A stretch of DNA of 54,313 nucleotides. Origin: a virus. Lineage: Duplodnaviria > Caudoviricetes. The position numbers and the translations under genes are program-made. Shown here one piece after another: positions 1 through 54,313 of this stretch. The DNA lies in IMG/VR virus record IMGVR_UViG_3300043395_001470, positions 1 to 54,313 of that record; one strand, given 5' to 3'. Numbering within the stretch: position 1 is the first letter of the stretch; each line of letters begins with the position of its first letter. The notes below the pieces were generated by a model. The model did not search any database. It was not told the origin of the DNA and worked only from the letters and a program-made list of their open reading frames with translations.

Positions 1-494
1 GTCATACCACCACCAGTCTCATGTTTCCACTCTCTGCGTGGTTTTGCTGCTGGTTTTGGTGTTGGTGTTTCTGCTTTCTTCTTAGCAAGTAATTTAGTTG
101 CAGTCTTCTCTGCTTCTTTAGATGTTGGTTTCTTTGCTTCAGGTTTTGCACCTGCTTTCTTTGCTGCAATTCTTGCTTGTGCTGCTTTCCTTCTTTCTTC
201 CTTTGCTGCTGCTAATTGCTTCTCTCTTGCAGAACCTCTTTCCTGAGTTGGTTGCTGAACTCTTGTTTCTGACTTACGCTGAGTTCCAATATCTTTGCGG
301 GGTTTATATTCTACGGGTGCCATCTTTCCACCACCCACTGCCTTCATTCTGCGTTTTTCGGGTGTTGATTTCTTACGTTCTGCACCAATTCTTCCACCAG
401 GACGAGCACGCCTAATAGTTGCAGAAAATCCAAGTGCTTTAGATTTATCTTCAACTTCTTCGCAAAAAAGCATGAACTCTTGGAAAGTCTTCAT
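1..494 (-). CDS. Basic K/R/A-rich hypothetical protein (partial, runs off window start); N-terminus MKTFQEFMLFCEE, candidate internal head protein
   Basis: Translated by hand from ATG at 494; CTAAATA late-promoter-like motif at 521-527; not in ORF track because it is truncated. Confidence 0.7.
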   Translation of the reverse strand, partial: MKTFQEFMLFCEEVEDKSKALGFSATIRRARPGGRIGAERKKSTPEKRRMKAVGGGKMAPVEYKPRKDIGTQRKSETRVQQPTQERGSAREKQLAAAKEERRKAAQARIAAKKAGAKPEAKKPTSKEAEKTATKLLAKKKAETPTPKPAAKPRREWKHETGGGM

Positions 495-534
495 TTTCTC
501 TACACTAAACCCCTTTCAGGTATTTAGCAAGAGA

Positions 535-562
535 GGGTGGTCAGTATTTTAACCGACCACCC
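535..562 (-). terminator. Possible intrinsic terminator hairpin
   Basis: GGGTGGTC...GACCACCC inverted repeat just after the stop of the 569..772 ORF; weak U-tract. Confidence 0.4.
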
Positions 563-568
563 TGAGCA

Positions 569-772
569 TCAATCTTCTTTTAGTTTATCTTGAGCAGACT
601 TGCTAATCTTACATACAAGGTCATTATCATAAAAATACTTAACTCGTTCTCGTCGGGCAGCAATCAAGAGATCGTATTGTTCTTGTTGTTCACGAGTAAA
701 AGTGAAATCTTGTTTCCTCCAAGTCTCACGAAGTTCTTTAATGTGAGGCAGAACATTTACAGTGTCAGTCAT
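569..772 (-). CDS. Hypothetical protein
   Basis: ORF track; likely start MTDTVNV. Confidence 0.65.
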   Translation of the reverse strand: MTDTVNVLPHIKELRETWRKQDFTFTREQQEQYDLLIAARRERVKYFYDNDLVCKISKSAQDKLKED

Positions 773-777
773 TAAAA

Positions 778-918
778 TCAAAAGTCAAATTCGGAGTTAA
801 AGTTTTCAGTGAATGAGAGATCATCCATATCAATATCATCATCCCATCCTTTCATCTCTGGGAGATCAAAGATCTCACCAGGAGCATCTTGGATTTCAGA
901 CCAGAGATCATCGTTCAT
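778..918 (-). CDS. Small acidic hypothetical protein (46 aa, MNDDLWSEIQDAPGEIFD...)
   Basis: Translated by hand; fits the minus-strand gene array. Confidence 0.5.
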   Translation of the reverse strand: MNDDLWSEIQDAPGEIFDLPEMKGWDDDIDMDDLSFTENFNSEFDF

Positions 919-969
919 AAGTGATTTGTGCTTACATTATAGGTACACTTTGGAGGTGAGTAACTTTTA

Positions 970-1188
970 TCAGTGCGAACCTCTGATGTCTTCGTCACTC
1001 TTTTTCAGCAGAGTTCTCATGTTTGCTTGATGTGCATCAAGTTCATCACGACTCTTCATTCTTAATTGACGATTGATTGTTGTTGCTCTTCTGACACTTT
1101 GAGATCTTTGTTGAGCAGTTTGTTGTGGTGTGGCAGGTTGCAATCTTCCACCTACAACTTGTTCACAAAATTCTCTAAAGGTTTTCAT
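970..1188 (-). CDS. Small basic protein, N-terminus MKTFREFCEQ, candidate internal head protein
   Basis: Start re-assigned to ATG at 1188; CTAAATA at 1208-1214 and the same TAGAGAAAATG leader as the 1..494 gene. Confidence 0.65.
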   Translation of the reverse strand: MKTFREFCEQVVGGRLQPATPQQTAQQRSQSVRRATTINRQLRMKSRDELDAHQANMRTLLKKSDEDIRGSH

Positions 1189-1216
1189 TTTCTCTATACT
1201 TTTTGAATATTTAGTT

Positions 1217-1483
1217 TTACTCAAACTCAAAAGGTTTATTTACTCTGCGTTCTGGTGGTGTTGTATAGGATGGAATCCCTGCCTGATCCACATAAACTTC
1301 AACCACAGTCTTTCTGTCCCACTGACGAATCACACCAGCAACAATGAAAGCGTTAGTAATCAGATAAGTTGCAAAGATGATTGTACGAACAACTGCAACC
1401 TTATCAGATGTTTTATTGCATGAGGATGCTTTCTCACCAAGAGCCTTGCTCCACACATACCACCAGTTTTTAGGTTTCTTCAT
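1217..1483 (-). CDS. Hypothetical membrane protein
   Basis: ORF track, likely start MKKPKNWW; hydrophobic segment IIFATYLITNAFIVAGVI. Confidence 0.6.
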   Translation of the reverse strand: MKKPKNWWYVWSKALGEKASSCNKTSDKVAVVRTIIFATYLITNAFIVAGVIRQWDRKTVVEVYVDQAGIPSYTTPPERRVNKPFEFE

Positions 1484-1797
1484 TATATCGGATGTCAGCA
1501 GTTTTCTTATTGATGTTGTGTCGGATGAGGTATTTGTTAAGATGTGTCTTATCTTGGAAGTAACAAACTCTTGGTTGTTTGCCTTCCTTAAACTCCAACC
1601 GAATTGGGAATGAAACATAAGGGAAGTCTGTGGATGTATTCATAACTTACTCCTTTGGTTTGGGTTTGTTACACTCGTTGCATACAGTAGAGTATCCGTA
1701 CTTGAATTTTTTTACGACTTGAAAGTGATCAGCATTCAATGGTTTTGTTATATCACAATACTGACATTTATATTCATTTGGAACAGATAGTGATGTT

Positions 1798-2109
1798 CTA
1801 TTGAAGAGTTTCATTGTTTTTCCTCAACTCTTGCATAACTTCTTCAAGTGGATAAGTTTTAACTTCACCATTTTCTACCTGTTTCGCAAGTTTTTGTAAG
1901 TGTTCAAGAAAATGTTTAGGAAGTGTGGGATCATCATTTAATTCAGACCAGAACCATTCATAACACTCTTCATAAGGATCATCATACCACATTAGAGCAT
2001 AATCTGCATAGTTTCCAGTCATCAAGTCACGCCAAATACGGAAGCATCCTGCAAATGACTGGAACCACGTTGGTATAAGATATGTGATGATGTATTCTGC
2101 CCAAGTCAT
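1798..2109 (-). CDS. Hypothetical protein
   Basis: ORF track; coupled to neighbours. Confidence 0.65.
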   Translation of the reverse strand: MTWAEYIITYLIPTWFQSFAGCFRIWRDLMTGNYADYALMWYDDPYEECYEWFWSELNDDPTLPKHFLEHLQKLAKQVENGEVKTYPLEEVMQELRKNNETLQ

Positions 2110-2282
2110 TATAGGTAATGCGGTTTTTCTGTATCAAACTGATGAAACTTTACATCTTTCATATCAAGACACATTCTCACAGTTTCATGCTCTCTGTGTT
2201 CTCTATCTGTACCTTTATATATTCCTCTGCGTTGATAAGCACAGCACCAGACATTATAGTAAATTTTAGACTTATCGTTCAT
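2109..2282 (-). CDS. Hypothetical protein
   Basis: ORF track; likely start MNDKSKIYY. Confidence 0.55.
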   Translation of the reverse strand: MNDKSKIYYNVWCCAYQRRGIYKGTDREHREHETVRMCLDMKDVKFHQFDTEKPHYL

Positions 2283-2517
2283 TTGGACAGTGTAAGAAAT
2301 ACTTGTATTCGGCAAGTGGACCATAGTGCCACTGTATTATATCACATTCTTTGTAAGTGCCAATGACTTTAGTGGACTGTCCTTCATCTGTCTTAGTGTT
2401 GGTTCCTGATAACCAGATGGTAAGAGAACATAACAGACAGAAAACAATAAAAACAATACTACCACCACCAAATCCACGGAGAAACTCTTTCAAGAATTCT
2501 TTATCGTCTTGTGTCAT
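2272..2517 (-). CDS. Hypothetical membrane protein
   Basis: ORF track; N-terminal hydrophobic helix. Confidence 0.6.
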   Translation of the reverse strand: MTQDDKEFLKEFLRGFGGGSIVFIVFCLLCSLTIWLSGTNTKTDEGQSTKVIGTYKECDIIQWHYGPLAEYKYFLHCPNER

Positions 2518-2729
2518 TTTAGTTTAGCCCATTCAATGATGTTTGGATCATTACCCTCATAAGAATAGTTCACATAAAGATTCTCACCACCAATGTTCAT
2601 ATGATACATTTTACCATCATTCATATAAATTCCAAACCATACTGCACGACCTTCTTCCATCGTTTCGTAGTGAACCATCTTTACATTCTCCAGAATAATC
2701 TCATCTGGATTCTTTACAAATCTGCTCAT
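2514..2729 (-). CDS. Hypothetical protein
   Basis: ORF track; ATGA overlaps. Confidence 0.65.
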   Translation of the reverse strand: MSRFVKNPDEIILENVKMVHYETMEEGRAVWFGIYMNDGKMYHMNIGGENLYVNYSYEGNDPNIIEWAKLK

Positions 2730-3529
2730 ACTACACCATCAGCACTATCTTTAAATTCTTCGACCCTTTGAAGATAATCTTTACCCTGTTTATACAATCC
2801 TTCAATCAATGCGTTAATATCATCAGTAGAAACTTCACTGAACTCGTGATTGAGATTTTCACATCTCAACGCATCCAACATACACTCCAATGCCATTGCC
2901 TGTTGAAACTCTGGCGTGATATGTGTGCCCCAAGTGAGACCAGAAACTTCCGTATTGTAAAACTGATTATATCTTTCAAGAATACGATCAGTTCTTTGCT
3001 GTCGTTCCCATTCTTCTTTTTCAATCTCTGCTAATTGGCTCATTCCTTCTTGATTTTCTTCCATAAGATTATCAAGTGCTTCCAGTGCTTTTTTATTTGC
3101 CACCTCATCCAGAACTTTTTGATAATCTTCTTCGGATACTTTTGCTACGATTGCTTCTCTTTTTTCTGTTTCTTCCAACATAGATTCATCCCAGGGTTTC
3201 TGCCCGAAGTTTTCATAATCTATTCCCATAGATTCTAATGCTTCTTTGTTTATTGCTTCTCGTCGTGCTGCCTCTTCAAAAAGATAATCTGGGTAGTTTT
3301 CAGTCATTTCTTTAACCTCTAATTTCATTTCTGGAGTTTGAACCTTTCCCCAAGAACTATCATCAATTGTGAGAGTTTCTTTTCCTTTATCATAAAACCT
3401 CAACTTACCATCATTCATAAGTTTGCGGATTTTCTCCTTTCCGTATTTTGTGAGTTCTTGTTTCTTACTGCGGAGTTCTTGGATTTCCTCATCAGACAGT
3501 CCAATCACCCAAGGCATATCATCGTTCAT
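2726..3529 (-). CDS. Acidic coiled-coil hypothetical protein
   Basis: ORF track; likely start MNDDMPW. Confidence 0.7.
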   Translation of the reverse strand: MNDDMPWVIGLSDEEIQELRSKKQELTKYGKEKIRKLMNDGKLRFYDKGKETLTIDDSSWGKVQTPEMKLEVKEMTENYPDYLFEEAARREAINKEALESMGIDYENFGQKPWDESMLEETEKREAIVAKVSEEDYQKVLDEVANKKALEALDNLMEENQEGMSQLAEIEKEEWERQQRTDRILERYNQFYNTEVSGLTWGTHITPEFQQAMALECMLDALRCENLNHEFSEVSTDDINALIEGLYKQGKDYLQRVEEFKDSADGVV

Positions 3530-3752
3530 TTTTATTCTTGGAATTAATTGCACGGTCATGAAATGCATCCAGCAGATCTGAACCAATGGTTGAAATATCT
3601 GGAGGGTTAAAACTCTCCTGAAACTCTTTCCATCGTTTGTCTAGTTGACTATCCTTCCATCCCCATACACCGTGTTCCATACCATCAACTCCCGCAACAT
3701 CAATCTCATCTTGAATGAGTCTGCGGAGCATATCAATTTGTTCGTCAGTCAT
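3519..3752 (-). CDS. Hypothetical protein
   Basis: Likely start MTDEQIDM. Confidence 0.6.
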   Translation of the reverse strand: MTDEQIDMLRRLIQDEIDVAGVDGMEHGVWGWKDSQLDKRWKEFQESFNPPDISTIGSDLLDAFHDRAINSKNKNER

Positions 3753-3934
3753 TACTGTTCCCACGCATAAGATTTCAGGAGTTCGTTGTCCTTTTCCAAC
3801 TGTTCTATTCTATCACACAATTCGGTGATAACACCAATCAAAGCACGATAGTCAAGGTGCTCAATATCATCTCCAAATTCAGGATCATTGTAAGTCCAGT
3901 GTTGGAGTTCTTGAGTAAAGTTTCGGTCAGTCAT
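3752..3934 (-). CDS. Hypothetical protein
   Basis: Likely start MTDRNFTQ. Confidence 0.6.
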   Translation of the reverse strand: MTDRNFTQELQHWTYNDPEFGDDIEHLDYRALIGVITELCDRIEQLEKDNELLKSYAWEQ

Positions 3935-4145
3935 TTCCATCACTCCAAGGATACTCAAATTCTACATCAATCTGTTCTAAAAGTGTGCGGGCAAACATAA
4001 TCTCACCATAATCAGAACCATCTTCAAAAATATCCCAATTATGGTGTGGATATTCATAATCTGGATTTAGATTATAACAAGTTGGTTGTTCTGCGTAATT
4101 TTTGAGAACTTTGATAAGATTTTGGAACTTTTGTTCGTCAGTCAT
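3927..4145 (-). CDS. Hypothetical protein
   Basis: Likely start MTDEQKFQ. Confidence 0.6.
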   Translation of the reverse strand: MTDEQKFQNLIKVLKNYAEQPTCYNLNPDYEYPHHNWDIFEDGSDYGEIMFARTLLEQIDVEFEYPWSDGND

Positions 4146-4383
4146 CGTATTCAGTAATAAAAGCAACTGCTAAACAAAATTTGCGTTGTTGGAAATCTAC
4201 ACTCATAAGAGAACTACCAAAGAAAGAAAACAAGATGTTAATACCACCAGAAGAATGAATTATTTTACCAGGAGTTTCACAAGACACCCAGAGTAGTGAT
4301 TTGTTTTTGATAATACCAAACTGCCAGGTGTGAGATACTTCACCATCCTGATAAGTTTGTTTGGAGTGTTCGTAGAGTTTCAT
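4138..4383 (-). CDS. Hypothetical protein
   Basis: ORF track; loosely similar in character to 6224..6460. Confidence 0.6.
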   Translation of the reverse strand: MKLYEHSKQTYQDGEVSHTWQFGIIKNKSLLWVSCETPGKIIHSSGGINILFSFFGSSLMSVDFQQRKFCLAVAFITEYDD

Positions 4384-4589
4384 TGGTGTGAATTGATGTA
4401 ATTAGGAATTTCAAGAATGCTGTATTCTCTTGCTAATCTATCATTCTCATAATCATAATAAGAAGGAAAGACAATACTGGGAACACAACCATCAAGAATA
4501 TCAGAAACTTGAAAGATTGCGTCATACTTTTCCAGAAGTTCTTTGAAATCTTTTAGGAAATTTTGATGTAGTTGTTCCTTGTTGGTCAT
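4380..4589 (-). CDS. Hypothetical protein
   Basis: Likely start MTNKEQL. Confidence 0.55.
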   Translation of the reverse strand: MTNKEQLHQNFLKDFKELLEKYDAIFQVSDILDGCVPSIVFPSYYDYENDRLAREYSILEIPNYINSHQ

Positions 4590-4771
4590 TTCAGTTGCTC
4601 CAGAGCATGAATAAAGTATGGAATACAATCTTTGGGAATGTGTGTGGTTTGAAATGTTGGTCCATTAGTGCCCTGAACACCTACAGTTCCATATTCATCA
4701 GTTGTGAAGACAAATTCCCAACCATCCTTGTCGTTGTGAATTGTAATTTGCTTTGTGATTGTGTAGGTCAT
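4586..4771 (-). CDS. Hypothetical protein
   Basis: ORF track. Confidence 0.6.
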   Translation of the reverse strand: MTYTITKQITIHNDKDGWEFVFTTDEYGTVGVQGTNGPTFQTTHIPKDCIPYFIHALEQLK

Positions 4772-4773
4772 TT

Positions 4774-4995
4774 TCAGTTCTTTTTGAAGAGTTTGTAGAT
4801 GGCATCAGCAATAGCAAGTGCTTGTTCTTCATTCATACAAATGTGTTGCACTCGTTTATCACCTTTCTCAACATCATATACCCAATAAGAAATGGTGCAA
4901 CCATCACATCCCACATCAAGGTGAGTGTCTTCTACTGTATACCAAAAATCTTCGTATTGTTGAATACGAACTTGGTTGGTGATTTCAACAGTCAT
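4774..4995 (-). CDS. Hypothetical protein
   Basis: ORF track; downstream of the promoter at 5021-5079. Confidence 0.65.
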   Translation of the reverse strand: MTVEITNQVRIQQYEDFWYTVEDTHLDVGCDGCTISYWVYDVEKGDKRVQHICMNEEQALAIADAIYKLFKKN

Positions 4996-5020
4996 TTGGA
5001 GTTCCTTTGTGTATGAATGT

Positions 5021-5079
5021 ATTATAAGGCATCACAGGGGGATTTGGAGTGTCCCTGTGCCAGTTCTTCAAGTGTCTCA
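5021..5079 (-). promoter_or_regulatory. Putative early promoter: palindrome (consensus TGTGNCAGT-N6-ACTGNCACA) about 30 nt upstream of a TATAAT -10 box
   Basis: Palindrome 5056-5079, -10 at 5021-5026; same geometry at 11016-11075 and 12087-12146. Confidence 0.55.
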
Positions 5080-5643
5080 CTCATCAATCCAGAAGAACCC
5101 CAAACAAGTTTTCATAAAGAACCTCACCAAACGATTGGGTTTATCCTTCATATAATACCTCAAATATCGTTGATTACCAATCGTATAATAACCTTTATGA
5201 TCATTTCCCTGTTTGATTACAAAAGAGGTTTCAGTATAAGGACTAGAATAAGCACTCAATCCAGTTGTTGTATAAGCAAGGTTTAGTTTGAGTGGAAACT
5301 GTCCGTGCTCCTTCGCATACTCAAAGTTCTTAATAATACCATCAAACTTTCGGTTGTATCTTTCCTCAGCATTTTCTCTTGACCAACCAGAACATAGTTT
5401 GAACTTTTCTATCTGGGCATCAATCTTCTCATCAAACTCTTGTTGGATTTCATCCAGAGTTTTGGGTTTCTCTGGAATATCCAAGTATGGTTTGATTTTA
5501 TCAAAATACTCATAATCTTCGGAGTAATGAAGATTACTACCAAACAGATAAGGAAGAATACTTTGAGATGCTCCTTTGAGTTTCTCTGGGTCTAACTTGT
5601 ATGCTTTTGGTGCTTGTCGTATTTTGAATATGGGTTTAGTCAT
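5077..5643 (-). CDS. Hypothetical protein
   Basis: ORF track, 188 aa. Confidence 0.7.
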   Translation of the reverse strand: MTKPIFKIRQAPKAYKLDPEKLKGASQSILPYLFGSNLHYSEDYEYFDKIKPYLDIPEKPKTLDEIQQEFDEKIDAQIEKFKLCSGWSRENAEERYNRKFDGIIKNFEYAKEHGQFPLKLNLAYTTTGLSAYSSPYTETSFVIKQGNDHKGYYTIGNQRYLRYYMKDKPNRLVRFFMKTCLGFFWIDE

Positions 5644-5809
5644 CGTATTCCATTATCAAAGAGTTTTTTCAGTTCATTATACACCAAAATCAGTTCTCTA
5701 TCAACAGACAAATGACCGACATCTTTTGCCCCTCGTAGAAATTCGTAGAGTTCTTTTGCTTGTTGCTCTGTGAGTGTGAGTTTATACTGCTTTTCAATTT
5801 CAATCATTT

Positions 5810-6013
5810 TCAATCCTCAACATAATAATAGAAAGGTTCTTTGTATTTTCTCAGTAGTCGTATTGCTTCTTGTGCTTCTTGAAGTGTTTGGAATGTAGCA
5901 TCTGAATAAAGGAAATACTTTTGGTCCTTAATACTATAAGATTGAATGTAAAAATAAGGTTTCAAAGTTTTTAAATTGAGGTCTTCTACAATTCGGTAAT
6001 CATAAACTTTCAT
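5810..6013 (-). CDS. Hypothetical protein
   Basis: Likely start MKVYDYR. Confidence 0.6.
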   Translation of the reverse strand: MKVYDYRIVEDLNLKTLKPYFYIQSYSIKDQKYFLYSDATFQTLQEAQEAIRLLRKYKEPFYYYVED

Positions 6014-6231
6014 TATTTCCGTGCCTCCCAATACTTTCCTTCTTCACCACATCCACCATAATTTCGTCTCATTATATCACAAAAATGACCACCTTTGACT
6101 TTTCCAGTCACCAAATTTCCACTCAATACTGGATTGTGGCAAGTATCAAATCGGTCTCCACCATAAGTGAGGTGTTCAAACCAATCTTTCTTATACCACT
6201 TACAATCTTTACAAAGCTTTAGGTCAGTCAT
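6013..6231 (-). CDS. Small Cys-containing hypothetical protein (CxxC...C...C...C)
   Basis: Likely start MTDLKLCKDC. Confidence 0.6.
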   Translation of the reverse strand: MTDLKLCKDCKWYKKDWFEHLTYGGDRFDTCHNPVLSGNLVTGKVKGGHFCDIMRRNYGGCGEEGKYWEARK

Positions 6232-6460
6232 TCCACCTCCAAGTTCGTTCAATGATACCAATATCAAAACCAAACTTATATGCACAGAACAGAATACTCA
6301 AAGTAGAACCAGAACCTGATTTGATTTGAATATAAGGCCAACCAGGAAATTCAGTCCAACTTACGGATGATTGAAGCAAACTCCAACCTTTTATATTGAG
6401 AACTTGAACATACCAATCGTGTCCCCAATCTTTTCTATGCGTAAACTTAATAAGGTTCAT
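6224..6460 (-). CDS. Hypothetical protein
   Basis: ORF track. Confidence 0.6.
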   Translation of the reverse strand: MNLIKFTHRKDWGHDWYVQVLNIKGWSLLQSSVSWTEFPGWPYIQIKSGSGSTLSILFCAYKFGFDIGIIERTWRWND

Positions 6461-6619
6461 TTTTCTTCGAGAGGTTGGATAAGATGAAAGTCAGCAGGAT
6501 GCACCACAACACGAACCTCATGTGCTCGAGAAACACCTCTATTAACGAGGATTGAGATCGATTGTTCACTTACAAAAGCAATCACCCCAGTGATGTGTTT
6601 GTAAGATACTGTGATTCCT

Positions 6620-6793
6620 TCAGCAAACACCATTCAGATACTCCATGAACATGTATTCTTCGGGTTCTTGACCATCAACTACAAACTCAAGATAGAGTGC
6701 ATCAGAATCATCTAAACGATCTTCTGTTACCAGTTCACACATACGGTTGTTCCAGTATGCTTCAAGTTCGCACATCATTTGTTCGGTGTTCAT
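6620..6793 (-). CDS. Small acidic hypothetical protein
   Basis: Likely start MNTEQMM. Confidence 0.55.
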   Translation of the reverse strand: MNTEQMMCELEAYWNNRMCELVTEDRLDDSDALYLEFVVDGQEPEEYMFMEYLNGVC

Positions 6794-7071
6794 ACGAAAC
6801 ATGCTTCAAGAGGGTTAAGATTCGGTAACATTGCCGAATAAGGACTGGTTCTCATAGGATCTACTACATCACCCACTGTCGATGAATTGACTGGTGAGTG
6901 CCATTGTTGTGTTTTGGAATTGTAGAATCCCCAAATACACCGAACAGGCTTGCCATTGTTATAGTCGTAACGGCAGTCAGGACAAATCCAAATTGCGGTG
7001 ACATTTCTCTTAAATGGAGTTTGATCATAATGATAACCTTTCGGTGCTTTGTGGGGAAACTTGACAGACAT
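6790..7071 (-). CDS. Cyanophage-type hypothetical protein
   Basis: ORF track; FPHKAPKGY...IWGFY...TSPYSAM pattern. Confidence 0.7.
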   Translation of the reverse strand: MSVKFPHKAPKGYHYDQTPFKRNVTAIWICPDCRYDYNNGKPVRCIWGFYNSKTQQWHSPVNSSTVGDVVDPMRTSPYSAMLPNLNPLEACFV

Positions 7072-7310
7072 CAGGTGATGAACCGATCGATCACTTCAGA
7101 TTCTACAGCATCTGCCAGGGCAAAACGGGGTGCTTTGACGATATTGTTACGAAGATTTACATAGCACTCTTTATAGTCTTCATTATCAACTTCAGTAATT
7201 AAGTCAAAACATTCATCATCATGTTCTGCGATAACATTCCAGACGCCACCATATTCTGATTGAGGAAAGTTAACGAAATGATCCACGATATAAAGGTACT
7301 TTTTTGCCAT
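7071..7310 (-). CDS. Hypothetical protein
   Basis: ORF track; SEYGG motif. Confidence 0.7.
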   Translation of the reverse strand: MAKKYLYIVDHFVNFPQSEYGGVWNVIAEHDDECFDLITEVDNEDYKECYVNLRNNIVKAPRFALADAVESEVIDRFIT

Positions 7311-7477
7311 TTGTGTTTGTTAATTACTCCTTAATAATATCAGTTTGACAGAGATTAGTCAACTGCCTTTGTAGTTCAACTTGAACAGAAATCAGTTTGC
7401 CATAAAGAAACTGTTGGTACTCATTTCCCTCTATGAGTTTCGTAAGATTGTCTATCTGTTGGAGTGCAAGAATGATT

Positions 7478-7936
7478 TTAGTTGTTTGATTCATTTTCAG
7501 CAGTCATTGCTTCAATCTCTTCATCAAGATACTGCTCAGCATCAGGATTCTCGCACCGTGCAAGTCTTGCTTTCATGTCACGAACTTGTTTTTCTAGTTC
7601 ATAATTCTTGTTCTCCAGAGGAATAACTTTGTTTCTATATTCTTCTAAAAGATACAAGTCATATTCATCAGCAACTTTTTTCATATCCTCAAAACTGCGC
7701 ATATCATTGAATGCAAGTGAGCAAGCACCTTTCATAATACCTTGCTCACTGTGTCCCATCGTGCGGGCAATCGTTCCAAAGAAACGGAAGAGTTGAATGC
7801 TATTAAGGTCTTCTGTAGGAATCTCGAAAGTATAGTGTTCTTCTGGAAGTGTCTCATCATCATAGATTCCAGAACCACCATAAGTAGGAGTCCATTCAGT
7901 ATCAAAGTGAACTTTGAGTGTTGCTTTATAAGTCAT
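7478..7936 (-). CDS. Hypothetical protein
   Basis: ORF track, 152 aa. Confidence 0.7.
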   Translation of the reverse strand: MTYKATLKVHFDTEWTPTYGGSGIYDDETLPEEHYTFEIPTEDLNSIQLFRFFGTIARTMGHSEQGIMKGACSLAFNDMRSFEDMKKVADEYDLYLLEEYRNKVIPLENKNYELEKQVRDMKARLARCENPDAEQYLDEEIEAMTAENESNN

Positions 7937-8109
7937 TTAGATTTCATCTCAACTTGTGCTTTGTCATGATAATACTTCTGGAACATCTTTTCATCACGTT
8001 GAATCAAGAACGCGTTCCACATGAGTATGGATATAAATCCGAGAAATATGTAGGAAGTTTTCACAGTGAGAGTGCTTACACTACAGGAACACTTTCGAGG
8101 TTACTAACT

Positions 8110-8274
8110 TTAATCTCCTTTACCTTCTAGTGACCGAACAAAGAGCTCAGTGAATCTTTCTTGTTTTTCTGGATGAACTGATGCAGGATTTTCGTTGATA
8201 GCTACACGAAGTGCATTCAGTTCATTCCATTCTTCTGTTGTCAGATTTGATCCACCAGTTTTTGCTAGGGTCAT
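8110..8274 (-). CDS. Small hypothetical protein (54 aa, MTLAKTGGSNLTTEEWNEL...)
   Basis: Translated by hand; GGGAG RBS upstream. Confidence 0.55.
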   Translation of the reverse strand: MTLAKTGGSNLTTEEWNELNALRVAINENPASVHPEKQERFTELFVRSLEGKGD

Positions 8275-8367
8275 TGAAAACTCCCGTTATTTATGTCGAT
8301 ATCCTAACACTATTTAAAGGAGATATTAAGATTCTTAATGTTTTCTTTGGGATTGGTTAATAGTTCT

Positions 8368-8592
8368 TTACTCTCTAAAGAATGAACCAAATCCACCAGA
8401 GTCTCCTTGAATACGACTCTCAAGTTTATCCATCAGACTATCAAAACTCTGCAGTGTTTCAATCTCTTGAATCACCTTTGAGATTGTAGTACAAACCACT
8501 GGGCGTTCTTGACGGGCAGCAAATGCCAATGCTGCCCGAAGAGATGCCTCAGCCTCTTTCAAGTTTTTCTCTACTGATTCACTTAGTGCCAT
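8368..8592 (-). CDS. Hypothetical protein
   Basis: ORF track. Confidence 0.7.
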   Translation of the reverse strand: MALSESVEKNLKEAEASLRAALAFAARQERPVVCTTISKVIQEIETLQSFDSLMDKLESRIQGDSGGFGSFFRE

Positions 8593-9109
8593 TTACTTTC
8601 CTCATTTCAAAACTACCGTCACCACGGTCAATCCAGTGTACCATATCTCCTTCTTTAAGTCCAACTCGTTCAAGCAAATCATCAGGTAACTGAACATAAC
8701 ATTCGCCAGATAATCCATCAACTTGAACAGGAAGAACCCAACGATTTACTTTATCTTCAAAAGGATTTTCACGAGTTGGATCATTTCTATCATACTCATA
8801 CCAGTATTCTGAATGACCTTTACCATCTACAGAATATCCATCAACTTTAGTTTTTAAATATTCTTCATGACTTGACTCCCAAAAAGATGTACAATCATCA
8901 CCAAAATTTACTGAACGATGACCTTTCAATAAAGAAAGAAGTTCATTCATCTTAGATGCTTCAATTGTATGATACTCATAATCCTCACGAACTACTTTCA
9001 CAATCGTATCATAAATCTCCTGTGGTGTTACATCATCAGAAGAAATTGCATCTTGCAACCAGTTCTCAAGATTCTCAAGTGAATACTTTTTGTAATCAAA
9101 GTCAGTCAT
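8579..9109 (-). CDS. Hypothetical protein with C-terminal AbrB/MazE-like swapped-hairpin domain
   Basis: C-terminal VQLPDDLLERVGLKEGDMVHW...GSFEMRK matches the SpoVT/AbrB pattern. Confidence 0.55.
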   Translation of the reverse strand: MTDFDYKKYSLENLENWLQDAISSDDVTPQEIYDTIVKVVREDYEYHTIEASKMNELLSLLKGHRSVNFGDDCTSFWESSHEEYLKTKVDGYSVDGKGHSEYWYEYDRNDPTRENPFEDKVNRWVLPVQVDGLSGECYVQLPDDLLERVGLKEGDMVHWIDRGDGSFEMRKVNGTK

Positions 9110-9272
9110 CGTTCTTTTTGTGAAGTTTTTTCAATTGCTTGTACTCTTGTTTGATTTCCTTATATGCCTGCTCTGGTGACATCTTATCACCAACTTCAAG
9201 ATTTACGATAATACCTACCCTATTCGCAAACATCGCCATTGCTTTCTCGAAATCCGTCAGATCGTAAGACAT
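9102..9272 (-). CDS. Small hypothetical protein (56 aa, MSYDLTDFEK...)
   Basis: Translated by hand; ends in an ATGACTGA overlap. Confidence 0.55.
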   Translation of the reverse strand: MSYDLTDFEKAMAMFANRVGIIVNLEVGDKMSPEQAYKEIKQEYKQLKKLHKKNDD

Positions 9273-9525
9273 GATCGTTCTCCAATAGTTCTATTCTAGT
9301 TAGGAGTTCATAAAGAACATTTGTTGTTTCAATGTTCTCTTGTTCAAGTTTCTCAATACGATCAAACAGACTTTCCATCACTTTTCACATGTGGATGAGG
9401 AGCATACAGAGGACCAGGATAGTTACCAGCAAACTTATTGAGTTCCTGAAGTGCATCAACTGTTTCCTTAGTTTCTTCCCACTCGTAAGTGTCACCAGAT
9501 TTGGTTACATAAGTTCTTTTAGTCA

Positions 9526-9750
9526 TTAGAGTTTCCCGCCAACTTCCGAAGAATAAGTCCTTTCTACAGTTTTGTCAAGTGTATTTTCTTGTTTCGCCTT
9601 CAAATACCAACGAGTAGCAGTTACACATTGATGTTCAGTTAATGAGGTAATGATACATTTACCCTCCTTATTGTAAGAATCCCAAAGTCCATATTTCTTT
9701 TCCTCCACATAAAAGCAATCATCATAAAGTTTCTTTTCACTCATTTTCAA
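9526..9750 (-). CDS. Hypothetical protein
   Basis: ORF track; C-terminal VGGKL. Confidence 0.65.
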   Translation of the reverse strand: MKMSEKKLYDDCFYVEEKKYGLWDSYNKEGKCIITSLTEHQCVTATRWYLKAKQENTLDKTVERTYSSEVGGKL

Positions 9751-9970
9751 ACTCCTTCATAAGTTCTTCTGCCATTTTTATGGACTTTCTGTGCATATTC
9801 CACCTGACAATTGGATTATCAGGATTATACAACACCCACCATTTGAGTTTCTCATATTGCAATCTCCACCACTGACTGCATATAACAATCAATTGTGCGA
9901 TGGACATATCTGTAATCACAAGGTACAGAAAGAATGCAAATATGATTAACCAAAGGTAGTATGTTGTCAT
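9737..9970 (-). CDS. Hypothetical membrane protein
   Basis: N-terminal TM helix. Confidence 0.6.
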   Translation of the reverse strand: MTTYYLWLIIFAFFLYLVITDMSIAQLIVICSQWWRLQYEKLKWWVLYNPDNPIVRWNMHRKSIKMAEELMKEFENE

Positions 9971-10093
9971 CTGATTTTATGTAAAAAATCTAAGAGTTGT
10001 TCCTGCACCCTGTCCAACTGCACATTACATCCTTCTTTTGTTGCTCGATTCTTAAGAAATGGATAATGTTTATAAACCATTTCTATCACTAAG

Positions 10094-10282
10094 TCAACTG
10101 CTTGCTGATGTTTGTTTTGGGACATCTTTCTGAATGGTTACAGGACAGGACGGAACTACTTTACGAACTTCTTGAATGATTTCTAATCGTTGTTGTGGAG
10201 TTAACCCAACAACATTTGTGATTCTATTCACAAGTCCAAAAGCTTGGGAGCATGATAATATGGTTGATAAAAATACAACCAT
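10094..10282 (-). CDS. Hypothetical protein
   Basis: ORF track. Confidence 0.55.
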   Translation of the reverse strand: MVVFLSTILSCSQAFGLVNRITNVVGLTPQQRLEIIQEVRKVVPSCPVTIQKDVPKQTSASS

Positions 10283-10301
10283 AACTTTCTCCTATTCTGT
10301 A

Positions 10302-10502
10302 CTATTTAATAATTTCCCAGTGTTCGTTTCCAGTCTTAGGAACCCATGTAAAGTATTTGCGATTGATAGATGCTAGAAAGAGCATCTCATCAGTCTCTTG
10401 TTCTACTTCCATGGCATGAAGTGAATCCATGAGGTTTGCAAATCTGTTCTTTGCTTTAGAACTTTTAGGTTTGATGTTAACGAATTGTTTCTTGGTTTTC
10501 AT
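10302..10502 (-). CDS. Hypothetical protein
   Basis: ORF track; TTGACA-18-TAGACT promoter upstream (about 10549-10578). Confidence 0.65.
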   Translation of the reverse strand: MKTKKQFVNIKPKSSKAKNRFANLMDSLHAMEVEQETDEMLFLASINRKYFTWVPKTGNEHWEIIK

Positions 10503-10551
10503 GATGTTTTTAAGAACTTAGAGTTTGATCTTCAAACCCAACAAAGGTAGT

Positions 10552-10989
10552 CTAAAGGGTCTGATGGGTATCTGTCAAGTAGTTTAAGTATTCTTCATAA
10601 AGCACTTCTTCCATTTGAAATGCTTGTACCTCCCATGGTTGCTCAGAATAGTCCGTCTGAGAGTGGTCTATGCCCCTCCAATACCTCTTTCCTCTCTTAT
10701 CCTTAAGAGCACCCATAACGTGCTGATAAACGTGCCAGAGCTCATGTAGAAGCACTGTGGTATAATGTTCTGGAGTCATTTGATTGTGTAGTTCAATCTC
10801 AAAAGATCTTGGACGATAATCACAATCAGTCACACCAACCCATCCATAAACTTCATCACGCAACATCCCACGATGATTGACACTAATCTCAATTTTGTGT
10901 CGTGGAAGATGTTTTTTGATGAACCATTCAACAACCTTAGTACAACGCCTTTTGCTATAGTTGTACCCACTGGTGTATAGTGTAAGCAA
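10552..10989 (-). CDS. Putative zinc metallopeptidase-like protein (HExxH)
   Basis: LLHELWHVYQH plus downstream QPWEVQA. Confidence 0.6.
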   Translation of the reverse strand: MLTLYTSGYNYSKRRCTKVVEWFIKKHLPRHKIEISVNHRGMLRDEVYGWVGVTDCDYRPRSFEIELHNQMTPEHYTTVLLHELWHVYQHVMGALKDKRGKRYWRGIDHSQTDYSEQPWEVQAFQMEEVLYEEYLNYLTDTHQTL

Positions 10990-11035
10990 ATTCGTAACCA
11001 GGTTTCAATAAGGACACTATAAAGGATTTTTTCTG

Positions 11036-11866
11036 TCAGTGTGAACTCCTATGTGCCAGTTTTTCTACTGCCACAATATCTTTATATTTTTTCTTTTTAC
11101 CGCACGATACTTTATAAATCGCGCCTTGACTATAACCATTTTCTTTTGACCAGTTTGTTAATCCACACTGTTCAATTACGTTTCCATCAGCAAATGTAAT
11201 CTTCCACCACATAGAACGAGAATGATTTTCTCCACTCATTTTTTGTCTTATTTCTAAAGAATGTTTTTTTCCAAAATATGGATTATTTTCTCCACTATTT
11301 CTTTTACTTAACTTTTCTTTAAAATCCTCTGAGACCTTTCTCCCTTTGTTTAATTCACTAATTTTTCTCTTTGTTTCTTCAGAGTGATTTCTACCAAGCA
11401 TAGGATTTCTATTTCTTTTCTTTGCTGCTTCACTCATTTTTGCTCTACTTTCTAAAGACATTTTTTTGCCTGTATGTGCTTTACTTCTTTTTTCTCTTTC
11501 TTCTTCTGATATTTTTTTACCATACATAGGATTATTTTTTCCAGACATCAAAATACTTCTTCTTAACCTTGATGATTCATATAAATGTGAATTTATATAA
11601 GTATTTTTTGATTTTTGAGAATTCATACACCAAAAAGCGGTAATCATTTTTTTGGTTTTCTGGTGGTGTATTCCATACCTTTGAATACAAATTTTTTCTA
11701 ATAGTGCGTGTGCTATATAATGTTCTCTTGCAGTAAGAACAACAATTCTATTGTTTTTTCCAAATATACTTTTTGGAAATATATGGTGTTTTTCTATATA
11801 ACCCTCAGGAGGAGTTCTATTCTCTGCTTTCCTGATAAGATTACAATAAACCTTTAGATAGTTCAT
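11036..11866 (-). CDS. HNH homing endonuclease with NUMOD3 repeats
   Basis: EKHHIFPKS...N...LTAREHYIAH; repeated NPMYGKK/HSEETKRKIS motifs; start re-assigned to MNYLKV. Confidence 0.85.
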   Translation of the reverse strand: MNYLKVYCNLIRKAENRTPPEGYIEKHHIFPKSIFGKNNRIVVLTAREHYIAHALLEKICIQRYGIHHQKTKKMITAFWCMNSQKSKNTYINSHLYESSRLRRSILMSGKNNPMYGKKISEEEREKRSKAHTGKKMSLESRAKMSEAAKKRNRNPMLGRNHSEETKRKISELNKGRKVSEDFKEKLSKRNSGENNPYFGKKHSLEIRQKMSGENHSRSMWWKITFADGNVIEQCGLTNWSKENGYSQGAIYKVSCGKKKKYKDIVAVEKLAHRSSH

Positions 11867-11898
11867 TTCTACTCTAACTGACTGCATTAGTATTTATA

Positions 11899-11952
11899 TT
11901 ACAAAGGAGAGTATTTCTACTCTCCCCACCCGAAGATTGCAGTCAGTCAGGC
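11899..11952 (-). ncRNA. Predicted HEG-associated antisense small RNA, copy 1
   Basis: Lies between CTAAATA (11958-11964) and a terminator hairpin (11906-11925); its segment at 11938-11950 is complementary to the HEG leader at 11874-11886. Confidence 0.5.
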
Positions 11953-11960
11953 AATATTAT

Positions 11961-12065
11961 TTAGATTATAAAATCAAGAGACATTTTAGTTAATCTGACC
12001 ATCCAATTTAAGAATGCTATAAAACTACCAATGAAAATCAATCTGTCCAGCGTGGAGTACCTCAT
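11961..12065 (-). CDS. Small membrane peptide (34 aa, MRYSTLDRLIFIGSF...)
   Basis: Translated by hand; GGTGGAG RBS and promoter upstream. Confidence 0.45.
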   Translation of the reverse strand: MRYSTLDRLIFIGSFIAFLNWMVRLTKMSLDFII

Positions 12066-12161
12066 CGGTTTTGTGTGTCTCCACCTACTATAAAACCTCA
12101 CAGATCACTCTGTGAGGTTCAGTGTGTCAGTTTTTAAGGTGTCACAGGGACTTTAGGATGT

Positions 12162-12374
12162 TTATTGTTTTTCTTGACTTTCTTCGTTTTCTTCTTCCTT
12201 TTTTTCTGGTTCTGGAAGTGTAGTACCAGTTTGTTCTAGATACTCAATTGCACCTTGTACTTTAAGAAGAAGTTCTCTTTTTGATGTAAGTTGATTACTC
12301 AAGATATTCACATCAGAAATCAGTTGTTGATGTTGTTCGATCAGTTGAGTTAAATGTGTTTGTTGTTCAGTCAT
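12162..12374 (-). CDS. Small coiled-coil protein downstream of tail fibre
   Basis: ORF track; CATAAATA late-promoter-like motif at about 12395-12402. Confidence 0.65.
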   Translation of the reverse strand: MTEQQTHLTQLIEQHQQLISDVNILSNQLTSKRELLLKVQGAIEYLEQTGTTLPEPEKKEEENEESQEKQ

Positions 12375-12421
12375 AACTTAGAATCATTTTCGAATATTTA
12401 TGAGGTTACTAGTGAAGGGGA

Positions 12422-12550
12422 CTACTCTCCGTCAGGGATGGATTCCAACGCTTCCCGAATCGTGGTGAAGTCCCACGAACAGCAAGCATCGTCAGAATTC
12501 TCCAGACTCTTAAGCAGGGCCAGTGCCTGTTCCTTAAGGGTGTAAGTCAT
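12422..12550 (-). CDS. Small protein (42 aa, MTYTLKEQALALL...IREALESIPDGE) inside the GC-rich fibre-tip cassette
   Basis: Translated by hand; starts 4 nt after the fibre stop. Confidence 0.5.
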   Translation of the reverse strand: MTYTLKEQALALLKSLENSDDACCSWDFTTIREALESIPDGE

Positions 12551-12554
12551 TTGA

Positions 12555-14462
12555 TTACGCGCTTTCAAGAGCAGCAACTTTGGCCTCAAGGGTTTCGATC
12601 TTGGTCAAGGCTTGCTTGAGTGCCAAGTGGTACATGGCTTGGAGCTTGGCGTTGTCGTAAGAGCGAATGGACCCCTCGTCATCTGTTTCGCCAGTGTCGA
12701 AGATAAGCGAAGGGTCAACGGCTTCTACTTCGTCAACGATATAACCATAGTTTGTTGACTCTGGATTGTTTTTATACGCAAAACTCCGTATCGGTAAGTC
12801 TCGCGCAACATTCCAAGAAATCTCTGGGCTCAGCGGCGCACTATCAATATCTTGCTTGAGGCGACGCTCCGATGTAAGCGAGGTAATCGTGGTGACATCA
12901 CACAAAATGCGATCCGTAAAGCGCACACGCTCAATAGGAGTAGCCGAAGCATCTGTGGCGCCATCTCTGTTGGTGTAAAATCGCAAATAACCGTTTGCGC
13001 GATTCGTGGCAGTATTATCCTGCGTGACAATAATTGCGGCTAGAGTTTTAGAGTTTCCGTTTGTACTTAGCCCTCCAAAAGAAATAACTCCAGCGTTCGC
13101 GTTAGATCCTCCTCTGTAGGCAAGGCCAATACCAGGAGCATTATCGCCACCAATATACGTACCGGCTCCAGTAATAAAACCAGCCGCATTGTACGAGTCA
13201 TAAACATAGTAGTTTTGAATAACGCTTCCATTACTCGTGATCCTCATCCGCTCCGTCGGAGAACTCGCACCATCCGCAGTAGTGGAGAACACTAGGCGGC
13301 CTGGCATGTCGTTGGCGCCAGGGGTGCCGTCGACTTCACACCTGATCTGACCACCAGCTATAAACTCAGTACCATCAGATCCTTGAAAATCAACGCTTCC
13401 CAACAGGTCATTATTTCCCACAAGGGTATTTCCACCTACCGAGCCAGATTTTTGCCTGGCCAGGATTAGATATGGACCGTAAACCGTATCAGAGCTGGTA
13501 ACAGAAAGAATTTGAGCGGTTCCCGTACCTTCGAGTTGAAGTTGGGGAGAGAAACTTGTTGTATTAAAGAAATTGCTACGCGCACTAGACGTACCAACTA
13601 GGAGCCTGCCGGAGCTGTCAACTTTAACTCTCTCAGAACCATTAGTACTTACAGTAAAAACGTTAGCAGTAGAACCACTAATCGTAACACCAGTACCTAA
13701 AGTAGCATTACCACCAGTAAGTACAATACCACTACGAGCAGTTACAATACCAATAGAATCTACATTAGTTACATCTTCATAAGTTAATGTACCACCAACA
13801 GAAACATTACCAGTAAATGTAGCAGCAACACCACTAATATTTCGTGCTGTTACATCAGGAGTTCCACCACTAATACCACTCTGAGAAATACTCAAAGTTC
13901 CAACATTAATCGTATTATTAGTTCCATCAAGAGTAATACTTGAAGTGCCAACAGTCAGAATACCAGTAACTCTTGCATTTCCGTTGACAAGAAGTGCTGT
14001 AGTTCCTGTTCCAGTGATTACTACATCACCAGAAGTATTCCAGGATGGTCCACCAGTTGAAAGTTTTGCTGGTGTTACAGTTCCATCACCAGGAACACTT
14101 ACAGCAACAGCAGGTCCTAATGATACAATCGAACAATCTAAACCAGCACTAGGAGCAGTTGTAAAAGTAATATTAGAACCTGATACAGTGTAATCTGTCA
14201 ATGGTTCTTGGACAATACCACCAAGAACAACTCTTAACTGTTGAGCATTTGCTGGTGTTAATGATACTCCAGAAACAGTAAGAGCAAATGTTTGAGTGGA
14301 ACCGTTAAAGGAACTCTCAATATTGTCAACGATACTTATGTTTTTTGATGATGATGCAGTATAACTTTTCCAAACAACTCCATCCCACTGATAAGTGAAT
14401 CCAGAGGTAGAATCTGCATATAACTGTCCCGTTGTGGGATTATCTGGAAAGTTTAAAGCCAT
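12555..14462 (-). CDS. Tail fibre protein with C-terminal intramolecular chaperone (peptidase S74-type)
   Basis: G/T/S-rich beta repeats, RLLVGT and ERMRITS motifs, SERRLKQDI cleavage motif and terminal coiled coil. Confidence 0.85.
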   Translation of the reverse strand: MALNFPDNPTTGQLYADSTSGFTYQWDGVVWKSYTASSSKNISIVDNIESSFNGSTQTFALTVSGVSLTPANAQQLRVVLGGIVQEPLTDYTVSGSNITFTTAPSAGLDCSIVSLGPAVAVSVPGDGTVTPAKLSTGGPSWNTSGDVVITGTGTTALLVNGNARVTGILTVGTSSITLDGTNNTINVGTLSISQSGISGGTPDVTARNISGVAATFTGNVSVGGTLTYEDVTNVDSIGIVTARSGIVLTGGNATLGTGVTISGSTANVFTVSTNGSERVKVDSSGRLLVGTSSARSNFFNTTSFSPQLQLEGTGTAQILSVTSSDTVYGPYLILARQKSGSVGGNTLVGNNDLLGSVDFQGSDGTEFIAGGQIRCEVDGTPGANDMPGRLVFSTTADGASSPTERMRITSNGSVIQNYYVYDSYNAAGFITGAGTYIGGDNAPGIGLAYRGGSNANAGVISFGGLSTNGNSKTLAAIIVTQDNTATNRANGYLRFYTNRDGATDASATPIERVRFTDRILCDVTTITSLTSERRLKQDIDSAPLSPEISWNVARDLPIRSFAYKNNPESTNYGYIVDEVEAVDPSLIFDTGETDDEGSIRSYDNAKLQAMYHLALKQALTKIETLEAKVAALESA

Positions 14463-14492
14463 CTTATTATACTTTTTAGGTATTTATGTTGA

Positions 14493-15875
14493 TCACCACT
14501 CAACGATTACGAGTCCTGGTGCTCCGTTTGCTCCTGTTGCGCATCCACCCGCGGGTGGAGCAACAATTACACCTCCAGCACCAGATCCATACCCACATCC
14601 AGGGCATCCGGGTTGGATTGTTGTTGGATCAATAGAGTTGCCTCTGGTTCCACCAACTCCAAACGGCCCACTAGCTCCTGCACCTCCAATGGTTACCCCG
14701 GGATCTACTCTATATCCTCGACCATTAAAATGACATGAGATTGTACCGCACTGCAAGGTTGTAGGGAACGTAGCTGTATTTGAGAATATACCATAAGTTG
14801 CTGTTGCTGGAGCACTATTTCCATTAGATCCAGGAGCCCCACCACCAAACCCACCGCAAGCGTCATTGCCAAGGCAAGGACCACTACATCCAATACATCC
14901 ACCATGAGTTAAGAATACTGTAGGACCACCAAAAATTGTATCTCCTCCTGCTCCACCAACAGTCACCGGATAAGAACTACATGCTGGTGGTACTGATAAT
15001 AGTTTTACTGCTGCTGATCCTGCTCCACCACCACCAATAACACATCTTATAGATGGAGGGAGACCTGGAGTTGATCCTCCACCACCAGTGGCAGTAATCT
15101 TAAGACTTGTAGTTCCTGGTGGAACTGTAAAAGTTCCTGGGTTAGTAAATACACAAAATCCACCACCACCAGATAAACCAGTAATAGCACTGGAGGGAAT
15201 ATTAGAAAGTCCCGAACCATTTCCAGAGAAACATGAAGTGGCACAAACGACTCCACCAGTTACTGTTCCAGGAACTGTTGCTGTTCCTGCTGTTATGGTT
15301 CCTCTTATACATCCTGTGGTAGCAGTAATAATACCTGCTGTAACACCTGAAGAATTTAATGTAACAGCTGTTCCAACACGAATATTATCACTATTTCCAT
15401 CAAGTGCGATTGTTCCTTGACCGACTGAAAGAATTCCAGTAACTCTTGCGTTTCCTTCTACCAATAAAGCAGTGGTTCCAATACCAATCGTTACCTTTCC
15501 AATACCATTTGTAGTACCTAATGTAGAAATACCAGTTACATGTAGATTTGCGGTATTTAAGGTATTAGAGTTTGAATCAAAAGTTAAGTCACCATCAGTT
15601 GCAGATGCAGTCATCGTGCCTGATGTTTGAGTGGTGACTACAACTCTTTGAGAACCCGATGCAGCACTTAGAGTTGATCCAGTGTTTGTAAGATTACTTC
15701 CATCTCCAAAAAATTGACTCGCAGTTACTGAAGAACTTACAGAAACATTATTAGTAGTAACGACACCAACAACATTAATACCAGTAGAATTAATTGTAAC
15801 CGCAGAACCAACAACTACATTTTGTGCTGTGGATATGCCTACACCACCTACTAATTGTGCCTTTGTCTGTGACAT
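14493..15875 (-). CDS. Tail fibre/adhesin with Cys-rich glycine-rich C-terminal domain
   Basis: VGVVT/GIGT repeats; GGGG loops; ends GLVIVEW; TATAAATA at 15901-15908. Confidence 0.75.
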   Translation of the reverse strand: MSQTKAQLVGGVGISTAQNVVVGSAVTINSTGINVVGVVTTNNVSVSSSVTASQFFGDGSNLTNTGSTLSAASGSQRVVVTTQTSGTMTASATDGDLTFDSNSNTLNTANLHVTGISTLGTTNGIGKVTIGIGTTALLVEGNARVTGILSVGQGTIALDGNSDNIRVGTAVTLNSSGVTAGIITATTGCIRGTITAGTATVPGTVTGGVVCATSCFSGNGSGLSNIPSSAITGLSGGGGFCVFTNPGTFTVPPGTTSLKITATGGGGSTPGLPPSIRCVIGGGGAGSAAVKLLSVPPACSSYPVTVGGAGGDTIFGGPTVFLTHGGCIGCSGPCLGNDACGGFGGGAPGSNGNSAPATATYGIFSNTATFPTTLQCGTISCHFNGRGYRVDPGVTIGGAGASGPFGVGGTRGNSIDPTTIQPGCPGCGYGSGAGGVIVAPPAGGCATGANGAPGLVIVEW

Positions 15876-15909
15876 TATGACTCGATAGTATCCTTTTTGT
15901 TATTTATAA

Positions 15910-16827
15910 TTAATTTTCTATTTCCTTTACGATTTTCTGATATGCCTCCTCGATTTCTTCCAGAGTAAATGCAATCCTATCTTCATTCAGACGATTAGCA
16001 AGATGGGATTGCATCCCCGAAATTCTCATGGTTGTTGGTTCTAACTTCACATCTCTTTTGATAATTTGGAAATGATCTGGATAAGAATTATTTTTTTCAT
16101 GAACTCCACCAATCACAACCGTTGCTTTCTTATTCAGAGCACGAGCAAAATGTTGACCGCAACTATCACAACCAACGAAGTAATCTGCTTCAGAAATAGC
16201 AGCAGCCCACTCTCTCAAACTCATATCAGGATCGGGAATATACGTCTTTCCGTCATGTGCCTGAGCAGGTCCAAAGTAGATTACATTATATTTCTGCATC
16301 AACTTATCAATCAAAGTATCATACATCGATTGGGGAATGGATCTTAAACTATCGTCAAACATTCCAATAGGATATAAGGTAGCAGTGCTTCCATATGGTT
16401 GAATAATGATTGTCTTTTCTTTTCCTTGTGCTTTCTTTGCCTTATGAATATGTTCTTTTCCTTTTAAAATCTCTGCTTGAGATAGTTTAATAATTGAATC
16501 TGGAAGATCTTTATGATCATGAGTTCCGTTGATTTCCACATCAAATGCTTCCGCAAGTGAAATCTCATTTCGATAATACTTAGGAACCTTATATGGTTCT
16601 GGTGTAATCACACGATCAGCATTCCAAAAATATCTCTCAAAAATTCCTTTATTTTCTGGATTAAAAGTTCTATTTTGAAGTTCTGGAATGCCCCAATACA
16701 TCCAATCCCATCCGCCAACCATTACATACCATTCTTCTTTTGGATGTAACTTGCCATATTTTAAGAGAGCAGGAATAGCAGTTACAACTCTTCCTGCTCC
16801 ACCATCGATGCAAATAACTGTTTTCAT
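15910..16827 (-). CDS. Glycosyltransferase, GT-B fold, GT9/heptosyltransferase-like
   Basis: N-terminal DGGAGRVVTAIPAL; IIIQPYGS; SLREWAAAISEADYFVGCDSCGQHFARAL. Confidence 0.7.
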   Translation of the reverse strand: MKTVICIDGGAGRVVTAIPALLKYGKLHPKEEWYVMVGGWDWMYWGIPELQNRTFNPENKGIFERYFWNADRVITPEPYKVPKYYRNEISLAEAFDVEINGTHDHKDLPDSIIKLSQAEILKGKEHIHKAKKAQGKEKTIIIQPYGSTATLYPIGMFDDSLRSIPQSMYDTLIDKLMQKYNVIYFGPAQAHDGKTYIPDPDMSLREWAAAISEADYFVGCDSCGQHFARALNKKATVVIGGVHEKNNSYPDHFQIIKRDVKLEPTTMRISGMQSHLANRLNEDRIAFTLEEIEEAYQKIVKEIEN

Positions 16828-18518
16828 GCTTTTCTCACAAGGAAGTTTCCAATCACAAGATAATCAATATCCATATTTAAAAATGAACGAATAGCATCTT
16901 GTGGTGTTTCGATAATTGGTTCACCATTATCGTTGAATGAGGTATTTAGAAGAACTGGAATACCCGAGATTTCATTAAACTTACGAAGAAGTGTAGTAAC
17001 ATGAGGACTTAAATGTTCATTTACAGTTTGAATCCTACAAGTCTTATCTTCATGAGTGATTGCTCCAAGAGTATCAATCTTATCATCTTTTACTGTCAGA
17101 GAGTAAAGCATGTAAGGAGAGTTGAAGTCTTCATTAAAGTATTCTGTCAGATGTTCCTCCAACATAATACCTGCAAAAGGTCTCCAATATTCACGATGTT
17201 TTACTCGATGATTCATCACATCCTTATTTTCTTTTGGTCCAGGATGCATTAAAAGTGAACGAGATCCAAGTGCCCTTGGACCAAACTCAGAACGATTCTG
17301 GAACCACCCAATAATCTTATTATTATTCAGTTCTTGTGCGGTAAACTCACAAAGATCTTCAAAGTTTTTATATCTTTCATAAGTAACTCCCGAATCATTC
17401 AGTGATGATTCAATCTCATCATTTGAGTATTCTTTACCCAGAAGAGCAATATTATCAGGAAGTTCGATTGGTTGATTATTTTTAAATTGACCAAAACATG
17501 CTGCACCAAAATGAAGACCTACATCATTAGGACATGGTGGAACATGAATATCCTTAAACAATCCACTTTGTTTGAGAACAGAGTTGCCAAGAACATTCAA
17601 GAATGAACCACCAGAGAAGCAAATATAGTCCTCAAGATAAGAGTTTTTCTTCAGTTCTGTAACATAGTCCAACAACGCAAGTTCGAAGTTCTTTTGAATA
17701 ATGAAAGCTTTCTCATCAGCATTTCGGAACTTAAATGCATTTGTTGGATCTTTCACAAAAGTCACATAAGGAATATCATCATAAGCAAGATCCTTTGACA
17801 TTTGATACATGAGGTTTTCATCAGTAAAGTTCATAGAACTTCCGTATGCCGAAAGACCCATGATCTTACCATCCCAAGTCTCACGATACTTTTCATCCCA
17901 TCCATCAATATTTTTTTGAACTTTTTCACAATAAATCTGATGAGAAAGTGAGTGATAAAATCCACCAAAATCATTTGATCCTGGAATACCATTAAAGAAT
18001 CGGAAGATGCCCTTTTCCTTATTAAAATAACCAATAGAGTTGGTCTCTGCCATCATGGTTCCAGTAAACCCACAATTAAATGTGAGAGAACCAGCACCAT
18101 CTAAAGTGATAAATGACCCTTCATTAAATTTTGAAGAAAACACTGAAGCAGCAGCATGACTTAAGTGGTGAGAAACCAACTTAAACTCTGCATTTGGAAA
18201 TCTCTCCTCAATCATTCTCTTTACAGTCCCTTCGTACCATTTCTTATAGAACATGGTCACACACATTGAAGGAACACAAACCAAATCTACGTCTTCTCCA
18301 CTGATGTTTCCAGCAGATAAACAATAGTCGATTGAGTTTTGTGGAAAGTTTCCATCATGCTTTTTACGAGTAAGTCGTTCTTCAGAAATAGAGCAGATAT
18401 GTTTTCCATTTACAAACAAAGTTGCCCCAGCATCATGACACCATGTGGGTTCACCTTGTTCGTTGACTGATTTATCTGCCCTCCAATCAAAAGAACCATA
18501 AAGACCAAGAGTAATCAT
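16824..18518 (-). CDS. Carbamoyltransferase (NodU/CmcH/TobZ family)
   Basis: HDAGA, SEERLTRKKH, HHLSHAA, LDGAG, GKIMGLSAYG, EFGPRALGSRS, RPFA, LNTSFN motifs. Confidence 0.92.
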   Translation of the reverse strand: MITLGLYGSFDWRADKSVNEQGEPTWCHDAGATLFVNGKHICSISEERLTRKKHDGNFPQNSIDYCLSAGNISGEDVDLVCVPSMCVTMFYKKWYEGTVKRMIEERFPNAEFKLVSHHLSHAAASVFSSKFNEGSFITLDGAGSLTFNCGFTGTMMAETNSIGYFNKEKGIFRFFNGIPGSNDFGGFYHSLSHQIYCEKVQKNIDGWDEKYRETWDGKIMGLSAYGSSMNFTDENLMYQMSKDLAYDDIPYVTFVKDPTNAFKFRNADEKAFIIQKNFELALLDYVTELKKNSYLEDYICFSGGSFLNVLGNSVLKQSGLFKDIHVPPCPNDVGLHFGAACFGQFKNNQPIELPDNIALLGKEYSNDEIESSLNDSGVTYERYKNFEDLCEFTAQELNNNKIIGWFQNRSEFGPRALGSRSLLMHPGPKENKDVMNHRVKHREYWRPFAGIMLEEHLTEYFNEDFNSPYMLYSLTVKDDKIDTLGAITHEDKTCRIQTVNEHLSPHVTTLLRKFNEISGIPVLLNTSFNDNGEPIIETPQDAIRSFLNMDIDYLVIGNFLVRKA

Positions 18519-18521
18519 AGA

Positions 18522-19244
18522 TTAACCATTCCCCATATCAAATGCAAATTGTGCTCGTTGTCCGTCTTGAAGAACATAATGGAAAAAGATTTGATGATAA
18601 TATAAACCTTCTTTTTCTACCTTTGCTCCATACCAAGTTCTTTTATATTCTCTTGGAAGAGGTTCCCTCCAGTGTGGTCTCTCACAACCTTTGTAAATCA
18701 TACCATCACCAGGACCAAGAATCACCGAACGATTCTCACCTTTCTTGATGATATTTGCTTTGGTCTTAGGGTCATCATAAGTATCTGGAGTTTTAATCCA
18801 AATAGGCCATGGATTACTTACATTTGAACTTACATGAATCGTAACTGAAATCTCACAAGCAGGACGATCTGCATGATTGGTCAGTGCTTGCCCTGGATTA
18901 TAAAACCTATCATAATAGTAAGTATTATAAAGTTTCTTACCGATTGCTTTCTCAAGTTTTAAACGAATCTGAGAATGGGCAAACTTGTAAGGAGGCCAAT
19001 AGTATCTTGAAGTTGATCCTTCAACCTGTCCTTCTAATGGAATGTGAGAAAACTTCTCAATCTTTCCGTAGTAATTGTATTGACCTTTGATTTCTGGTGG
19101 ATCACAATAAAGATCTTTTGGATCCCACAGATTTTTTAGAACCAGATATCCATCTCGATCAAACTGTTCATTATTTGTTGGCGATGAACCTGAGTTAATT
19201 CTTTCCTGCCAATCGATGGCATCTTGTGTCATTTGTTCTGCCAT
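18522..19244 (-). CDS. 2OG-Fe(II) oxygenase
   Basis: HxD (HADRPACEISVT), distal His (HWREP), QIFFHYV. Confidence 0.8.
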   Translation of the reverse strand: MAEQMTQDAIDWQERINSGSSPTNNEQFDRDGYLVLKNLWDPKDLYCDPPEIKGQYNYYGKIEKFSHIPLEGQVEGSTSRYYWPPYKFAHSQIRLKLEKAIGKKLYNTYYYDRFYNPGQALTNHADRPACEISVTIHVSSNVSNPWPIWIKTPDTYDDPKTKANIIKKGENRSVILGPGDGMIYKGCERPHWREPLPREYKRTWYGAKVEKEGLYYHQIFFHYVLQDGQRAQFAFDMGNG

Positions 19245-19247
19245 AAT

Positions 19248-19955
19248 TTAAATCTCCTTTGATTTTATTCCCCCCAAAGTCCACCCTTCACCGGGACATT
19301 CTTTTGAGAATTTTTGTTGTTCTCCATTATTCCAAAGTTTTCTGCCAATTTTTGATTGACCTATTTTGTCACGGACATTTGGTGGAGTTACTTTTCCGTA
19401 ATTTGGATTGTTTTCTCCTTTGTTGTTTTCTCTAAATTTTGCTTTTGACTCTTCTGAATGTTTTCTACCTTTAAAAGGATGACCTAATGTTCTGAATTGT
19501 TCTAAAGTTTTTTGCCTTATCAATTCTTTTGTTTCTTGAGAATGACTTTTTCCATAAAAATGATTGTCTTCTCTATATTTTTTTATTCCAGGTCTTCCTT
19601 TTGAAGATTTTGAAAGTTTTTCTCTGGTTTCTTTTGAATGTTTTCTTCCGTAAAATGGATTATCTTCACCAAACTTTTTTTCTGCATAATAAAATCCAGT
19701 GGTTTTTTGTCTTGCCTTATTTGCAAAATGTGGATTTTTATCTACTTGATAAAACTTATGAAGATTTACTTCAGCCTGAAGTGCTTCTTCTCTTGTGGAA
19801 AAAGTTTCAAGAATTATCTTATGAGAAGGGTTGAAAGTTTCATCGTGATAAGAACCAAGATAGTTATCTTCTTCAGGAAGACATTTACAGGTTCTACAAC
19901 CTATGTAACCTCTACCAAACTCCTCATAAGAATAATAAACATAATGATTTTCCAT
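19248..19955 (-). CDS. GIY-YIG (Seg-like) homing endonuclease with NUMOD3 repeats
   Basis: HYVYYSYEEFGRGYIG...YLGS...E...N; NPFYGRKHS repeats. Confidence 0.8.
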   Translation of the reverse strand: MENHYVYYSYEEFGRGYIGCRTCKCLPEEDNYLGSYHDETFNPSHKIILETFSTREEALQAEVNLHKFYQVDKNPHFANKARQKTTGFYYAEKKFGEDNPFYGRKHSKETREKLSKSSKGRPGIKKYREDNHFYGKSHSQETKELIRQKTLEQFRTLGHPFKGRKHSEESKAKFRENNKGENNPNYGKVTPPNVRDKIGQSKIGRKLWNNGEQQKFSKECPGEGWTLGGIKSKEI

Positions 19956-19971
19956 AGTATTATTGGTCCTA

Positions 19972-19998
19972 GATGGAGTTATTTATATTACCTCCATC
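19972..19998 (-). promoter_or_regulatory. Late promoter TATAAATA in the loop of a GATGGAG/CTCCATC hairpin
   Basis: Direct reading; architecture like T4 HEG translational-control hairpins. Confidence 0.6.
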
Positions 19999-20003
19999 GG
20001 GGT

Positions 20004-20639
20004 TCAGCGCCACCGGTTTCCCACGCACCATCCAACTAGTGACTTTCTGACACCACTAGTTACTTTCTGAACCCTATGTTGTGTCCTTGAATCAAAGAGA
20101 ATAATCGCACCTCTTTGACGAGGAGCAATATAAGATTTTCCACTCTCTCCAAGAAGTTGGAGATTGCCGCCTTCATAAGTATCGGGATCAGAAAGAAGCA
20201 AACTAAAAGATAACTTTCTTACTTTTTCGCAACTTTCATTAATAAAATCCTGAGCAATCTCATTTCCATTTCCACGATTACCTGCAGATACTGGCTTATA
20301 GAGACTATCAATACCTGCGTCATTATGCCAACCATAATACTCCCCTTCTCCATACACAGTATATTGAAGTGATTCGCCATCAATATTATCTAAATCATAT
20401 AAAAAGTTTTCACGATTTGCTCGTTGCACATAATGCCAAACAAATCCACCAATCCAGTGAGATGTTGGCACCCATGCATTTTTTGCGTTTCTTTTATCTT
20501 TATCTACAGTTCCATAATCTCCACCACCCACTCGTGAATCTTGAAGGTGTGGATCAAAGTTTTCTGCAAGGTCTTCTTCAATTATATCAATAATCTTATT
20601 CGGGATATCACTGTAGTACCAAATCGACTGATATGCCAA
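20004..20639 (-). CDS. 2OG-Fe(II) oxygenase (prolyl-4-hydroxylase-like)
   Basis: YGWHND...RKLSFSLLLS...YEGG...HRVQKVTSGVRKSLVGW; TTG start. Confidence 0.85.
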   Translation of the reverse strand: MAYQSIWYYSDIPNKIIDIIEEDLAENFDPHLQDSRVGGGDYGTVDKDKRNAKNAWVPTSHWIGGFVWHYVQRANRENFLYDLDNIDGESLQYTVYGEGEYYGWHNDAGIDSLYKPVSAGNRGNGNEIAQDFINESCEKVRKLSFSLLLSDPDTYEGGNLQLLGESGKSYIAPRQRGAIILFDSRTQHRVQKVTSGVRKSLVGWCVGNRWR

Positions 20640-20668
20640 AAGTCAATCTCCTTATGTTATTCAGACAC

Positions 20669-20697
20669 ATTATATATCAGTTTTTTTATAGTGTCAA
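20669..20697 (-). promoter_or_regulatory. Consensus sigma70-type early promoter TTGACA-17-TATAAT
   Basis: -35 at 20692-20697 (overlaps HEG stop), -10 at 20669-20674. Confidence 0.75.
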
Positions 20698-21317
20698 TTT
20701 ACTTTTTCAACCTTTATAATGTCCTTATATTTTTTTCTATAACCAAGTTTTACATTATAAATTCCAGAATAATGATATTCACTATCTTTCATAAAATCCA
20801 TAATATTTTTAATGATAATACTTTTACCATTATCAAAAGTAATTTTATGAGGACTTGATTTTGATGCACTCACTTTTCTTTTATGTTCTTCGGTACAAGT
20901 TCTACCTTTTCTAACCGCAGACATTTTTGCTTTTGTTTCTTCACTTAATTTTTTACCTCTATTACTTTCAGCAATCTTATCATAAACCCACTGTGGCCTT
21001 TTCTTACCAAGATTTGCTTGACGAAGTTTTTCTCTTGTTTCCTTACTTCTTACAGCACCAGAAGCACCATCTCCACCGTCACTTTTATTTCTTAAGATTC
21101 CATTATTTAAATCAATCCTACCAAACATTAAGATATAAAGTTTCTCTAAAAGAAATGCCTCTTCTTCAGTGAGATTATCTTTAATAATTTTAACTCTTGA
21201 TTTATCTCTTGGTGGTTTGACTTCTTTTGGACCTTTTGTATAGGCTCTTTTTCCAGAACCTTTACCGATATAATATGGACTATGATCTTCCCGTAAATAC
21301 GAGTAAACGTAATACAT
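20694..21317 (-). CDS. GIY-YIG-like homing endonuclease with NUMOD3 repeats
   Basis: YYVYSYLRED.SPYYIGKG...R...E..YI..FGR...LRNKSDGGDG; SEETKAKMS. Confidence 0.8.
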   Translation of the reverse strand: MYYVYSYLREDHSPYYIGKGSGKRAYTKGPKEVKPPRDKSRVKIIKDNLTEEEAFLLEKLYILMFGRIDLNNGILRNKSDGGDGASGAVRSKETREKLRQANLGKKRPQWVYDKIAESNRGKKLSEETKAKMSAVRKGRTCTEEHKRKVSASKSSPHKITFDNGKSIIIKNIMDFMKDSEYHYSGIYNVKLGYRKKYKDIIKVEKVN

Positions 21318-21349
21318 TTCTACTCAAATGAACCGCAGAAATATTTATA

Positions 21350-21400
21350 CTAAAAAGGAGGGACTTTCACCCTCCTCCTGAAGTTTGCGGTTCATCAGGT
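21350..21400 (-). ncRNA. Predicted HEG-associated antisense small RNA, copy 2
   Basis: ATAAATA at 21406-21412; terminator 21357-21375 plus T-tract; segment 21386-21395 complementary to the leader at 21328-21337. Confidence 0.5.
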
Positions 21401-21414
21401 TTAGTTATTTATGT

Positions 21415-21759
21415 TTATACCGAAGGATTTACTACAGGATTTTCTACCAATATCCAGTTTACAGTATCTTCATCCCATTCATAATGAGATCCTTCTGGGG
21501 CATCAGTTGGCATAGGAACTGGTGCTTCCCATCTAAACTCATCATTAAGAATCCATGATGGATAAGGTGCATCGGGATAGAAAGCATTTGCAGTTGCATC
21601 GTAGTTATCATCACGATTGACTGGATAACCAATTGTATTAATATCCCAAGGAATTATATCACATTCAGTTGTCCAATATGGATCAAGGTCTGACTGACCA
21701 TCCCATTCAATATTATTGACGACTTTATTTGTTTCTTTAGATACTGCTGCGTAATTCAT
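21415..21759 (-). CDS. Tail-fibre-associated small protein (assembly-chaperone-like)
   Basis: PYPSWILN...WEAPVPMP...YEWDE pattern; directly downstream of the Gly-rich adhesin. Confidence 0.6.
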   Translation of the reverse strand: MNYAAVSKETNKVVNNIEWDGQSDLDPYWTTECDIIPWDINTIGYPVNRDDNYDATANAFYPDAPYPSWILNDEFRWEAPVPMPTDAPEGSHYEWDEDTVNWILVENPVVNPSV

Positions 21760-21794
21760 GGTTTTTCTCCTTTAAAGTTTTATGGATATTTAGA

Positions 21795-22610
21795 TTACCA
21801 CTCAACGATTACGAATCCTGGTGATCCTGTTCCAGCTGCTACTGGGCCTCCATCCCCGGAGGATCCTCCGGCACCAAATCCAGTAGCATTTCTAAAGCAA
21901 TAACCACCACCAGTGCCAAAATAACTAGATTGACCATGACCACTGCTGCCATAGATCGAACCAGGAGCTCCACCTGCCGATGTGACCAAGGTACAAGAAC
22001 ATTGTCTAACTTGTCCGGGATTACTAATTAGATGAGTGGCAGTACTAGGAACACATCCATAATTACCTTGAGATCCTCCACTAAAGCAGCCGCCGCCACA
22101 TCCAGTACACCCACCTTCTGTTAAGAATACTGTAGGACCACCAAAAACAGTATCTCCTCCTGCTCCACCAATAGTCACCGGATAAGAACTACATGCTGGT
22201 GGTACGGTTAAGTATTTAACTGCTGCTGCTCCTGCTCCGCCACCTCCAGATCGGTACTGATCCCCCCCGAAGAGGGGGCAGCTAGAACCATTACCACCAC
22301 CACCAATTGCAGTAATCTTTAAAGTCGTTGTTCCTGGTGGAACACTAAAGGTTCCTGGTGAACTAAAAGTACATACTCTAATACCACCTAAAGAACCAGT
22401 AATGGCACCTGAAGGAATATTAGAAAGTCCCGAACCACTTCCAGAGAAACATGAAGTAGCACAAACAACTCCACCAGTTACTGTTCCTGGAACTGTTGCT
22501 GTTCCTGCTGTTAAAGTACCAGTTACACATCCTGTAGCAGCAGTGGATACTCCAGCATTTACATTTCTACTGTCGTCTATTACTGTACAACCGTTGACTT
22601 TAATTGCCAT
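21795..22610 (-). CDS. Cys-rich glycine-rich adhesin/tail protein, paralog of 14493..15875
   Basis: Shares near-identical DNA blocks with 14493..15875; ends GFVIVEW. Confidence 0.75.
   Translation of the reverse strand: MAIKVNGCTVIDDSRNVNAGVSTAATGCVTGTLTAGTATVPGTVTGGVVCATSCFSGSGSGLSNIPSGAITGSLGGIRVCTFSSPGTFSVPPGTTTLKITAIGGGGNGSSCPLFGGDQYRSGGGGAGAAAVKYLTVPPACSSYPVTIGGAGGDTVFGGPTVFLTEGGCTGCGGGCFSGGSQGNYGCVPSTATHLISNPGQVRQCSCTLVTSAGGAPGSIYGSSGHGQSSYFGTGGGYCFRNATGFGAGGSSGDGGPVAAGTGSPGFVIVEW
22120..22513. repeat. Duplicated blocks shared with the 14493..15875 gene (22120-22205 vs 14908-14993; 22414-22513 vs 15196-15295)
   Basis: Direct nucleotide comparison, few mismatches. Confidence 0.85.
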
Positions 22611-22641
22611 CGTCGTGTCTCCACTCGGCTTTTACTTTTGA

Positions 22642-24555
22642 TTATTTATTATTTTTTAACTGTTCTATCTCAGCAGAAAGTTCTTTTACTGCCTCAATAA
22701 GAACACCAATAATACCATTATAGTTCACAGTTTTTGGATCAGTATCTGTAACGAGTTCTGGTAAAATCTGTTCAAGTTCTTGTGCGATCACACCATAAGA
22801 AGGTTTATGATCTCTCTTCCACTCAAATCTTACACCACGGAGATCATTTACGATACTCACAGCATCACTTACGGTTGTGATGTTTTCTTTTAGATTAAGA
22901 TCTGATGTTGAGTTAAAGTCAAATGCAGTAACAACACCAACAGTGATAACTCCACCAGAAGTAATGGTAACTGCTGAACCAACTCGTGCTGATACTGCAG
23001 TTAGAACACCAGTTATACTAGCATCTCCAAATACATGAAGTCTTGATGTTGCTGTAGAACCAAGACCTACATTACCAGAAGAGTTGATGTGGATTCTGGT
23101 TTCTGCTTGAGTATTATCAGTGATTCTGAAGTTTGGATTTGATCCACTACCCTCAACATCAATAGCCCATGCATTTGTATTATCAGAGGCACGAGCAAAT
23201 ACAATTTCACCACCAGCAGAAACAGAGTCAAGTCTTGCTAATCTAAGGTCCCCATGAACATCTAAGAGACTAATTGGTGCGTTGGTTCCGATACCAACAC
23301 TACCAACACCAGTAACGACAAAAGGAGTAGCATCAACATTTGCTGAATCTTCAACTACAAGAGCATTTCCAGATCCAGTTTGAGTAATTCTGACAATATT
23401 ATCTGTTGAGTTTCCAGAGAATACTGCAAGATTTCCACTAAATGTACCAGCAAATCCAGTCGCAGAAGCAATACCAGTAACTACAATACCATTTGGATTT
23501 GCAGTTAAGATTGTATTTCCTACTGATACAATACCAAATTGTCCTGCTGTTGGTGAGAACCATCCAGTATTTGTATAACCTTCAAAATATGCTGATGGGT
23601 TATTTGCGGATCCCATAGAGAACGCAACACCAGCAAGAGTTGGATTGACACCAACATTAAATGGTGCAGCATCTACCCAGAATGCAGATGAACCAACTCC
23701 AAGAATCACCTCATCATAATAGATAAAGGTTCTACCATAATCAATATGATAGAATAAGTCACCATTTGTTGGTGCAGAAAGAATTGATAATGGAGTCCCT
23801 GGGAATGTGGAACCAATACCAATGGCTCCTCCACCACCTCCACCACCACCTTGGAAGAAGATAGTGGCAATACCTACAGAACTATTGTAGATAGAAGTGG
23901 ATACACCTGCTCCCTTAAGATCTAAGAAAGTAATTCCATAACCAACAACACCACCAGTGGTTCCAATACCAATACCTTTAATGGCATTTGATGCCAGATT
24001 CAGATATTGACCATCACCATAATATGTTACAACACCTGATGTTGCAGTTACAATACCAGAAACAATCCGAACAGTTCCAATCGTTGCTGCTGTACCTGTT
24101 AAGTTCGTTACTGTACCGTTGGTAACAATACCAGAAACAGCATAAAGGTTTGGAGTTAAAACTACTCCTGAGTTTAATGTAGTAGAATAAGAACTAGTAT
24201 AAGTTGATATTGTACCAGATAGATTGGTTACAACACCAGAAATAGCATTTACATTATTCGCATTTACGATTCCAAAGTTACCTGTGGTATATGTTAATCC
24301 TGTGCCTGTGATGGATGTAACAACACCAACATTAATGTAACCGTTAGATGCAAACGCATCAGTTGACTTCAATGTTGGAATCGTTGCAATACCAGTTACA
24401 ACTAAACTTGTAGCACCGATGCCACCATTAACTTGAAGTTTTTCTGGAGTTATGGTAGTTCCAATACCGACCGTATTTCTATCCTTATCGGCAAAAATAA
24501 GATTATCGTTTACCTCTATGCCGTTCTTGACGACAAAATTCTTTTGTACTGCCAT
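22642..24555 (-). CDS. Tail fibre protein with C-terminal peptidase S74-type chaperone
   Basis: GIGT repeats, SGNVGLG, SDLNLKENI...GVIAQELE...LIEAVKEL. Confidence 0.85.
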   Translation of the reverse strand: MAVQKNFVVKNGIEVNDNLIFADKDRNTVGIGTTITPEKLQVNGGIGATSLVVTGIATIPTLKSTDAFASNGYINVGVVTSITGTGLTYTTGNFGIVNANNVNAISGVVTNLSGTISTYTSSYSTTLNSGVVLTPNLYAVSGIVTNGTVTNLTGTAATIGTVRIVSGIVTATSGVVTYYGDGQYLNLASNAIKGIGIGTTGGVVGYGITFLDLKGAGVSTSIYNSSVGIATIFFQGGGGGGGGAIGIGSTFPGTPLSILSAPTNGDLFYHIDYGRTFIYYDEVILGVGSSAFWVDAAPFNVGVNPTLAGVAFSMGSANNPSAYFEGYTNTGWFSPTAGQFGIVSVGNTILTANPNGIVVTGIASATGFAGTFSGNLAVFSGNSTDNIVRITQTGSGNALVVEDSANVDATPFVVTGVGSVGIGTNAPISLLDVHGDLRLARLDSVSAGGEIVFARASDNTNAWAIDVEGSGSNPNFRITDNTQAETRIHINSSGNVGLGSTATSRLHVFGDASITGVLTAVSARVGSAVTITSGGVITVGVVTAFDFNSTSDLNLKENITTVSDAVSIVNDLRGVRFEWKRDHKPSYGVIAQELEQILPELVTDTDPKTVNYNGIIGVLIEAVKELSAEIEQLKNNK

Positions 24556-24581
24556 CGGTGGAGAGCGCCAACCTTTCTAGT

Positions 24582-24593
24582 TATTTATAAATA
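24582..24593. promoter_or_regulatory. Overlapping divergent T4-type late promoters (TATTTATAAATA)
   Basis: TATAAATA on both strands between the divergent genes at 24555 and 24619. Confidence 0.75.
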
Positions 24594-24618
24594 CTAAAAA
24601 ACACTTTTAGGAAATCAT

Positions 24619-25023
24619 ATGGCTTCGCAAGTATTGAGTGGTTCTTCTAACCCTTCTTATACTAACAATACTGGACAAAATGTGAGAGTTGTGATTAACT
24701 TTATGTCCAACGTAACATCTATTAGTTGGGGTGGGGTATCGGTGTCAACGTCATCAACTCCAACAATTGGAAGAAATCTTGCTTTTATTAATGGTACGGG
24801 AAATGGTGACAGTAATAATATGATTTTACCATATACAACTACTACATCGCAGCAAGTACTAGTATCTACTGATAATTTTACAGGACAACAAAACTTTACA
24901 ACTCAATCTGTAACATCATCAAATTTAGCAGCATATCCAACTGAATTAATGCTTGCTCCGGGACAAGCATTTAATTCAACTTGCGGGGCGTATAATATCG
25001 TAGTTATTCCTGAAGCAGGTTAA
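24619..25023 (+). CDS. Small virion structural protein
   Basis: S/T/N-rich; SYTNNTGQNVRVVIN...PTELMLAPGQ; late promoter upstream. Confidence 0.65.
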   Translation: MASQVLSGSSNPSYTNNTGQNVRVVINFMSNVTSISWGGVSVSTSSTPTIGRNLAFINGTGNGDSNNMILPYTTTTSQQVLVSTDNFTGQQNFTTQSVTSSNLAAYPTELMLAPGQAFNSTCGAYNIVVIPEAG

Positions 25024-28000
25024 TCAGATAGGAATACTGAATCCACGAGTGGTGAATGGGTAGAGGTTTGCTGTTCCACTTGAGGTTGCTGCAACCTGTA
25101 CACTTGAACCAGTATAAGAAACAGTAATACCAAGACCAGCAGTTACACTTGTGATACCACTATTCGTGATAGTAGCAACGGTAATACCGGAACCAACAGT
25201 TGCATAAGAAATCGTAATACCAGTTCCAGCTTTAACTTCTTGGTTAGAAACCACCTTCCAATCAAGAACACCAGAACCTGTGGTATAAAGAACATAACCA
25301 GCAGTACCAATACCAGTTGGAAGTGTAAAGGTAATGTTGGAACCCAGAGAACCTGCTTGAAGACCAACATAGTTGCTTCTATCAGACTCATAGATTCTTA
25401 CTGCTCCAGTGACTGCAGCATTTCCGACAACATCAAGTGCTGCGATTGCTGCAACAGTATTAACACCAACATTTCCACTGACATCAATAATAAATGGAGT
25501 GGTATCTGTAGAAGTATTATCGATACGAACAATATTGCCAGAACCACTTGTGGATCTGATATTGATTGCTGGTTGTGAAGTAGCAGTAATATCAAGTTGA
25601 GCAGCAGGAACTGAGCTTCCGATACCTACCGAACCATCATTAGTAACAACAAATGGTGTTGGATCTCCACTTGTATCTTCAACATAGAATGCGTTTCCAC
25701 TTCCAGTTTGAGTTACCTTAAAAATTGTATTGCTCGAAGAACCTTCAACTACCAGATTGTTTCCGGCAGAATTGTAAAGGAAGATAGGAACACCGTTGAA
25801 CTTGTTGGAATCATTATATTGAAGTGAGTAGTTTGGAAGTCCTGGGAATGAACCACCAACACCAATCAGACCACTGGTATCTACGGTAACTGTTGCAATT
25901 CCTGTAGTTTGGTTAAATGCTGTTGTCAGTGTAACACCATAACCAACAAAGTTAATTTGTGTTGCAAGACCAACAAAATTATTCAGAGGACCACTTGAAA
26001 TTCCGATCTTCGGTGAAGCATTAAAATTAACAGTGGTAATGCCAGAAGTTACATCATTAACTGCTGTTAAATCAATACCAGTTGTTTGAATGTTAACGAG
26101 AGTCGAGAATCCAACATAAGTTCCATTAGAAGAAATACCAACTCCTGCTCCACCAATAAAACCAAATGGTTCCCACTGATTCTGAGTTACATAAGCCCAA
26201 CCAACAAATCCATTCTTAGTTGGTTCTGAGTTGAAGTTAATGTCACCATAGTTACCAGCAAGAGATGGCTTATCTTTGCTGACGGAGAACTTACGAGAAA
26301 CAACAGCATCACCTTGAATGAATACCGAACTTGCTTCAATACCTTTATTGGATGTTGAAGTGATCTTATTGTTGAAGACTACAGGACCATCAAATTCCGA
26401 AACAAGATTACCATCAGTACCACCTTCAACTCTCAGAGATCTTGTGATTGATGCTTCCAGTGGAGTCAGAACATCAAAACCAACACTGATATTTCCAGTT
26501 TCAATCTCTTCACCAGTTATAGATGGAACAGGTGCATCAAATACTTCTTCTTGACCAGTTGCAGAGTTAACTTTTTTGTTTCCAGTATAGAAGTCACCAT
26601 CACTGTTCATCGCAGTGAAGATGCTTACACCACCATCAACTTTACTATTTTGAGCAATCAGTTCTTCCTGAGGAGAAATGATTCTATCTTGTCTTTCTGG
26701 AAGAGCAGTAGAATAGTTACCAGGACCAAAACCAAGATATTCAAATGTGTGTCCAGATGCACGAATAATAGAGTTTCTACGAAGTTCAATAGGAATTACA
26801 TTGACTCTTCTGACAACTGAGTTAACAGTATGAGTTTCTCTTGTAGTTCCAAAGAGACCACGGAATACCGAAACAGAACTTCCAGTAACATCGGATTTGA
26901 TTCTGAAGATTTCACTATCGATTTGAATATAATCACCAAGTCTGAATCCAAGAGCATCAGCACCAATGATTACTAATGGTGTAGAATCTGCTGCATTTGC
27001 AAGAATCGCAGTGTTCAGAGTTGTTGTAATACCAGCATACTCAAATCCAAATCTTCCAGAAAGATTCTCATTATCTACAGTAATATCACCACCACTTGAT
27101 GCAAATCCATATCTATAAGCAGTGATAGATCCACCAGTTCCAACAACAGTTGTTCCAAGTCCTACATTAACTGTCAGAGTTGTAGGAGTAGAAACCTTCT
27201 TAACGATAAAATCACCATTAAAGAAGTTAACAGTAGCGCCACCAATACGCAGTTTGTTATCAACCTTAAATCCGTGAGGAGTATAGAATGTAAGAGCAGC
27301 AGTACCAACTGACGAATCATAAACAAATGTTGAGATGCCAAGAGCCTTACCAACGATCTTAGTATTGCTGTAAATTGTAGCAGTCACACCAAGTCCAACT
27401 TGTGTTGGGTTGTTGATAGGAACAGATGATTCAACTTCAAACTGTTTTGTATTACCAGTTGAAATGCCAGTTACTTTATAAAGAGTGTTATATTCGTTAT
27501 TAGATGACGGAATAATACCGTCAAGTTGAATACTATCGTTGATATTATCTTCAATGTAGGTAACCTGAACAACTGCAGGAACATGTGCAGTTGTAGTTGC
27601 AACACCAACAACAGAAAGTGTATTACCGATACCATAAGCACTACCACCGTCCATGATCTTGACAGCAGTAATGGTTCCTGAGGAGTTAAATGTAACAACT
27701 GCTGTTGCATTTGCTCCAGTTGTGGAACCTGCGAATCCTACAAGTCTTGCATTATAAGCATTTCCTGCTGATCCAGATCCATATCCAGAACCACCAGATA
27801 CAATGCTTACAGAAGTAATACCAGCAAGACCGTGATCTAATGCTGAGTAGAATGTGTGAGCAGTTCCTGCAGTATTGGACCTAATATCAGTTAATCCAAA
27901 ACCAACAGCAAAGTCAATCAGACCCTTACCAAGTGATTCCTTAGTAATACTCTTTTGAGTGTCATTAACAACAACTTGACCAATTGGATCGGGAAGAGCA

Positions 28001-31000
28001 AATGATGCTGAAGGTGCTGGATCTGAGACAGGATTATCTCTATTTGTTTGTGGATAAAGATTCTGAATTGGTTGTGGGAATCTTAAATCAGTGAATGGGG
28101 CAACAGTTGGTGAGTTAGATGCGTTACTGACAATTAAGTGATAAACACCGTCTTGAGCACCAGGAACATACTTTTGAATCTCTTGGCTTCTATAGATTTG
28201 ATATGTTCCAGGGAACTTCTTCTTTCTAAAAGCAGGAAGACTTGAAGTTCTTGCTGAAGTATCGTTTGTAAATGTACCTGGATTTGTCGTCAGGGCATAA
28301 CTAAACTGTTTTGTGCTGCTAATACCGGTAACTGTAAAGGTTCCGTTGAAAGCAGAGTTTGCTACACCAGTTGTATTATTTGTACTTCTGACATTAATAA
28401 CTTCAACTTGAGATCCAATATTCAGATCATGTGGAAGTTCTGTAATAACGCTTGCTGTATTAGAAGACCAAGTTGCATTGGCAATGAATCTTGGATTACG
28501 AAGTTCCGTTGAGTTTGAAAGTGTTGAACTATTTGTTGGATCGAAGTATTTCTGAATTTCAGTTGTTCCTGCTCCAATTACATTACCAGACTCTTCAATG
28601 ATGTATCCATCCAGTGGAGGACGAGCAGACAGTGCTGAATCTTTAGGAAGAACATAACGAAGACGATAGATTGTATCAATTAAACTTCTAGTATCAGGTT
28701 TTCTTGTAATATAAGTTCTTGGAGTAGCAGCACCAAGACCGGTAGTTCCAAGACCAACAACAGTAGAGTAGATTGTGTTCTCTGAAGAAGCAGTAGAAAC
28801 ATTTACATACCACTGCGAACCATCCCATTGAACTGGGTGACCGATTTCTCCAGGGGTCTTATCAGAAACTCTACTGACAATTGTAAGAATACCACCATTA
28901 CTATTGACAGTGATTGGTTGATCTCTTACAGCGTCATTCAGAGATTGAGCAATCTTGACTTGATTATTGCCAAGAGTTCCATCAGTTTGATTTGTAATGA
29001 CATTATAAACTTGGTTTGAATTCAGACCATCAGGAACATGTCCATTCTCACTGAATATTCTGACTGTTTCTCCAGTTAAGAAAGAGTGATTTGAAGTTAA
29101 GGTAAAAACATTTGCCGAAATGCTATTAATACCTACACCACTTCTTCCTACAGTGAATAACTTCTGAGAAGATAGTTCTGATGATGTGTATTGTGTATTC
29201 GGCATAATGATTCGTGCCGAATATTGAGTTGTTACACCTGCCTGAGAAATCTGAACGTTGAGAGCATCGTTTACTTTTGCACCTAAACGATAACCATCAA
29301 GAACTGTAGTAGGTGCTACGTCTTCATTGATTTCATTGTAAAGATAAAGTCTGTTTGTTGAAGCAATACCTACGGTCTTTGCTACATCAATAGCAACAAA
29401 CTCAATACTAGTTTCTGATGTCTCAATCTGCTTTGGAGGAATGACATGTGTAATATAACCAATGTCATCTCTTGGGAATGCTTCACTTCTGAAACCTGAA
29501 GCTACAAGAGATTTTGCACCAAAGTTTGAGTTAGAGTTTGTGATTGAAAGGTCGCCACCAGACTCGGATACAAAGTGCTGAGCATAACCAATCGCAAAGA
29601 TAGAAACTAACTGAAGGAACGCATTATTGGTTGCCTTAATGTGGAAGTTTTCATAAGTTGGTTTAAATCTTGCACGAGAATCACTATGAAGATTCTCAAA
29701 TGATGTCGAATCTTTATAAGTTCCAGAGGTTGAATCATACTTGACAAAAGCATTATCATCTTTCTGAAGTCCAATGCCCGTAAACTGAGCAACAACCATG
29801 GACTTGAATCCGTTTGCCTTACTACCATCAGCAAGCAAACCACACATACCATAAACTGAACGCAGAGAACAGTTAAAGATGTAGGGTGAAGCAGATGTGA
29901 CAGTATCAACAGCAATGTTCAGAGTTGCGCCTGCCACTGATGGAAGAGCATTTGTTGGAGCATTCTGAACCTGATAAACAATCTCAGTTGTGCTATTAAC
30001 TTCAGAAACAACAAACTGACCATCGTAACCAGGAGATCCAACTCCATTAATTTGAATTGGAGTATCAACATTCAGACCATTAAGTGCCGATGAAAGTGTT
30101 ACAGTAATCTGAGTATTTGGTGTTACTCCATTACCAGCCTTAATACTTGAGATTCCGACTTCAGCACCACGAGATCCAACAATACGATATTCGTCAACAA
30201 CAGTTTGAATATCCAGAGTAGATGAAGGATAATCTGGTTCAATAGGTCTACCACTTGATTGACCATAAGCAATACTAATTTTTTCATAATACATATCCAG
30301 ATCAGTTCTATCTGTAGAATAAGTCTGGAAAGTATCTGCAATACTTACATCATTTACACCATCAGCATACTCAAAAGCAGTGAGTTTGTGGTGAGAGAAG
30401 TTGGGAACAAAGGTATTTGTAGTGTAATCTTTATAACAAATACCATTTGGATCGGCATCAAGAACACTGAACTGCCAAAGGTAACAACCACCAGTTACAC
30501 GAAAAACAGCAGATCTCTCAATATTGTTGTTTTCTGGATTTGGAACATAAGTAGGACGAATCTTAGTCTTACGAAGATCCATACCAACGATAGAAACACC
30601 ACGAGGAATGATAACTCCACCGTGAACCGAGTTTAACTTATAAAGTGCGTTATTATTTGTTGTGAGATCAAAGTTTGTCGTTAAATCAAAGGGCACTAAG
30701 TCATTTGTAGTAGCACCACTACGCATTCTAAAATTATTTGCACCATCAGGAATATAACCTGGACGGTTATCTACAGTATGGTCTCCAGGATACAGAAGAA
30801 TCGTAGTCTTATTAAATCTATCGTTATCCAATCCTCTCTGATATGAGAATCGTGCTGCCTCAATCAGTGCCCTTTGAATTGTCTTAAAAGGTCTTGTAAG
30901 GCTGTTGCCCTGATTCTCGATACTATCAGTAGAATCTAAACTGCTTGGATCAACATAGAGAATGGTTCCACGAGTTGATTTCAGAAAATTATCTAATCTG

Positions 31001-31011
31001 GAGAGACCCAT
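25024..31011 (-). CDS. Large virion structural protein (tail/baseplate-associated, 1995 aa)
   Basis: MGLSRLDNFLK...PFKTIQRAL N-terminus typical of cyanomyovirus structural proteins; beta-rich repeats. Confidence 0.8.
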   Translation of the reverse strand: MGLSRLDNFLKSTRGTILYVDPSSLDSTDSIENQGNSLTRPFKTIQRALIEAARFSYQRGLDNDRFNKTTILLYPGDHTVDNRPGYIPDGANNFRMRSGATTNDLVPFDLTTNFDLTTNNNALYKLNSVHGGVIIPRGVSIVGMDLRKTKIRPTYVPNPENNNIERSAVFRVTGGCYLWQFSVLDADPNGICYKDYTTNTFVPNFSHHKLTAFEYADGVNDVSIADTFQTYSTDRTDLDMYYEKISIAYGQSSGRPIEPDYPSSTLDIQTVVDEYRIVGSRGAEVGISSIKAGNGVTPNTQITVTLSSALNGLNVDTPIQINGVGSPGYDGQFVVSEVNSTTEIVYQVQNAPTNALPSVAGATLNIAVDTVTSASPYIFNCSLRSVYGMCGLLADGSKANGFKSMVVAQFTGIGLQKDDNAFVKYDSTSGTYKDSTSFENLHSDSRARFKPTYENFHIKATNNAFLQLVSIFAIGYAQHFVSESGGDLSITNSNSNFGAKSLVASGFRSEAFPRDDIGYITHVIPPKQIETSETSIEFVAIDVAKTVGIASTNRLYLYNEINEDVAPTTVLDGYRLGAKVNDALNVQISQAGVTTQYSARIIMPNTQYTSSELSSQKLFTVGRSGVGINSISANVFTLTSNHSFLTGETVRIFSENGHVPDGLNSNQVYNVITNQTDGTLGNNQVKIAQSLNDAVRDQPITVNSNGGILTIVSRVSDKTPGEIGHPVQWDGSQWYVNVSTASSENTIYSTVVGLGTTGLGAATPRTYITRKPDTRSLIDTIYRLRYVLPKDSALSARPPLDGYIIEESGNVIGAGTTEIQKYFDPTNSSTLSNSTELRNPRFIANATWSSNTASVITELPHDLNIGSQVEVINVRSTNNTTGVANSAFNGTFTVTGISSTKQFSYALTTNPGTFTNDTSARTSSLPAFRKKKFPGTYQIYRSQEIQKYVPGAQDGVYHLIVSNASNSPTVAPFTDLRFPQPIQNLYPQTNRDNPVSDPAPSASFALPDPIGQVVVNDTQKSITKESLGKGLIDFAVGFGLTDIRSNTAGTAHTFYSALDHGLAGITSVSIVSGGSGYGSGSAGNAYNARLVGFAGSTTGANATAVVTFNSSGTITAVKIMDGGSAYGIGNTLSVVGVATTTAHVPAVVQVTYIEDNINDSIQLDGIIPSSNNEYNTLYKVTGISTGNTKQFEVESSVPINNPTQVGLGVTATIYSNTKIVGKALGISTFVYDSSVGTAALTFYTPHGFKVDNKLRIGGATVNFFNGDFIVKKVSTPTTLTVNVGLGTTVVGTGGSITAYRYGFASSGGDITVDNENLSGRFGFEYAGITTTLNTAILANAADSTPLVIIGADALGFRLGDYIQIDSEIFRIKSDVTGSSVSVFRGLFGTTRETHTVNSVVRRVNVIPIELRRNSIIRASGHTFEYLGFGPGNYSTALPERQDRIISPQEELIAQNSKVDGGVSIFTAMNSDGDFYTGNKKVNSATGQEEVFDAPVPSITGEEIETGNISVGFDVLTPLEASITRSLRVEGGTDGNLVSEFDGPVVFNNKITSTSNKGIEASSVFIQGDAVVSRKFSVSKDKPSLAGNYGDINFNSEPTKNGFVGWAYVTQNQWEPFGFIGGAGVGISSNGTYVGFSTLVNIQTTGIDLTAVNDVTSGITTVNFNASPKIGISSGPLNNFVGLATQINFVGYGVTLTTAFNQTTGIATVTVDTSGLIGVGGSFPGLPNYSLQYNDSNKFNGVPIFLYNSAGNNLVVEGSSSNTIFKVTQTGSGNAFYVEDTSGDPTPFVVTNDGSVGIGSSVPAAQLDITATSQPAINIRSTSGSGNIVRIDNTSTDTTPFIIDVSGNVGVNTVAAIAALDVVGNAAVTGAVRIYESDRSNYVGLQAGSLGSNITFTLPTGIGTAGYVLYTTGSGVLDWKVVSNQEVKAGTGITISYATVGSGITVATITNSGITSVTAGLGITVSYTGSSVQVAATSSGTANLYPFTTRGFSIPI

Positions 31012-31054
31012 CTTATTAATGCTTATAGTTTCCGTTATGGATTATTTATCATAT

Positions 31055-31086
31055 GAAAAAAGAGGAGACCCCTAAGGATCTCCTCT
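31055..31086 (-). terminator. Intrinsic terminator
   Basis: GAGGAGA...TCTCCTC stem followed by a T6 tract on the minus strand. Confidence 0.6.
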
Positions 31087-31112
31087 CCGCACTTCCTTCA
31101 CACCATATTATT

Positions 31113-31721
31113 TTACCACTTCTCCTGCTTCCATGTCAACCTTTTTCTGAGTCCCTCATCGAATACCATAAGATACCGATGTTTACGAGACCTATCCCTC
31201 CACTCACCATCAGCACCTCTAATGCTACCTCTAGAATGCTTAGTTCCGTCAGCATAATAAAAATCCTTCTTAGGTGCAGTTAGACCGTAGTATTGAAAAT
31301 TGCAAGCTCGGTATATAACTCCAGTGTGGTGATTAGAGTCAGCGTAACTAAGAATAGCACGAACTGGGGCATCTTTTCTAAATCTCCTTATGCAACGACT
31401 GACGAACCAAGATGTGATATTATACTCTTCTTTTTGAACATCTGGGTGAATACAAAGTCTTGATAACTCATAGATGCCCTCTTGTTTATGCCTTTGTAAT
31501 CCAAAAGCACCTACTGCTATCTCTGGGACGGGGAGGCCAGTAAAGACACAAGTGCCCAAGCAACCACCAACCCTAAGAATGTCAGAAACCGAGGATCTGA
31601 AAAGCCCATAGTTGAAACCAGATTTAAAATCTTTTGATTCGTCTTTAAGATAATGATAGGTATAAAGAAGATCTTTGATTTCTTCTTTACCTACCCTATC
31701 TATATAAAAATCTGATTTCAT
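31113..31721 (-). CDS. Mom-like GNAT DNA-modification protein
   Basis: HYL...YELSRL...SWFVS...ILSYAD...GVIYRACNFQYYG, characteristic of the Mu Mom family. Confidence 0.7.
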   Translation of the reverse strand: MKSDFYIDRVGKEEIKDLLYTYHYLKDESKDFKSGFNYGLFRSSVSDILRVGGCLGTCVFTGLPVPEIAVGAFGLQRHKQEGIYELSRLCIHPDVQKEEYNITSWFVSRCIRRFRKDAPVRAILSYADSNHHTGVIYRACNFQYYGLTAPKKDFYYADGTKHSRGSIRGADGEWRDRSRKHRYLMVFDEGLRKRLTWKQEKW

Positions 31722-31731
31722 CTAAGTATTT

Positions 31732-31905
31732 TTACTCACTTTGTTTGCATTCTAACATATATTCTACAGTATTTGCCACATCATTCATTGCATCACGAAG
31801 AAAAGGTCTTTGTCCAGATTCTTGCCTACAAACAGGACGACTATTATCAGTCAAAGTCCAACGCCACTGATTCATGTCAGCACAATACCAGAGATTAATT
31901 TTCAT
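31732..31905 (-). CDS. Hypothetical protein
   Basis: Likely start MKINLWYC. Confidence 0.6.
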   Translation of the reverse strand: MKINLWYCADMNQWRWTLTDNSRPVCRQESGQRPFLRDAMNDVANTVEYMLECKQSE

Positions 31906-32053
31906 TTTTGAAATGCTCCAGTTCGATCCAGTTAAGGAGTGTTTGAAATGCAGTGATGGAAGCATTCGTGCAATTATCATCCTTAAGTTTTTGAACATAA
32001 TATTCAAGTGCTTCAATGACCATCTCACGGTCTTGTTTGGATATTAGTGACAT
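31895..32053 (-). CDS. Hypothetical protein
   Basis: Likely start MSLISKQD (the longer ORF overlaps the tRNA). Confidence 0.6.
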   Translation of the reverse strand: MSLISKQDREMVIEALEYYVQKLKDDNCTNASITAFQTLLNWIELEHFKNEN

Positions 32054-32071
32054 TGGAGTTTTAGAACTCAG

Positions 32072-32143
32072 AGCCCCCGACAAGATTTGAACTTGCGACA
32101 TCGGCTTTACAAAAGCCGTGCTCTACCACTGAGCTACAAGGGC
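32072..32143 (-). tRNA. tRNA-Thr(UGU)
   Basis: GCCCTTG acceptor, TAGCTCAGTGGTAGAGC D-arm, CGGCT-TTTGTAA-AGCCG anticodon arm, GTTCAAAT T-loop; CCA not encoded. Confidence 0.92.
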
Positions 32144-32144
32144 A

Positions 32145-32414
32145 TTAATCGGCAGGTAACATTTCTGGATTTTCCAGTTCAACCTCAAACATAAGAGGAT
32201 GACACTCTTCATCAATCAAATAGAACGATGAATGGTACAAATCCTCAGGTTCAAAGCGTCTTTCGTTATCTGCTAATTTGATTAATTCCAGATCATAAAT
32301 GGATTCGTCTGGAAGTTCATCAAAAGTAAATGGAACTTGATTTATGAAATACATCAGAACAATCATTGTTCCTTTATTGTACCAACAATATCTGGCATCA
32401 ATTCTGTACTTCAT
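32145..32414 (-). CDS. Hypothetical protein
   Basis: ORF track; CTAAATA upstream. Confidence 0.7.
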   Translation of the reverse strand: MKYRIDARYCWYNKGTMIVLMYFINQVPFTFDELPDESIYDLELIKLADNERRFEPEDLYHSSFYLIDEECHPLMFEVELENPEMLPAD

Positions 32415-32441
32415 AGGAAAGTTCCTATTACTTTTGGTTAT

Positions 32442-32900
32442 TTAGAGTATCTTGTTACGACCTCTATAAGTATCTGTTTGTGCGTGGCAGTTTGGGCATA
32501 ATAATCGGAGATTTTCTAAACGGTTATCGTAGTTGATGCCATTTATATGATCCAACTCTAAAGGAGTTGGTCTATCTCTCCATTTTGTTATACCACACAT
32601 TTCACACTGATGAATTTTAATACCTTCCTGTAGTAGACGATTTTTTAATTTATGTGATTGATAGGGATGTTTTCTATCATTCACCAAAAGTTCTTCTACA
32701 GGTTTTCGTGGTCCAAGTGTTTTTCCCTTATTCCACGCCTGTCCTTTAAAATGTGAAGTATCTAACCCAAGATTTTTAACTCTTGTTTTGGCAATAGTAT
32801 AATTGCCACCTGCTTCCTTGAGTCCAAGTTTGTTTAGGACTTGTCTCATACTTGTTGAGGACTTTACAGCATCAATAAATTGTTCTTCAGTGTATTTCAT
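32442..32900 (-). CDS. HNH endonuclease (tRNA-region homing endonuclease)
   Basis: CEMCG...LELDHINGINYDNRLENLRLLCPNCH. Confidence 0.88.
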   Translation of the reverse strand: MKYTEEQFIDAVKSSTSMRQVLNKLGLKEAGGNYTIAKTRVKNLGLDTSHFKGQAWNKGKTLGPRKPVEELLVNDRKHPYQSHKLKNRLLQEGIKIHQCEMCGITKWRDRPTPLELDHINGINYDNRLENLRLLCPNCHAQTDTYRGRNKIL

Positions 32901-32945
32901 AGAAAAGGTAGACGTTATATTTATTTATAAAGTTTACCTTTTCTA
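32900..32945 (-). promoter_or_regulatory. Late promoter TATAAATA inside a 14-bp hairpin whose 3' arm abuts the HNH start codon
   Basis: TAGAAAAGGTAAAC...GTCTACCTTTTCTA; promoter at 32922-32929. Confidence 0.7.
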
Positions 32946-32946
32946 A

Positions 32947-33031
32947 TGGGCAAGGGGGGACTCGAACCCCCACGGGATTACTCCCAGCGCATTTTAAGTG
33001 CGATACGGCTACCGGATTACGTCACTCGCCC
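32947..33031 (-). tRNA. tRNA-Leu(UAA)
   Basis: GGGCGAG acceptor, CGCA-CTTAAAA-TGCG anticodon arm, long variable arm, GTTCGAGT T-loop. Confidence 0.9.
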
Positions 33032-33039
33032 ATAAAAAC

Positions 33040-33219
33040 TCAGAGAAGACTGAGTTGATTATTAGATTCTACCACATAAGTCGGGGGATGTAACCTACAA
33101 TATTCATTAAATGTAATTTTCATTTCTTTGTTCGTGAGACCACAGTTTGATGCTGCTTGAGGAATGTTCCACTTTGCAGTGAAAAGCATTTCCATCGATT
33201 CTCTTGTCTCTGGACGCAT
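33040..33219 (-). CDS. Small hypothetical protein (59 aa, MRPETRESMEMLF...)
   Basis: Translated by hand; below ORF-track cutoff. Confidence 0.6.
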   Translation of the reverse strand: MRPETRESMEMLFTAKWNIPQAASNCGLTNKEMKITFNEYCRLHPPTYVVESNNQLSLL

Positions 33220-33223
33220 TTTG

Positions 33224-33282
33224 AAAAAGTAATAGAACTAAAATTTTACCGGGAATTTTTCCCCCTAAAAATGAAACTTAAA
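33224..33282. repeat. Dispersed intergenic element, copy A (copy B at 50636-50693)
   Basis: AAAAAGTAATA...ATTTT.CCGGGAATTTTT.CCCCCTAAAA.TG.AA.TTAAA shared by both copies. Confidence 0.75.
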
Positions 33283-33469
33283 GTGGATTTGCGTAGGAGA
33301 GAGTATCCTCATCCACTGTGGCACGAACAAAGTCTAACACGTTCATGAACTCATCTACGGTCTCGCAGACCACTTCCTTTTCTGACCCCTCACTGGAGTA
33401 CAGATACACGGTTCGTTTGATTGGATCAACCACACAACGTGTCAGATACTCATCCTGCATTCGGTTCAT
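33278..33469 (-). CDS. Hypothetical protein
   Basis: ORF track; TTGACA-17-TATATT upstream. Confidence 0.7.
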   Translation of the reverse strand: MNRMQDEYLTRCVVDPIKRTVYLYSSEGSEKEVVCETVDEFMNVLDFVRATVDEDTLSYANPL

Positions 33470-33518
33470 CCGTTGATTACCTTAGTAATATAGCAGGTGC
33501 CGAGTCCCTTGTCAAGGG

Positions 33519-33752
33519 TCAGGCAAGTTTTAATGTCGTGGAACCGATACCTGCTACAGAAAAAGTAATATCGGATCCTGATACTGAGAATGTTAAAGTA
33601 TTTGTTCCGTTACTATTTCCTGTTGATGTAACAATTCCACTAACATTTAAAGATCCAAAAGATCCTGTTCCGGCAATTGTCAAACCACCAGAATTGGGAT
33701 CACTAGGCAATTCTGGTGCTTCTCTTGGGGTAAATCCACTAAATTCTGCCAT
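33519..33752 (-). CDS. Small structural-type protein
   Basis: G/S/T-rich. Confidence 0.6.
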   Translation of the reverse strand: MAEFSGFTPREAPELPSDPNSGGLTIAGTGSFGSLNVSGIVTSTGNSNGTNTLTFSVSGSDITFSVAGIGSTTLKLA

Positions 33753-33756
33753 TTAT

Positions 33757-34557
33757 TTACTCCTTAGTATCATAATGATATCCAGCAATAGATCTCTGAG
33801 AATTATCTCCAGGATAATCTTCAATTGTTCCTTCGTATTCTGGAATAAGTCTTTCTGTATCAATTCTTTCAGCCATGATGTGGTAGAAACAATTGATTGG
33901 CATACCTCCACGGGACTGAAGATATACTTTTTCATCATCCCACCGTTTTACAATAATATCTTGGTGGGCACCGATTGCCGTTAAGTTAACTGTAATAGTA
34001 TCAATATCAACAAGACCTTTCCAATAATCTGGAAGAAGAATCTCTGTAGTATTTCTAACTCTTCCTCGAATATAAACTGCTGCTTCAGGTCCTTCTACAC
34101 AAGTATGAGTCAGTCTCCATCCTTCTCGTGTTGGGTGAGGAATATCAAAGTTTTTCTTCGCAGAAAGTCTATGAGCACCACAAAAAGCAACTACATCTCC
34201 TTGAGATTGAATGAGTGCTCCTGCTCTTACAATTGCGCCAGCAGTAATGATTCCATCCACATCCAAATTGGAGAAAATAGCAGCATCACCAAGAACCGCA
34301 AGAGAATACGGTGAATTGTTTACGATTCCACAGGCAACAAGTGCTCCAGGAATAATAGGTGGAGGAGATTCGGTATTTGTGAGGGGGGCAATCATTACAG
34401 TTCCCCAAATATTAGGAAACACTAAAGGATTTCCAGTTATAGTTGGTCCCTCTAAGAAAGCAGATCCACGAATTTCTAATGGGCCCCTACCTAATATTTC
34501 AGGTCTACCTACACCAACAAATAGTCTTTTTCCAACATAAAGATCGGGTACTTTCAT
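33757..34557 (-). CDS. gp5-associated tail spike-like protein with chaperone-like C-terminus
   Basis: KNFDIPHP...RLTHTCVEGPEAAVYIRG...LPDYW; position after gp5. Confidence 0.6.
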   Translation of the reverse strand: MKVPDLYVGKRLFVGVGRPEILGRGPLEIRGSAFLEGPTITGNPLVFPNIWGTVMIAPLTNTESPPPIIPGALVACGIVNNSPYSLAVLGDAAIFSNLDVDGIITAGAIVRAGALIQSQGDVVAFCGAHRLSAKKNFDIPHPTREGWRLTHTCVEGPEAAVYIRGRVRNTTEILLPDYWKGLVDIDTITVNLTAIGAHQDIIVKRWDDEKVYLQSRGGMPINCFYHIMAERIDTERLIPEYEGTIEDYPGDNSQRSIAGYHYDTKE

Positions 34558-34560
34558 ATT

Positions 34561-35148
34561 TTAAAATTTAAATCTATCTTCATTAAAGAACAATCCACCT
34601 TTGGATCCTTTAATTTTTGTCGCTCCATCGGCACAGTCAATTAGACCACCATAAATGTTAAGAATACCTTTACCAATACACTCTACAGTTTTCTCTGAGA
34701 ATATTTTGGTAGATACTTTACTATCTAGGTCGATCTGCTGAGACTTTAAGAGAATCTTTTCGTCAGCATCTAATATTATAACACCTTTTTCGTTTCCTGT
34801 CCCAGAGGCACGAATATCAACATTCTCTGCAGCAATTCTGAGTCTGCCCTTTGGTACATTAATTACAAAATCACCACTTGTTGCCTCAAAGTATATTCCT
34901 GGTATTTCTTTAGATACATCAGTTCCAGCAATAACTTGATAAGTTCCAGGACATCTATTAATAGTTCCACCTTTTCTGCCGCCTTCAGTGGAACCATCAA
35001 CATCCATTTGCATGTAATGTCTTCCGCCATCAGGTCCAGTCCTGAGCATAACCCCAGACTGAACATTATCATCATGAATATGTCCAAATCTTATCTCACC
35101 ATGATGAGTTCCATATCTTGTCGAATAACTATCTTTTTTCTGTCCCAT
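34561..35148 (-). CDS. Baseplate-associated hypothetical protein
   Basis: Coupled to gp5; beta-rich. Confidence 0.6.
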   Translation of the reverse strand: MGQKKDSYSTRYGTHHGEIRFGHIHDDNVQSGVMLRTGPDGGRHYMQMDVDGSTEGGRKGGTINRCPGTYQVIAGTDVSKEIPGIYFEATSGDFVINVPKGRLRIAAENVDIRASGTGNEKGVIILDADEKILLKSQQIDLDSKVSTKIFSEKTVECIGKGILNIYGGLIDCADGATKIKGSKGGLFFNEDRFKF

Positions 35149-37727
35149 TATGGTACTAACTCAAATTCTTGTTTTGGTGGTATTTTGCCTACGCAATCAA
35201 TTACAGAAATAATTCTTTCACCTGCTTGCTGTTTTCTTTCAAGTTCTTCTGGTGTTAACCTGAGAAGTGCGAAACGAGGAGCAAGTTTAGCATTAAATCC
35301 ACTGTTACTTATTACACGAATATTTGGATAACTTGTAAATGATTTGCCAGTGTTTCTAATTATAATAGTTTTAATAGCACCATTATTGTCAACTTCTCCA
35401 ACCTCCGCATCAACTCCATTATTTGGAGGATTATACTCTACAATAGTAGGAGGAACTACTGTTTCAGGTCCACTTACCTCATCTGGAGGAATAAAAACTA
35501 CAGGATCTCCTGGAGTGTAGTTTTGTCCTGGAGTTAAAATCACAACATCTTCAAGAACAACATCAATAGGATATGATGTGTTATCCACCGGAGTTGTTGG
35601 ATCAAAAGGTGATGGAGTTGGGAACTGTGGTGGTGGTCCTGGAGGATTTGCAGAGTTATAGTCTCCACAAGCAGGAGCAGTTACAGTTTGACTTTCTGTG
35701 ACTTGAACTGCTGCAGAGTTTGGATATTTTACCCAATCTCCAGCATTGAGATTAATAGTTTCTCCCGAAAGGTATGGAAGATCATAACATCCACTGGATC
35801 TCCTCACCATTGTTTCGCAATAGTTGGCAAAGGTTCTTCCACCACCACCTTCACTTCCATCATATCCATAGAGATAATCTTTTCCAGGTTCTTCAATTAC
35901 AACAGCAACAACTCTACCATTCTTCAATCCACTTAAAGAAATACATCCTTCTTTACCACTGTCACCACCAAAAGATGGATTATTTGTAGTTGCTCCTCCG
36001 CTTCCATTTTTAACATCAGGATCATATTCAAGGATTGCTCTTCCAACTGCCCCAGAACCTTTACCACAATTATCCTTGAATTTCACAAAAGGAGGTTCTG
36101 AATAATTGCCACCTTGAGTAATGATATCAACACCAAGAATCTCACCAGTAAAACCTATAATGGCATTTCCTGTGGCACCACTTCCTTCTCCACCATAAAA
36201 CTCAACAACTGGTGGACCACAACGAAATGGACCAACATCACAAGGAGCACCTAATGGACTAACATCAAATCCATTTGTTGCAGATTCAACAGTAGTCTGA
36301 ATAGAAGTGACTGCTCCAGTAACTGCTCCAACAGCACCCTCAACCTGATCTGTAATAGTTCCAGCAAAATTTGTTACCTGATTTACAAGACCTTGAATAT
36401 CAAATGTTGCTGTCTTTTCTACACCATTCCAAGGACTCCAAGAATCAATTTCAGGACAGTTTGGTTTAGTATCACAACTCAACCAGGAAAAGATATCGGC
36501 AATAAACCCAAGAATATTTCCTGCAATATCAATAGTTGTACCAATAATACCACTGATAGCTCCAAGAATTCCAGTTACTCCAGAAAGAATATCATTAAGA
36601 ACTCCACCAAGAATAACACTTACAAACTGCTGAGCAAAACAAGCAGGAACATTAATCAGTTTGTCGAATAAAGAAAGAAGTAATTTTGATACAAGATTAA
36701 AAAGATTTCCGATAATCTTTCTAAACAAACATGCGATCAAATCATTGACATTTTCTACAGCAGTCTTTAAATTTGGTCTCTCATTTGGAAAGATTGTATA
36801 ATAAAAATCTTTCATCTTATCATTGACAACCTTAATCACATTCTTTTCAATCTCAGTAACAATCCACTGGATTCCTTGTGTGATTTTATCTGCTACAAAC
36901 TTTACCTTATCTTCAATCCATCTTTGCACATCTTCTATACTTGTAGATACTTTTGTTTTCCAATCAGATAAGGTTTTTCTTGCAGTCTCAATATCTTTTA
37001 CGAGTTCTAAGATATCAAGTTGTATTTGACCTAATGGTTGTTTCTCGCAAACAGAAGTAAGTGGAACACTGTGCTTTTTCTGTCCTTCTGTTTTTTGTTG
37101 TTCTGATGCAGCATCTGCTAAGGAATTATCTCCAACAACAGATTGATTGATTGCATTATTTACGTTACCAGTATTACCTTCACGATTTAATGGATCAGTT
37201 TCGACGACATTAGGACCACCACTTTGCTTTCCTAATGGTTTTTCCTTTTCAGTTCTTAGAGAATATTTTGCTACGGTTTCTTCAGCAAATCTGTATCCCT
37301 GGAAGGGAATGAATCCAGCATCTGGAATGTTATTGAGAACTTGAGTATACTGGTTATATCCAAGCACACCCATAATGATTGGTTGCTGTGCATCTTCTCC
37401 ATCTAAGAAGAAACCATACACAAACATACCTTGCTTAAGGTTTGGTGTTTGAGACAATCCACCAGTTCCTGCGCCAGCAGTGACTGGATACATTACGGAA
37501 GCCCAAGGAAGATCATCATCTTTAAGTTCGGAAGGAACACCTGTGTGGTATCCCATAATGCGAACCTTATAACGATACTCAAAACCCTTATGATCTTCTG
37601 TTGTTGAAGTTCTGTAACCAGGAATATTTCCACTCCACTTGGTTTCGTCAACAATCTGACCTAACCACCAAATGAAGTTATCTCTTCCTACAAAATGTCT
37701 CTTAAATAAACCTTGCTCAACTGTCAT
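35148..37727 (-). CDS. gp5: Baseplate hub/central spike protein, gp5-like (N-terminal OB-fold)
   Basis: FIWWLGQIVD...RYKVRIMGYH...DDLPWASVMYP...VYGFFLDGEDAQQPIIMG. Confidence 0.8.
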   Translation of the reverse strand: MTVEQGLFKRHFVGRDNFIWWLGQIVDETKWSGNIPGYRTSTTEDHKGFEYRYKVRIMGYHTGVPSELKDDDLPWASVMYPVTAGAGTGGLSQTPNLKQGMFVYGFFLDGEDAQQPIIMGVLGYNQYTQVLNNIPDAGFIPFQGYRFAEETVAKYSLRTEKEKPLGKQSGGPNVVETDPLNREGNTGNVNNAINQSVVGDNSLADAASEQQKTEGQKKHSVPLTSVCEKQPLGQIQLDILELVKDIETARKTLSDWKTKVSTSIEDVQRWIEDKVKFVADKITQGIQWIVTEIEKNVIKVVNDKMKDFYYTIFPNERPNLKTAVENVNDLIACLFRKIIGNLFNLVSKLLLSLFDKLINVPACFAQQFVSVILGGVLNDILSGVTGILGAISGIIGTTIDIAGNILGFIADIFSWLSCDTKPNCPEIDSWSPWNGVEKTATFDIQGLVNQVTNFAGTITDQVEGAVGAVTGAVTSIQTTVESATNGFDVSPLGAPCDVGPFRCGPPVVEFYGGEGSGATGNAIIGFTGEILGVDIITQGGNYSEPPFVKFKDNCGKGSGAVGRAILEYDPDVKNGSGGATTNNPSFGGDSGKEGCISLSGLKNGRVVAVVIEEPGKDYLYGYDGSEGGGGRTFANYCETMVRRSSGCYDLPYLSGETINLNAGDWVKYPNSAAVQVTESQTVTAPACGDYNSANPPGPPPQFPTPSPFDPTTPVDNTSYPIDVVLEDVVILTPGQNYTPGDPVVFIPPDEVSGPETVVPPTIVEYNPPNNGVDAEVGEVDNNGAIKTIIIRNTGKSFTSYPNIRVISNSGFNAKLAPRFALLRLTPEELERKQQAGERIISVIDCVGKIPPKQEFELVP

Positions 37728-37935
37728 AGACTCTACATTCTAAGGCATCAGGGTTTTCATCACAATACATTTCAAAACCAGTGGGATCGTGATCGGTATC
37801 TGGATGATTTGCTTGATACTTCTCAAGGTGTTCTACTTCATCCTCTAAATGACGACGACGTTGCCCACTGGTATTAGGATTATCGAGTTCATCCTTGTCG
37901 TCGTTGATATGTTGTTGTAGTGATTTGTCTGTCAT
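37717..37935 (-). CDS. cp12: CP12 Calvin-cycle inhibitor (auxiliary metabolic gene)
   Basis: C-terminal FEMYCDENPDALECRVYD signature. Confidence 0.9.
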   Translation of the reverse strand: MTDKSLQQHINDDKDELDNPNTSGQRRRHLEDEVEHLEKYQANHPDTDHDPTGFEMYCDENPDALECRVYDS

Positions 37936-37944
37936 TTTGGTCTC

Positions 37945-39288
37945 TTAGAAAGGTTTTCTACCAAAGCTATCTCTTACGAGAGTCATACTTGTGAAAGTAG
38001 TTCTTGGGGTAATGCGATGGCACAAACTTGCTATCATATATATACCACCACTCTTCTTGTTTACTTCAGTAGTCTTTTCTATTGTAAGTCCAGGAAAATC
38101 ACAGTGAACCAAATCACCTGCTCTTAAACTAAAGTCACCAGGAATCACTACGTTAATCTTAATCAAGAACATCTGATTATATCTCATGATAGATTGAACC
38201 ATAGTGCTGGAAGCATCATAAGTTGGACTGAATGGACTATCCTTCCAGTTGGCAAGTTGAGAATCAAGGTCTTTGCCTTTTGGCAGAGTTCCAACATCAA
38301 GAACATGATTCATTAATCTTGACACTGGTTTTCTAAACTCTTCAGACACAGATAAGATCTCATCAAGACCACCAGTTACAATACCATCTTTCTGATTATC
38401 ATCAACACTATACTCACGAACCTTGTAGTCCATTGCGAAGAAATCAAAAAAGATACTGCGGTTTGCATAAGTTCCAAGAGTAAGATTATTACTCAAGTCA
38501 ATATCTCTTTCAATATTATATGAAAGAACCTTAGCATCATATTCTTCTGGTTTTAATTCTGTATTTGTATAAACATACTTCTTTTTATATTCTTGTTTAA
38601 AAAGAGCATCAATCGATCTAAAGTTATATCCATCATAAGTTTCGTAGAACAAATATCCAGCAGCACTGTCTTTTTTTCCTGCTTCTTTAGGAACAGACTT
38701 GGATGCTAGCCAAGTACAAACATAGAATGGTTTTTTATCATTACCAATAAAGTTATAGTCAATTAAAGTATCATCTACTTTAACTTCTTTCTTAGTCAAT
38801 AACCCCTTATCCTTAAAGAGAGGTTCTGTAAGTATTGCTTTAATGTTATCCGATATGTTTCCATCATATCTTTTTACCACACGACTTTGTTCATTTGCAA
38901 AGTGTTCTCTTGGAACATAATCAATAGAGTATAAGTCCTGTTGAGTTCCAGGATCAATATCACGAACACGATTCACATATAAAGAGTTCTCATTTTGAGT
39001 TTTGAACTCAAGTTTATTTGGTGTTGGTTGTTTATCTTCAATAAGAATGTACGCTCTTTCTCCTCCACGAATAGGAAGACCATCAACAATACCATTATTA
39101 CCAACAGGACTATCAGTAAAACCAGTATCAATTACAGTAGTTGTCATTGATACTGAGTTTGATAAGATATTTTCGTAGTAGTTTAACTCAACGATACCAG
39201 GAGAAATGTCAACAGATTTACTTCCATCAGCAGACTGAAGAATAAACGCACCTATACTACCTGCATTTGTTGATTGATTATCTGCCAT
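37945..39288 (-). CDS. Baseplate hub protein (gp27-like)
   Basis: YLFYETYDGYNFRSID, PGDFSLRAGD, SGGIYMIASLCH, LVRDSFG; position upstream of gp5. Confidence 0.65.
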   Translation of the reverse strand: MADNQSTNAGSIGAFILQSADGSKSVDISPGIVELNYYENILSNSVSMTTTVIDTGFTDSPVGNNGIVDGLPIRGGERAYILIEDKQPTPNKLEFKTQNENSLYVNRVRDIDPGTQQDLYSIDYVPREHFANEQSRVVKRYDGNISDNIKAILTEPLFKDKGLLTKKEVKVDDTLIDYNFIGNDKKPFYVCTWLASKSVPKEAGKKDSAAGYLFYETYDGYNFRSIDALFKQEYKKKYVYTNTELKPEEYDAKVLSYNIERDIDLSNNLTLGTYANRSIFFDFFAMDYKVREYSVDDNQKDGIVTGGLDEILSVSEEFRKPVSRLMNHVLDVGTLPKGKDLDSQLANWKDSPFSPTYDASSTMVQSIMRYNQMFLIKINVVIPGDFSLRAGDLVHCDFPGLTIEKTTEVNKKSGGIYMIASLCHRITPRTTFTSMTLVRDSFGRKPF

Positions 39289-41054
39289 TATCCTTGTTTG
39301 TATAAGAACCCAGTAAGTTGAGCTTGATAGTAACTATTTAATAGTGCTTGTTTAGATACTCCAACAGGAAGTAATCTTGTTCCCCCACCACCCATCATCA
39401 TCGGTGAAGAACCACCACCGATAGGTATTGGAACTATTGTAGATGATGGAGTGCCACCAGGAACCTCATACTCTGCCTGCTGCATAATCTGAGGAACACT
39501 TGCCGATACTGCTGGTGCTGGTTGTGTTGGAGCAACTTGTGCCTGTGCTGGTGCTGCTGGTTGCGATGATGGTGCTGCTGCAGATGCCTGCTGTGGTGAA
39601 GGTAATGTGGGAGCAGGTGGTGCTTGAGTTTGTACTGCTGCTTGTTGTGGTGAAGGTAATGCGGGAGCAGGGGGTGCTTGTGTTTGTGCTGCTGCCTGTT
39701 CTGCTGCTTGCTGTGCTCTTTGATCTGATGTTTGTTGTCTGACTTGAGGTGAAGAAGTTTGCAACTGTGAACCATAAACAGATTTAGCAGCTCCAACTCT
39801 TTTTGCCAGGGATCCTTCTATTTCTGCAGCACTTGCTCTCTCTACCTCATAAGCAAATCCTCTAGTTTTTGACGCAACATCTGGACCATATGCCATAGCT
39901 TTTTTAAACTGAGCAGTCTCATATGAATTTCCACCTTTCAATTCCCAAACAATATAATCTAACTGAACATTCAAATCGGTAGCAGGTTTACCTTTTTGCT
40001 GAGCAAATTGAATTAATCTTGCTTTTCTTCCACCTAACCACTGCATCAATCCAAAAGCACCAGAGGTTGGATTTACTTCTCCGGTTCTAAAAGATGATTC
40101 TGCTCTAATATTTCCAGTGATAGCAGCTGCCTCTTCCTTAGTAAATCCTCTCTGAACTAATCCAGAGTAAATTCTATTTGCACTTGCAGTTTCACCTTTA
40201 CCTAAAGGAGTTTCTGGTCCAGAATATCCACCTCCTCCAGGTTGAGGTTGTGCAGACTCTCCACCACCACGAAGACTATCAATAGTCCTATTAATACCTT
40301 CAAAAAGATTTTTTAAGAAAGGAATTTTATTTTTAATCTCATCAAGATTCTTTTTGATATCTTTACTATTGAGATTTTTCTCAGGAACACCAAGTAATTT
40401 TCCAATTAACTTTGTTCCTTCTCCCGTAATCCATTTCAATCCACCCCAAACAGGACTAAAAAACTCACCAAGTTTTTTAATAAAATCTTTGATAGTTTGA
40501 AAAACATTCTTCAGAGTCTCCATAATCTGTTCAAGATTATTGAAGATCGCAAGAGCAAGAGATCCGAGTAAAACATTACCAAAGAATCTCATAATATTAA
40601 ACTTATCCTCAGGTGCCTTTATGTTTGGCATCTTAAATGGTTTTTTCTTTGCTTCCTTCTCTAACTTTTCCTCTTTTTCCTTTTTCTCATCTACTTTTGC
40701 TTGTTGTTTTTTATTAGTCTCTTCTTCTTTTTGAGTTTGATCTCTGTTACTTAATACATCAATAATACCTTGAAGAGTCTCACCAACTCTATCAAAAATA
40801 TCATCTAATCTACCAGTCTTTACATCTTTCTTAACTTCAGCAGCAGGAGGAAGTGCTTTGATTTGTGCTGGTGGAAGAAGTAAATTAGTTGATATTGTTT
40901 TCTTTTGAATCGTTGGTTGTTTTACTACAGAACCTTCATCATCAATCTTTTGAATAGAGGATGCTTTCTTCTTCTCAAAGAACTTATCCTTATCAACTTT
41001 TTTTTCTGATGGTAGTAATGCCTTTGCGGCAAATCCGACGAGTGCTGGTAACAT
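39288..41054 (-). CDS. Tail/baseplate hub protein with phage-tail lysozyme domain
   Basis: AAAITGNIRAES...GAFGLMQWLGGR...QLDYIVWEL; helical N-terminus; P/Q/A linker. Confidence 0.75.
   Translation of the reverse strand: MLPALVGFAAKALLPSEKKVDKDKFFEKKKASSIQKIDDEGSVVKQPTIQKKTISTNLLLPPAQIKALPPAAEVKKDVKTGRLDDIFDRVGETLQGIIDVLSNRDQTQKEEETNKKQQAKVDEKKEKEEKLEKEAKKKPFKMPNIKAPEDKFNIMRFFGNVLLGSLALAIFNNLEQIMETLKNVFQTIKDFIKKLGEFFSPVWGGLKWITGEGTKLIGKLLGVPEKNLNSKDIKKNLDEIKNKIPFLKNLFEGINRTIDSLRGGGESAQPQPGGGGYSGPETPLGKGETASANRIYSGLVQRGFTKEEAAAITGNIRAESSFRTGEVNPTSGAFGLMQWLGGRKARLIQFAQQKGKPATDLNVQLDYIVWELKGGNSYETAQFKKAMAYGPDVASKTRGFAYEVERASAAEIEGSLAKRVGAAKSVYGSQLQTSSPQVRQQTSDQRAQQAAEQAAAQTQAPPAPALPSPQQAAVQTQAPPAPTLPSPQQASAAAPSSQPAAPAQAQVAPTQPAPAVSASVPQIMQQAEYEVPGGTPSSTIVPIPIGGGSSPMMMGGGGTRLLPVGVSKQALLNSYYQAQLTGFLYKQG
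39586..39696. repeat. 54-bp tandem repeat x2 (AAxQTQAPPAPxLPSPQQ)
   Basis: TGTGGTGAAGGTAAT at 39592 and 39646. Confidence 0.8.
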
Positions 41055-43297
41055 TATCCTACGATGTTATAGATTGCTCTGACAACCATAGTAGTTGTGT
41101 TGTTTGGATCTTCAGAAGAGAATCTTGGAACTGGTGCTTGATTAGGTGCAGTTCCACTTGACGCCTGCTGTGCTCCACCTCCAGTTGGTATTGGTATAGG
41201 CACAATATTACCTCTACCAGTTGGTGAAGGTATTGATGGTGTAGGTGCTGGTGTTTGTGCTACTTGTGCTGCTGGAGACTGTGCTACTTGAGTTTGCGTA
41301 GTTGGATTTCCTAAAAATGCTATAGGATCTAATGTTCCCGCAAATCCAAAAGTTGTTGCTTTACCTTTTCTTATTTCATAATGAAAAACTCCAGTAGTAT
41401 TTGTTCCTTTGGTAACTGGAGTTCCTGGAGAAACTTTTTGACCTTTTCTGACTAAAATTGTATCTCCTTCGGCAATTCTTTCCGTTACCCCAAGTTCTGG
41501 ATTGTATATGTCAACATACTTATAGTATCCACCAGGATCATTTCCTATATTCGTAACTTCACCACCTATTCTACTATAAAATGAATCGTTAGGTCCTGCA
41601 TCAAAATCTACTCCCGCATGTTTTCTTCCTCCCCCTCTATCAGCACCATAGTGTTGTTTTCCCGGAAGAGTATTTGTTGGAGGTAATGATGGCAATCCTT
41701 TTTGGGATGGTGGTGTTCCAGGAACTGCTGGAGTTTGTGGTTGAATTGCTGGTTGTCCTAATCTTCCTACTGTTCCTCCTCTATCAGCAATTGCCTTTTC
41801 AAGTGCTGCCTCACCTACACCAATCTTTTCAAATTTTGCTTTGATTGCCTCTGATGCTCTATCTTTTTCTTCTTTTTTTTGTTTATATTGAGATTTAAGA
41901 TCATCATCAATTTTGTTAAATCTTTCTCTAAGTTGGTTCTTTTGCAATTGAGTTAAATTTTCATATGTTTTTGGATCTCTGGATCTATCTTTATTTTCTT
42001 TAATTTTTTTTTCAAGATCAAACATTTCATCATTCAGTTTCTTTTTATATCTCATGGTTGCCATGAGATCTTCATAAGGTTTCATTTGTTTATTGACTTC
42101 TGCTGGAGGAGCTCCAGTCTTAACCATAAAATCATATGCTTTATTTCTTAAACTTACAATATCTTCATACCTAAACTTCAATCCAGATTTTGTAACAGAT
42201 TCTCCTCCAACAAGTTGTTGAAGTGCAGGTCTAGCAACATTTTGTAATGTTGCTGCTGCTGCACCTGCTGCAAGACCAGCAAGTGCTGCAAGACCGGCAG
42301 GAGATGCTAAGAATCCAAATGCTGCAGTGAGGGCAGGAATGGCAATAGTAGAAATCGCACTGGTTAATGCTAATAAAGTTGGAGCAATAGGTAGTAAAGC
42401 AATAGCAAGTAATCCACCAAGTATTAACCCAGCATTATTTTGTAAGAAGTTAGCAAACCCATCAATTGCTTTTTGATTTGCTGGATCTTTCAACCACTTA
42501 AACAATCCAAGAACAACAGAACCCAAAAGAACATTCGTAAAGAATCTTTTAATCGCACCAAAGAAATCATCAACAGGTTTTGTAAGTGCTTTAAGTATAG
42601 GTGACTTTGGTTTCTTCTTTTCTAATGTTGATTCTCTTTCCTTCTTCTTTTTCTTTTCTGTTTCTTTTCTATCTTCTTGTGCTGCTTTCTGTTCTGTCTT
42701 ACTTTGACTTGATAACAAAGTTCTAATGGTAATCAAAGACTCTAAGATATTACCAATACCATTTAATAAGTCTTCCTGTAAATTTTCAGTATCAACTACA
42801 GGTTTTTTCTCTTGTTCGGGTGCTACCTCTGCTGCTTGTGGTATAAGTTTCTGAGCCTTTACAATCGCACCAGATGGAGTTGGTTGTTTACGATCTAATA
42901 CTTTATTAATATCAACCTTTTTAGGTTTAACCTTAAATCTACCAGTCTTATTCCTTACTCTCTTGAGTTCATTCGTAACTAACTCAATACTCTCAGTTGT
43001 CATCTGAGAGTCTGGCATTCTTCCCTTAACTGCTGCTTCTTTTAAGAGAGAAGCATATTCTTCATAAGTTAAGTCAAAGACTTCTTCCAATCCTAAGATA
43101 GAAAGAATCTGAGAGTCTATATCTTCTTCTACTAAATCTTCTGGTTTTTTTGGTATGACAGCAAGTGCGGAAGATGATTGTGGCGCATCCTCATTTTTAA
43201 TACTTTCCAACAGATCATCCAAACCAGGGATGTTATCATCATCCTCTTCTTGAATGCTCTTAAGTAGATCGTCTAAACTGGGAATGTTATCAGCCAT
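41054..43297 (-). CDS. Tape-measure/baseplate-hub-like protein with M23 peptidase domain
   Basis: YGADRGGGRKHAGVDF...G..V..GQ...TGVFHYEIR...LDP; long helical and hydrophobic middle. Confidence 0.75.
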   Translation of the reverse strand: MADNIPSLDDLLKSIQEEDDDNIPGLDDLLESIKNEDAPQSSSALAVIPKKPEDLVEEDIDSQILSILGLEEVFDLTYEEYASLLKEAAVKGRMPDSQMTTESIELVTNELKRVRNKTGRFKVKPKKVDINKVLDRKQPTPSGAIVKAQKLIPQAAEVAPEQEKKPVVDTENLQEDLLNGIGNILESLITIRTLLSSQSKTEQKAAQEDRKETEKKKKKERESTLEKKKPKSPILKALTKPVDDFFGAIKRFFTNVLLGSVVLGLFKWLKDPANQKAIDGFANFLQNNAGLILGGLLAIALLPIAPTLLALTSAISTIAIPALTAAFGFLASPAGLAALAGLAAGAAAATLQNVARPALQQLVGGESVTKSGLKFRYEDIVSLRNKAYDFMVKTGAPPAEVNKQMKPYEDLMATMRYKKKLNDEMFDLEKKIKENKDRSRDPKTYENLTQLQKNQLRERFNKIDDDLKSQYKQKKEEKDRASEAIKAKFEKIGVGEAALEKAIADRGGTVGRLGQPAIQPQTPAVPGTPPSQKGLPSLPPTNTLPGKQHYGADRGGGRKHAGVDFDAGPNDSFYSRIGGEVTNIGNDPGGYYKYVDIYNPELGVTERIAEGDTILVRKGQKVSPGTPVTKGTNTTGVFHYEIRKGKATTFGFAGTLDPIAFLGNPTTQTQVAQSPAAQVAQTPAPTPSIPSPTGRGNIVPIPIPTGGGAQQASSGTAPNQAPVPRFSSEDPNNTTTMVVRAIYNIVG

Positions 43298-43463
43298 TCT
43301 GTTGCTGTCTTAGTTTTTCATCTTCCAGATGTTGTTGTAATAAACCAATATAGACATCTCGTTCCCAAGGAATCAAGTTTTCAACCTCTGTTAATGAATA
43401 TTTATGGAACTGCATCAAGGCAAAGTTAATCTTGTAGTAGTTCTCAAGGTCCATATGGACCAT
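43290..43463 (-). CDS. Baseplate hub assembly protein, gp51-like
   Basis: Translated by hand: MDLENYYKINFALMQFHKYSLTEVENLIPWERDVYIGLL...; follows gp26. Confidence 0.7.
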   Translation of the reverse strand: MVHMDLENYYKINFALMQFHKYSLTEVENLIPWERDVYIGLLQQHLEDEKLRQQQNG

Positions 43464-43465
43464 TC

Positions 43466-44185
43466 CTATGCGAAAAAACTTGATAACCCTTCTAATACTA
43501 CAGTACTTTCTACTTTTGTCTTAGGATTTGTAAAGGTAATTTCGTGAGACAACTTAGGCATCGTCTCAAAGAACTTCTCAATTTGCTTGAACTGAATGGA
43601 GTTCATCTGCTCTAAGAAATCAACCAGTTCTTTCTTAGTTACATCAGCAGCAACCCACACTTCTTCTTGACTATAAATCTTATCCACACAAGAAGCAATC
43701 AGATCAAATGACTGATCGATACCAACATTACCAGACATATCAAAGTTGTTCTTAATGAACTGATCAAGTGATGGATACTTCATTTCCATCATCAAATTAT
43801 CATCAAGTTTAATCTTATTGGTATGATCTTCTTTCTTCTGAACTTGAATCTCATCAATATTGATCGTCACAGGCACTGATGTTTCTCCATCATCAGGTGC
43901 AATCAAATTCACTTGAATCTCTTCACCTACAGACTTACCACGAATGTTCAAGAACAGATATTCAATATCAAAGGTTGGTAATGTTTCTACCTTAATACCT
44001 TTTGTTTGAATACAATTCTTGAGTACTGCCTTAATAGCATTAGAAATTTCTTTTGCATCTTCTGTCTCAAGTGCCAAGACCAATAGTTTCTCTTCTTTAA
44101 CTAAGAATGGCCTGTACTTGATTGGTTTTCCTGTAGATGGCAACTCAAGTTCATAAGTTGGTGTCGAAATAGTTGGTAAAGGCAT
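43466..44185 (-). CDS. gp26: Baseplate hub subunit/assembly chaperone gp26-like
   Basis: MPLP...PTYELELPSTG...YRPFLVKEEK...FDIEYLFLNIRGKSVGE...FFETMPKL. Confidence 0.85.
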   Translation of the reverse strand: MPLPTISTPTYELELPSTGKPIKYRPFLVKEEKLLVLALETEDAKEISNAIKAVLKNCIQTKGIKVETLPTFDIEYLFLNIRGKSVGEEIQVNLIAPDDGETSVPVTINIDEIQVQKKEDHTNKIKLDDNLMMEMKYPSLDQFIKNNFDMSGNVGIDQSFDLIASCVDKIYSQEEVWVAADVTKKELVDFLEQMNSIQFKQIEKFFETMPKLSHEITFTNPKTKVESTVVLEGLSSFFA

Positions 44186-44215
44186 AATAACCTATAGAAG
44201 TTTCAGTGTGATTAT

Positions 44216-45022
44216 TTATTGCCCAAATGGTTGGACCACTAATGGTATTGTAGGTGAATTATTGAGTATAATATCATCAATATCACCACCACCAATAATA
44301 TTATTAGGGATAAGTTCTGCCTCTCTTTCCTGTTGAAGTCTTGCTAACTCTGCAATACCAGGAGCATTTTGATTAACTTCAACAGGAGCAACAGAGGCAC
44401 CACTTCTTTTCATCACATAACGAATGAAAGAGAATGATATATTACATTTTAAAATCTGTCCTTGATCATAAGACACAGGCATAGAAGTAATACTGATAGG
44501 GAATCCATACACAAAAGTATAGTCTAAAGTTCTTGTGGATCCATTAAAATGATGATCTCTTTCGAACTTTGTGAGATAGAAGTTCACTTTATAATCATTG
44601 GCATATGCCATTCTATGATGAACATAAGGACTTTCAAATTCAGTTCTTGTAAATGTACTGCCAACACCAGTGATATAATCAATCCAACTTTCAAAAAACT
44701 CCACAACTTTATAATCTCTATCAACATAAAAAGTCATGTCAGCAGTTTCATCATAGAGTCTACGGTAGACCATCTTCTCACTTACACCGTGATAATCATT
44801 CGTAACATCATGAGTTGCTAATGTAGAACCAGGAAGATTTGCTTCAGAACACAACAAAGAAATATTATCTACATCCAAAGGAGATACTCCTCTCTGAGAT
44901 ACAAAAGAGGAGACAGCAGCAGGAACAGGAATGGTTAAACGATATAAAGAAGTCTGAGCAAGATTAAGTAACCTTGACTTGATATCACTTGTTCTTAGTT
45001 TTTCTGGGCGGATACCTGCCAT
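44216..45022 (-). CDS. Tail tube/tube-initiator protein (gp19/gp54-like)
   Basis: LLCSEANLPG...MTFYVD...FFESWIDYI...FPISITSMPVSY. Confidence 0.7.
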   Translation of the reverse strand: MAGIRPEKLRTSDIKSRLLNLAQTSLYRLTIPVPAAVSSFVSQRGVSPLDVDNISLLCSEANLPGSTLATHDVTNDYHGVSEKMVYRRLYDETADMTFYVDRDYKVVEFFESWIDYITGVGSTFTRTEFESPYVHHRMAYANDYKVNFYLTKFERDHHFNGSTRTLDYTFVYGFPISITSMPVSYDQGQILKCNISFSFIRYVMKRSGASVAPVEVNQNAPGIAELARLQQEREAELIPNNIIGGGDIDDIILNNSPTIPLVVQPFGQ

Positions 45023-45054
45023 CTATAAATACTTTTACCGATATATTATGTATA

Positions 45055-45501
45055 ATGGCAGAAAGCATTAAGAGTCGTTATAAACCTGAGTATCCAAAAA
45101 AGTATAAAGGTGATCCAAATAATATTATCTGTCGCAGTAGTTGGGAAAGAAAATTTTGTCGGTGGTGTGATTTAAATGAGAGTGTCTTGGAATGGGGATC
45201 TGAAGAGTTCTTTGTAAAATATTTTGATCCAGTTACAAACAGAGTTAGAAAATATTTCCCAGACTTTATCATAAAAGTTCGGGAACAGTCTGGTGAGATT
45301 AAAAAGTATGTGATTGAGATTAAACCGAAAAGACAAACGATGCCTCCTGTTCAAACAAGTAAAAAAAGAACAAGAACTTTTATTAATGAAGTAAAAACTT
45401 ATGCAACTAATGAAGCAAAATGGAAGGCTGCCAAGGAGTTTTGTGCTGATAGAATGCTTGAGTTTCGTATCATCACAGAAAACGAGTTAGGTATCGGTTA
45501 A
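45055..45501 (+). CDS. gp4: Head completion nuclease gp4
   Basis: YKPEYPKKYKGD...RSSWE...WGSEE...YFPDF...IEIKP...NEAKW; TATAAATA at 45024-45031. Confidence 0.88.
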   Translation: MAESIKSRYKPEYPKKYKGDPNNIICRSSWERKFCRWCDLNESVLEWGSEEFFVKYFDPVTNRVRKYFPDFIIKVREQSGEIKKYVIEIKPKRQTMPPVQTSKKRTRTFINEVKTYATNEAKWKAAKEFCADRMLEFRIITENELGIG

Positions 45502-45881
45502 TGGCACAAGGTTTCGGACAAGACGTTCAGAGACAATCACCAAGAATATCTCAACTTAAAAGAAAGTTGGATGGTTCTGAAGATGCCGACCTAATTATGA
45601 TGAGTATTATGGAAGTATTCCGAGAAATAGAATACGTTCCTGATCCTGGTAACTATTATACTTTTATATACATACCTAAAACTCCAGATATTCAATACGA
45701 TGAACACCCATTAGTTGCTGTAACCGAAGTACAACGATGGGGATTCCGTGGGTTTAATTATCACTGGAGAATGATGAGAAACTATACCTGGCAAGAAGTA
45801 GCAGGAGCACTTCATTTAGTAAAGTCAAATGAGATTGATTATCTTCGTTCATTACCTTATGGAAAAATCAGGACTAAATAG
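45501..45881 (+). CDS. gp2: DNA end protector gp2-like
   Basis: YTFIYIPKT...YDEHPLV...GFRGFNYHW; adjacent to gp4. Confidence 0.7.
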   Translation: MAQGFGQDVQRQSPRISQLKRKLDGSEDADLIMMSIMEVFREIEYVPDPGNYYTFIYIPKTPDIQYDEHPLVAVTEVQRWGFRGFNYHWRMMRNYTWQEVAGALHLVKSNEIDYLRSLPYGKIRTK

Positions 45882-45896
45882 ATAAAAAAGTCCATA

Positions 45897-47099
45897 ATGG
45901 CTGAATCTAAACCATATCTTTTACCTAATACTCAGGGAAGATATGTTACGGTTACTGTTACGAATACCAATGGTTCCGTTTTTAGGATAAATGATGATGG
46001 AACTAGAACGATTTATGGTGACTATTCTGTAGAAAATGGAAATACGATATTAGAAGCATCTACATTTTCATCACCAGAGTTTCAAAGAAACTTAGCACAA
46101 AATTCTCAAGGATATAATCGCACAATCAGTGGTTCTATTTTAGAAGCAAACGGACAAACTAATTCACAACCAGATCCGAATGGTCCTGGAGCACCTGGAG
46201 GTTCTACTCCAACTAATAAAGATAGTAATGGTTCTCCAACTGCTCCCAGTGGTGGTGGAGGAATATTAAGATATCCTCTGAATAATACTAGAGGTTATGA
46301 TTACTTATTAATAAGCACATATAGAAGAACACCAGCAGCAAATCTTTTAGGTGGAACTGGGTTTAATTTAGGTGATGTTGATGATGTTGCTGCAACTAAA
46401 GTTGGTGGTCCAGATATTGCCTTACCTATGCAACCAGGAATTTCGGATAGCAATTCCGTTGACTGGGGTGCTGATCAGTTAAATCCACTTCAACTAGCTG
46501 GAGCAAGAGTTGCCGCTGGTTTAATAGGAGGATTATCTAATCTTGATCTTGGAGGGGCTGGGGCAGAAGCTATGACACAAATAAAATCTTCTTTATCTCA
46601 AGCAGGATTAGATTTGACAGAAACCGATATTAAGGCATACTTTGCAGGTCAAGCAGTAGGGGCAAATATCTTTACTCGTGCTACTGGTAAGGTCATAAAT
46701 CCAAACCTTGAGTTGTTATTCAGAGGACCACAACTTAGAACCTTTAATTATAACTACACTTTTACTCCACGAGATCCTGATGAAGCAAAAGTTATACGAT
46801 CAATAATAAAGCACTTTAAGAAAAATATGGCAGTTCAAAGAAGCAATTCTGGACTGTTCTTAGAAACACCAAATATTTTTGAATTAAAGTACATATATTC
46901 TGGTGGTGGTCAACATCCATTCTTGAATAAAATTAAAAAATGTGCTCTTACAAACTTTAATGTTGAGTACACTCCAGATGGAAGTTATATGACATATAGA
47001 GATGGGTCTATGACTTCATATAACGTCAGTATGCAGTTCTCAGAACTCACTCCAATATATTCTGAAAATTACAAAGACACCGACGATATGGGTTACTAA
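45897..47099 (+). CDS. gp48: Baseplate tail-tube cap gp48
   Basis: LPMQPGISDSNSVDW...NPNLELLFRGPQLRTFNY...CALTNFNVEYTP...MQFSELTPI. Confidence 0.85.
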   Translation: MAESKPYLLPNTQGRYVTVTVTNTNGSVFRINDDGTRTIYGDYSVENGNTILEASTFSSPEFQRNLAQNSQGYNRTISGSILEANGQTNSQPDPNGPGAPGGSTPTNKDSNGSPTAPSGGGGILRYPLNNTRGYDYLLISTYRRTPAANLLGGTGFNLGDVDDVAATKVGGPDIALPMQPGISDSNSVDWGADQLNPLQLAGARVAAGLIGGLSNLDLGGAGAEAMTQIKSSLSQAGLDLTETDIKAYFAGQAVGANIFTRATGKVINPNLELLFRGPQLRTFNYNYTFTPRDPDEAKVIRSIIKHFKKNMAVQRSNSGLFLETPNIFELKYIYSGGGQHPFLNKIKKCALTNFNVEYTPDGSYMTYRDGSMTSYNVSMQFSELTPIYSENYKDTDDMGY

Positions 47100-47101
47100 A
47101 A

Positions 47102-48124
47102 ATGGCAAGACCTTACTTCAGACAAGTTCCTAACTTTGAATATGTCAGCAGAAACTCTGGAGAACAAAACATCTCCGATTATATTGCTGTCAAAAATCTT
47201 TTCAAGAGAGGAAAGTTAAGAGATGATATCTTCGGAAATCTTAACTACTTCACAAAGTATAAGATCGTCGGTGATGAAAGACCTGATAATGTTGCATTTA
47301 AATTGTATGGAGATTCAACTCTTGATTGGGTTGTTCTTCTCTCCAATAACATTCTGAATATTCAAACAGAATGGCCTATGACTCAGAAAACCTTTGATCA
47401 AGTTATGCTTGAAAAATATGGTTCTTACGAAAATCTTTACTCTGGTATTCATCATTATGAAACAGAAGAAATTAGAGATTCTAAAGGAAGAATAGTTCTC
47501 AGAAGTGGACTCAGGATCTCACCAACTTGGAAAACAAACGGTAACTTTGTAGAGATTGTCAACTCTCAGATTGCTGTTATCTCATCAGGAGATTCAGTGA
47601 ATCCTTCATCAACTGTAACTGTTTATCTTGTAAATGGTATTCCTGGATTGGAAATAGGAAGTCAAGTTGCAATCAATAATGTTACCGAGAATCAATACAA
47701 TGGAAGACAAGTTGTAACAGAAATCCTTGCTCAGAATGGAAATGTTGTAACTGGTTTTAGATACAAACTATCATTTACTCCAAATATTGCATCTCCAACA
47801 TTATCAAATCCAAGAAAAGAAGAAGCATTATTCTTAGTTCCAGAAACATCTGCAGTTACAGCAAACTCTTATTATTATGAGTATTGGGATGCTGGTCTTG
47901 GATATTCAGTCTATGTTCCATCAACTTCTTTTGTGTCAACAGTAACCAATCACGAATACGAACTTCAGATTCAACAAGAAAGAAGAAATATTTTTACTCT
48001 GAAACCACAATATCTGAATGTCATCTTTAATGATCTCGATGATATTATGCCATATAAAAAAGGTGGCAGTCAGTATGTGAATGCCACCTTGAAGAGAGGA
48101 GAAAATATTAGACTGTTTGAATAG
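47102..48124 (+). CDS. gp53: Baseplate wedge subunit gp53
   Basis: YFRQVPNFEY...DERPDNVAFKLYGD...WVVLLSN...EWP...HHYET. Confidence 0.85.
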   Translation: MARPYFRQVPNFEYVSRNSGEQNISDYIAVKNLFKRGKLRDDIFGNLNYFTKYKIVGDERPDNVAFKLYGDSTLDWVVLLSNNILNIQTEWPMTQKTFDQVMLEKYGSYENLYSGIHHYETEEIRDSKGRIVLRSGLRISPTWKTNGNFVEIVNSQIAVISSGDSVNPSSTVTVYLVNGIPGLEIGSQVAINNVTENQYNGRQVVTEILAQNGNVVTGFRYKLSFTPNIASPTLSNPRKEEALFLVPETSAVTANSYYYEYWDAGLGYSVYVPSTSFVSTVTNHEYELQIQQERRNIFTLKPQYLNVIFNDLDDIMPYKKGGSQYVNATLKRGENIRLFE

Positions 48125-48626
48125 ATTTTTTATTCCAAGGAATCCTTCCTTTGGTTGCTTCACTTATTTTTCTTTTAGTTTCTTCAGAATGTTTCTTTCC
48201 AGGTTTACCTTTTCTTTCTTGATGAATTTTTCTAAGTCTTTCTATACCCTCTGGAGTTTGTCTCGGTTTTCCTTTATTAGACTCTCCAATTTTTCTTTTA
48301 TGACTTTCACTAAGTTTTCTTCCTTTTAAGGAAGCACACATTTTTCTCCTTTCTTCATCCATAATAACACCAGAAACTCCATCACCACCATTTGTCTTAT
48401 TGTGAAGGATTCCAGTTCCTAAATCTTTTCTTCCAAACACAGCAATCATATAGATTTCGTGCTTAAATGCTTCTTCTTCAGTTAGATTTTGTTTGAGGAA
48501 CATTCTTTTATTTTTTTCTGGTGGATAAAATCCATTATGCTTTTGGTGGATTCTTCTACCTTTACCTTTACCAACATAATAAGGAGTTCCATCTTCACGC
48601 AAATAGGCGTAAGTGTAATAATTCAT
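48108..48626 (-). CDS. GIY-YIG-like homing endonuclease with NUMOD3 repeats
   Basis: YYTYAYLREDGTPYYVGKG...E..MI..FGR...LHNKTNGGDG; HSEETKRKIS. Confidence 0.8.
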   Translation of the reverse strand: MNYYTYAYLREDGTPYYVGKGKGRRIHQKHNGFYPPEKNKRMFLKQNLTEEEAFKHEIYMIAVFGRKDLGTGILHNKTNGGDGVSGVIMDEERRKMCASLKGRKLSESHKRKIGESNKGKPRQTPEGIERLRKIHQERKGKPGKKHSEETKRKISEATKGRIPWNKKSIQTV

Positions 48627-48659
48627 AATTCTACTCTGTAAGTCGCAATATTATTTATA

Positions 48660-48709
48660 CAAGAAAAGGTGCCGAAGCACCCTTTCCACCCATAATGCGA
48701 CTTACAGGT
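48660..48709 (-). ncRNA. Predicted HEG-associated antisense small RNA, copy 3
   Basis: CTAAATA at 48715-48721; UUCG-loop terminator 48663-48686; segment 48696-48707 complementary (12/12) to the leader at 48636-48647. Confidence 0.5.
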
Positions 48710-48717
48710 AATGTTAT

Positions 48718-49653
48718 TTAGTCGTTGGCTAAACGAGAAAAATATGCCATCGCATCATCTTCATCCTCATCAGAAGTTTCAATCTTAGGAAGTGAAGGAG
48801 ACTTGCTGCGAGCAAAGGATTGCTCCAGTTCTGCAATCACATTCTCTTCCTTAGAAGGAGTTTGAGTGTAAGATTCATACTCATCTTCCTGCTCTTGAAC
48901 AGCAGCACGAGCAGACTTCTGACCCAGAACATACTTCAGACGCTTCTCAAGATCCTCATAAGACTTGAACTGATCAGGAGCAACGATAGCAGAGAGAGAA
49001 TACTCTTTCTTCCAAAGTGCTTCAAGTGCGTCATCATCATCCAGCAGTGCAGAAGGAGAATCAAACTCAGACTTATCATAGTTCCAGTAACCTTCAACCT
49101 TACGAATCTTCAGACGGAAGTTTGCTCCACCCCAGAAATCAAAAGGATTGATAGGTTCTTCATCTTCAAACTCAGGTTGCATTGCATTCAGGATCTTATC
49201 AAAGATCTTCTTACCAAACTTGAACAGGAAGACTTTACCTTCGTTCTCAGGATGGGCAGGATCCTTTACAACGTAGATGTTTGCAAAGTAAGACAGTTTG
49301 CGCTTCTGCTTACGAACAGTTTCTTTATCCTTCTCACTACCACTGTTCCAGAGTTCACGGTTGTGCTCGGACACAGGATCCTTCTGACCAATAGTAGTCA
49401 GAGAGTTCTCGATGTACCAACCACCGTTACCTTGGAATGCATGAGAATACATCTTGACCCAGGGGAGTTCTTCACCTTCAGGTGCAGGAAGGAAACGAAT
49501 AATTGCGGAACCAACACCAGTCTTATCCATTTCTGGTTTCCAGAAACGTTCATCAGCACCACCAGAACCAGTGCTCATTTTTTCTACTTCCTTCACCAGT
49601 TTCTCAGTGAGAGAACCCAGTTTAGATTGCTTTTTCAGATTTTCGAAAGACAT
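48718..49653 (-). CDS. gp32: Single-stranded DNA-binding protein gp32
   Basis: DERFWKP...IRFLP...HAFQG.GGWYIENS...FGKKIFDKI...GANFRLK...NYDKSEF; acidic tail. Confidence 0.95.
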   Translation of the reverse strand: MSFENLKKQSKLGSLTEKLVKEVEKMSTGSGGADERFWKPEMDKTGVGSAIIRFLPAPEGEELPWVKMYSHAFQGNGGWYIENSLTTIGQKDPVSEHNRELWNSGSEKDKETVRKQKRKLSYFANIYVVKDPAHPENEGKVFLFKFGKKIFDKILNAMQPEFEDEEPINPFDFWGGANFRLKIRKVEGYWNYDKSEFDSPSALLDDDDALEALWKKEYSLSAIVAPDQFKSYEDLEKRLKYVLGQKSARAAVQEQEDEYESYTQTPSKEENVIAELEQSFARSKSPSLPKIETSDEDEDDAMAYFSRLAND

Positions 49654-49701
49654 TTGTATACCTCGGATTGTTTGGATTTGGCCTTTGTGTACCCCATCAG
49701 T

Positions 49702-50046
49702 CTACAGGTCGGAACCTGTCTTGTCAATACGTTCCTTCATGGTCTCCAGCAGTTGTGTCATGTTGTTAAAAATGACATTCATATCAACATGAGGAGGAAG
49801 ACCCATCATCTGAGCAGACTCTTTGATTCTTTCTTTCATCTTGATTGCCTCAGGATCATCAGAAAGTTTCAAACGAGTATAAAGAATCTGTTGTTTGTTT
49901 AACAGTTTTTCCAGAAGAGAAACATGAAACAACTTTTCCTCCTTTGTCATTCGAGGAAATTCAAATACATTTCTGTATACATCTTCTTGTAATGTTGAGA
50001 TTTCAGCCATCTCAGCACGAACAAGATCGGAATCAAAAAAACTCAT
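49702..50046 (-). CDS. Conserved cyanophage protein (DUF1825-like)
   Basis: MSFFDSDLVR...KQQILYTRLKLSDDPEA. Confidence 0.7.
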   Translation of the reverse strand: MSFFDSDLVRAEMAEISTLQEDVYRNVFEFPRMTKEEKLFHVSLLEKLLNKQQILYTRLKLSDDPEAIKMKERIKESAQMMGLPPHVDMNVIFNNMTQLLETMKERIDKTGSDL

Positions 50047-50633
50047 GTTCCTCCAACAATCTGCTTGAGTATCTTTTTGTAATGGAATACATCTATATGT
50101 AGGAACGGAGAATATTTTTTCATTTTCAAACTGACGGTTTCCCACACAGGATCTTTTAATTTCTTATCAAAGTTTTTCCCGAACAGGAATATTTTGTCGT
50201 ATATGACTAGTGTTTCTATGCTAATTTTCCCGATCAGGAACATCTTTAAAAGGGGTGGATGTCCCTTAGAACAGTCAAAGACTTCTTCAAACTTATTTTC
50301 AAATAGTTGTTGAGACTCTTCCTTAAACAAATAGGATAGAGATTGTATTCTTTTTTGCCAAGACTTATATCGAGATTCCCCCTCTTTAATCATCTCTCCA
50401 ATCCATACAGTCTGAGGATCAGTACAACTTACAAAGTTTGCTACAAAGAAATCTATCACTTCCTTATCTTCTTTCTGTCGTGATAGTTTCTCAAACCAAT
50501 AACGATCCTTCCTCTTGTAGAAGGACTGAAGAGATGCACGACTTTTACCTTGATACTTGTGATAATCGTAAGAATCTTTTGTAAAGTGATTCTTTAGGGC
50601 AAGGTAAGTCTTATAAGTATCAAAAGGCACCAT
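50043..50633 (-). CDS. gp59: Helicase loader gp59
   Basis: YLALKNHFT...YDYHKYQGK...FYKRKDRYWFEKL; synteny with gp33 and gp32. Confidence 0.85.
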   Translation of the reverse strand: MVPFDTYKTYLALKNHFTKDSYDYHKYQGKSRASLQSFYKRKDRYWFEKLSRQKEDKEVIDFFVANFVSCTDPQTVWIGEMIKEGESRYKSWQKRIQSLSYLFKEESQQLFENKFEEVFDCSKGHPPLLKMFLIGKISIETLVIYDKIFLFGKNFDKKLKDPVWETVSLKMKKYSPFLHIDVFHYKKILKQIVGGT

Positions 50634-50635
50634 TC

Positions 50636-50693
50636 AAAAAAGTAATATAGTGATTTTTTGCCGGGAATTTTTTCCCCCTAAAATGGAATTAAA
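50636..50693. repeat. Dispersed intergenic element, copy B
   Basis: Matches 33224-33282. Confidence 0.75.
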
Positions 50694-50946
50694 AGACTAA
50701 TCTGGCACGAGAAGTCTTCTTAAGGAAGTTTAACTCCATAGCCTCGTACTTGATCTTTTCCTTAAGAGGTTTGGAAATAAGTTTCGGAACAGACTCAACA
50801 TCAATGCTATTCTTTTCACAGAAGTGAACGATAGCATCAATGTAATTCATGTCTTCATTATGTTGCACGAGATTCTCGATCTCTTGGGCAAATCGAGAAG
50901 GGCAGAAAAACTTATTCTCTAATGCTTTTTCTAATTCATTCTCCAT
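50689..50946 (-). CDS. gp33: Late transcription coactivator gp33
   Basis: FAQEIE...YIDAIVHFCE...LISKPLKEKIKYEAMELNFLK. Confidence 0.85.
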   Translation of the reverse strand: MENELEKALENKFFCPSRFAQEIENLVQHNEDMNYIDAIVHFCEKNSIDVESVPKLISKPLKEKIKYEAMELNFLKKTSRARLVF

Positions 50947-51016
50947 TTGACCTAACACAGTGATGTACAATCTTTTTCCTCAACTTTTGTTCATTCTAAC
51001 ATATAAAAATATAAAG

Positions 51017-51691
51017 TCAAGAAACCTGCTGGAGTTTATCGTTAACAAATTTCTTGATGTATTGTGTAAGCAGTCTTATGTATTTTGTTTTGTCGTATTC
51101 TTCGTAAACTTCTACTTCTCCATTTTCACAAGTCATGATAATCACGAACTTCTTTACGGATAATCCAGTGAGTTCATGAAGCATACAAGCATATGCGCAG
51201 CACTGAACAAAGTATCCGTCAATCCACTCTCGTGGTTTTGGTTGTTTAGAAGTTTTAAAATCGATGATTGATAGTTCTCCATCAAATTCAGCAATACAAT
51301 CTACAGTGCCAGCAACACCTAAGTATTGACTATAAAGAGAACCTTCAAGAGCATAAATATTATTTATACGATTAAGAGCAGGTTTTGCAATCTTAAATAA
51401 GTGTTCGGAAATCGGTTGAACATCGGATAAATTCCGATTATGTAAGTAATCTTCAACAAGTGTATGAAGATCTGTTCCCCGACTTGTAGCCTTACGAGTA
51501 ATCTTATCTGCTTCCTCTTCACCAACCTTGGCTCTCCAAGAAGCAAACTTTTCTTTACTATAATGACTGATGACAGAAGTGATAGAAACGAACTTTTGGA
51601 GTTCTTCTAAGGTAGGAACCTTATAATAACGAACTCCATCAATCATCTCCCTCTCAAGTTGAGGGAGATTCAATTCAACATGATTAAACAT
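51017..51691 (-). CDS. PD-(D/E)XK exonuclease
   Basis: SITSV...RGTDLH...AGTVDCIAEFDGELSIIDFKTS...Q..AY. Confidence 0.8.
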   Translation of the reverse strand: MFNHVELNLPQLEREMIDGVRYYKVPTLEELQKFVSITSVISHYSKEKFASWRAKVGEEEADKITRKATSRGTDLHTLVEDYLHNRNLSDVQPISEHLFKIAKPALNRINNIYALEGSLYSQYLGVAGTVDCIAEFDGELSIIDFKTSKQPKPREWIDGYFVQCCAYACMLHELTGLSVKKFVIIMTCENGEVEVYEEYDKTKYIRLLTQYIKKFVNDKLQQVS

Positions 51692-52440
51692 CAGAGATTC
51701 AATTCCATTTTAGCAACAAGATATTCCTTACACAAACCTGAACGAACAATATCTTCTACACCAAACTCAATCATAGACATAGAAGGCATGACTCTCAGAA
51801 TACGCATGAAGTCAACGATACCATTGCGTTCATTAGTCTTCACGAGGTCCGACTGAGTTGCATCACCACAGAACATGATTTTAGAGTTCTCACCAACACG
51901 GGTGATAATCGAATCAAGTTCGTGGAAGTTCAAGTTTTGAAATTCATCTACAATAATGATTGCATTGTCCAGAGTAGTTCCCCGAATAAAAGAAGTACTC
52001 CAAAAACTAATCGTTCCTTGAGTTTTGAGGTTCCCATAGAGCATTTCGAAAGCAGAATCGTCTGGCATTTCGAACATGTATTTAACCATGTTCTTATAAG
52101 GAATCTGATAAAGACTTGACTTATCTTCGTGGTCTCCAGGTAGGAATCCAATCTCTCGTGTTGCTACCAGAGAACGAACAAGATAAATCTTTTCGTAAGG
52201 AGTCTTCTCATCAAGAACATCACGCAGAGCATTGTAAAGTGTGATGAAAGTCTTACCAGTACCAGCAGCACCGTAAGCTACAACATTTTGTTCAAGTTTA
52301 TATTGTTTAAATAATGCCTCCTGATTATCTGTCAAAGGATCAATCGTCTTCATTATGTCGAGATTGATTGGCTTCTTGCGTTTCATTTGTCTGTTGCTCA
52401 TTCCAAATGGTACAGGATTCGGTGCTCTTTTACGTGCCAT
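51691..52440 (-). CDS. phoH: PhoH family ATPase
   Basis: GAAGTGKT, REIGFLPG, FIRGTT, DEFQN, GDATQSDL, DIVRSG. Confidence 0.93.
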   Translation of the reverse strand: MARKRAPNPVPFGMSNRQMKRKKPINLDIMKTIDPLTDNQEALFKQYKLEQNVVAYGAAGTGKTFITLYNALRDVLDEKTPYEKIYLVRSLVATREIGFLPGDHEDKSSLYQIPYKNMVKYMFEMPDDSAFEMLYGNLKTQGTISFWSTSFIRGTTLDNAIIIVDEFQNLNFHELDSIITRVGENSKIMFCGDATQSDLVKTNERNGIVDFMRILRVMPSMSMIEFGVEDIVRSGLCKEYLVAKMELNL

Positions 52441-52443
52441 ATA

Positions 52444-52692
52444 TTAAATTTTAAAAGGTTTTACAGTTGCTCCAGGCATTTTTGAAGCCTTACGAAGGAC
52501 TTCATTCCACCCTGGATTTTTCTTGACAAGTTTTTCTTGCCACTCACCCACCTCACCAACTCCAGCACATCCTTGAGACCAGTCTTTGTCCCAATCTGGG
52601 TTATCCTTTCTCCATTGTTCATAATCAGCAACTGACATAACAAGTTCTTGTGTATCACCTGTCTTTAAATTTTTAACTGGATATACTGGCAT
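52444..52692 (-). CDS. Conserved hypothetical protein
   Basis: ORF track. Confidence 0.75.
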   Translation of the reverse strand: MPVYPVKNLKTGDTQELVMSVADYEQWRKDNPDWDKDWSQGCAGVGEVGEWQEKLVKKNPGWNEVLRKASKMPGATVKPFKI

Positions 52693-52717
52693 GATTTAAA
52701 ATAATGTATAGGGATAT

Positions 52718-53437
52718 TTATTCGATAGTAATAGATGGGGCATCAACACATTCAGAGCATCCCTCACGAGTCCAACCAAGTGCTTCAGATACAGCAGGGA
52801 ACTGGCAAGTGAAGATACAACGAACGAGTTCTGCAATCTCCATGTGTTCCTTCTGTGTACCATGAGCAGATCGCAGATCGATATAATGGATCCACGACCT
52901 TACAGAACCGGTCATATAGAGTCTTGTGGGGGTCGCCAAGGGCAGTACAAACCTTGCACACTCCTTTGCCACACCTTTATCAAGAAGACGATTGTAGAGT
53001 CGCAGAGCATTCTCAAAATGAACTCGGATATCTTCTGTCAGAGTCAGTTTTAAATAGTCAGGAATATCATCAATACTGTTCTGACGATTCTTAGTGTCCT
53101 GACGACGAAGTTCAGGAAGAGGAATTGTCTTATTCAGAAGATTAGTATCAGCATATCGTTGCGAAAATTCTTGATATGTGAAGGACCTATGGCGCAAAAT
53201 TTGTGCTGCAATACCACGAGTCGTATTGATCTCTACAGTCATTGATGCTTGCTCAAAGATGCTCCAGTGCTGATGCTGAATACAATACTTGAGTAGTCCA
53301 GAGAACTTTTCATTCTCCTGATTGGCAGGGTTACTTACGCGAGCACAATATGCCATGTGCTTTTCTGCGTCAGGAGTAACACTGATTAGTTTTACTTCTG
53401 GTTTCATAAACTCAAATTCTTCAATCTGGGTATCCAT
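52718..53437 (-). CDS. thyX: Flavin-dependent thymidylate synthase
   Basis: HWSIFE, RHRSFTYQEFSQRY ThyX motif, ECARFVLP, TQKEH. Confidence 0.93.
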   Translation of the reverse strand: MDTQIEEFEFMKPEVKLISVTPDAEKHMAYCARVSNPANQENEKFSGLLKYCIQHQHWSIFEQASMTVEINTTRGIAAQILRHRSFTYQEFSQRYADTNLLNKTIPLPELRRQDTKNRQNSIDDIPDYLKLTLTEDIRVHFENALRLYNRLLDKGVAKECARFVLPLATPTRLYMTGSVRSWIHYIDLRSAHGTQKEHMEIAELVRCIFTCQFPAVSEALGWTREGCSECVDAPSITIE

Positions 53438-53591
53438 CGTCGTCCTCAAAGATTTCATCATAGTCGGTAATGTGAGGAACAATGTCCTCATAGTTCATGT
53501 AAGAATCAACATCAGAATAAACTTCTGACTTAAGGCAATCAACAAGAGATTCCAGATTCCTAATGATTAGTTTTAGTCTTTCTTTGTCCAT
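53421..53591 (-). CDS. Hypothetical protein
   Basis: Likely start MDKERLKL. Confidence 0.65.
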   Translation of the reverse strand: MDKERLKLIIRNLESLVDCLKSEVYSDVDSYMNYEDIVPHITDYDEIFEDDDGYPD

Positions 53592-53613
53592 CTCATGAAC
53601 CTCCACAAAGGTA

Positions 53614-53655
53614 ATTATAAGTAAAAAAAAGAGGAGTGTCAAGCACTCCTCTTTT
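53614..53655 (-). promoter_or_regulatory. sigma70-type promoter TTGACA-17-TATAAT overlapping a terminator hairpin
   Basis: -35 at 53637-53642 lies in the GAGGAGTG/CACTCCTC hairpin; -10 at 53614-53619. Confidence 0.7.
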
Positions 53656-53660
53656 AACAT

Positions 53661-53978
53661 TTAATCTCTTTGACGCCAATCTTCTGGTTTATCTCCTGTA
53701 AAGAAATCGATAATATCATCAGCACCATTAAATCCAGTGCGATGATTTGAAGGATCAGGATCACCCAAATCCAATGCATTCATAAAGTCATCCAGACTAC
53801 CCTCTTGCATATCTGGATTTGCAGCACGGCGTCTTGCTTGCCTTAACATTGTTGCAGCAGAACGATTTGCCTTTGCAAGTTTTTCTGCCCATATCATTTC
53901 ACTTAACTCTACGGATTCACCTTTAACAATTCTCTCGCAGATTGCTTCAAGGCGTAAACGATATTGAGTAGAGAGCAT
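53661..53978 (-). CDS. Conserved hypothetical protein
   Basis: ORF track; MLSTQYRLRLE...DWRQRD. Confidence 0.75.
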   Translation of the reverse strand: MLSTQYRLRLEAICERIVKGESVELSEMIWAEKLAKANRSAATMLRQARRRAANPDMQEGSLDDFMNALDLGDPDPSNHRTGFNGADDIIDFFTGDKPEDWRQRD

Positions 53979-54005
53979 ATACTTCTCCAGATATAGTATA
54001 TTTAG

Positions 54006-54313
54006 TTAACGCTCAATATAACTTAAGGTGTGATCTTGAGCATATAGTTGTTCAATAATAATATCACATCCAATTTTAGGATTACAATCTCCACAGGTAT
54101 AAACATCCACTGCTGCTTTACCTTCTTCAGGCCAAGTATGAATACTAATATGACTTTCAGATAATAAACAAATCACAGTAACACCTTGTGGTTCAAACTT
54201 CTTAGAGATAGTCTGAACCACAGTGGCACCACTGGCAGCAGCAGCATTTTCTAATAAGTCAATAAGACATTTTTCATCGTCCAAAAGAACGAAAGAACAT
54301 CCGTAAAGATTTA
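54006..54313 (-). CDS. speD: S-adenosylmethionine decarboxylase proenzyme (5' truncated by window end)
   Basis: FEPQGVT...LSESHISIHTWPE...AAVDVYTCG; frame stays open to the window edge. Confidence 0.88.
   Translation of the reverse strand, partial: NLYGCSFVLLDDEKCLIDLLENAAAASGATVVQTISKKFEPQGVTVICLLSESHISIHTWPEEGKAAVDVYTCGDCNPKIGCDIIIEQLYAQDHTLSYIER

Follow-up and report, generated by a model that had tools for sequence, protein, structure and literature searches.

A cassette of about 100 bases occurs three times on the minus strand of the analyzed window (the whole stretch of 54,313 nucleotides, IMG/VR record IMGVR_UViG_3300043395_001470), each time heading one homing-endonuclease-like gene (HEG), and three RNA helices that fold on the gene strand co-vary within it across relatives. 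Read directly from the sequence, the order of its parts is the same in all copies: a late-promoter box (P1), a hairpin (H1), a terminator-like hairpin (T), a consensus late promoter (P2), a leader and the ATG of the gene. We propose that the cassette is a self-contained and portable dose control of the HEG through RNA-RNA pairing, including a P1-to-T RNA that would act in trans, and we regard the arguments for and against this proposal as evenly balanced. The window itself represents a fragment of a freshwater T4-like cyanophage.

Three copies of the cassette and the genes behind them

In copy 1, P1 is the late-promoter-like box TCTAAATA (11958-11965, minus strand, like all cassette features given here) from which transcription is predicted to begin with the G in position 11952. 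It is followed by H1 (11928-11952), whose 5' arm CCTGACTGACTGCA (11951-11938) places its 3' part (..CTGCA) in the loop, and by the GC-rich, terminator-like hairpin T (11904-11927), which passes into a U-rich tract (11903-11899). P2, a consensus T4-type late promoter (TATAAATA, 11891-11898, predicted start at the G at 11885), precedes the leader (11864-11886), which consists of the 3' arm TGCAGTCAGTTAG (11886-11874), the purine-rich AGTAGAA (11873-11867) and the ATG (11866-11864). The two arms form 13 pairs including one G-U, in agreement with the 12/13 match that a first-pass annotation, made from the sequence alone, had reported together with a G-U mismatch.

Copy 2 (21315-21413) shows the same series, with P1 (CATAAATA) at 21413-21406, H1 at 21399-21377 (5' arm 21399-21386), T at 21376-21356, P2 at 21349-21342, the 3' arm at 21337-21325, AGTAGAA at 21324-21318 and the ATG at 21317-21315. 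In copy 3 (48624-48722), the corresponding positions are 48722-48715 for P1 (ACTAAATA), 48710-48687 for H1 (5' arm 48708-48696), 48686-48663 for T, 48659-48652 for P2, 48647-48636 for the 3' arm, 48635-48629 for AGTAGAA and 48626-48624 for the ATG. The TAA of this third P1 box is at the same time the stop codon of a gp32-type SSB gene.

The three-copy layout on the minus strand had already been claimed by the first-pass annotation, and all three copies are present as described there. A chance origin is excluded: a pattern for the 3' half matched three times in the window and never in 100 shuffles, and covariance model R1 (filters off, E ≤ 1) returned exactly these three sites with 88.9, 84.1 and 78.4 bits. 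The CCTG stem that had been suggested to close with CAGG, CGGG or TGGG is identical to H1; it is real and co-varies across relatives. The proposed common scaffold holds for the three window copies, but AGTAGAA, TGC/GCA and CCTG are not invariant among relatives found without forcing these motifs; where TGC/GCA and CCTG are altered, they change jointly with their pairing partners.

The gene behind copy 1 (11036-11866, minus strand, end coordinate including the stop) encodes an HNH-type homing endonuclease of 276 aa when read from the conserved MNYLK start, while its longest ORF extends to an in-frame ATG (11887) that falls within the leader. Copies 2 and 3 head homing-endonuclease-like genes of 207 aa (20694-21317, minus strand), with an N-terminus that appears GIY-YIG-like by eye only, and of 172 aa (48108-48626, minus strand), assigned to PHROG 314. 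NUMOD3 motifs are found in all three downstream ORFs, and a PHROGs scan of the 276-aa and 172-aa ORFs matched both to homing-endonuclease families.

Three co-varying helices on the gene strand

Across 118 distinct cassettes, the helix between the upstream arm and the leader comprises 17 pairs, 15 of which show changes on both sides, so that the covariation between the variable arm and its target supposed earlier proves to be strong. In this helix, 97.4% of all cells are paired, compared to 36-53% when the partner is slid by one to three columns. None of 500 shuffles (0/500) reached the observed values, a control that overstates significance since it was applied to related sequences in alignments fitted to the models. 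H1 contributes six pairs, all with double changes (88% paired), which also settles the covariation of the CCTG stem, and T contributes six co-varying pairs (93% paired).

The cells that deviate from Watson-Crick pairing indicate the strand on which the fold exists. In the arm-leader helix, 110 such cells are G-U or U-G and 13 are A-C or C-A; the respective counts are 65 and 6 in H1 and 54 and 19 in T. By these counts, the pairing RNA is that of the gene strand, and a fold on the opposite strand is ruled out by the bias of all three helices. Because all three helices co-vary and are G-U-biased on the gene strand, we conclude that selection acts on RNA to keep the upstream arm paired with the leader. 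Within the arm, the six positions facing the start of the mRNA form almost exclusively Watson-Crick pairs; G-U is tolerated at the positions on the stem side.

In 81/81 unique cassettes, the stretch from P1 to P2 folds into a pair of neighboring hairpins, and the loop of H1 contains ..GCA. The H1 loop together with the 5' strand of the H1 stem is the exact complement of the predicted mRNA 5' end, and the co-varying hairpin thus holds the anti-leader in its loop, much as the first-pass annotation had imagined a variable segment on display. Averaged over 32 arm types, the arm-leader duplex reaches -21.6 kcal/mol for cognate pairs and -9.6 kcal/mol (sd 3.9) for non-cognate pairs. Within genomes, 1/88 non-cognate pairs reaches -16 kcal/mol, compared to 8.6% of 3972 pairs between genomes; this difference was rejected as evidence of orthogonality within a genome, since a given locus, of which a genome can have only one, tends to keep its arm type across genomes.

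Late promoters, terminator-like hairpin and a candidate small RNA

The motif TAAATA is found 37 times on the coding strand of the window and 11 times on the other, and 22/37 of the former precede a gene start by no more than 60 nt. In front of ordinary genes of the phage it stands 17-32 nt upstream, in boxes reading CTAAATA, CATAAATA, GATAAATA and AATAAATA; a late consensus of phage Aeh1 with a/gC replacing TA is on record. CTAAATA is moreover the sole promoter (P2) of the HEG in L154 and in S-B68. Among the distinct cassettes, the P1 box is kept in 114/118 and P2 is a late TATAAATA box in 116/118. Both are followed by a similar initiation context, namely a T at +5 (101/114 for P1, 108/114 for P2), a purine at +6 (111/114 for each) and a C at +7 (106/114 and 101/114). 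The arm-leader helix starts at +5 after the box in 78/114 (P1) and 75/114 (P2) cassettes, which places it within a base of both predicted starts. With its gene-preceding box, its conservation and its P2-like context, P1 looks like a working promoter, which lends support to the upstream promoter that had been claimed for the cassette. An intrinsic terminator stands immediately before P1 in 7/117 cassettes (one false call was removed by eye). In 46/117, a reading frame open from upstream ends with the TAA of the P1 box, and upstream mRNAs thus run straight into the arm.

In relatives, T is rich in GC, has 6-12 pairs and is trailed by a U-rich stretch. A co-varying GC-rich hairpin with a U tract after H1 is consistent with the internal terminator-like element postulated earlier. 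The U tract past the longest T stem contains only 3-6 T in 8 nt, and a generic terminator scan of 10500-22500 returned five sites, none of them at T of copy 1 or copy 2.

Taken together, P1, H1 and T look like a gene for a small RNA of about 55-60 nt with a loop complementary to the 5' end of the HEG mRNA. In the model that we propose, the perfect TATAAATA late promoter P2 would make the HEG mRNA, the first 12-17 nt of which would be the 3' arm, running into the purine-rich ribosome-binding region. P1 (NNTAAATA), as a second late-type promoter followed after 5 nt by H1 and then by T, would give rise to a two-hairpin RNA of about 55-60 nt, and mRNAs of upstream genes that stop at T would end in the same two-hairpin structure. 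This RNA would pair with the leader in trans, beginning with a contact between loop and 5' end and proceeding by stem invasion, as in RNA-OUT/RNA-IN of IS10, while transcripts reading through T would form the same helix in cis, as in T4 I-TevI and Aeh1 mobE. Either duplex would abut or cover the ribosome-binding region, and nuclease synthesis would be held down. Firing of P1, termination at T, pairing in trans and repression are all steps that we infer from the arrangement of these elements. A trans-acting small RNA appears plausible rather than proven, and we give it about the same weight as its opposite. As both promoters are late, the ratio of small RNA to mRNA would be fixed, with no obvious timing switch, which counts against the proposal. 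More tentatively, and somewhat short of an even balance, a late small RNA of ~55-60 nt would seize the 5' end of its cognate mRNA in trans, and the variable, co-varying arms would constitute an orthogonal family of small RNAs and leaders, so that each nuclease in a genome would be dosed separately. Genomes, or leftover modules, with a matching arm could then also silence incoming nucleases at co-infection, which would amount to copy-number inhibition or even anti-homing immunity. The term "antitoxin-like", used for the module in the first-pass annotation, may serve as an analogy.

Pairing between RNA-OUT and RNA-IN nucleates between a loop and a 5' end, and the cassette likewise combines a seed in a loop with complementarity to the 5' end of the target, kept by compensatory change, as expected of an RNA-OUT-like antisense RNA. 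RNA-OUT of IS10/Tn10 is also a short structured RNA complementary to the translation-initiation region at the mRNA 5' end of an enzyme encoded by a selfish element; it blocks ribosome binding and acts in trans, and its effect scales with copy number (PMC5006887). In contrast to this cis-antisense RNA from the opposite strand, the anti-leader of the cassette lies upstream on the same strand as part of an inverted repeat, as the G-U counts given above indicate. Its complementarity covers 12-17 nt instead of the 35 nt described for RNA-OUT (PMC5006887). The cassette may therefore work like RNA-OUT, without being a member of that kind.

Further points speak against action in trans. The 5' and 3' halves of the cassette are adjacent in every instance found, which is required by pairing in cis but not by pairing in trans, and a loop of H1 that acts as toehold would be equally suited to strand invasion in cis. 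A search for sequencing runs returned 23 of DNA type and a single one of RNA, X24, which consists of contigs only and has a word share of 0.06. It yielded seven contigs on 10500-22500, none of them on the cassettes, and has no bearing on the small RNA.

In large phages, the main selfish elements are homing endonucleases, and how their dose is limited is known from a few T-even cases only. Should a P1-to-T RNA exist and act in trans, no earlier phage-encoded small RNA would be dedicated to the control of homing endonucleases, and it would be a same-strand, inverted-repeat analogue of the antisense control of transposons. Nature would thereby also offer 32 or more orthogonal small-RNA/leader pairs of 12-17 nt, useful as compact regulators.

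Pairing in cis, spread of the cassette and described elements

The RNA from P1 to ATG+33 contains the long-range helix in its minimum-free-energy fold in 81/81 cassettes, and at equilibrium this helix is better than H1 plus T by a mean of 11 kcal/mol. According to these folding models, arm-leader pairing in cis is certain in any read-through transcript, and since RNA with both arms prefers the cis helix, cis action alone would explain the covariation of the arms. A purely cis-acting lock of the T4 type, which we consider possible though somewhat doubtful, would mean that the 5' arm acts only in upstream transcripts reading through T. The helix would mask the leader and the ribosome-binding region, only late mRNA initiated at P2 would be translated, T would insulate the upstream unit, P1 and H1 would be accessory or vestigial, and there would be no functional small RNA.

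This explanation has experimental precedent in I-TevI, I-TevII, I-TevIII and segB of T4 and in mobE of Aeh1 (PMC2988022). In these genes, as in T4 e and soc, the arms likewise bracket a late promoter, the leader and the ribosome-binding region are covered by a helix in longer transcripts, and homing endonucleases of T4-like phages come under control (PMC2988022). The cassette shares the bracketing, its 3' arm starting at +5/+6 after the P2 box, and with the late promoter placed between inverted arms, late transcripts lack the 5' arm. The constant adjacency of the two halves and the upstream frames closed by the TAA of P1 also agree with a lock in cis. However, such a lock assigns no role to three conserved features that invariably travel together, i.e. 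P1 with its P2-like context, the co-varying H1 and a terminator between the arms, and the latter would remove most of the transcripts that the lock should silence. The terminators found right before P1 point in the same direction. Furthermore, distant HEG homologs (L185, L140/142/148) have simple arms directly flanking the promoter, without P1, H1 and T, which are thus not needed for the cis mechanism.

Compared to the T4-type locks as described in the text of PMC2988022, the long helix encloses a complete terminator-like hairpin in its loop, and the 5' arm is preceded by a late-type promoter of its own, with constant spacing, and is also part of a separate co-varying hairpin displaying the anti-leader. 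The cassette is moreover a sequence-conserved portable unit with variable, co-varying arms. Its helix reaches the purine-rich ..AGAG and ends about 6-9 nt before the ATG, so that the start codon stays open and no strong Shine-Dalgarno is buried; the mean unpaired probability at positions -14 to +3 drops only from 0.55 to 0.35 with the helix. The difference from T4 that had been claimed earlier for the layout hence stands for the additional promoter and terminator parts, but not for the fold itself, as any transcript with both arms folds a T4-type helix. If action is confined to cis, the cassette would still be the best-supported covariation case for a T4-type lock, and would show such a lock to be mobile as a module.

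Hairpins with an internal TATAAATA upstream of endonucleases are already published, and the logic of T4 I-TevI and Aeh1 mobE is known. Dassa et al. 2009 (PMC2677866) reported a hairpin in 15/16 5' UTRs of free-standing endonucleases at GOS "fractured gene" loci, 10 of them with TATAAATA inside, as well as a pair of mutually complementary motifs in front of such endonucleases from metagenomes, and read them as cis hairpins of the mobE type, which favors a lock in cis for similar loci. These loci are likewise environmental and cyanophage-like, with hairpins common to different endonuclease types and loci; an upstream promoter, an internal terminator and a second hairpin, which the cassette has, are not mentioned in the text compared, and the published motif may be the same as the cassette or a related one (PMC2677866).

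In line with the earlier impression that the module does not belong to a described RNA family, Rfam returned no match at the three cassette loci (E ≤ 1) and only two tRNAs in the whole window at the gathering threshold. Our search revealed no published description of such a small-RNA module; the supplements of PMC2677866 (Figure S4) and PMC10690425 (10,006 candidate viral RNAs, IMG/VR) were outside this search and may hold the motif. The words "promoter", "terminator", "hairpin" and "transcriptom" are absent from the genome paper of the cultured phage S-SRM01. A cyanophage non-coding RNA that is likewise linked to a homing endonuclease gene is CfrI of S-PM2, which lies between psbA and F-CphI and is a cis-antisense RNA with a length of about 225 nt; as far as it is described in the text compared, its architecture is different and it has no sequence relation to the cassette (Millard et al. 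2010).

The cassette is present in at least 119 IMG/VR stretches, six times in S-SRM01 and once in S-B68, and covariance-model searches gave 122 matches in 96 sources. In these relatives, the gene behind it is almost always homing-endonuclease-like. Among the arm types with at least two unique cassettes, 13/20 occur with two or more HEG families and in several upstream contexts. HNH and several GIY-YIG-type families can thus have one arm type in common and are served interchangeably, which bears out the idea of a module common to both nuclease classes. Sequence similarity between cassettes is confined to the stretch from the P1 box to the ATG, and a co-occurring variant lacks cassette and HEG together, with a joint from 10988 to 12034 in 4/4 runs. 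Two further joints in run X2 (11877 to 21352 and 19764 to 21342) were not accepted as evidence of recombination and are taken as assembly joins across shared cassette sequence, because their depth is low and their sides are short (22-34 letters).

Such mobility would fit a module that serves mainly recombination and insulation, i.e. a PeSL-like terminator-promoter cassette for swapping endonuclease ORFs in which RNA pairing is secondary. PeSL cassettes are likewise short conserved terminator-plus-promoter units, repeated in the genome at the borders of variable genes and tied to modular shuffling (PMC2839356, PMC4122927), which they were proposed to mediate in T4-like phages (PMC4122927). We consider this explanation improbable, as recombination needs identity and not complementarity, and the compensatory pairs of the long-range helix and of H1 as well as their G-U bias would be left unexplained. 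In addition, PeSLs have early promoters and, in the descriptions compared, neither co-varying long-range arms nor a tie to endonuclease genes (PMC2839356, PMC4122927); a PeSL has an early (sigma-70-type) promoter directly after a stem-loop terminator, and membership is rejected for a cassette whose boxes are late.

A DNA-level operator, with the endonuclease or another protein bound to the inverted arms that flank P2, would resemble I-TevI, which represses its own late promoter via an operator similar to its homing site (PMC2988022), but is highly improbable, since the G-U bias is meaningless for duplex DNA, the arms are about 55-65 bp apart and a third partner co-varies in H1; for a nuclease-specific operator, this bias and the arm types common to several HEG families rule it out.

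Cassette layout and the genes that follow it

The first-pass annotation had proposed a cognate antisense small RNA upstream of three homing endonuclease genes (HEGs), and the layout it described is present at all three loci when read on the minus strand. There, a TAAATA box preceded by two variable bases (P1, late-promoter-like) is followed after 5-6 nt by the 5' arm, consisting of CCTG, a variable stretch and GCA. Downstream on the same strand come a short CGGG, CAGG or TGGG as partner of CCTG (hairpin H1), a GC-rich hairpin with a T tract (hairpin T), the late promoter P2 (TATAAATA) and, 4 nt past P2, the 3' arm in the leader (TGC, the complement of the variable stretch, xAG), which leads into AGTAGAA, 0-2 nt and the ATG. 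A pattern of the 3' half gave three matches in the window and none in 100 shuffles, and a covariance model run with filters off returned exactly the same three sites.

The ORFs downstream of copies 1 to 3 (276, 207 and 172 aa) all contain NUMOD3 motifs, and those of copies 1 and 3 also have matches among the PHROG homing-endonuclease families. In copy 1, the leader ATGC supplies an in-frame ATG (11885-11887) that precedes the conserved MNYLK start by 21 nt, and the longest-ORF call therefore begins inside the cassette; a homing endonuclease CDS in the annotation of phage S-SRM01 (record 192466, L239) likewise begins inside the cassette. At a fourth endonuclease-like gene (19248-19955, minus strand; four NUMOD3 motifs, PHROG 314), neither the upstream sequence nor the covariance-model search of the window revealed a cassette; only TATAAATA is found, 24 nt before the ATG, within a 48-nt intergenic gap that follows a 2OG-Fe(II) oxygenase gene.

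The 3'-half pattern matched at least 119 IMG/VR stretches. The matches listed, 121 on fetched loci and the three window copies, add up to 124, with at least 80 nt of upstream sequence in 123. Among these 123 listed matches, an ungapped complement of the 3' arm (at most two mismatches) lay upstream in 93 and TAAATA...CCT in 91, the rest being chance occurrences within coding sequence. The 93 cassettes yielded 82 complete downstream ORFs and 73 distinct proteins; Pfam assignments for the 71 of at least 100 aa, again among the matches listed, were NUMOD3 (44), I-HmuI NUMOD-like (14), GIY-YIG (11), HNH_3 (4) and HNH (3).

Because this sample forced TATAAATA, TGC and AGTAGAA, homologs of two window endonucleases were added by protein search and their upstream regions were read. 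A cassette found by R1, the covariance model of the long-range arm-leader helix and T, stood directly at the homolog start in 24 of 100 loci (L123-L222, the first 100 of 109), with nine further matches elsewhere in these loci. The scaffold constants of the first-pass annotation hold at the three window loci but vary in the unforced relatives: TGC/GCA change jointly (TAC/GTA, AAC/GTT), CCTG changes together with both its partners, and AGTAGAA is replaced by AATAGAA, AGCAGAA and similar variants. P2 was TATAAATA in 34/35 rows outside the original pattern. The cassette also occurs in two cultured phages: S-SRM01, with six copies that each head an endonuclease-like ORF and have different arms, and the marine S-B68 (host WH 7803), with a single copy flanked by the DNA polymerase gene and uvsX, in which P2 reads CTAAATA.

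An unusually dense run of cassette-headed genes, with at least seven model matches, was seen on one 19-kb IMG/VR contig (L016 and L190). More distant endonuclease homologs (L137-L141, L147; L140, L142, L148; L185), read by eye, have other leader designs, among them a GGGG-rich leader that complements the 3' strand of a terminator lying upstream, a small hairpin with TATAAATA inside and, in L185, two 10-nt arms directly flanking a GATAAATA box.

Covariation of the three helices

For R1, 122 matches (118 distinct) were aligned from 96 out of 229 sources, the 96 being every source with a distinct cassette plus the window; a second model of H1 and T (R2) aligned 120 matches (116 distinct). Guide and target were indeed found to co-vary across relatives: both sides had changed in 15 of the 17 pairs of the long-range helix and no pair was invariant, while 97.4% of cells were paired, compared to 36-53% with the partner slid by 1-3 columns, and 0/500 shuffles attained any of five measures. 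The stem proposed for CCTG is likewise borne out, with double changes in 6/6 pairs of H1 and 88.2% of cells paired in the R2 alignment, although its outermost pair is weak (46/115 cells unpaired); T showed double changes in 6/6 pairs and 93% pairing. All these values come from alignments fitted to the structure under test, with mutually related sequences and the forced pattern as source of 83/118 rows. An alignment-free check with 32 arm types gave a mean of -21.6 kcal/mol for the cognate arm-leader duplex versus -9.6 (sd 3.9) for non-cognate ones; the cognate partner ranked first in 22/32 types and second to fourth in the rest, which are near-identical types.

That pairing of the leader with the upstream arm is selected at the RNA level is beyond reasonable doubt. 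Since the arm-leader helix and H1 each co-vary, the 5' arm has two co-varying partners, a local one (in H1) and a distal one (in the leader).

P1, hairpin T and cis or trans pairing

In published accounts, the T4 late promoter consists of an 8-bp TATA box, placed about one turn of the helix ahead of the start, and AT-rich sequence after the box; the Aeh1 consensus has a/gC where T4 has TA. In the window, TAAATA is found 37 times on the coding strand versus 11 times on the other, and for 22 of the 37 a gene start follows within 60 nt. Ordinary genes, those for tail fibres included, have TATAAATA, CATAAATA, GATAAATA, AATAAATA or CTAAATA 17-32 nt ahead of them. The P1 boxes of 118 cassettes were AATAAATA (26), ACTAAATA (25), TATAAATA (18), GATAAATA (18), TCTAAATA (14), CATAAATA (13) and CCTAAATA (1), with no box in three rows. 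T at +5 (101/114 after P1, 108/114 after P2), a purine at +6 (111/114 after each) and C at +7 (106/114 and 101/114) recur, and the arm-leader duplex starts at +5 in 78/114 cases after P1 and 75/114 after P2, which would put each arm no more than a base away from the predicted 5' end of a transcript of its own. A hairpin-plus-T-run terminator immediately precedes P1 in 7/117 cassettes (an eighth candidate, inside SSB coding sequence, was removed); in 46/117 the box's TAA terminates a frame that is open through the preceding 70 nt, and overlap with the upstream gene's stop codon is thus frequent. Judged by box, context and placement, P1 is a predicted promoter.

Folding of the P1-to-P2 stretch gave two adjacent hairpins in 81/81 unique cassettes, with the 3' part of the 5' arm (..GCA) placed in the H1 loop or beside it. 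For T, 6-12 pairs formed in 80/81 (one gave no fold), with 3-6 T within 8 nt beyond the longest stem. A generic terminator scan of 10500-22500 listed no T hairpin; those of copies 1 and 2 (11904-11927, 21356-21376) would qualify for that scan by our reading, yet are unlisted.

P1, H1 and T together have the anatomy of a small-RNA gene whose predicted product, of about 55-60 nt, would present in a loop the complement of its target's 5' end. The contigs of the single RNA run, compared over 10500-22500, all fell outside the cassettes. A comparison with type I toxin-antitoxin systems can be drawn, and in IS10 nucleation proceeds from loop to 5' end. For an RNA that begins at the predicted P1 start and ends at ATG+33, the minimum-free-energy fold contained the long-range helix in 81/81 cassettes and surpassed H1 plus T by a mean of 11 kcal/mol; on these thermodynamic grounds, pairing in cis follows for any read-through transcript. 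The mean unpaired probability from -14 to +3 was 0.35 in this RNA versus 0.55 in the P2-initiated leader.

We favour, with about even confidence, a dual model in which the anti-leader arm would act both in cis and in trans, because the cis mechanism leaves the conserved P1-H1-T package unexplained. A lock acting purely in cis is a possible, if less probable, reading: the cis helix is favoured in read-through RNA, and arm-leader pairing in cis is an established mechanism in T4 and Aeh1 (PMC2988022) and was previously proposed for metagenomic endonucleases by Dassa et al. 2009 (PMC2677866). However, simpler cis locks in distant homologs, read by eye, do without P1, H1 and T. The literature consulted contained no account of a promoter-hairpin-terminator small-RNA reading, though the motif may still sit in paper supplements.

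Read on the gene strand, G-U/U-G pairs exceeded A-C/C-A pairs in the long-range helix (110 vs 13), H1 (65 vs 6) and T (54 vs 19), an excess consistent with an RNA read in the same direction as the endonuclease gene. Both an RNA from the opposite strand and a duplex-DNA operator are disfavoured by it.

Mobility and window content

A co-occurring variant lacks 10989-12033, a stretch with the HNH gene, cassette 1 in full and some 70 nt ahead of it, and has 73 other letters in place of the missing stretch. Its joint was present in 4/4 runs compared, including the RNA run, and was deeper than the endonuclease-bearing form in sequencing runs X2 and X5. Among arm types with at least two unique cassettes, 13/20 stand before genes of more than one endonuclease family and after several different upstream sequences, and cassette similarity has its edges at the P1 box and the ATG. 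The cassette and its two arms thus move and recombine together, which is reminiscent of the PeSL terminator-promoter cassettes (PMC4122927).

The window is an IMG/VR record of 54,313 bases, classed as linear and about 26% complete. It comes from a T4-like cyanophage that, among named phages, is closest to the freshwater Synechococcus phage S-SRM01 (Kyanoviridae). Other genes encode a gp32-type single-strand DNA-binding protein, tail-fibre proteins and a baseplate wedge subunit, and two tRNA genes lie on the minus strand (32072-32143 and 32947-33031; Rfam RF00005, 67.8 and 47.5 bits). In contigs of two runs, places 14960-14961 and 22172-22173, which have 33 letters in common, are joined, one join skipping 7212 bases and the other going back 7212. 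This suggests that the 33-letter repeat, located in tail-fibre-like or structural genes, is used in rearrangement or in assembly.

Follow-up and report, generated by a model that had tools for sequence, protein, structure and literature searches.

The element described here represents a new variant, widespread and well defined, of a known mode of control in which the leaders of phage homing endonuclease genes are masked. It forms a unit of about 100 bases located before nuclease genes of freshwater cyanophages. On the strand of the gene it consists of the word N[A/C]TAAATA, a purine, a hairpin (P1) with a variable guide, a GC-rich terminator, the late promoter TATAAATA, and a leader complementary to the guide that extends to GAG just before the ATG. 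Guide-leader pairing is maintained as RNA on the strand of the gene, as evident from covariation, and the cassette is linked to homing endonuclease genes. This RNA pairing probably keeps the nuclease in check, and there is a real chance that the cassette hides a new kind of phage small RNA.

The window (the whole stretch of DNA analysed, 54,313 nucleotides) is a 54-kb fragment of a T4-like cyanophage from an IMG/VR record with an estimated completeness of 26. Its genes include gp32, 2OG-Fe(II) oxygenase genes and four NUMOD3 nuclease-like genes. The cassette under study (copy 2), on the minus strand, is flanked by gene 21415-21759 upstream and by the 207-aa nuclease-like gene 20694-21317 downstream. 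The positions and the strand of its elements, first proposed from the letters of the window (the sequence-only reading), proved correct to the base. Transcription starts were predicted by the T4 rule, according to which late transcription begins at the sixth nucleotide after the promoter word (PMC1524935, consulted in part).

21417 to 21415, minus strand: stop codon TAA of the upstream gene, read from the sequence
21406 to 21413, minus strand: upstream late-promoter word cATAAATA (ATAAATA at 21412-21406), beginning 2 nt past the stop codon of gene 21415-21759
Following ATAAATA, minus strand: five bases, then A21400, read from the sequence
21352 to 21400, minus strand: predicted 49-nt late RNA of A21400, P1, terminator hairpin and U5, from the T4 start rule (PMC1524935, consulted in part) and the two-hairpin fold
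21377 to 21399, minus strand: hairpin P1, CCTGA (21399-21395) paired with TCAGG (21381-21377), from the fold
21399 to 21396, minus strand: foot of P1, CCTG, read from the sequence
21395 to 21386, minus strand: guide ATGAACCGCA, read from the sequence
21386 to 21400, minus strand: guide arm A-CCTG-ATGAACC-GCA, pairing with leader 21337-21322
21352 to 21375, minus strand: intrinsic terminator, GGAGGG / loop TGAAAGT / CCCTCC (21375-21357) and T5 (21356-21352), from sequence and fold
21342 to 21349, minus strand: late promoter of the nuclease gene with the consensus sequence TATAAATA; by the T4 rule (PMC1524935, consulted in part) transcription is predicted to start at G21336
21337 to 21328, minus strand: leader stretch TGCGGTTCAT, read from the sequence
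21322 to 21337, minus strand: leader arm TGCGGTTCATTTGAGT, nearly all of the 21-nt leader, overlapping the SD-like GAG
21325 to 21323, minus strand: SD-like GAG, read from the sequence
21324 to 21318, minus strand: AGTAGAA, preceded by TTG, read from the sequence
21317 to 21315, minus strand: start codon ATG, read from the sequence
20694 to 21317, minus strand: homing-endonuclease-like gene, 207 aa, with GIY-YIG-like N-terminus, NUMOD3 motif and C-terminal I-HmuI-like DNA-binding domain
11859 to 11972, minus strand: sister cassette (copy 1), before gene 11036-11887 with a different nuclease head (phrog_655)
48621 to 48729, minus strand: sister cassette, directly after gp32 (48718-49653) and before gene 48108-48626

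Folding bore out the stem CCTGA/TCAGG, which had been proposed to enclose the guide. The 65 nt upstream of TATAAATA fold into CCUGA/UCAGG followed by the hairpin of the terminator (-17.7 kcal/mol, z -2.76, a value equalled in 3 of 200 shuffles), P1 being predicted to hold the guide in its 5' arm and loop. The complete 115 nt form the guide-leader helix around the terminator (-35.6 kcal/mol, z -5.22, none of 200 shuffles as good), and full-length cassette RNAs adopt the guide-leader fold with z -4.8 to -6.9. By itself, the copy 2 leader has no significant structure (z -0.60). The copy 2 helix comprises ten Watson-Crick pairs, one G·U pair, one U·U mismatch and one C-G pair, beyond which two further pairs form across a bulged A. 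The U·U mismatch in its outer part, where the leader has TTG versus TAG in relatives, had been overlooked before. That copy 2 possesses a guide of its own, matching only its own leader, agrees with the predicted duplex energies (-17.5 kcal/mol with the cognate leader versus -8.5 and -9.4 with the other two window leaders); by the same kind of prediction, the guides of the three window cassettes are orthogonal (-17.5 to -22.8 kcal/mol with cognate leaders, -8.5 to -11.0 with non-cognate ones). The window contains 13 perfect 10-nt inverted repeats with 30-70 nt between the arms, while 30 shuffles gave 3.1 on average and 10 at most. Inside the window alone this count is a weak test of chance; it is the comparison across cassettes that decides.

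The copy 2 protein was recognized by Pfam NUMOD3 (8.7e-08) and by PHROG 314 'homing endonuclease' (8.9e-17). In its predicted structure, residues 140-207 align with I-HmuI (Z 7.1), while residues 1-77 superpose (VIA-align) on PD-T4-3 (Z 7.2, rmsd 2.4-2.6, 70 aligned) and on UvrC GIY-YIG domains (Z 5.7-6.3, rmsd 2.7-3.0, 66-68 of 88-90 aligned), the model being of moderate confidence (pLDDT 75.8) and Z values under 8 being middling. Foldseek with this model yielded nothing at E<=0.001, and no meaningful match was obtained when the proteins of copies 1 and 2 were compared with PDB sequences. Among Pfam profiles, the copy 2 protein matches NUMOD3 only and not GIY-YIG, even at E<=10; other nuclease genes behind sister cassettes do match PF01541. 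Within the copy 2 family (15 relatives), Y5, Y16, G18, R24, E58 and N77 are invariant and I17 is nearly so. These residues, which we take to be the catalytic ones of GIY-YIG nucleases, reproduce the Tyr...Tyr-Ile-Gly...Arg...Glu...Asn pattern. The term 'GIY-YIG-like', used in the sequence-only reading, is reasonable but not proven: the residue pattern is kept, the structural alignment is middling (Z 5.7-7.2), and a Pfam GIY-YIG match is missing. The proteins of copies 1 and 2 have the C-terminal DNA-binding part in common (34 % identity over 151 columns, E 2e-14) and do not share their N-terminal heads, as anticipated by the claim that their catalytic domains differ.

Layout and spacings of the three window cassettes are alike, again as claimed. 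A covariance model detected exactly these three in the window (94-104 bits; next match 20 bits). Viral contigs were scanned with a pattern restricted to the downstream half (TATAAATA followed by four free bases, TGC, another 8-11 free bases and AGTAGAA), so that the constancy of TATAAATA, TGC and AGTAGAA is fixed by the collection and provides no evidence. At least 117 stretches were retrieved, which together with the three of the window amount to 122 matches at 120 loci among the matches listed. In at least 111 instances (111 of the 122 matches listed) the upstream arm is complementary to the variable part of the leader with no more than one unpaired position. Ten of the eleven listed matches that do not pair have no cassette-like upstream sequence and look like chance hits; one is a degraded cassette. 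Among the matches listed there are at least 89 distinct cassettes with at least 31 different guide/leader pairs. As to the proteins encoded downstream, at least 63 (63 of the 90 distinct proteins listed) match NUMOD3, GIY-YIG, HNH, HNH_3 or I-HmuI-like profiles at E<=0.001. Of the others listed, 25 have no Pfam match, many of which have N-termini in common with the 63, and two have weak unrelated matches only. The proposed repeated, nuclease-gene-associated cassette extends well beyond the window. The guide TAAGTC-GCA precedes at least five different, unrelated nuclease N-termini and follows several different upstream genes, which indicates that the cassette is a module of its own rather than the tail of one gene family.

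Among isolate phages, blastn with the cassettes revealed the freshwater isolate Synechococcus phage S-SRM01 as the sole carrier; in its complete genome all six model matches are located directly before nuclease-like genes. Weak blastn matches to Xanthomonas and Pectobacterium phages covered 33-37 % of the query (E 2e-3 to 6e-3). Two S-SRM01 cassettes have 10 nt of guide in common, which weakens the notion of strictly private guides. In the marine model cyanophages Syn9, S-PM2, P-SSM2 and P-SSM4 the covariance model found no significant match (0 of 4); two S-PM2 matches (E 0.32 and 0.51) sit before hli and head genes and were rejected as cassettes. Since these four phages carry no cassette, their published transcript maps cannot decide between pairing in cis and a separate RNA. 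The cassette has no Rfam entry: at gathering thresholds only two tRNAs were detected in the whole window, and a permissive search over 21200-21500 gave best cassette matches of 15-18 bits versus thresholds of 56-100, i.e. no family. A search for a nuclease-free allele of copy 2 by means of the upstream 114-aa protein returned three loci (49-52 % identity) in unrelated contexts. In one public metatranscriptome (contigs only, share 0.07) seven pieces match 10500-25000, all of them outside the cassettes. In one contig of the RNA library, 10988 and 12034 are connected through 73 other letters, with cassette and gene left out; on one side this contig has 28 letters.

The pairing itself was assessed across the 89 distinct cassettes among the matches listed. 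In the helix, 98.4 % of cells are paired as opposed to 74.3 % in shuffles (0 of 500 as high), and sliding the partner by 1-3 columns leaves 26-37 % paired. The covariation score is 0.658 versus 0.217 in shuffles, with changes on both sides in 8 of 12 pairs; complementarity to the target is thus retained via compensatory change, a property expected of a small RNA. RNAalifold, applied to a MAFFT alignment of the same cassettes, predicts the long-range helix unprompted, extended into AGUAGAA by two pairs across the bulged A. When positions were counted from anchors, without alignment gaps, 99.4 % were paired for cognate and 63.8 % for non-cognate arms. Non-Watson-Crick cells comprise 66 guide-G:leader-U, two U:G, one A:C and six others. 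The 68 G·U wobbles versus a single A·C point to RNA on the strand of the gene rather than to DNA or the opposite strand.

This imbalance bears directly on a role at the DNA level, where the repeat would act as a protein operator, a cruciform, a recombination site for gene mobility, or the operator of the nuclease as in I-TevI. The latter protein binds an operator overlapping its late promoter (PMC2988022, consulted in part), and the cassette appears to travel with the gene, to which the contig joining 10988 to 12034 adds weak evidence. The mismatches, however, reveal selection on one RNA strand, and the occurrence of TAAGTC-GCA before at least five unrelated nuclease N-termini argues against a protein-specific operator. 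The guide as the nuclease's own operator was accordingly rejected, one guide serving several nuclease families, and we regard a DNA-level role in general as very improbable indeed.

The upstream half of the cassette lay outside the collection pattern. N[A/C]TAAATA is present upstream in 85 of the 89 listed cassettes, with A (44) or C (41) at position -12; the spacer between word and hairpin is fixed in 84, and likewise in 84 a purine at the predicted +1 is followed by the hairpin foot. In the window, ATAAATA is found 10-40 nt before a same-strand gene start in 15 of 21 occurrences and CTAAATA in 5 of 9, as compared to 0 of 5 for GTAAATA and 0 of 13 for TTAAATA. Taken together, 20 of 30 occurrences fall into a pre-gene zone that makes up 1.8 % of positions (controls 0 of 18), and three of the ten others are the cassettes' own. 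Only from this position do we infer that CTAAATA serves as promoter in the cassette phages. Both ATAAATA and CTAAATA have been reported as late promoters in T4-like phages: CTAAATA is the late promoter of phage Aeh1, and NATAAATA is that of S-PM2 (PMC1524935, PMC2984593, both consulted in part).

Starting at this purine, the predicted small RNA would measure 49 nt in copy 2 and on average 49.9 nt over the listed cassettes. It folds as P1 plus terminator in nearly all of them, the 3' half of the guide residing in the P1 loop. The terminator (GC-rich stem and at least 3 T) belongs to the predicted fold in nearly all 89 listed cassettes, two (L005, L070) having no clear one, and the intrinsic terminator would provide the defined 3' end typical of small RNAs. 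The window has few canonical terminators, and the cassettes come equipped with one: a strict scan of the 54 kb (perfect stem, at least 4 T) detected five hairpin sites, four of them on the cassette strand and two in cassettes B and C; cassette A, with only three T, was missed. In 24 guide classes, not independent of one another, the cognate 3' arm confers greater stability on P1 (mean -6.28 kcal/mol) than the arms of other classes do in chimeras (-4.88), indicating that the 5' half of the guide covaries with two alternative partners.

The helix ends at most 1 nt from both predicted starts, the next inner position being paired in 8 of the 89 listed cassettes; towards the outside, 89, 89, 77, then 26 and 11 are paired. 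It thereby spans leader positions -1 to about +15 of approximately 21 and overlaps the GAG only partly. In three S-SRM01 cassettes without TGC and with other leader starts, the helix begins exactly at the sixth nucleotide after TATAAATA. This promoter lies between the arms in all listed cassettes, i.e. a late promoter inside the structure, its start site being predicted by the T4 rule (PMC1524935, consulted in part).

A simpler account of these features is control in cis only. In T4 I-TevI and relatives as well as Aeh1 mobE, the ribosome site of long transcripts from the early or middle period is masked by RNA structure, and a late promoter inside this structure gives rise to open transcripts (PMC2988022, consulted in part). 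Applied to the cassette, the helix would silence the nuclease on read-through transcripts while transcripts from TATAAATA are translated; the upstream TAAATA would then be part of the context of a stop codon, a remnant, or a promoter with a short product devoid of function. Late promoters within ribosome-site RNA structures are described for I-TevI, I-TevII, I-TevIII, segB and mobE (PMC2988022, consulted in part), and hairpins containing TATAAATA with two mutually complementary motifs for 15 of 16 nuclease 5' regions in cyanophage-like metagenome loci (PMC2677866, consulted in part). As in the T4-type cases, a stable helix has its 3' arm in the nuclease leader, and the fold of the full-length RNA agrees with this account. 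Within the window, a plain 10-bp inverted repeat at 32885-32960 surrounds another TATAAATA and abuts an ATG (z -6.5); it has neither upstream word nor terminator, which suggests that cis hairpins alone are in use in this phage. Moreover, 68 of 83 listed contexts have a same-strand gene ending within 150 nt upstream, and the TAA of the word is the upstream stop codon in 35.

That same figure, only 35 of 83, leaves the majority of the words outside a stop codon, and 15 of the listed contexts have no such upstream gene. In three of these 15 (L022, L039, L105) a long gene on the opposite strand (416, 564 and 789 aa, respectively) starts approximately 45 nt upstream, so that no upstream gene reads in and only the cassette's own word remains. 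Control in cis only does not explain these intact cassettes behind divergent genes. It also does not account for the almost complete conservation of TAAATA and of A/C at -12, for the constant spacer and the purine behind it, for a covarying P1 that competes with the long helix, or for the sharp helix ends at both predicted starts. With a GC-rich terminator between the arms, read-through should furthermore be in the minority, yet 98-99 % of cells are paired. The genes upstream of copies 1 and 2 are preceded by the same late-promoter words, and the early-versus-late timing argument of T4 is therefore inapplicable. We consider control exclusively in cis a serious possibility, albeit one with clearly less than an even chance.

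A separate RNA, as suggested by the sequence-only reading, would explain what is left over: upstream word, P1, helix ends, divergent contexts and the cassettes' own terminators. The sequence-only reading is thereby supported in part. Promoter word, fixed distance to a purine at the hairpin foot, and terminator all fit such an RNA. The earlier label 'antisense' is loose, guide and leader being arranged in tandem on the same strand. The separate RNA is favoured, indirectly, by four observations, i.e. the promoter word, the covarying P1, the helix ends at the starts and the divergent-gene contexts. Several points count against it. Every documented precedent of such a layout acts in cis (PMC2988022, PMC2677866, both consulted in part), and a plain cis-type hairpin exists in the same window. 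The timing logic of a repressor encoded next to its target and under the same promoter class is not obvious, overlap of the duplex with the SD-like GAG is only partial, and the guides of two S-SRM01 cassettes overlap by 10 nt.

Combining these lines, we propose that, in T4-like freshwater cyanophages, the cassette controls free-standing homing endonuclease genes as a portable unit. At its core would be RNA-RNA pairing between the variable guide 5' of the intrinsic terminator and the leader 3' of it. The first ~14-17 nt of the nuclease mRNA produced from the TATAAATA promoter would be complementary to the guide, and the duplex would occupy almost the whole ~21-nt leader including the SD-like GAG, thereby lowering translation of the nuclease. 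The guide could be delivered by two routes. In the first, a separate late RNA of ~50 nt would begin with the purine located 6 nt past the upstream N[A/C]TAAATA and run as far as the terminator, P1 presenting the 3' half of the guide in its loop; mRNAs of upstream genes that terminate at the same site would also carry this guide in their 3' tails. In the second, guide and leader would pair in cis whenever a transcript continues past the terminator. From the cassette features we infer that transcription begins at both predicted sites and ends at the terminator, that the small RNA exists, and that repression results. That pairing acts both via a separate late RNA and in cis is, in our judgement, evenly balanced between true and false.

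The outcome of pairing could also differ from translational repression. The duplex might be a processing or stability signal, e.g. a site for a double-strand RNase or a protection of the mRNA 5' end, or P1 and terminator might stabilise the 3' end of the upstream mRNA. The helix halts at the edge of the SD-like GAG and leaves the start codon uncovered, a comparable hairpin, that of seg43(25) just upstream of the ribosome site, is described as being of unknown effect, and RNase E processing has been reported for segB, segG and mobE transcripts (PMC2988022, consulted in part). A ~21-nt leader almost wholly in duplex should, however, hinder ribosome binding, and we view such an alternative outcome as improbable.

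In its more specific form, the proposal is that each homing endonuclease gene carries its own late RNA of ~50 nt with a private 7-10-nt address, a tandem same-strand 'anti-leader' moving with the gene. This RNA would pair from the first mRNA nucleotide down to the ribosome site, and the addresses would have diversified to permit independent control of several genes per genome or of co-infecting genomes. For this reading as a whole we see a chance that falls just short of even.

Small RNAs of comparable arrangement occur in type I toxin-antitoxin loci. The RNAs of tisB/istR-1, zor/orz and shoB/ohsC are encoded beside the target leader and transcribed divergently; they are short, terminated and complementary over ~15-20 nt to the leader of a cell-damaging neighbour, and paralogous loci possess private pairing sequences. 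The cassette RNAs differ in that they would be tandem on one strand, under a common promoter class and in a lytic phage. A non-coding RNA tied to a homing endonuclease gene of a T4-like cyanophage is known with CfrI of S-PM2; it measures ~225 nt and is truly antisense to the gene and to psbA (PMC2984593, consulted in part). Unlike this system, the cassette is not found in S-PM2 by the covariance model (best E 0.32, before non-nuclease genes).

The closest relatives are the hairpins of T-even phages (I-TevI, I-TevII, I-TevIII, segB and Aeh1 mobE), which similarly have their own late promoter inside the structure, the 3' arm in the leader, late-promoter transcripts without the 5' arm, and several control layers including terminators (PMC2988022, consulted in part). 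Compared to what this source describes, the cassette differs in four respects: a complete intrinsic terminator is enclosed between arms separated by ~50 nt, the 5' arm belongs to a small hairpin of its own behind a second late-promoter word, the helix abuts and partly overlaps an SD-like triplet instead of burying the SD, and the arm sequence varies between cassettes on a constant scaffold. In seg43(25) of Aeromonas phage 25 a stable hairpin is likewise located immediately upstream of the nuclease ribosome site and leaves it uncovered; it is a single local hairpin, with neither terminator nor second promoter described in the part of the source available (PMC2988022).

Dassa et al. (2009) reported hairpins before endonuclease genes in 'fractured gene' loci of ocean and lake metagenomes and interpreted them as acting in cis (PMC2677866, consulted in part). 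They probably represent the same kind of element, in part from freshwater (Lake Gatun), although the likeness rests on description and not on sequence. The available part of that paper treats a cis hairpin only and makes no mention of upstream word, enclosed terminator, guide diversity or covariation. In literature searches on small RNAs that control homing endonuclease genes and on phage S-SRM01, no account of the cassette other than that of Dassa et al. was found.

Homing endonuclease genes need near-silence to be tolerated, and self-carried insulation is known for a few T-even cases only. With at least 111 instances, at least 31 address pairs, one scaffold and unrelated nuclease families, the cassettes amount to a natural compensatory-mutation experiment. 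Phage S-SRM01, carrying six copies and having a culturable Synechococcus host, makes the distinction between a cis hairpin and a separate RNA directly testable. If the small RNA proves true, it would constitute a new layout in phage riboregulation and a compact design for orthogonal repressors. If the anti-leader reading holds as a whole, the cassettes would encode phage regulatory RNAs of a new class, and with them a translational repressor that is modular by nature and can be re-addressed.

The word TATAAATA, the late-promoter consensus located between the guide and leader arms of the cassettes (control units of about 100 nt preceding homing endonuclease genes), was also detected before a fourth nuclease-like gene, before a tRNA-adjacent gene and between two divergent genes:

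19248-19955, minus strand: fourth nuclease-like gene in the window (NUMOD3, phrog_314)
32885-32960, minus strand: perfect 10-bp inverted repeat around TATAAATA (word at 32929-32922)
24582-24593, both strands: two overlapping TATAAATA words on opposite strands

No cassette precedes gene 19248-19955 (region 19940-20010, minus strand), where TATAAATA alone was found, enclosed by an inverted repeat of 7 bp that lies about 25 nt 5' of the ATG; the fold of this region is not significant (z -1.64, equalled by 13 of 200 shuffles). The repeat at 32885-32960 (minus-strand fold -16.9 kcal/mol, z -6.5) is located directly downstream of a tRNA gene and extends with its 3' arm as far as the ATG of gene 32442-32900. 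The structure resembles a simple cis hairpin of the T4 type, here preceding a non-nuclease gene. The overlapping pair is positioned between the divergent genes 22642-24555 (minus strand) and 24619-25023 (plus strand).

Cassettes with helix mismatches were observed in other viral contigs. The third match of locus L014, located at a contig end, lacks the upstream TAAATA word and carries two G·A mismatches in the guide/leader helix (12 of 14 positions paired), a single case of word and helix decaying together. Three further cassettes (L037, L064 and L113) contain an A·A mismatch within their helix and are followed by short NUMOD3-only proteins of 108-141 aa (that of L037 being cut off by the contig end), which are possibly products of degenerate nuclease genes. 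In one RNA-library contig, position 10988 is joined to 12034 via 73 other letters, skipping the copy 1 nuclease gene together with its cassette; with one side of the junction comprising just 28 letters, and with 3 mismatches, this weakly hints at a nuclease-free allele from which the cassette is missing as well.

The stop codon of the copy 2 nuclease gene (20694-21317) is overlapped by a further, putative promoter:

20669-20697, minus strand: perfect sigma-70 consensus (TTGACA, 17 nt, TATAAT; 12/12)

This consensus is directed toward the downstream 2OG-Fe(II) oxygenase gene, and the end of the inserted nuclease gene appears to contain a promoter for its neighbour. The nuclease-like proteins of 11036-11887 (copy 1) and 20694-21317 share NUMOD3 repeats and the C-terminal domain (34 % identity, E 2e-14), whereas their N-terminal heads are unrelated, a case of domain shuffling between nuclease families.
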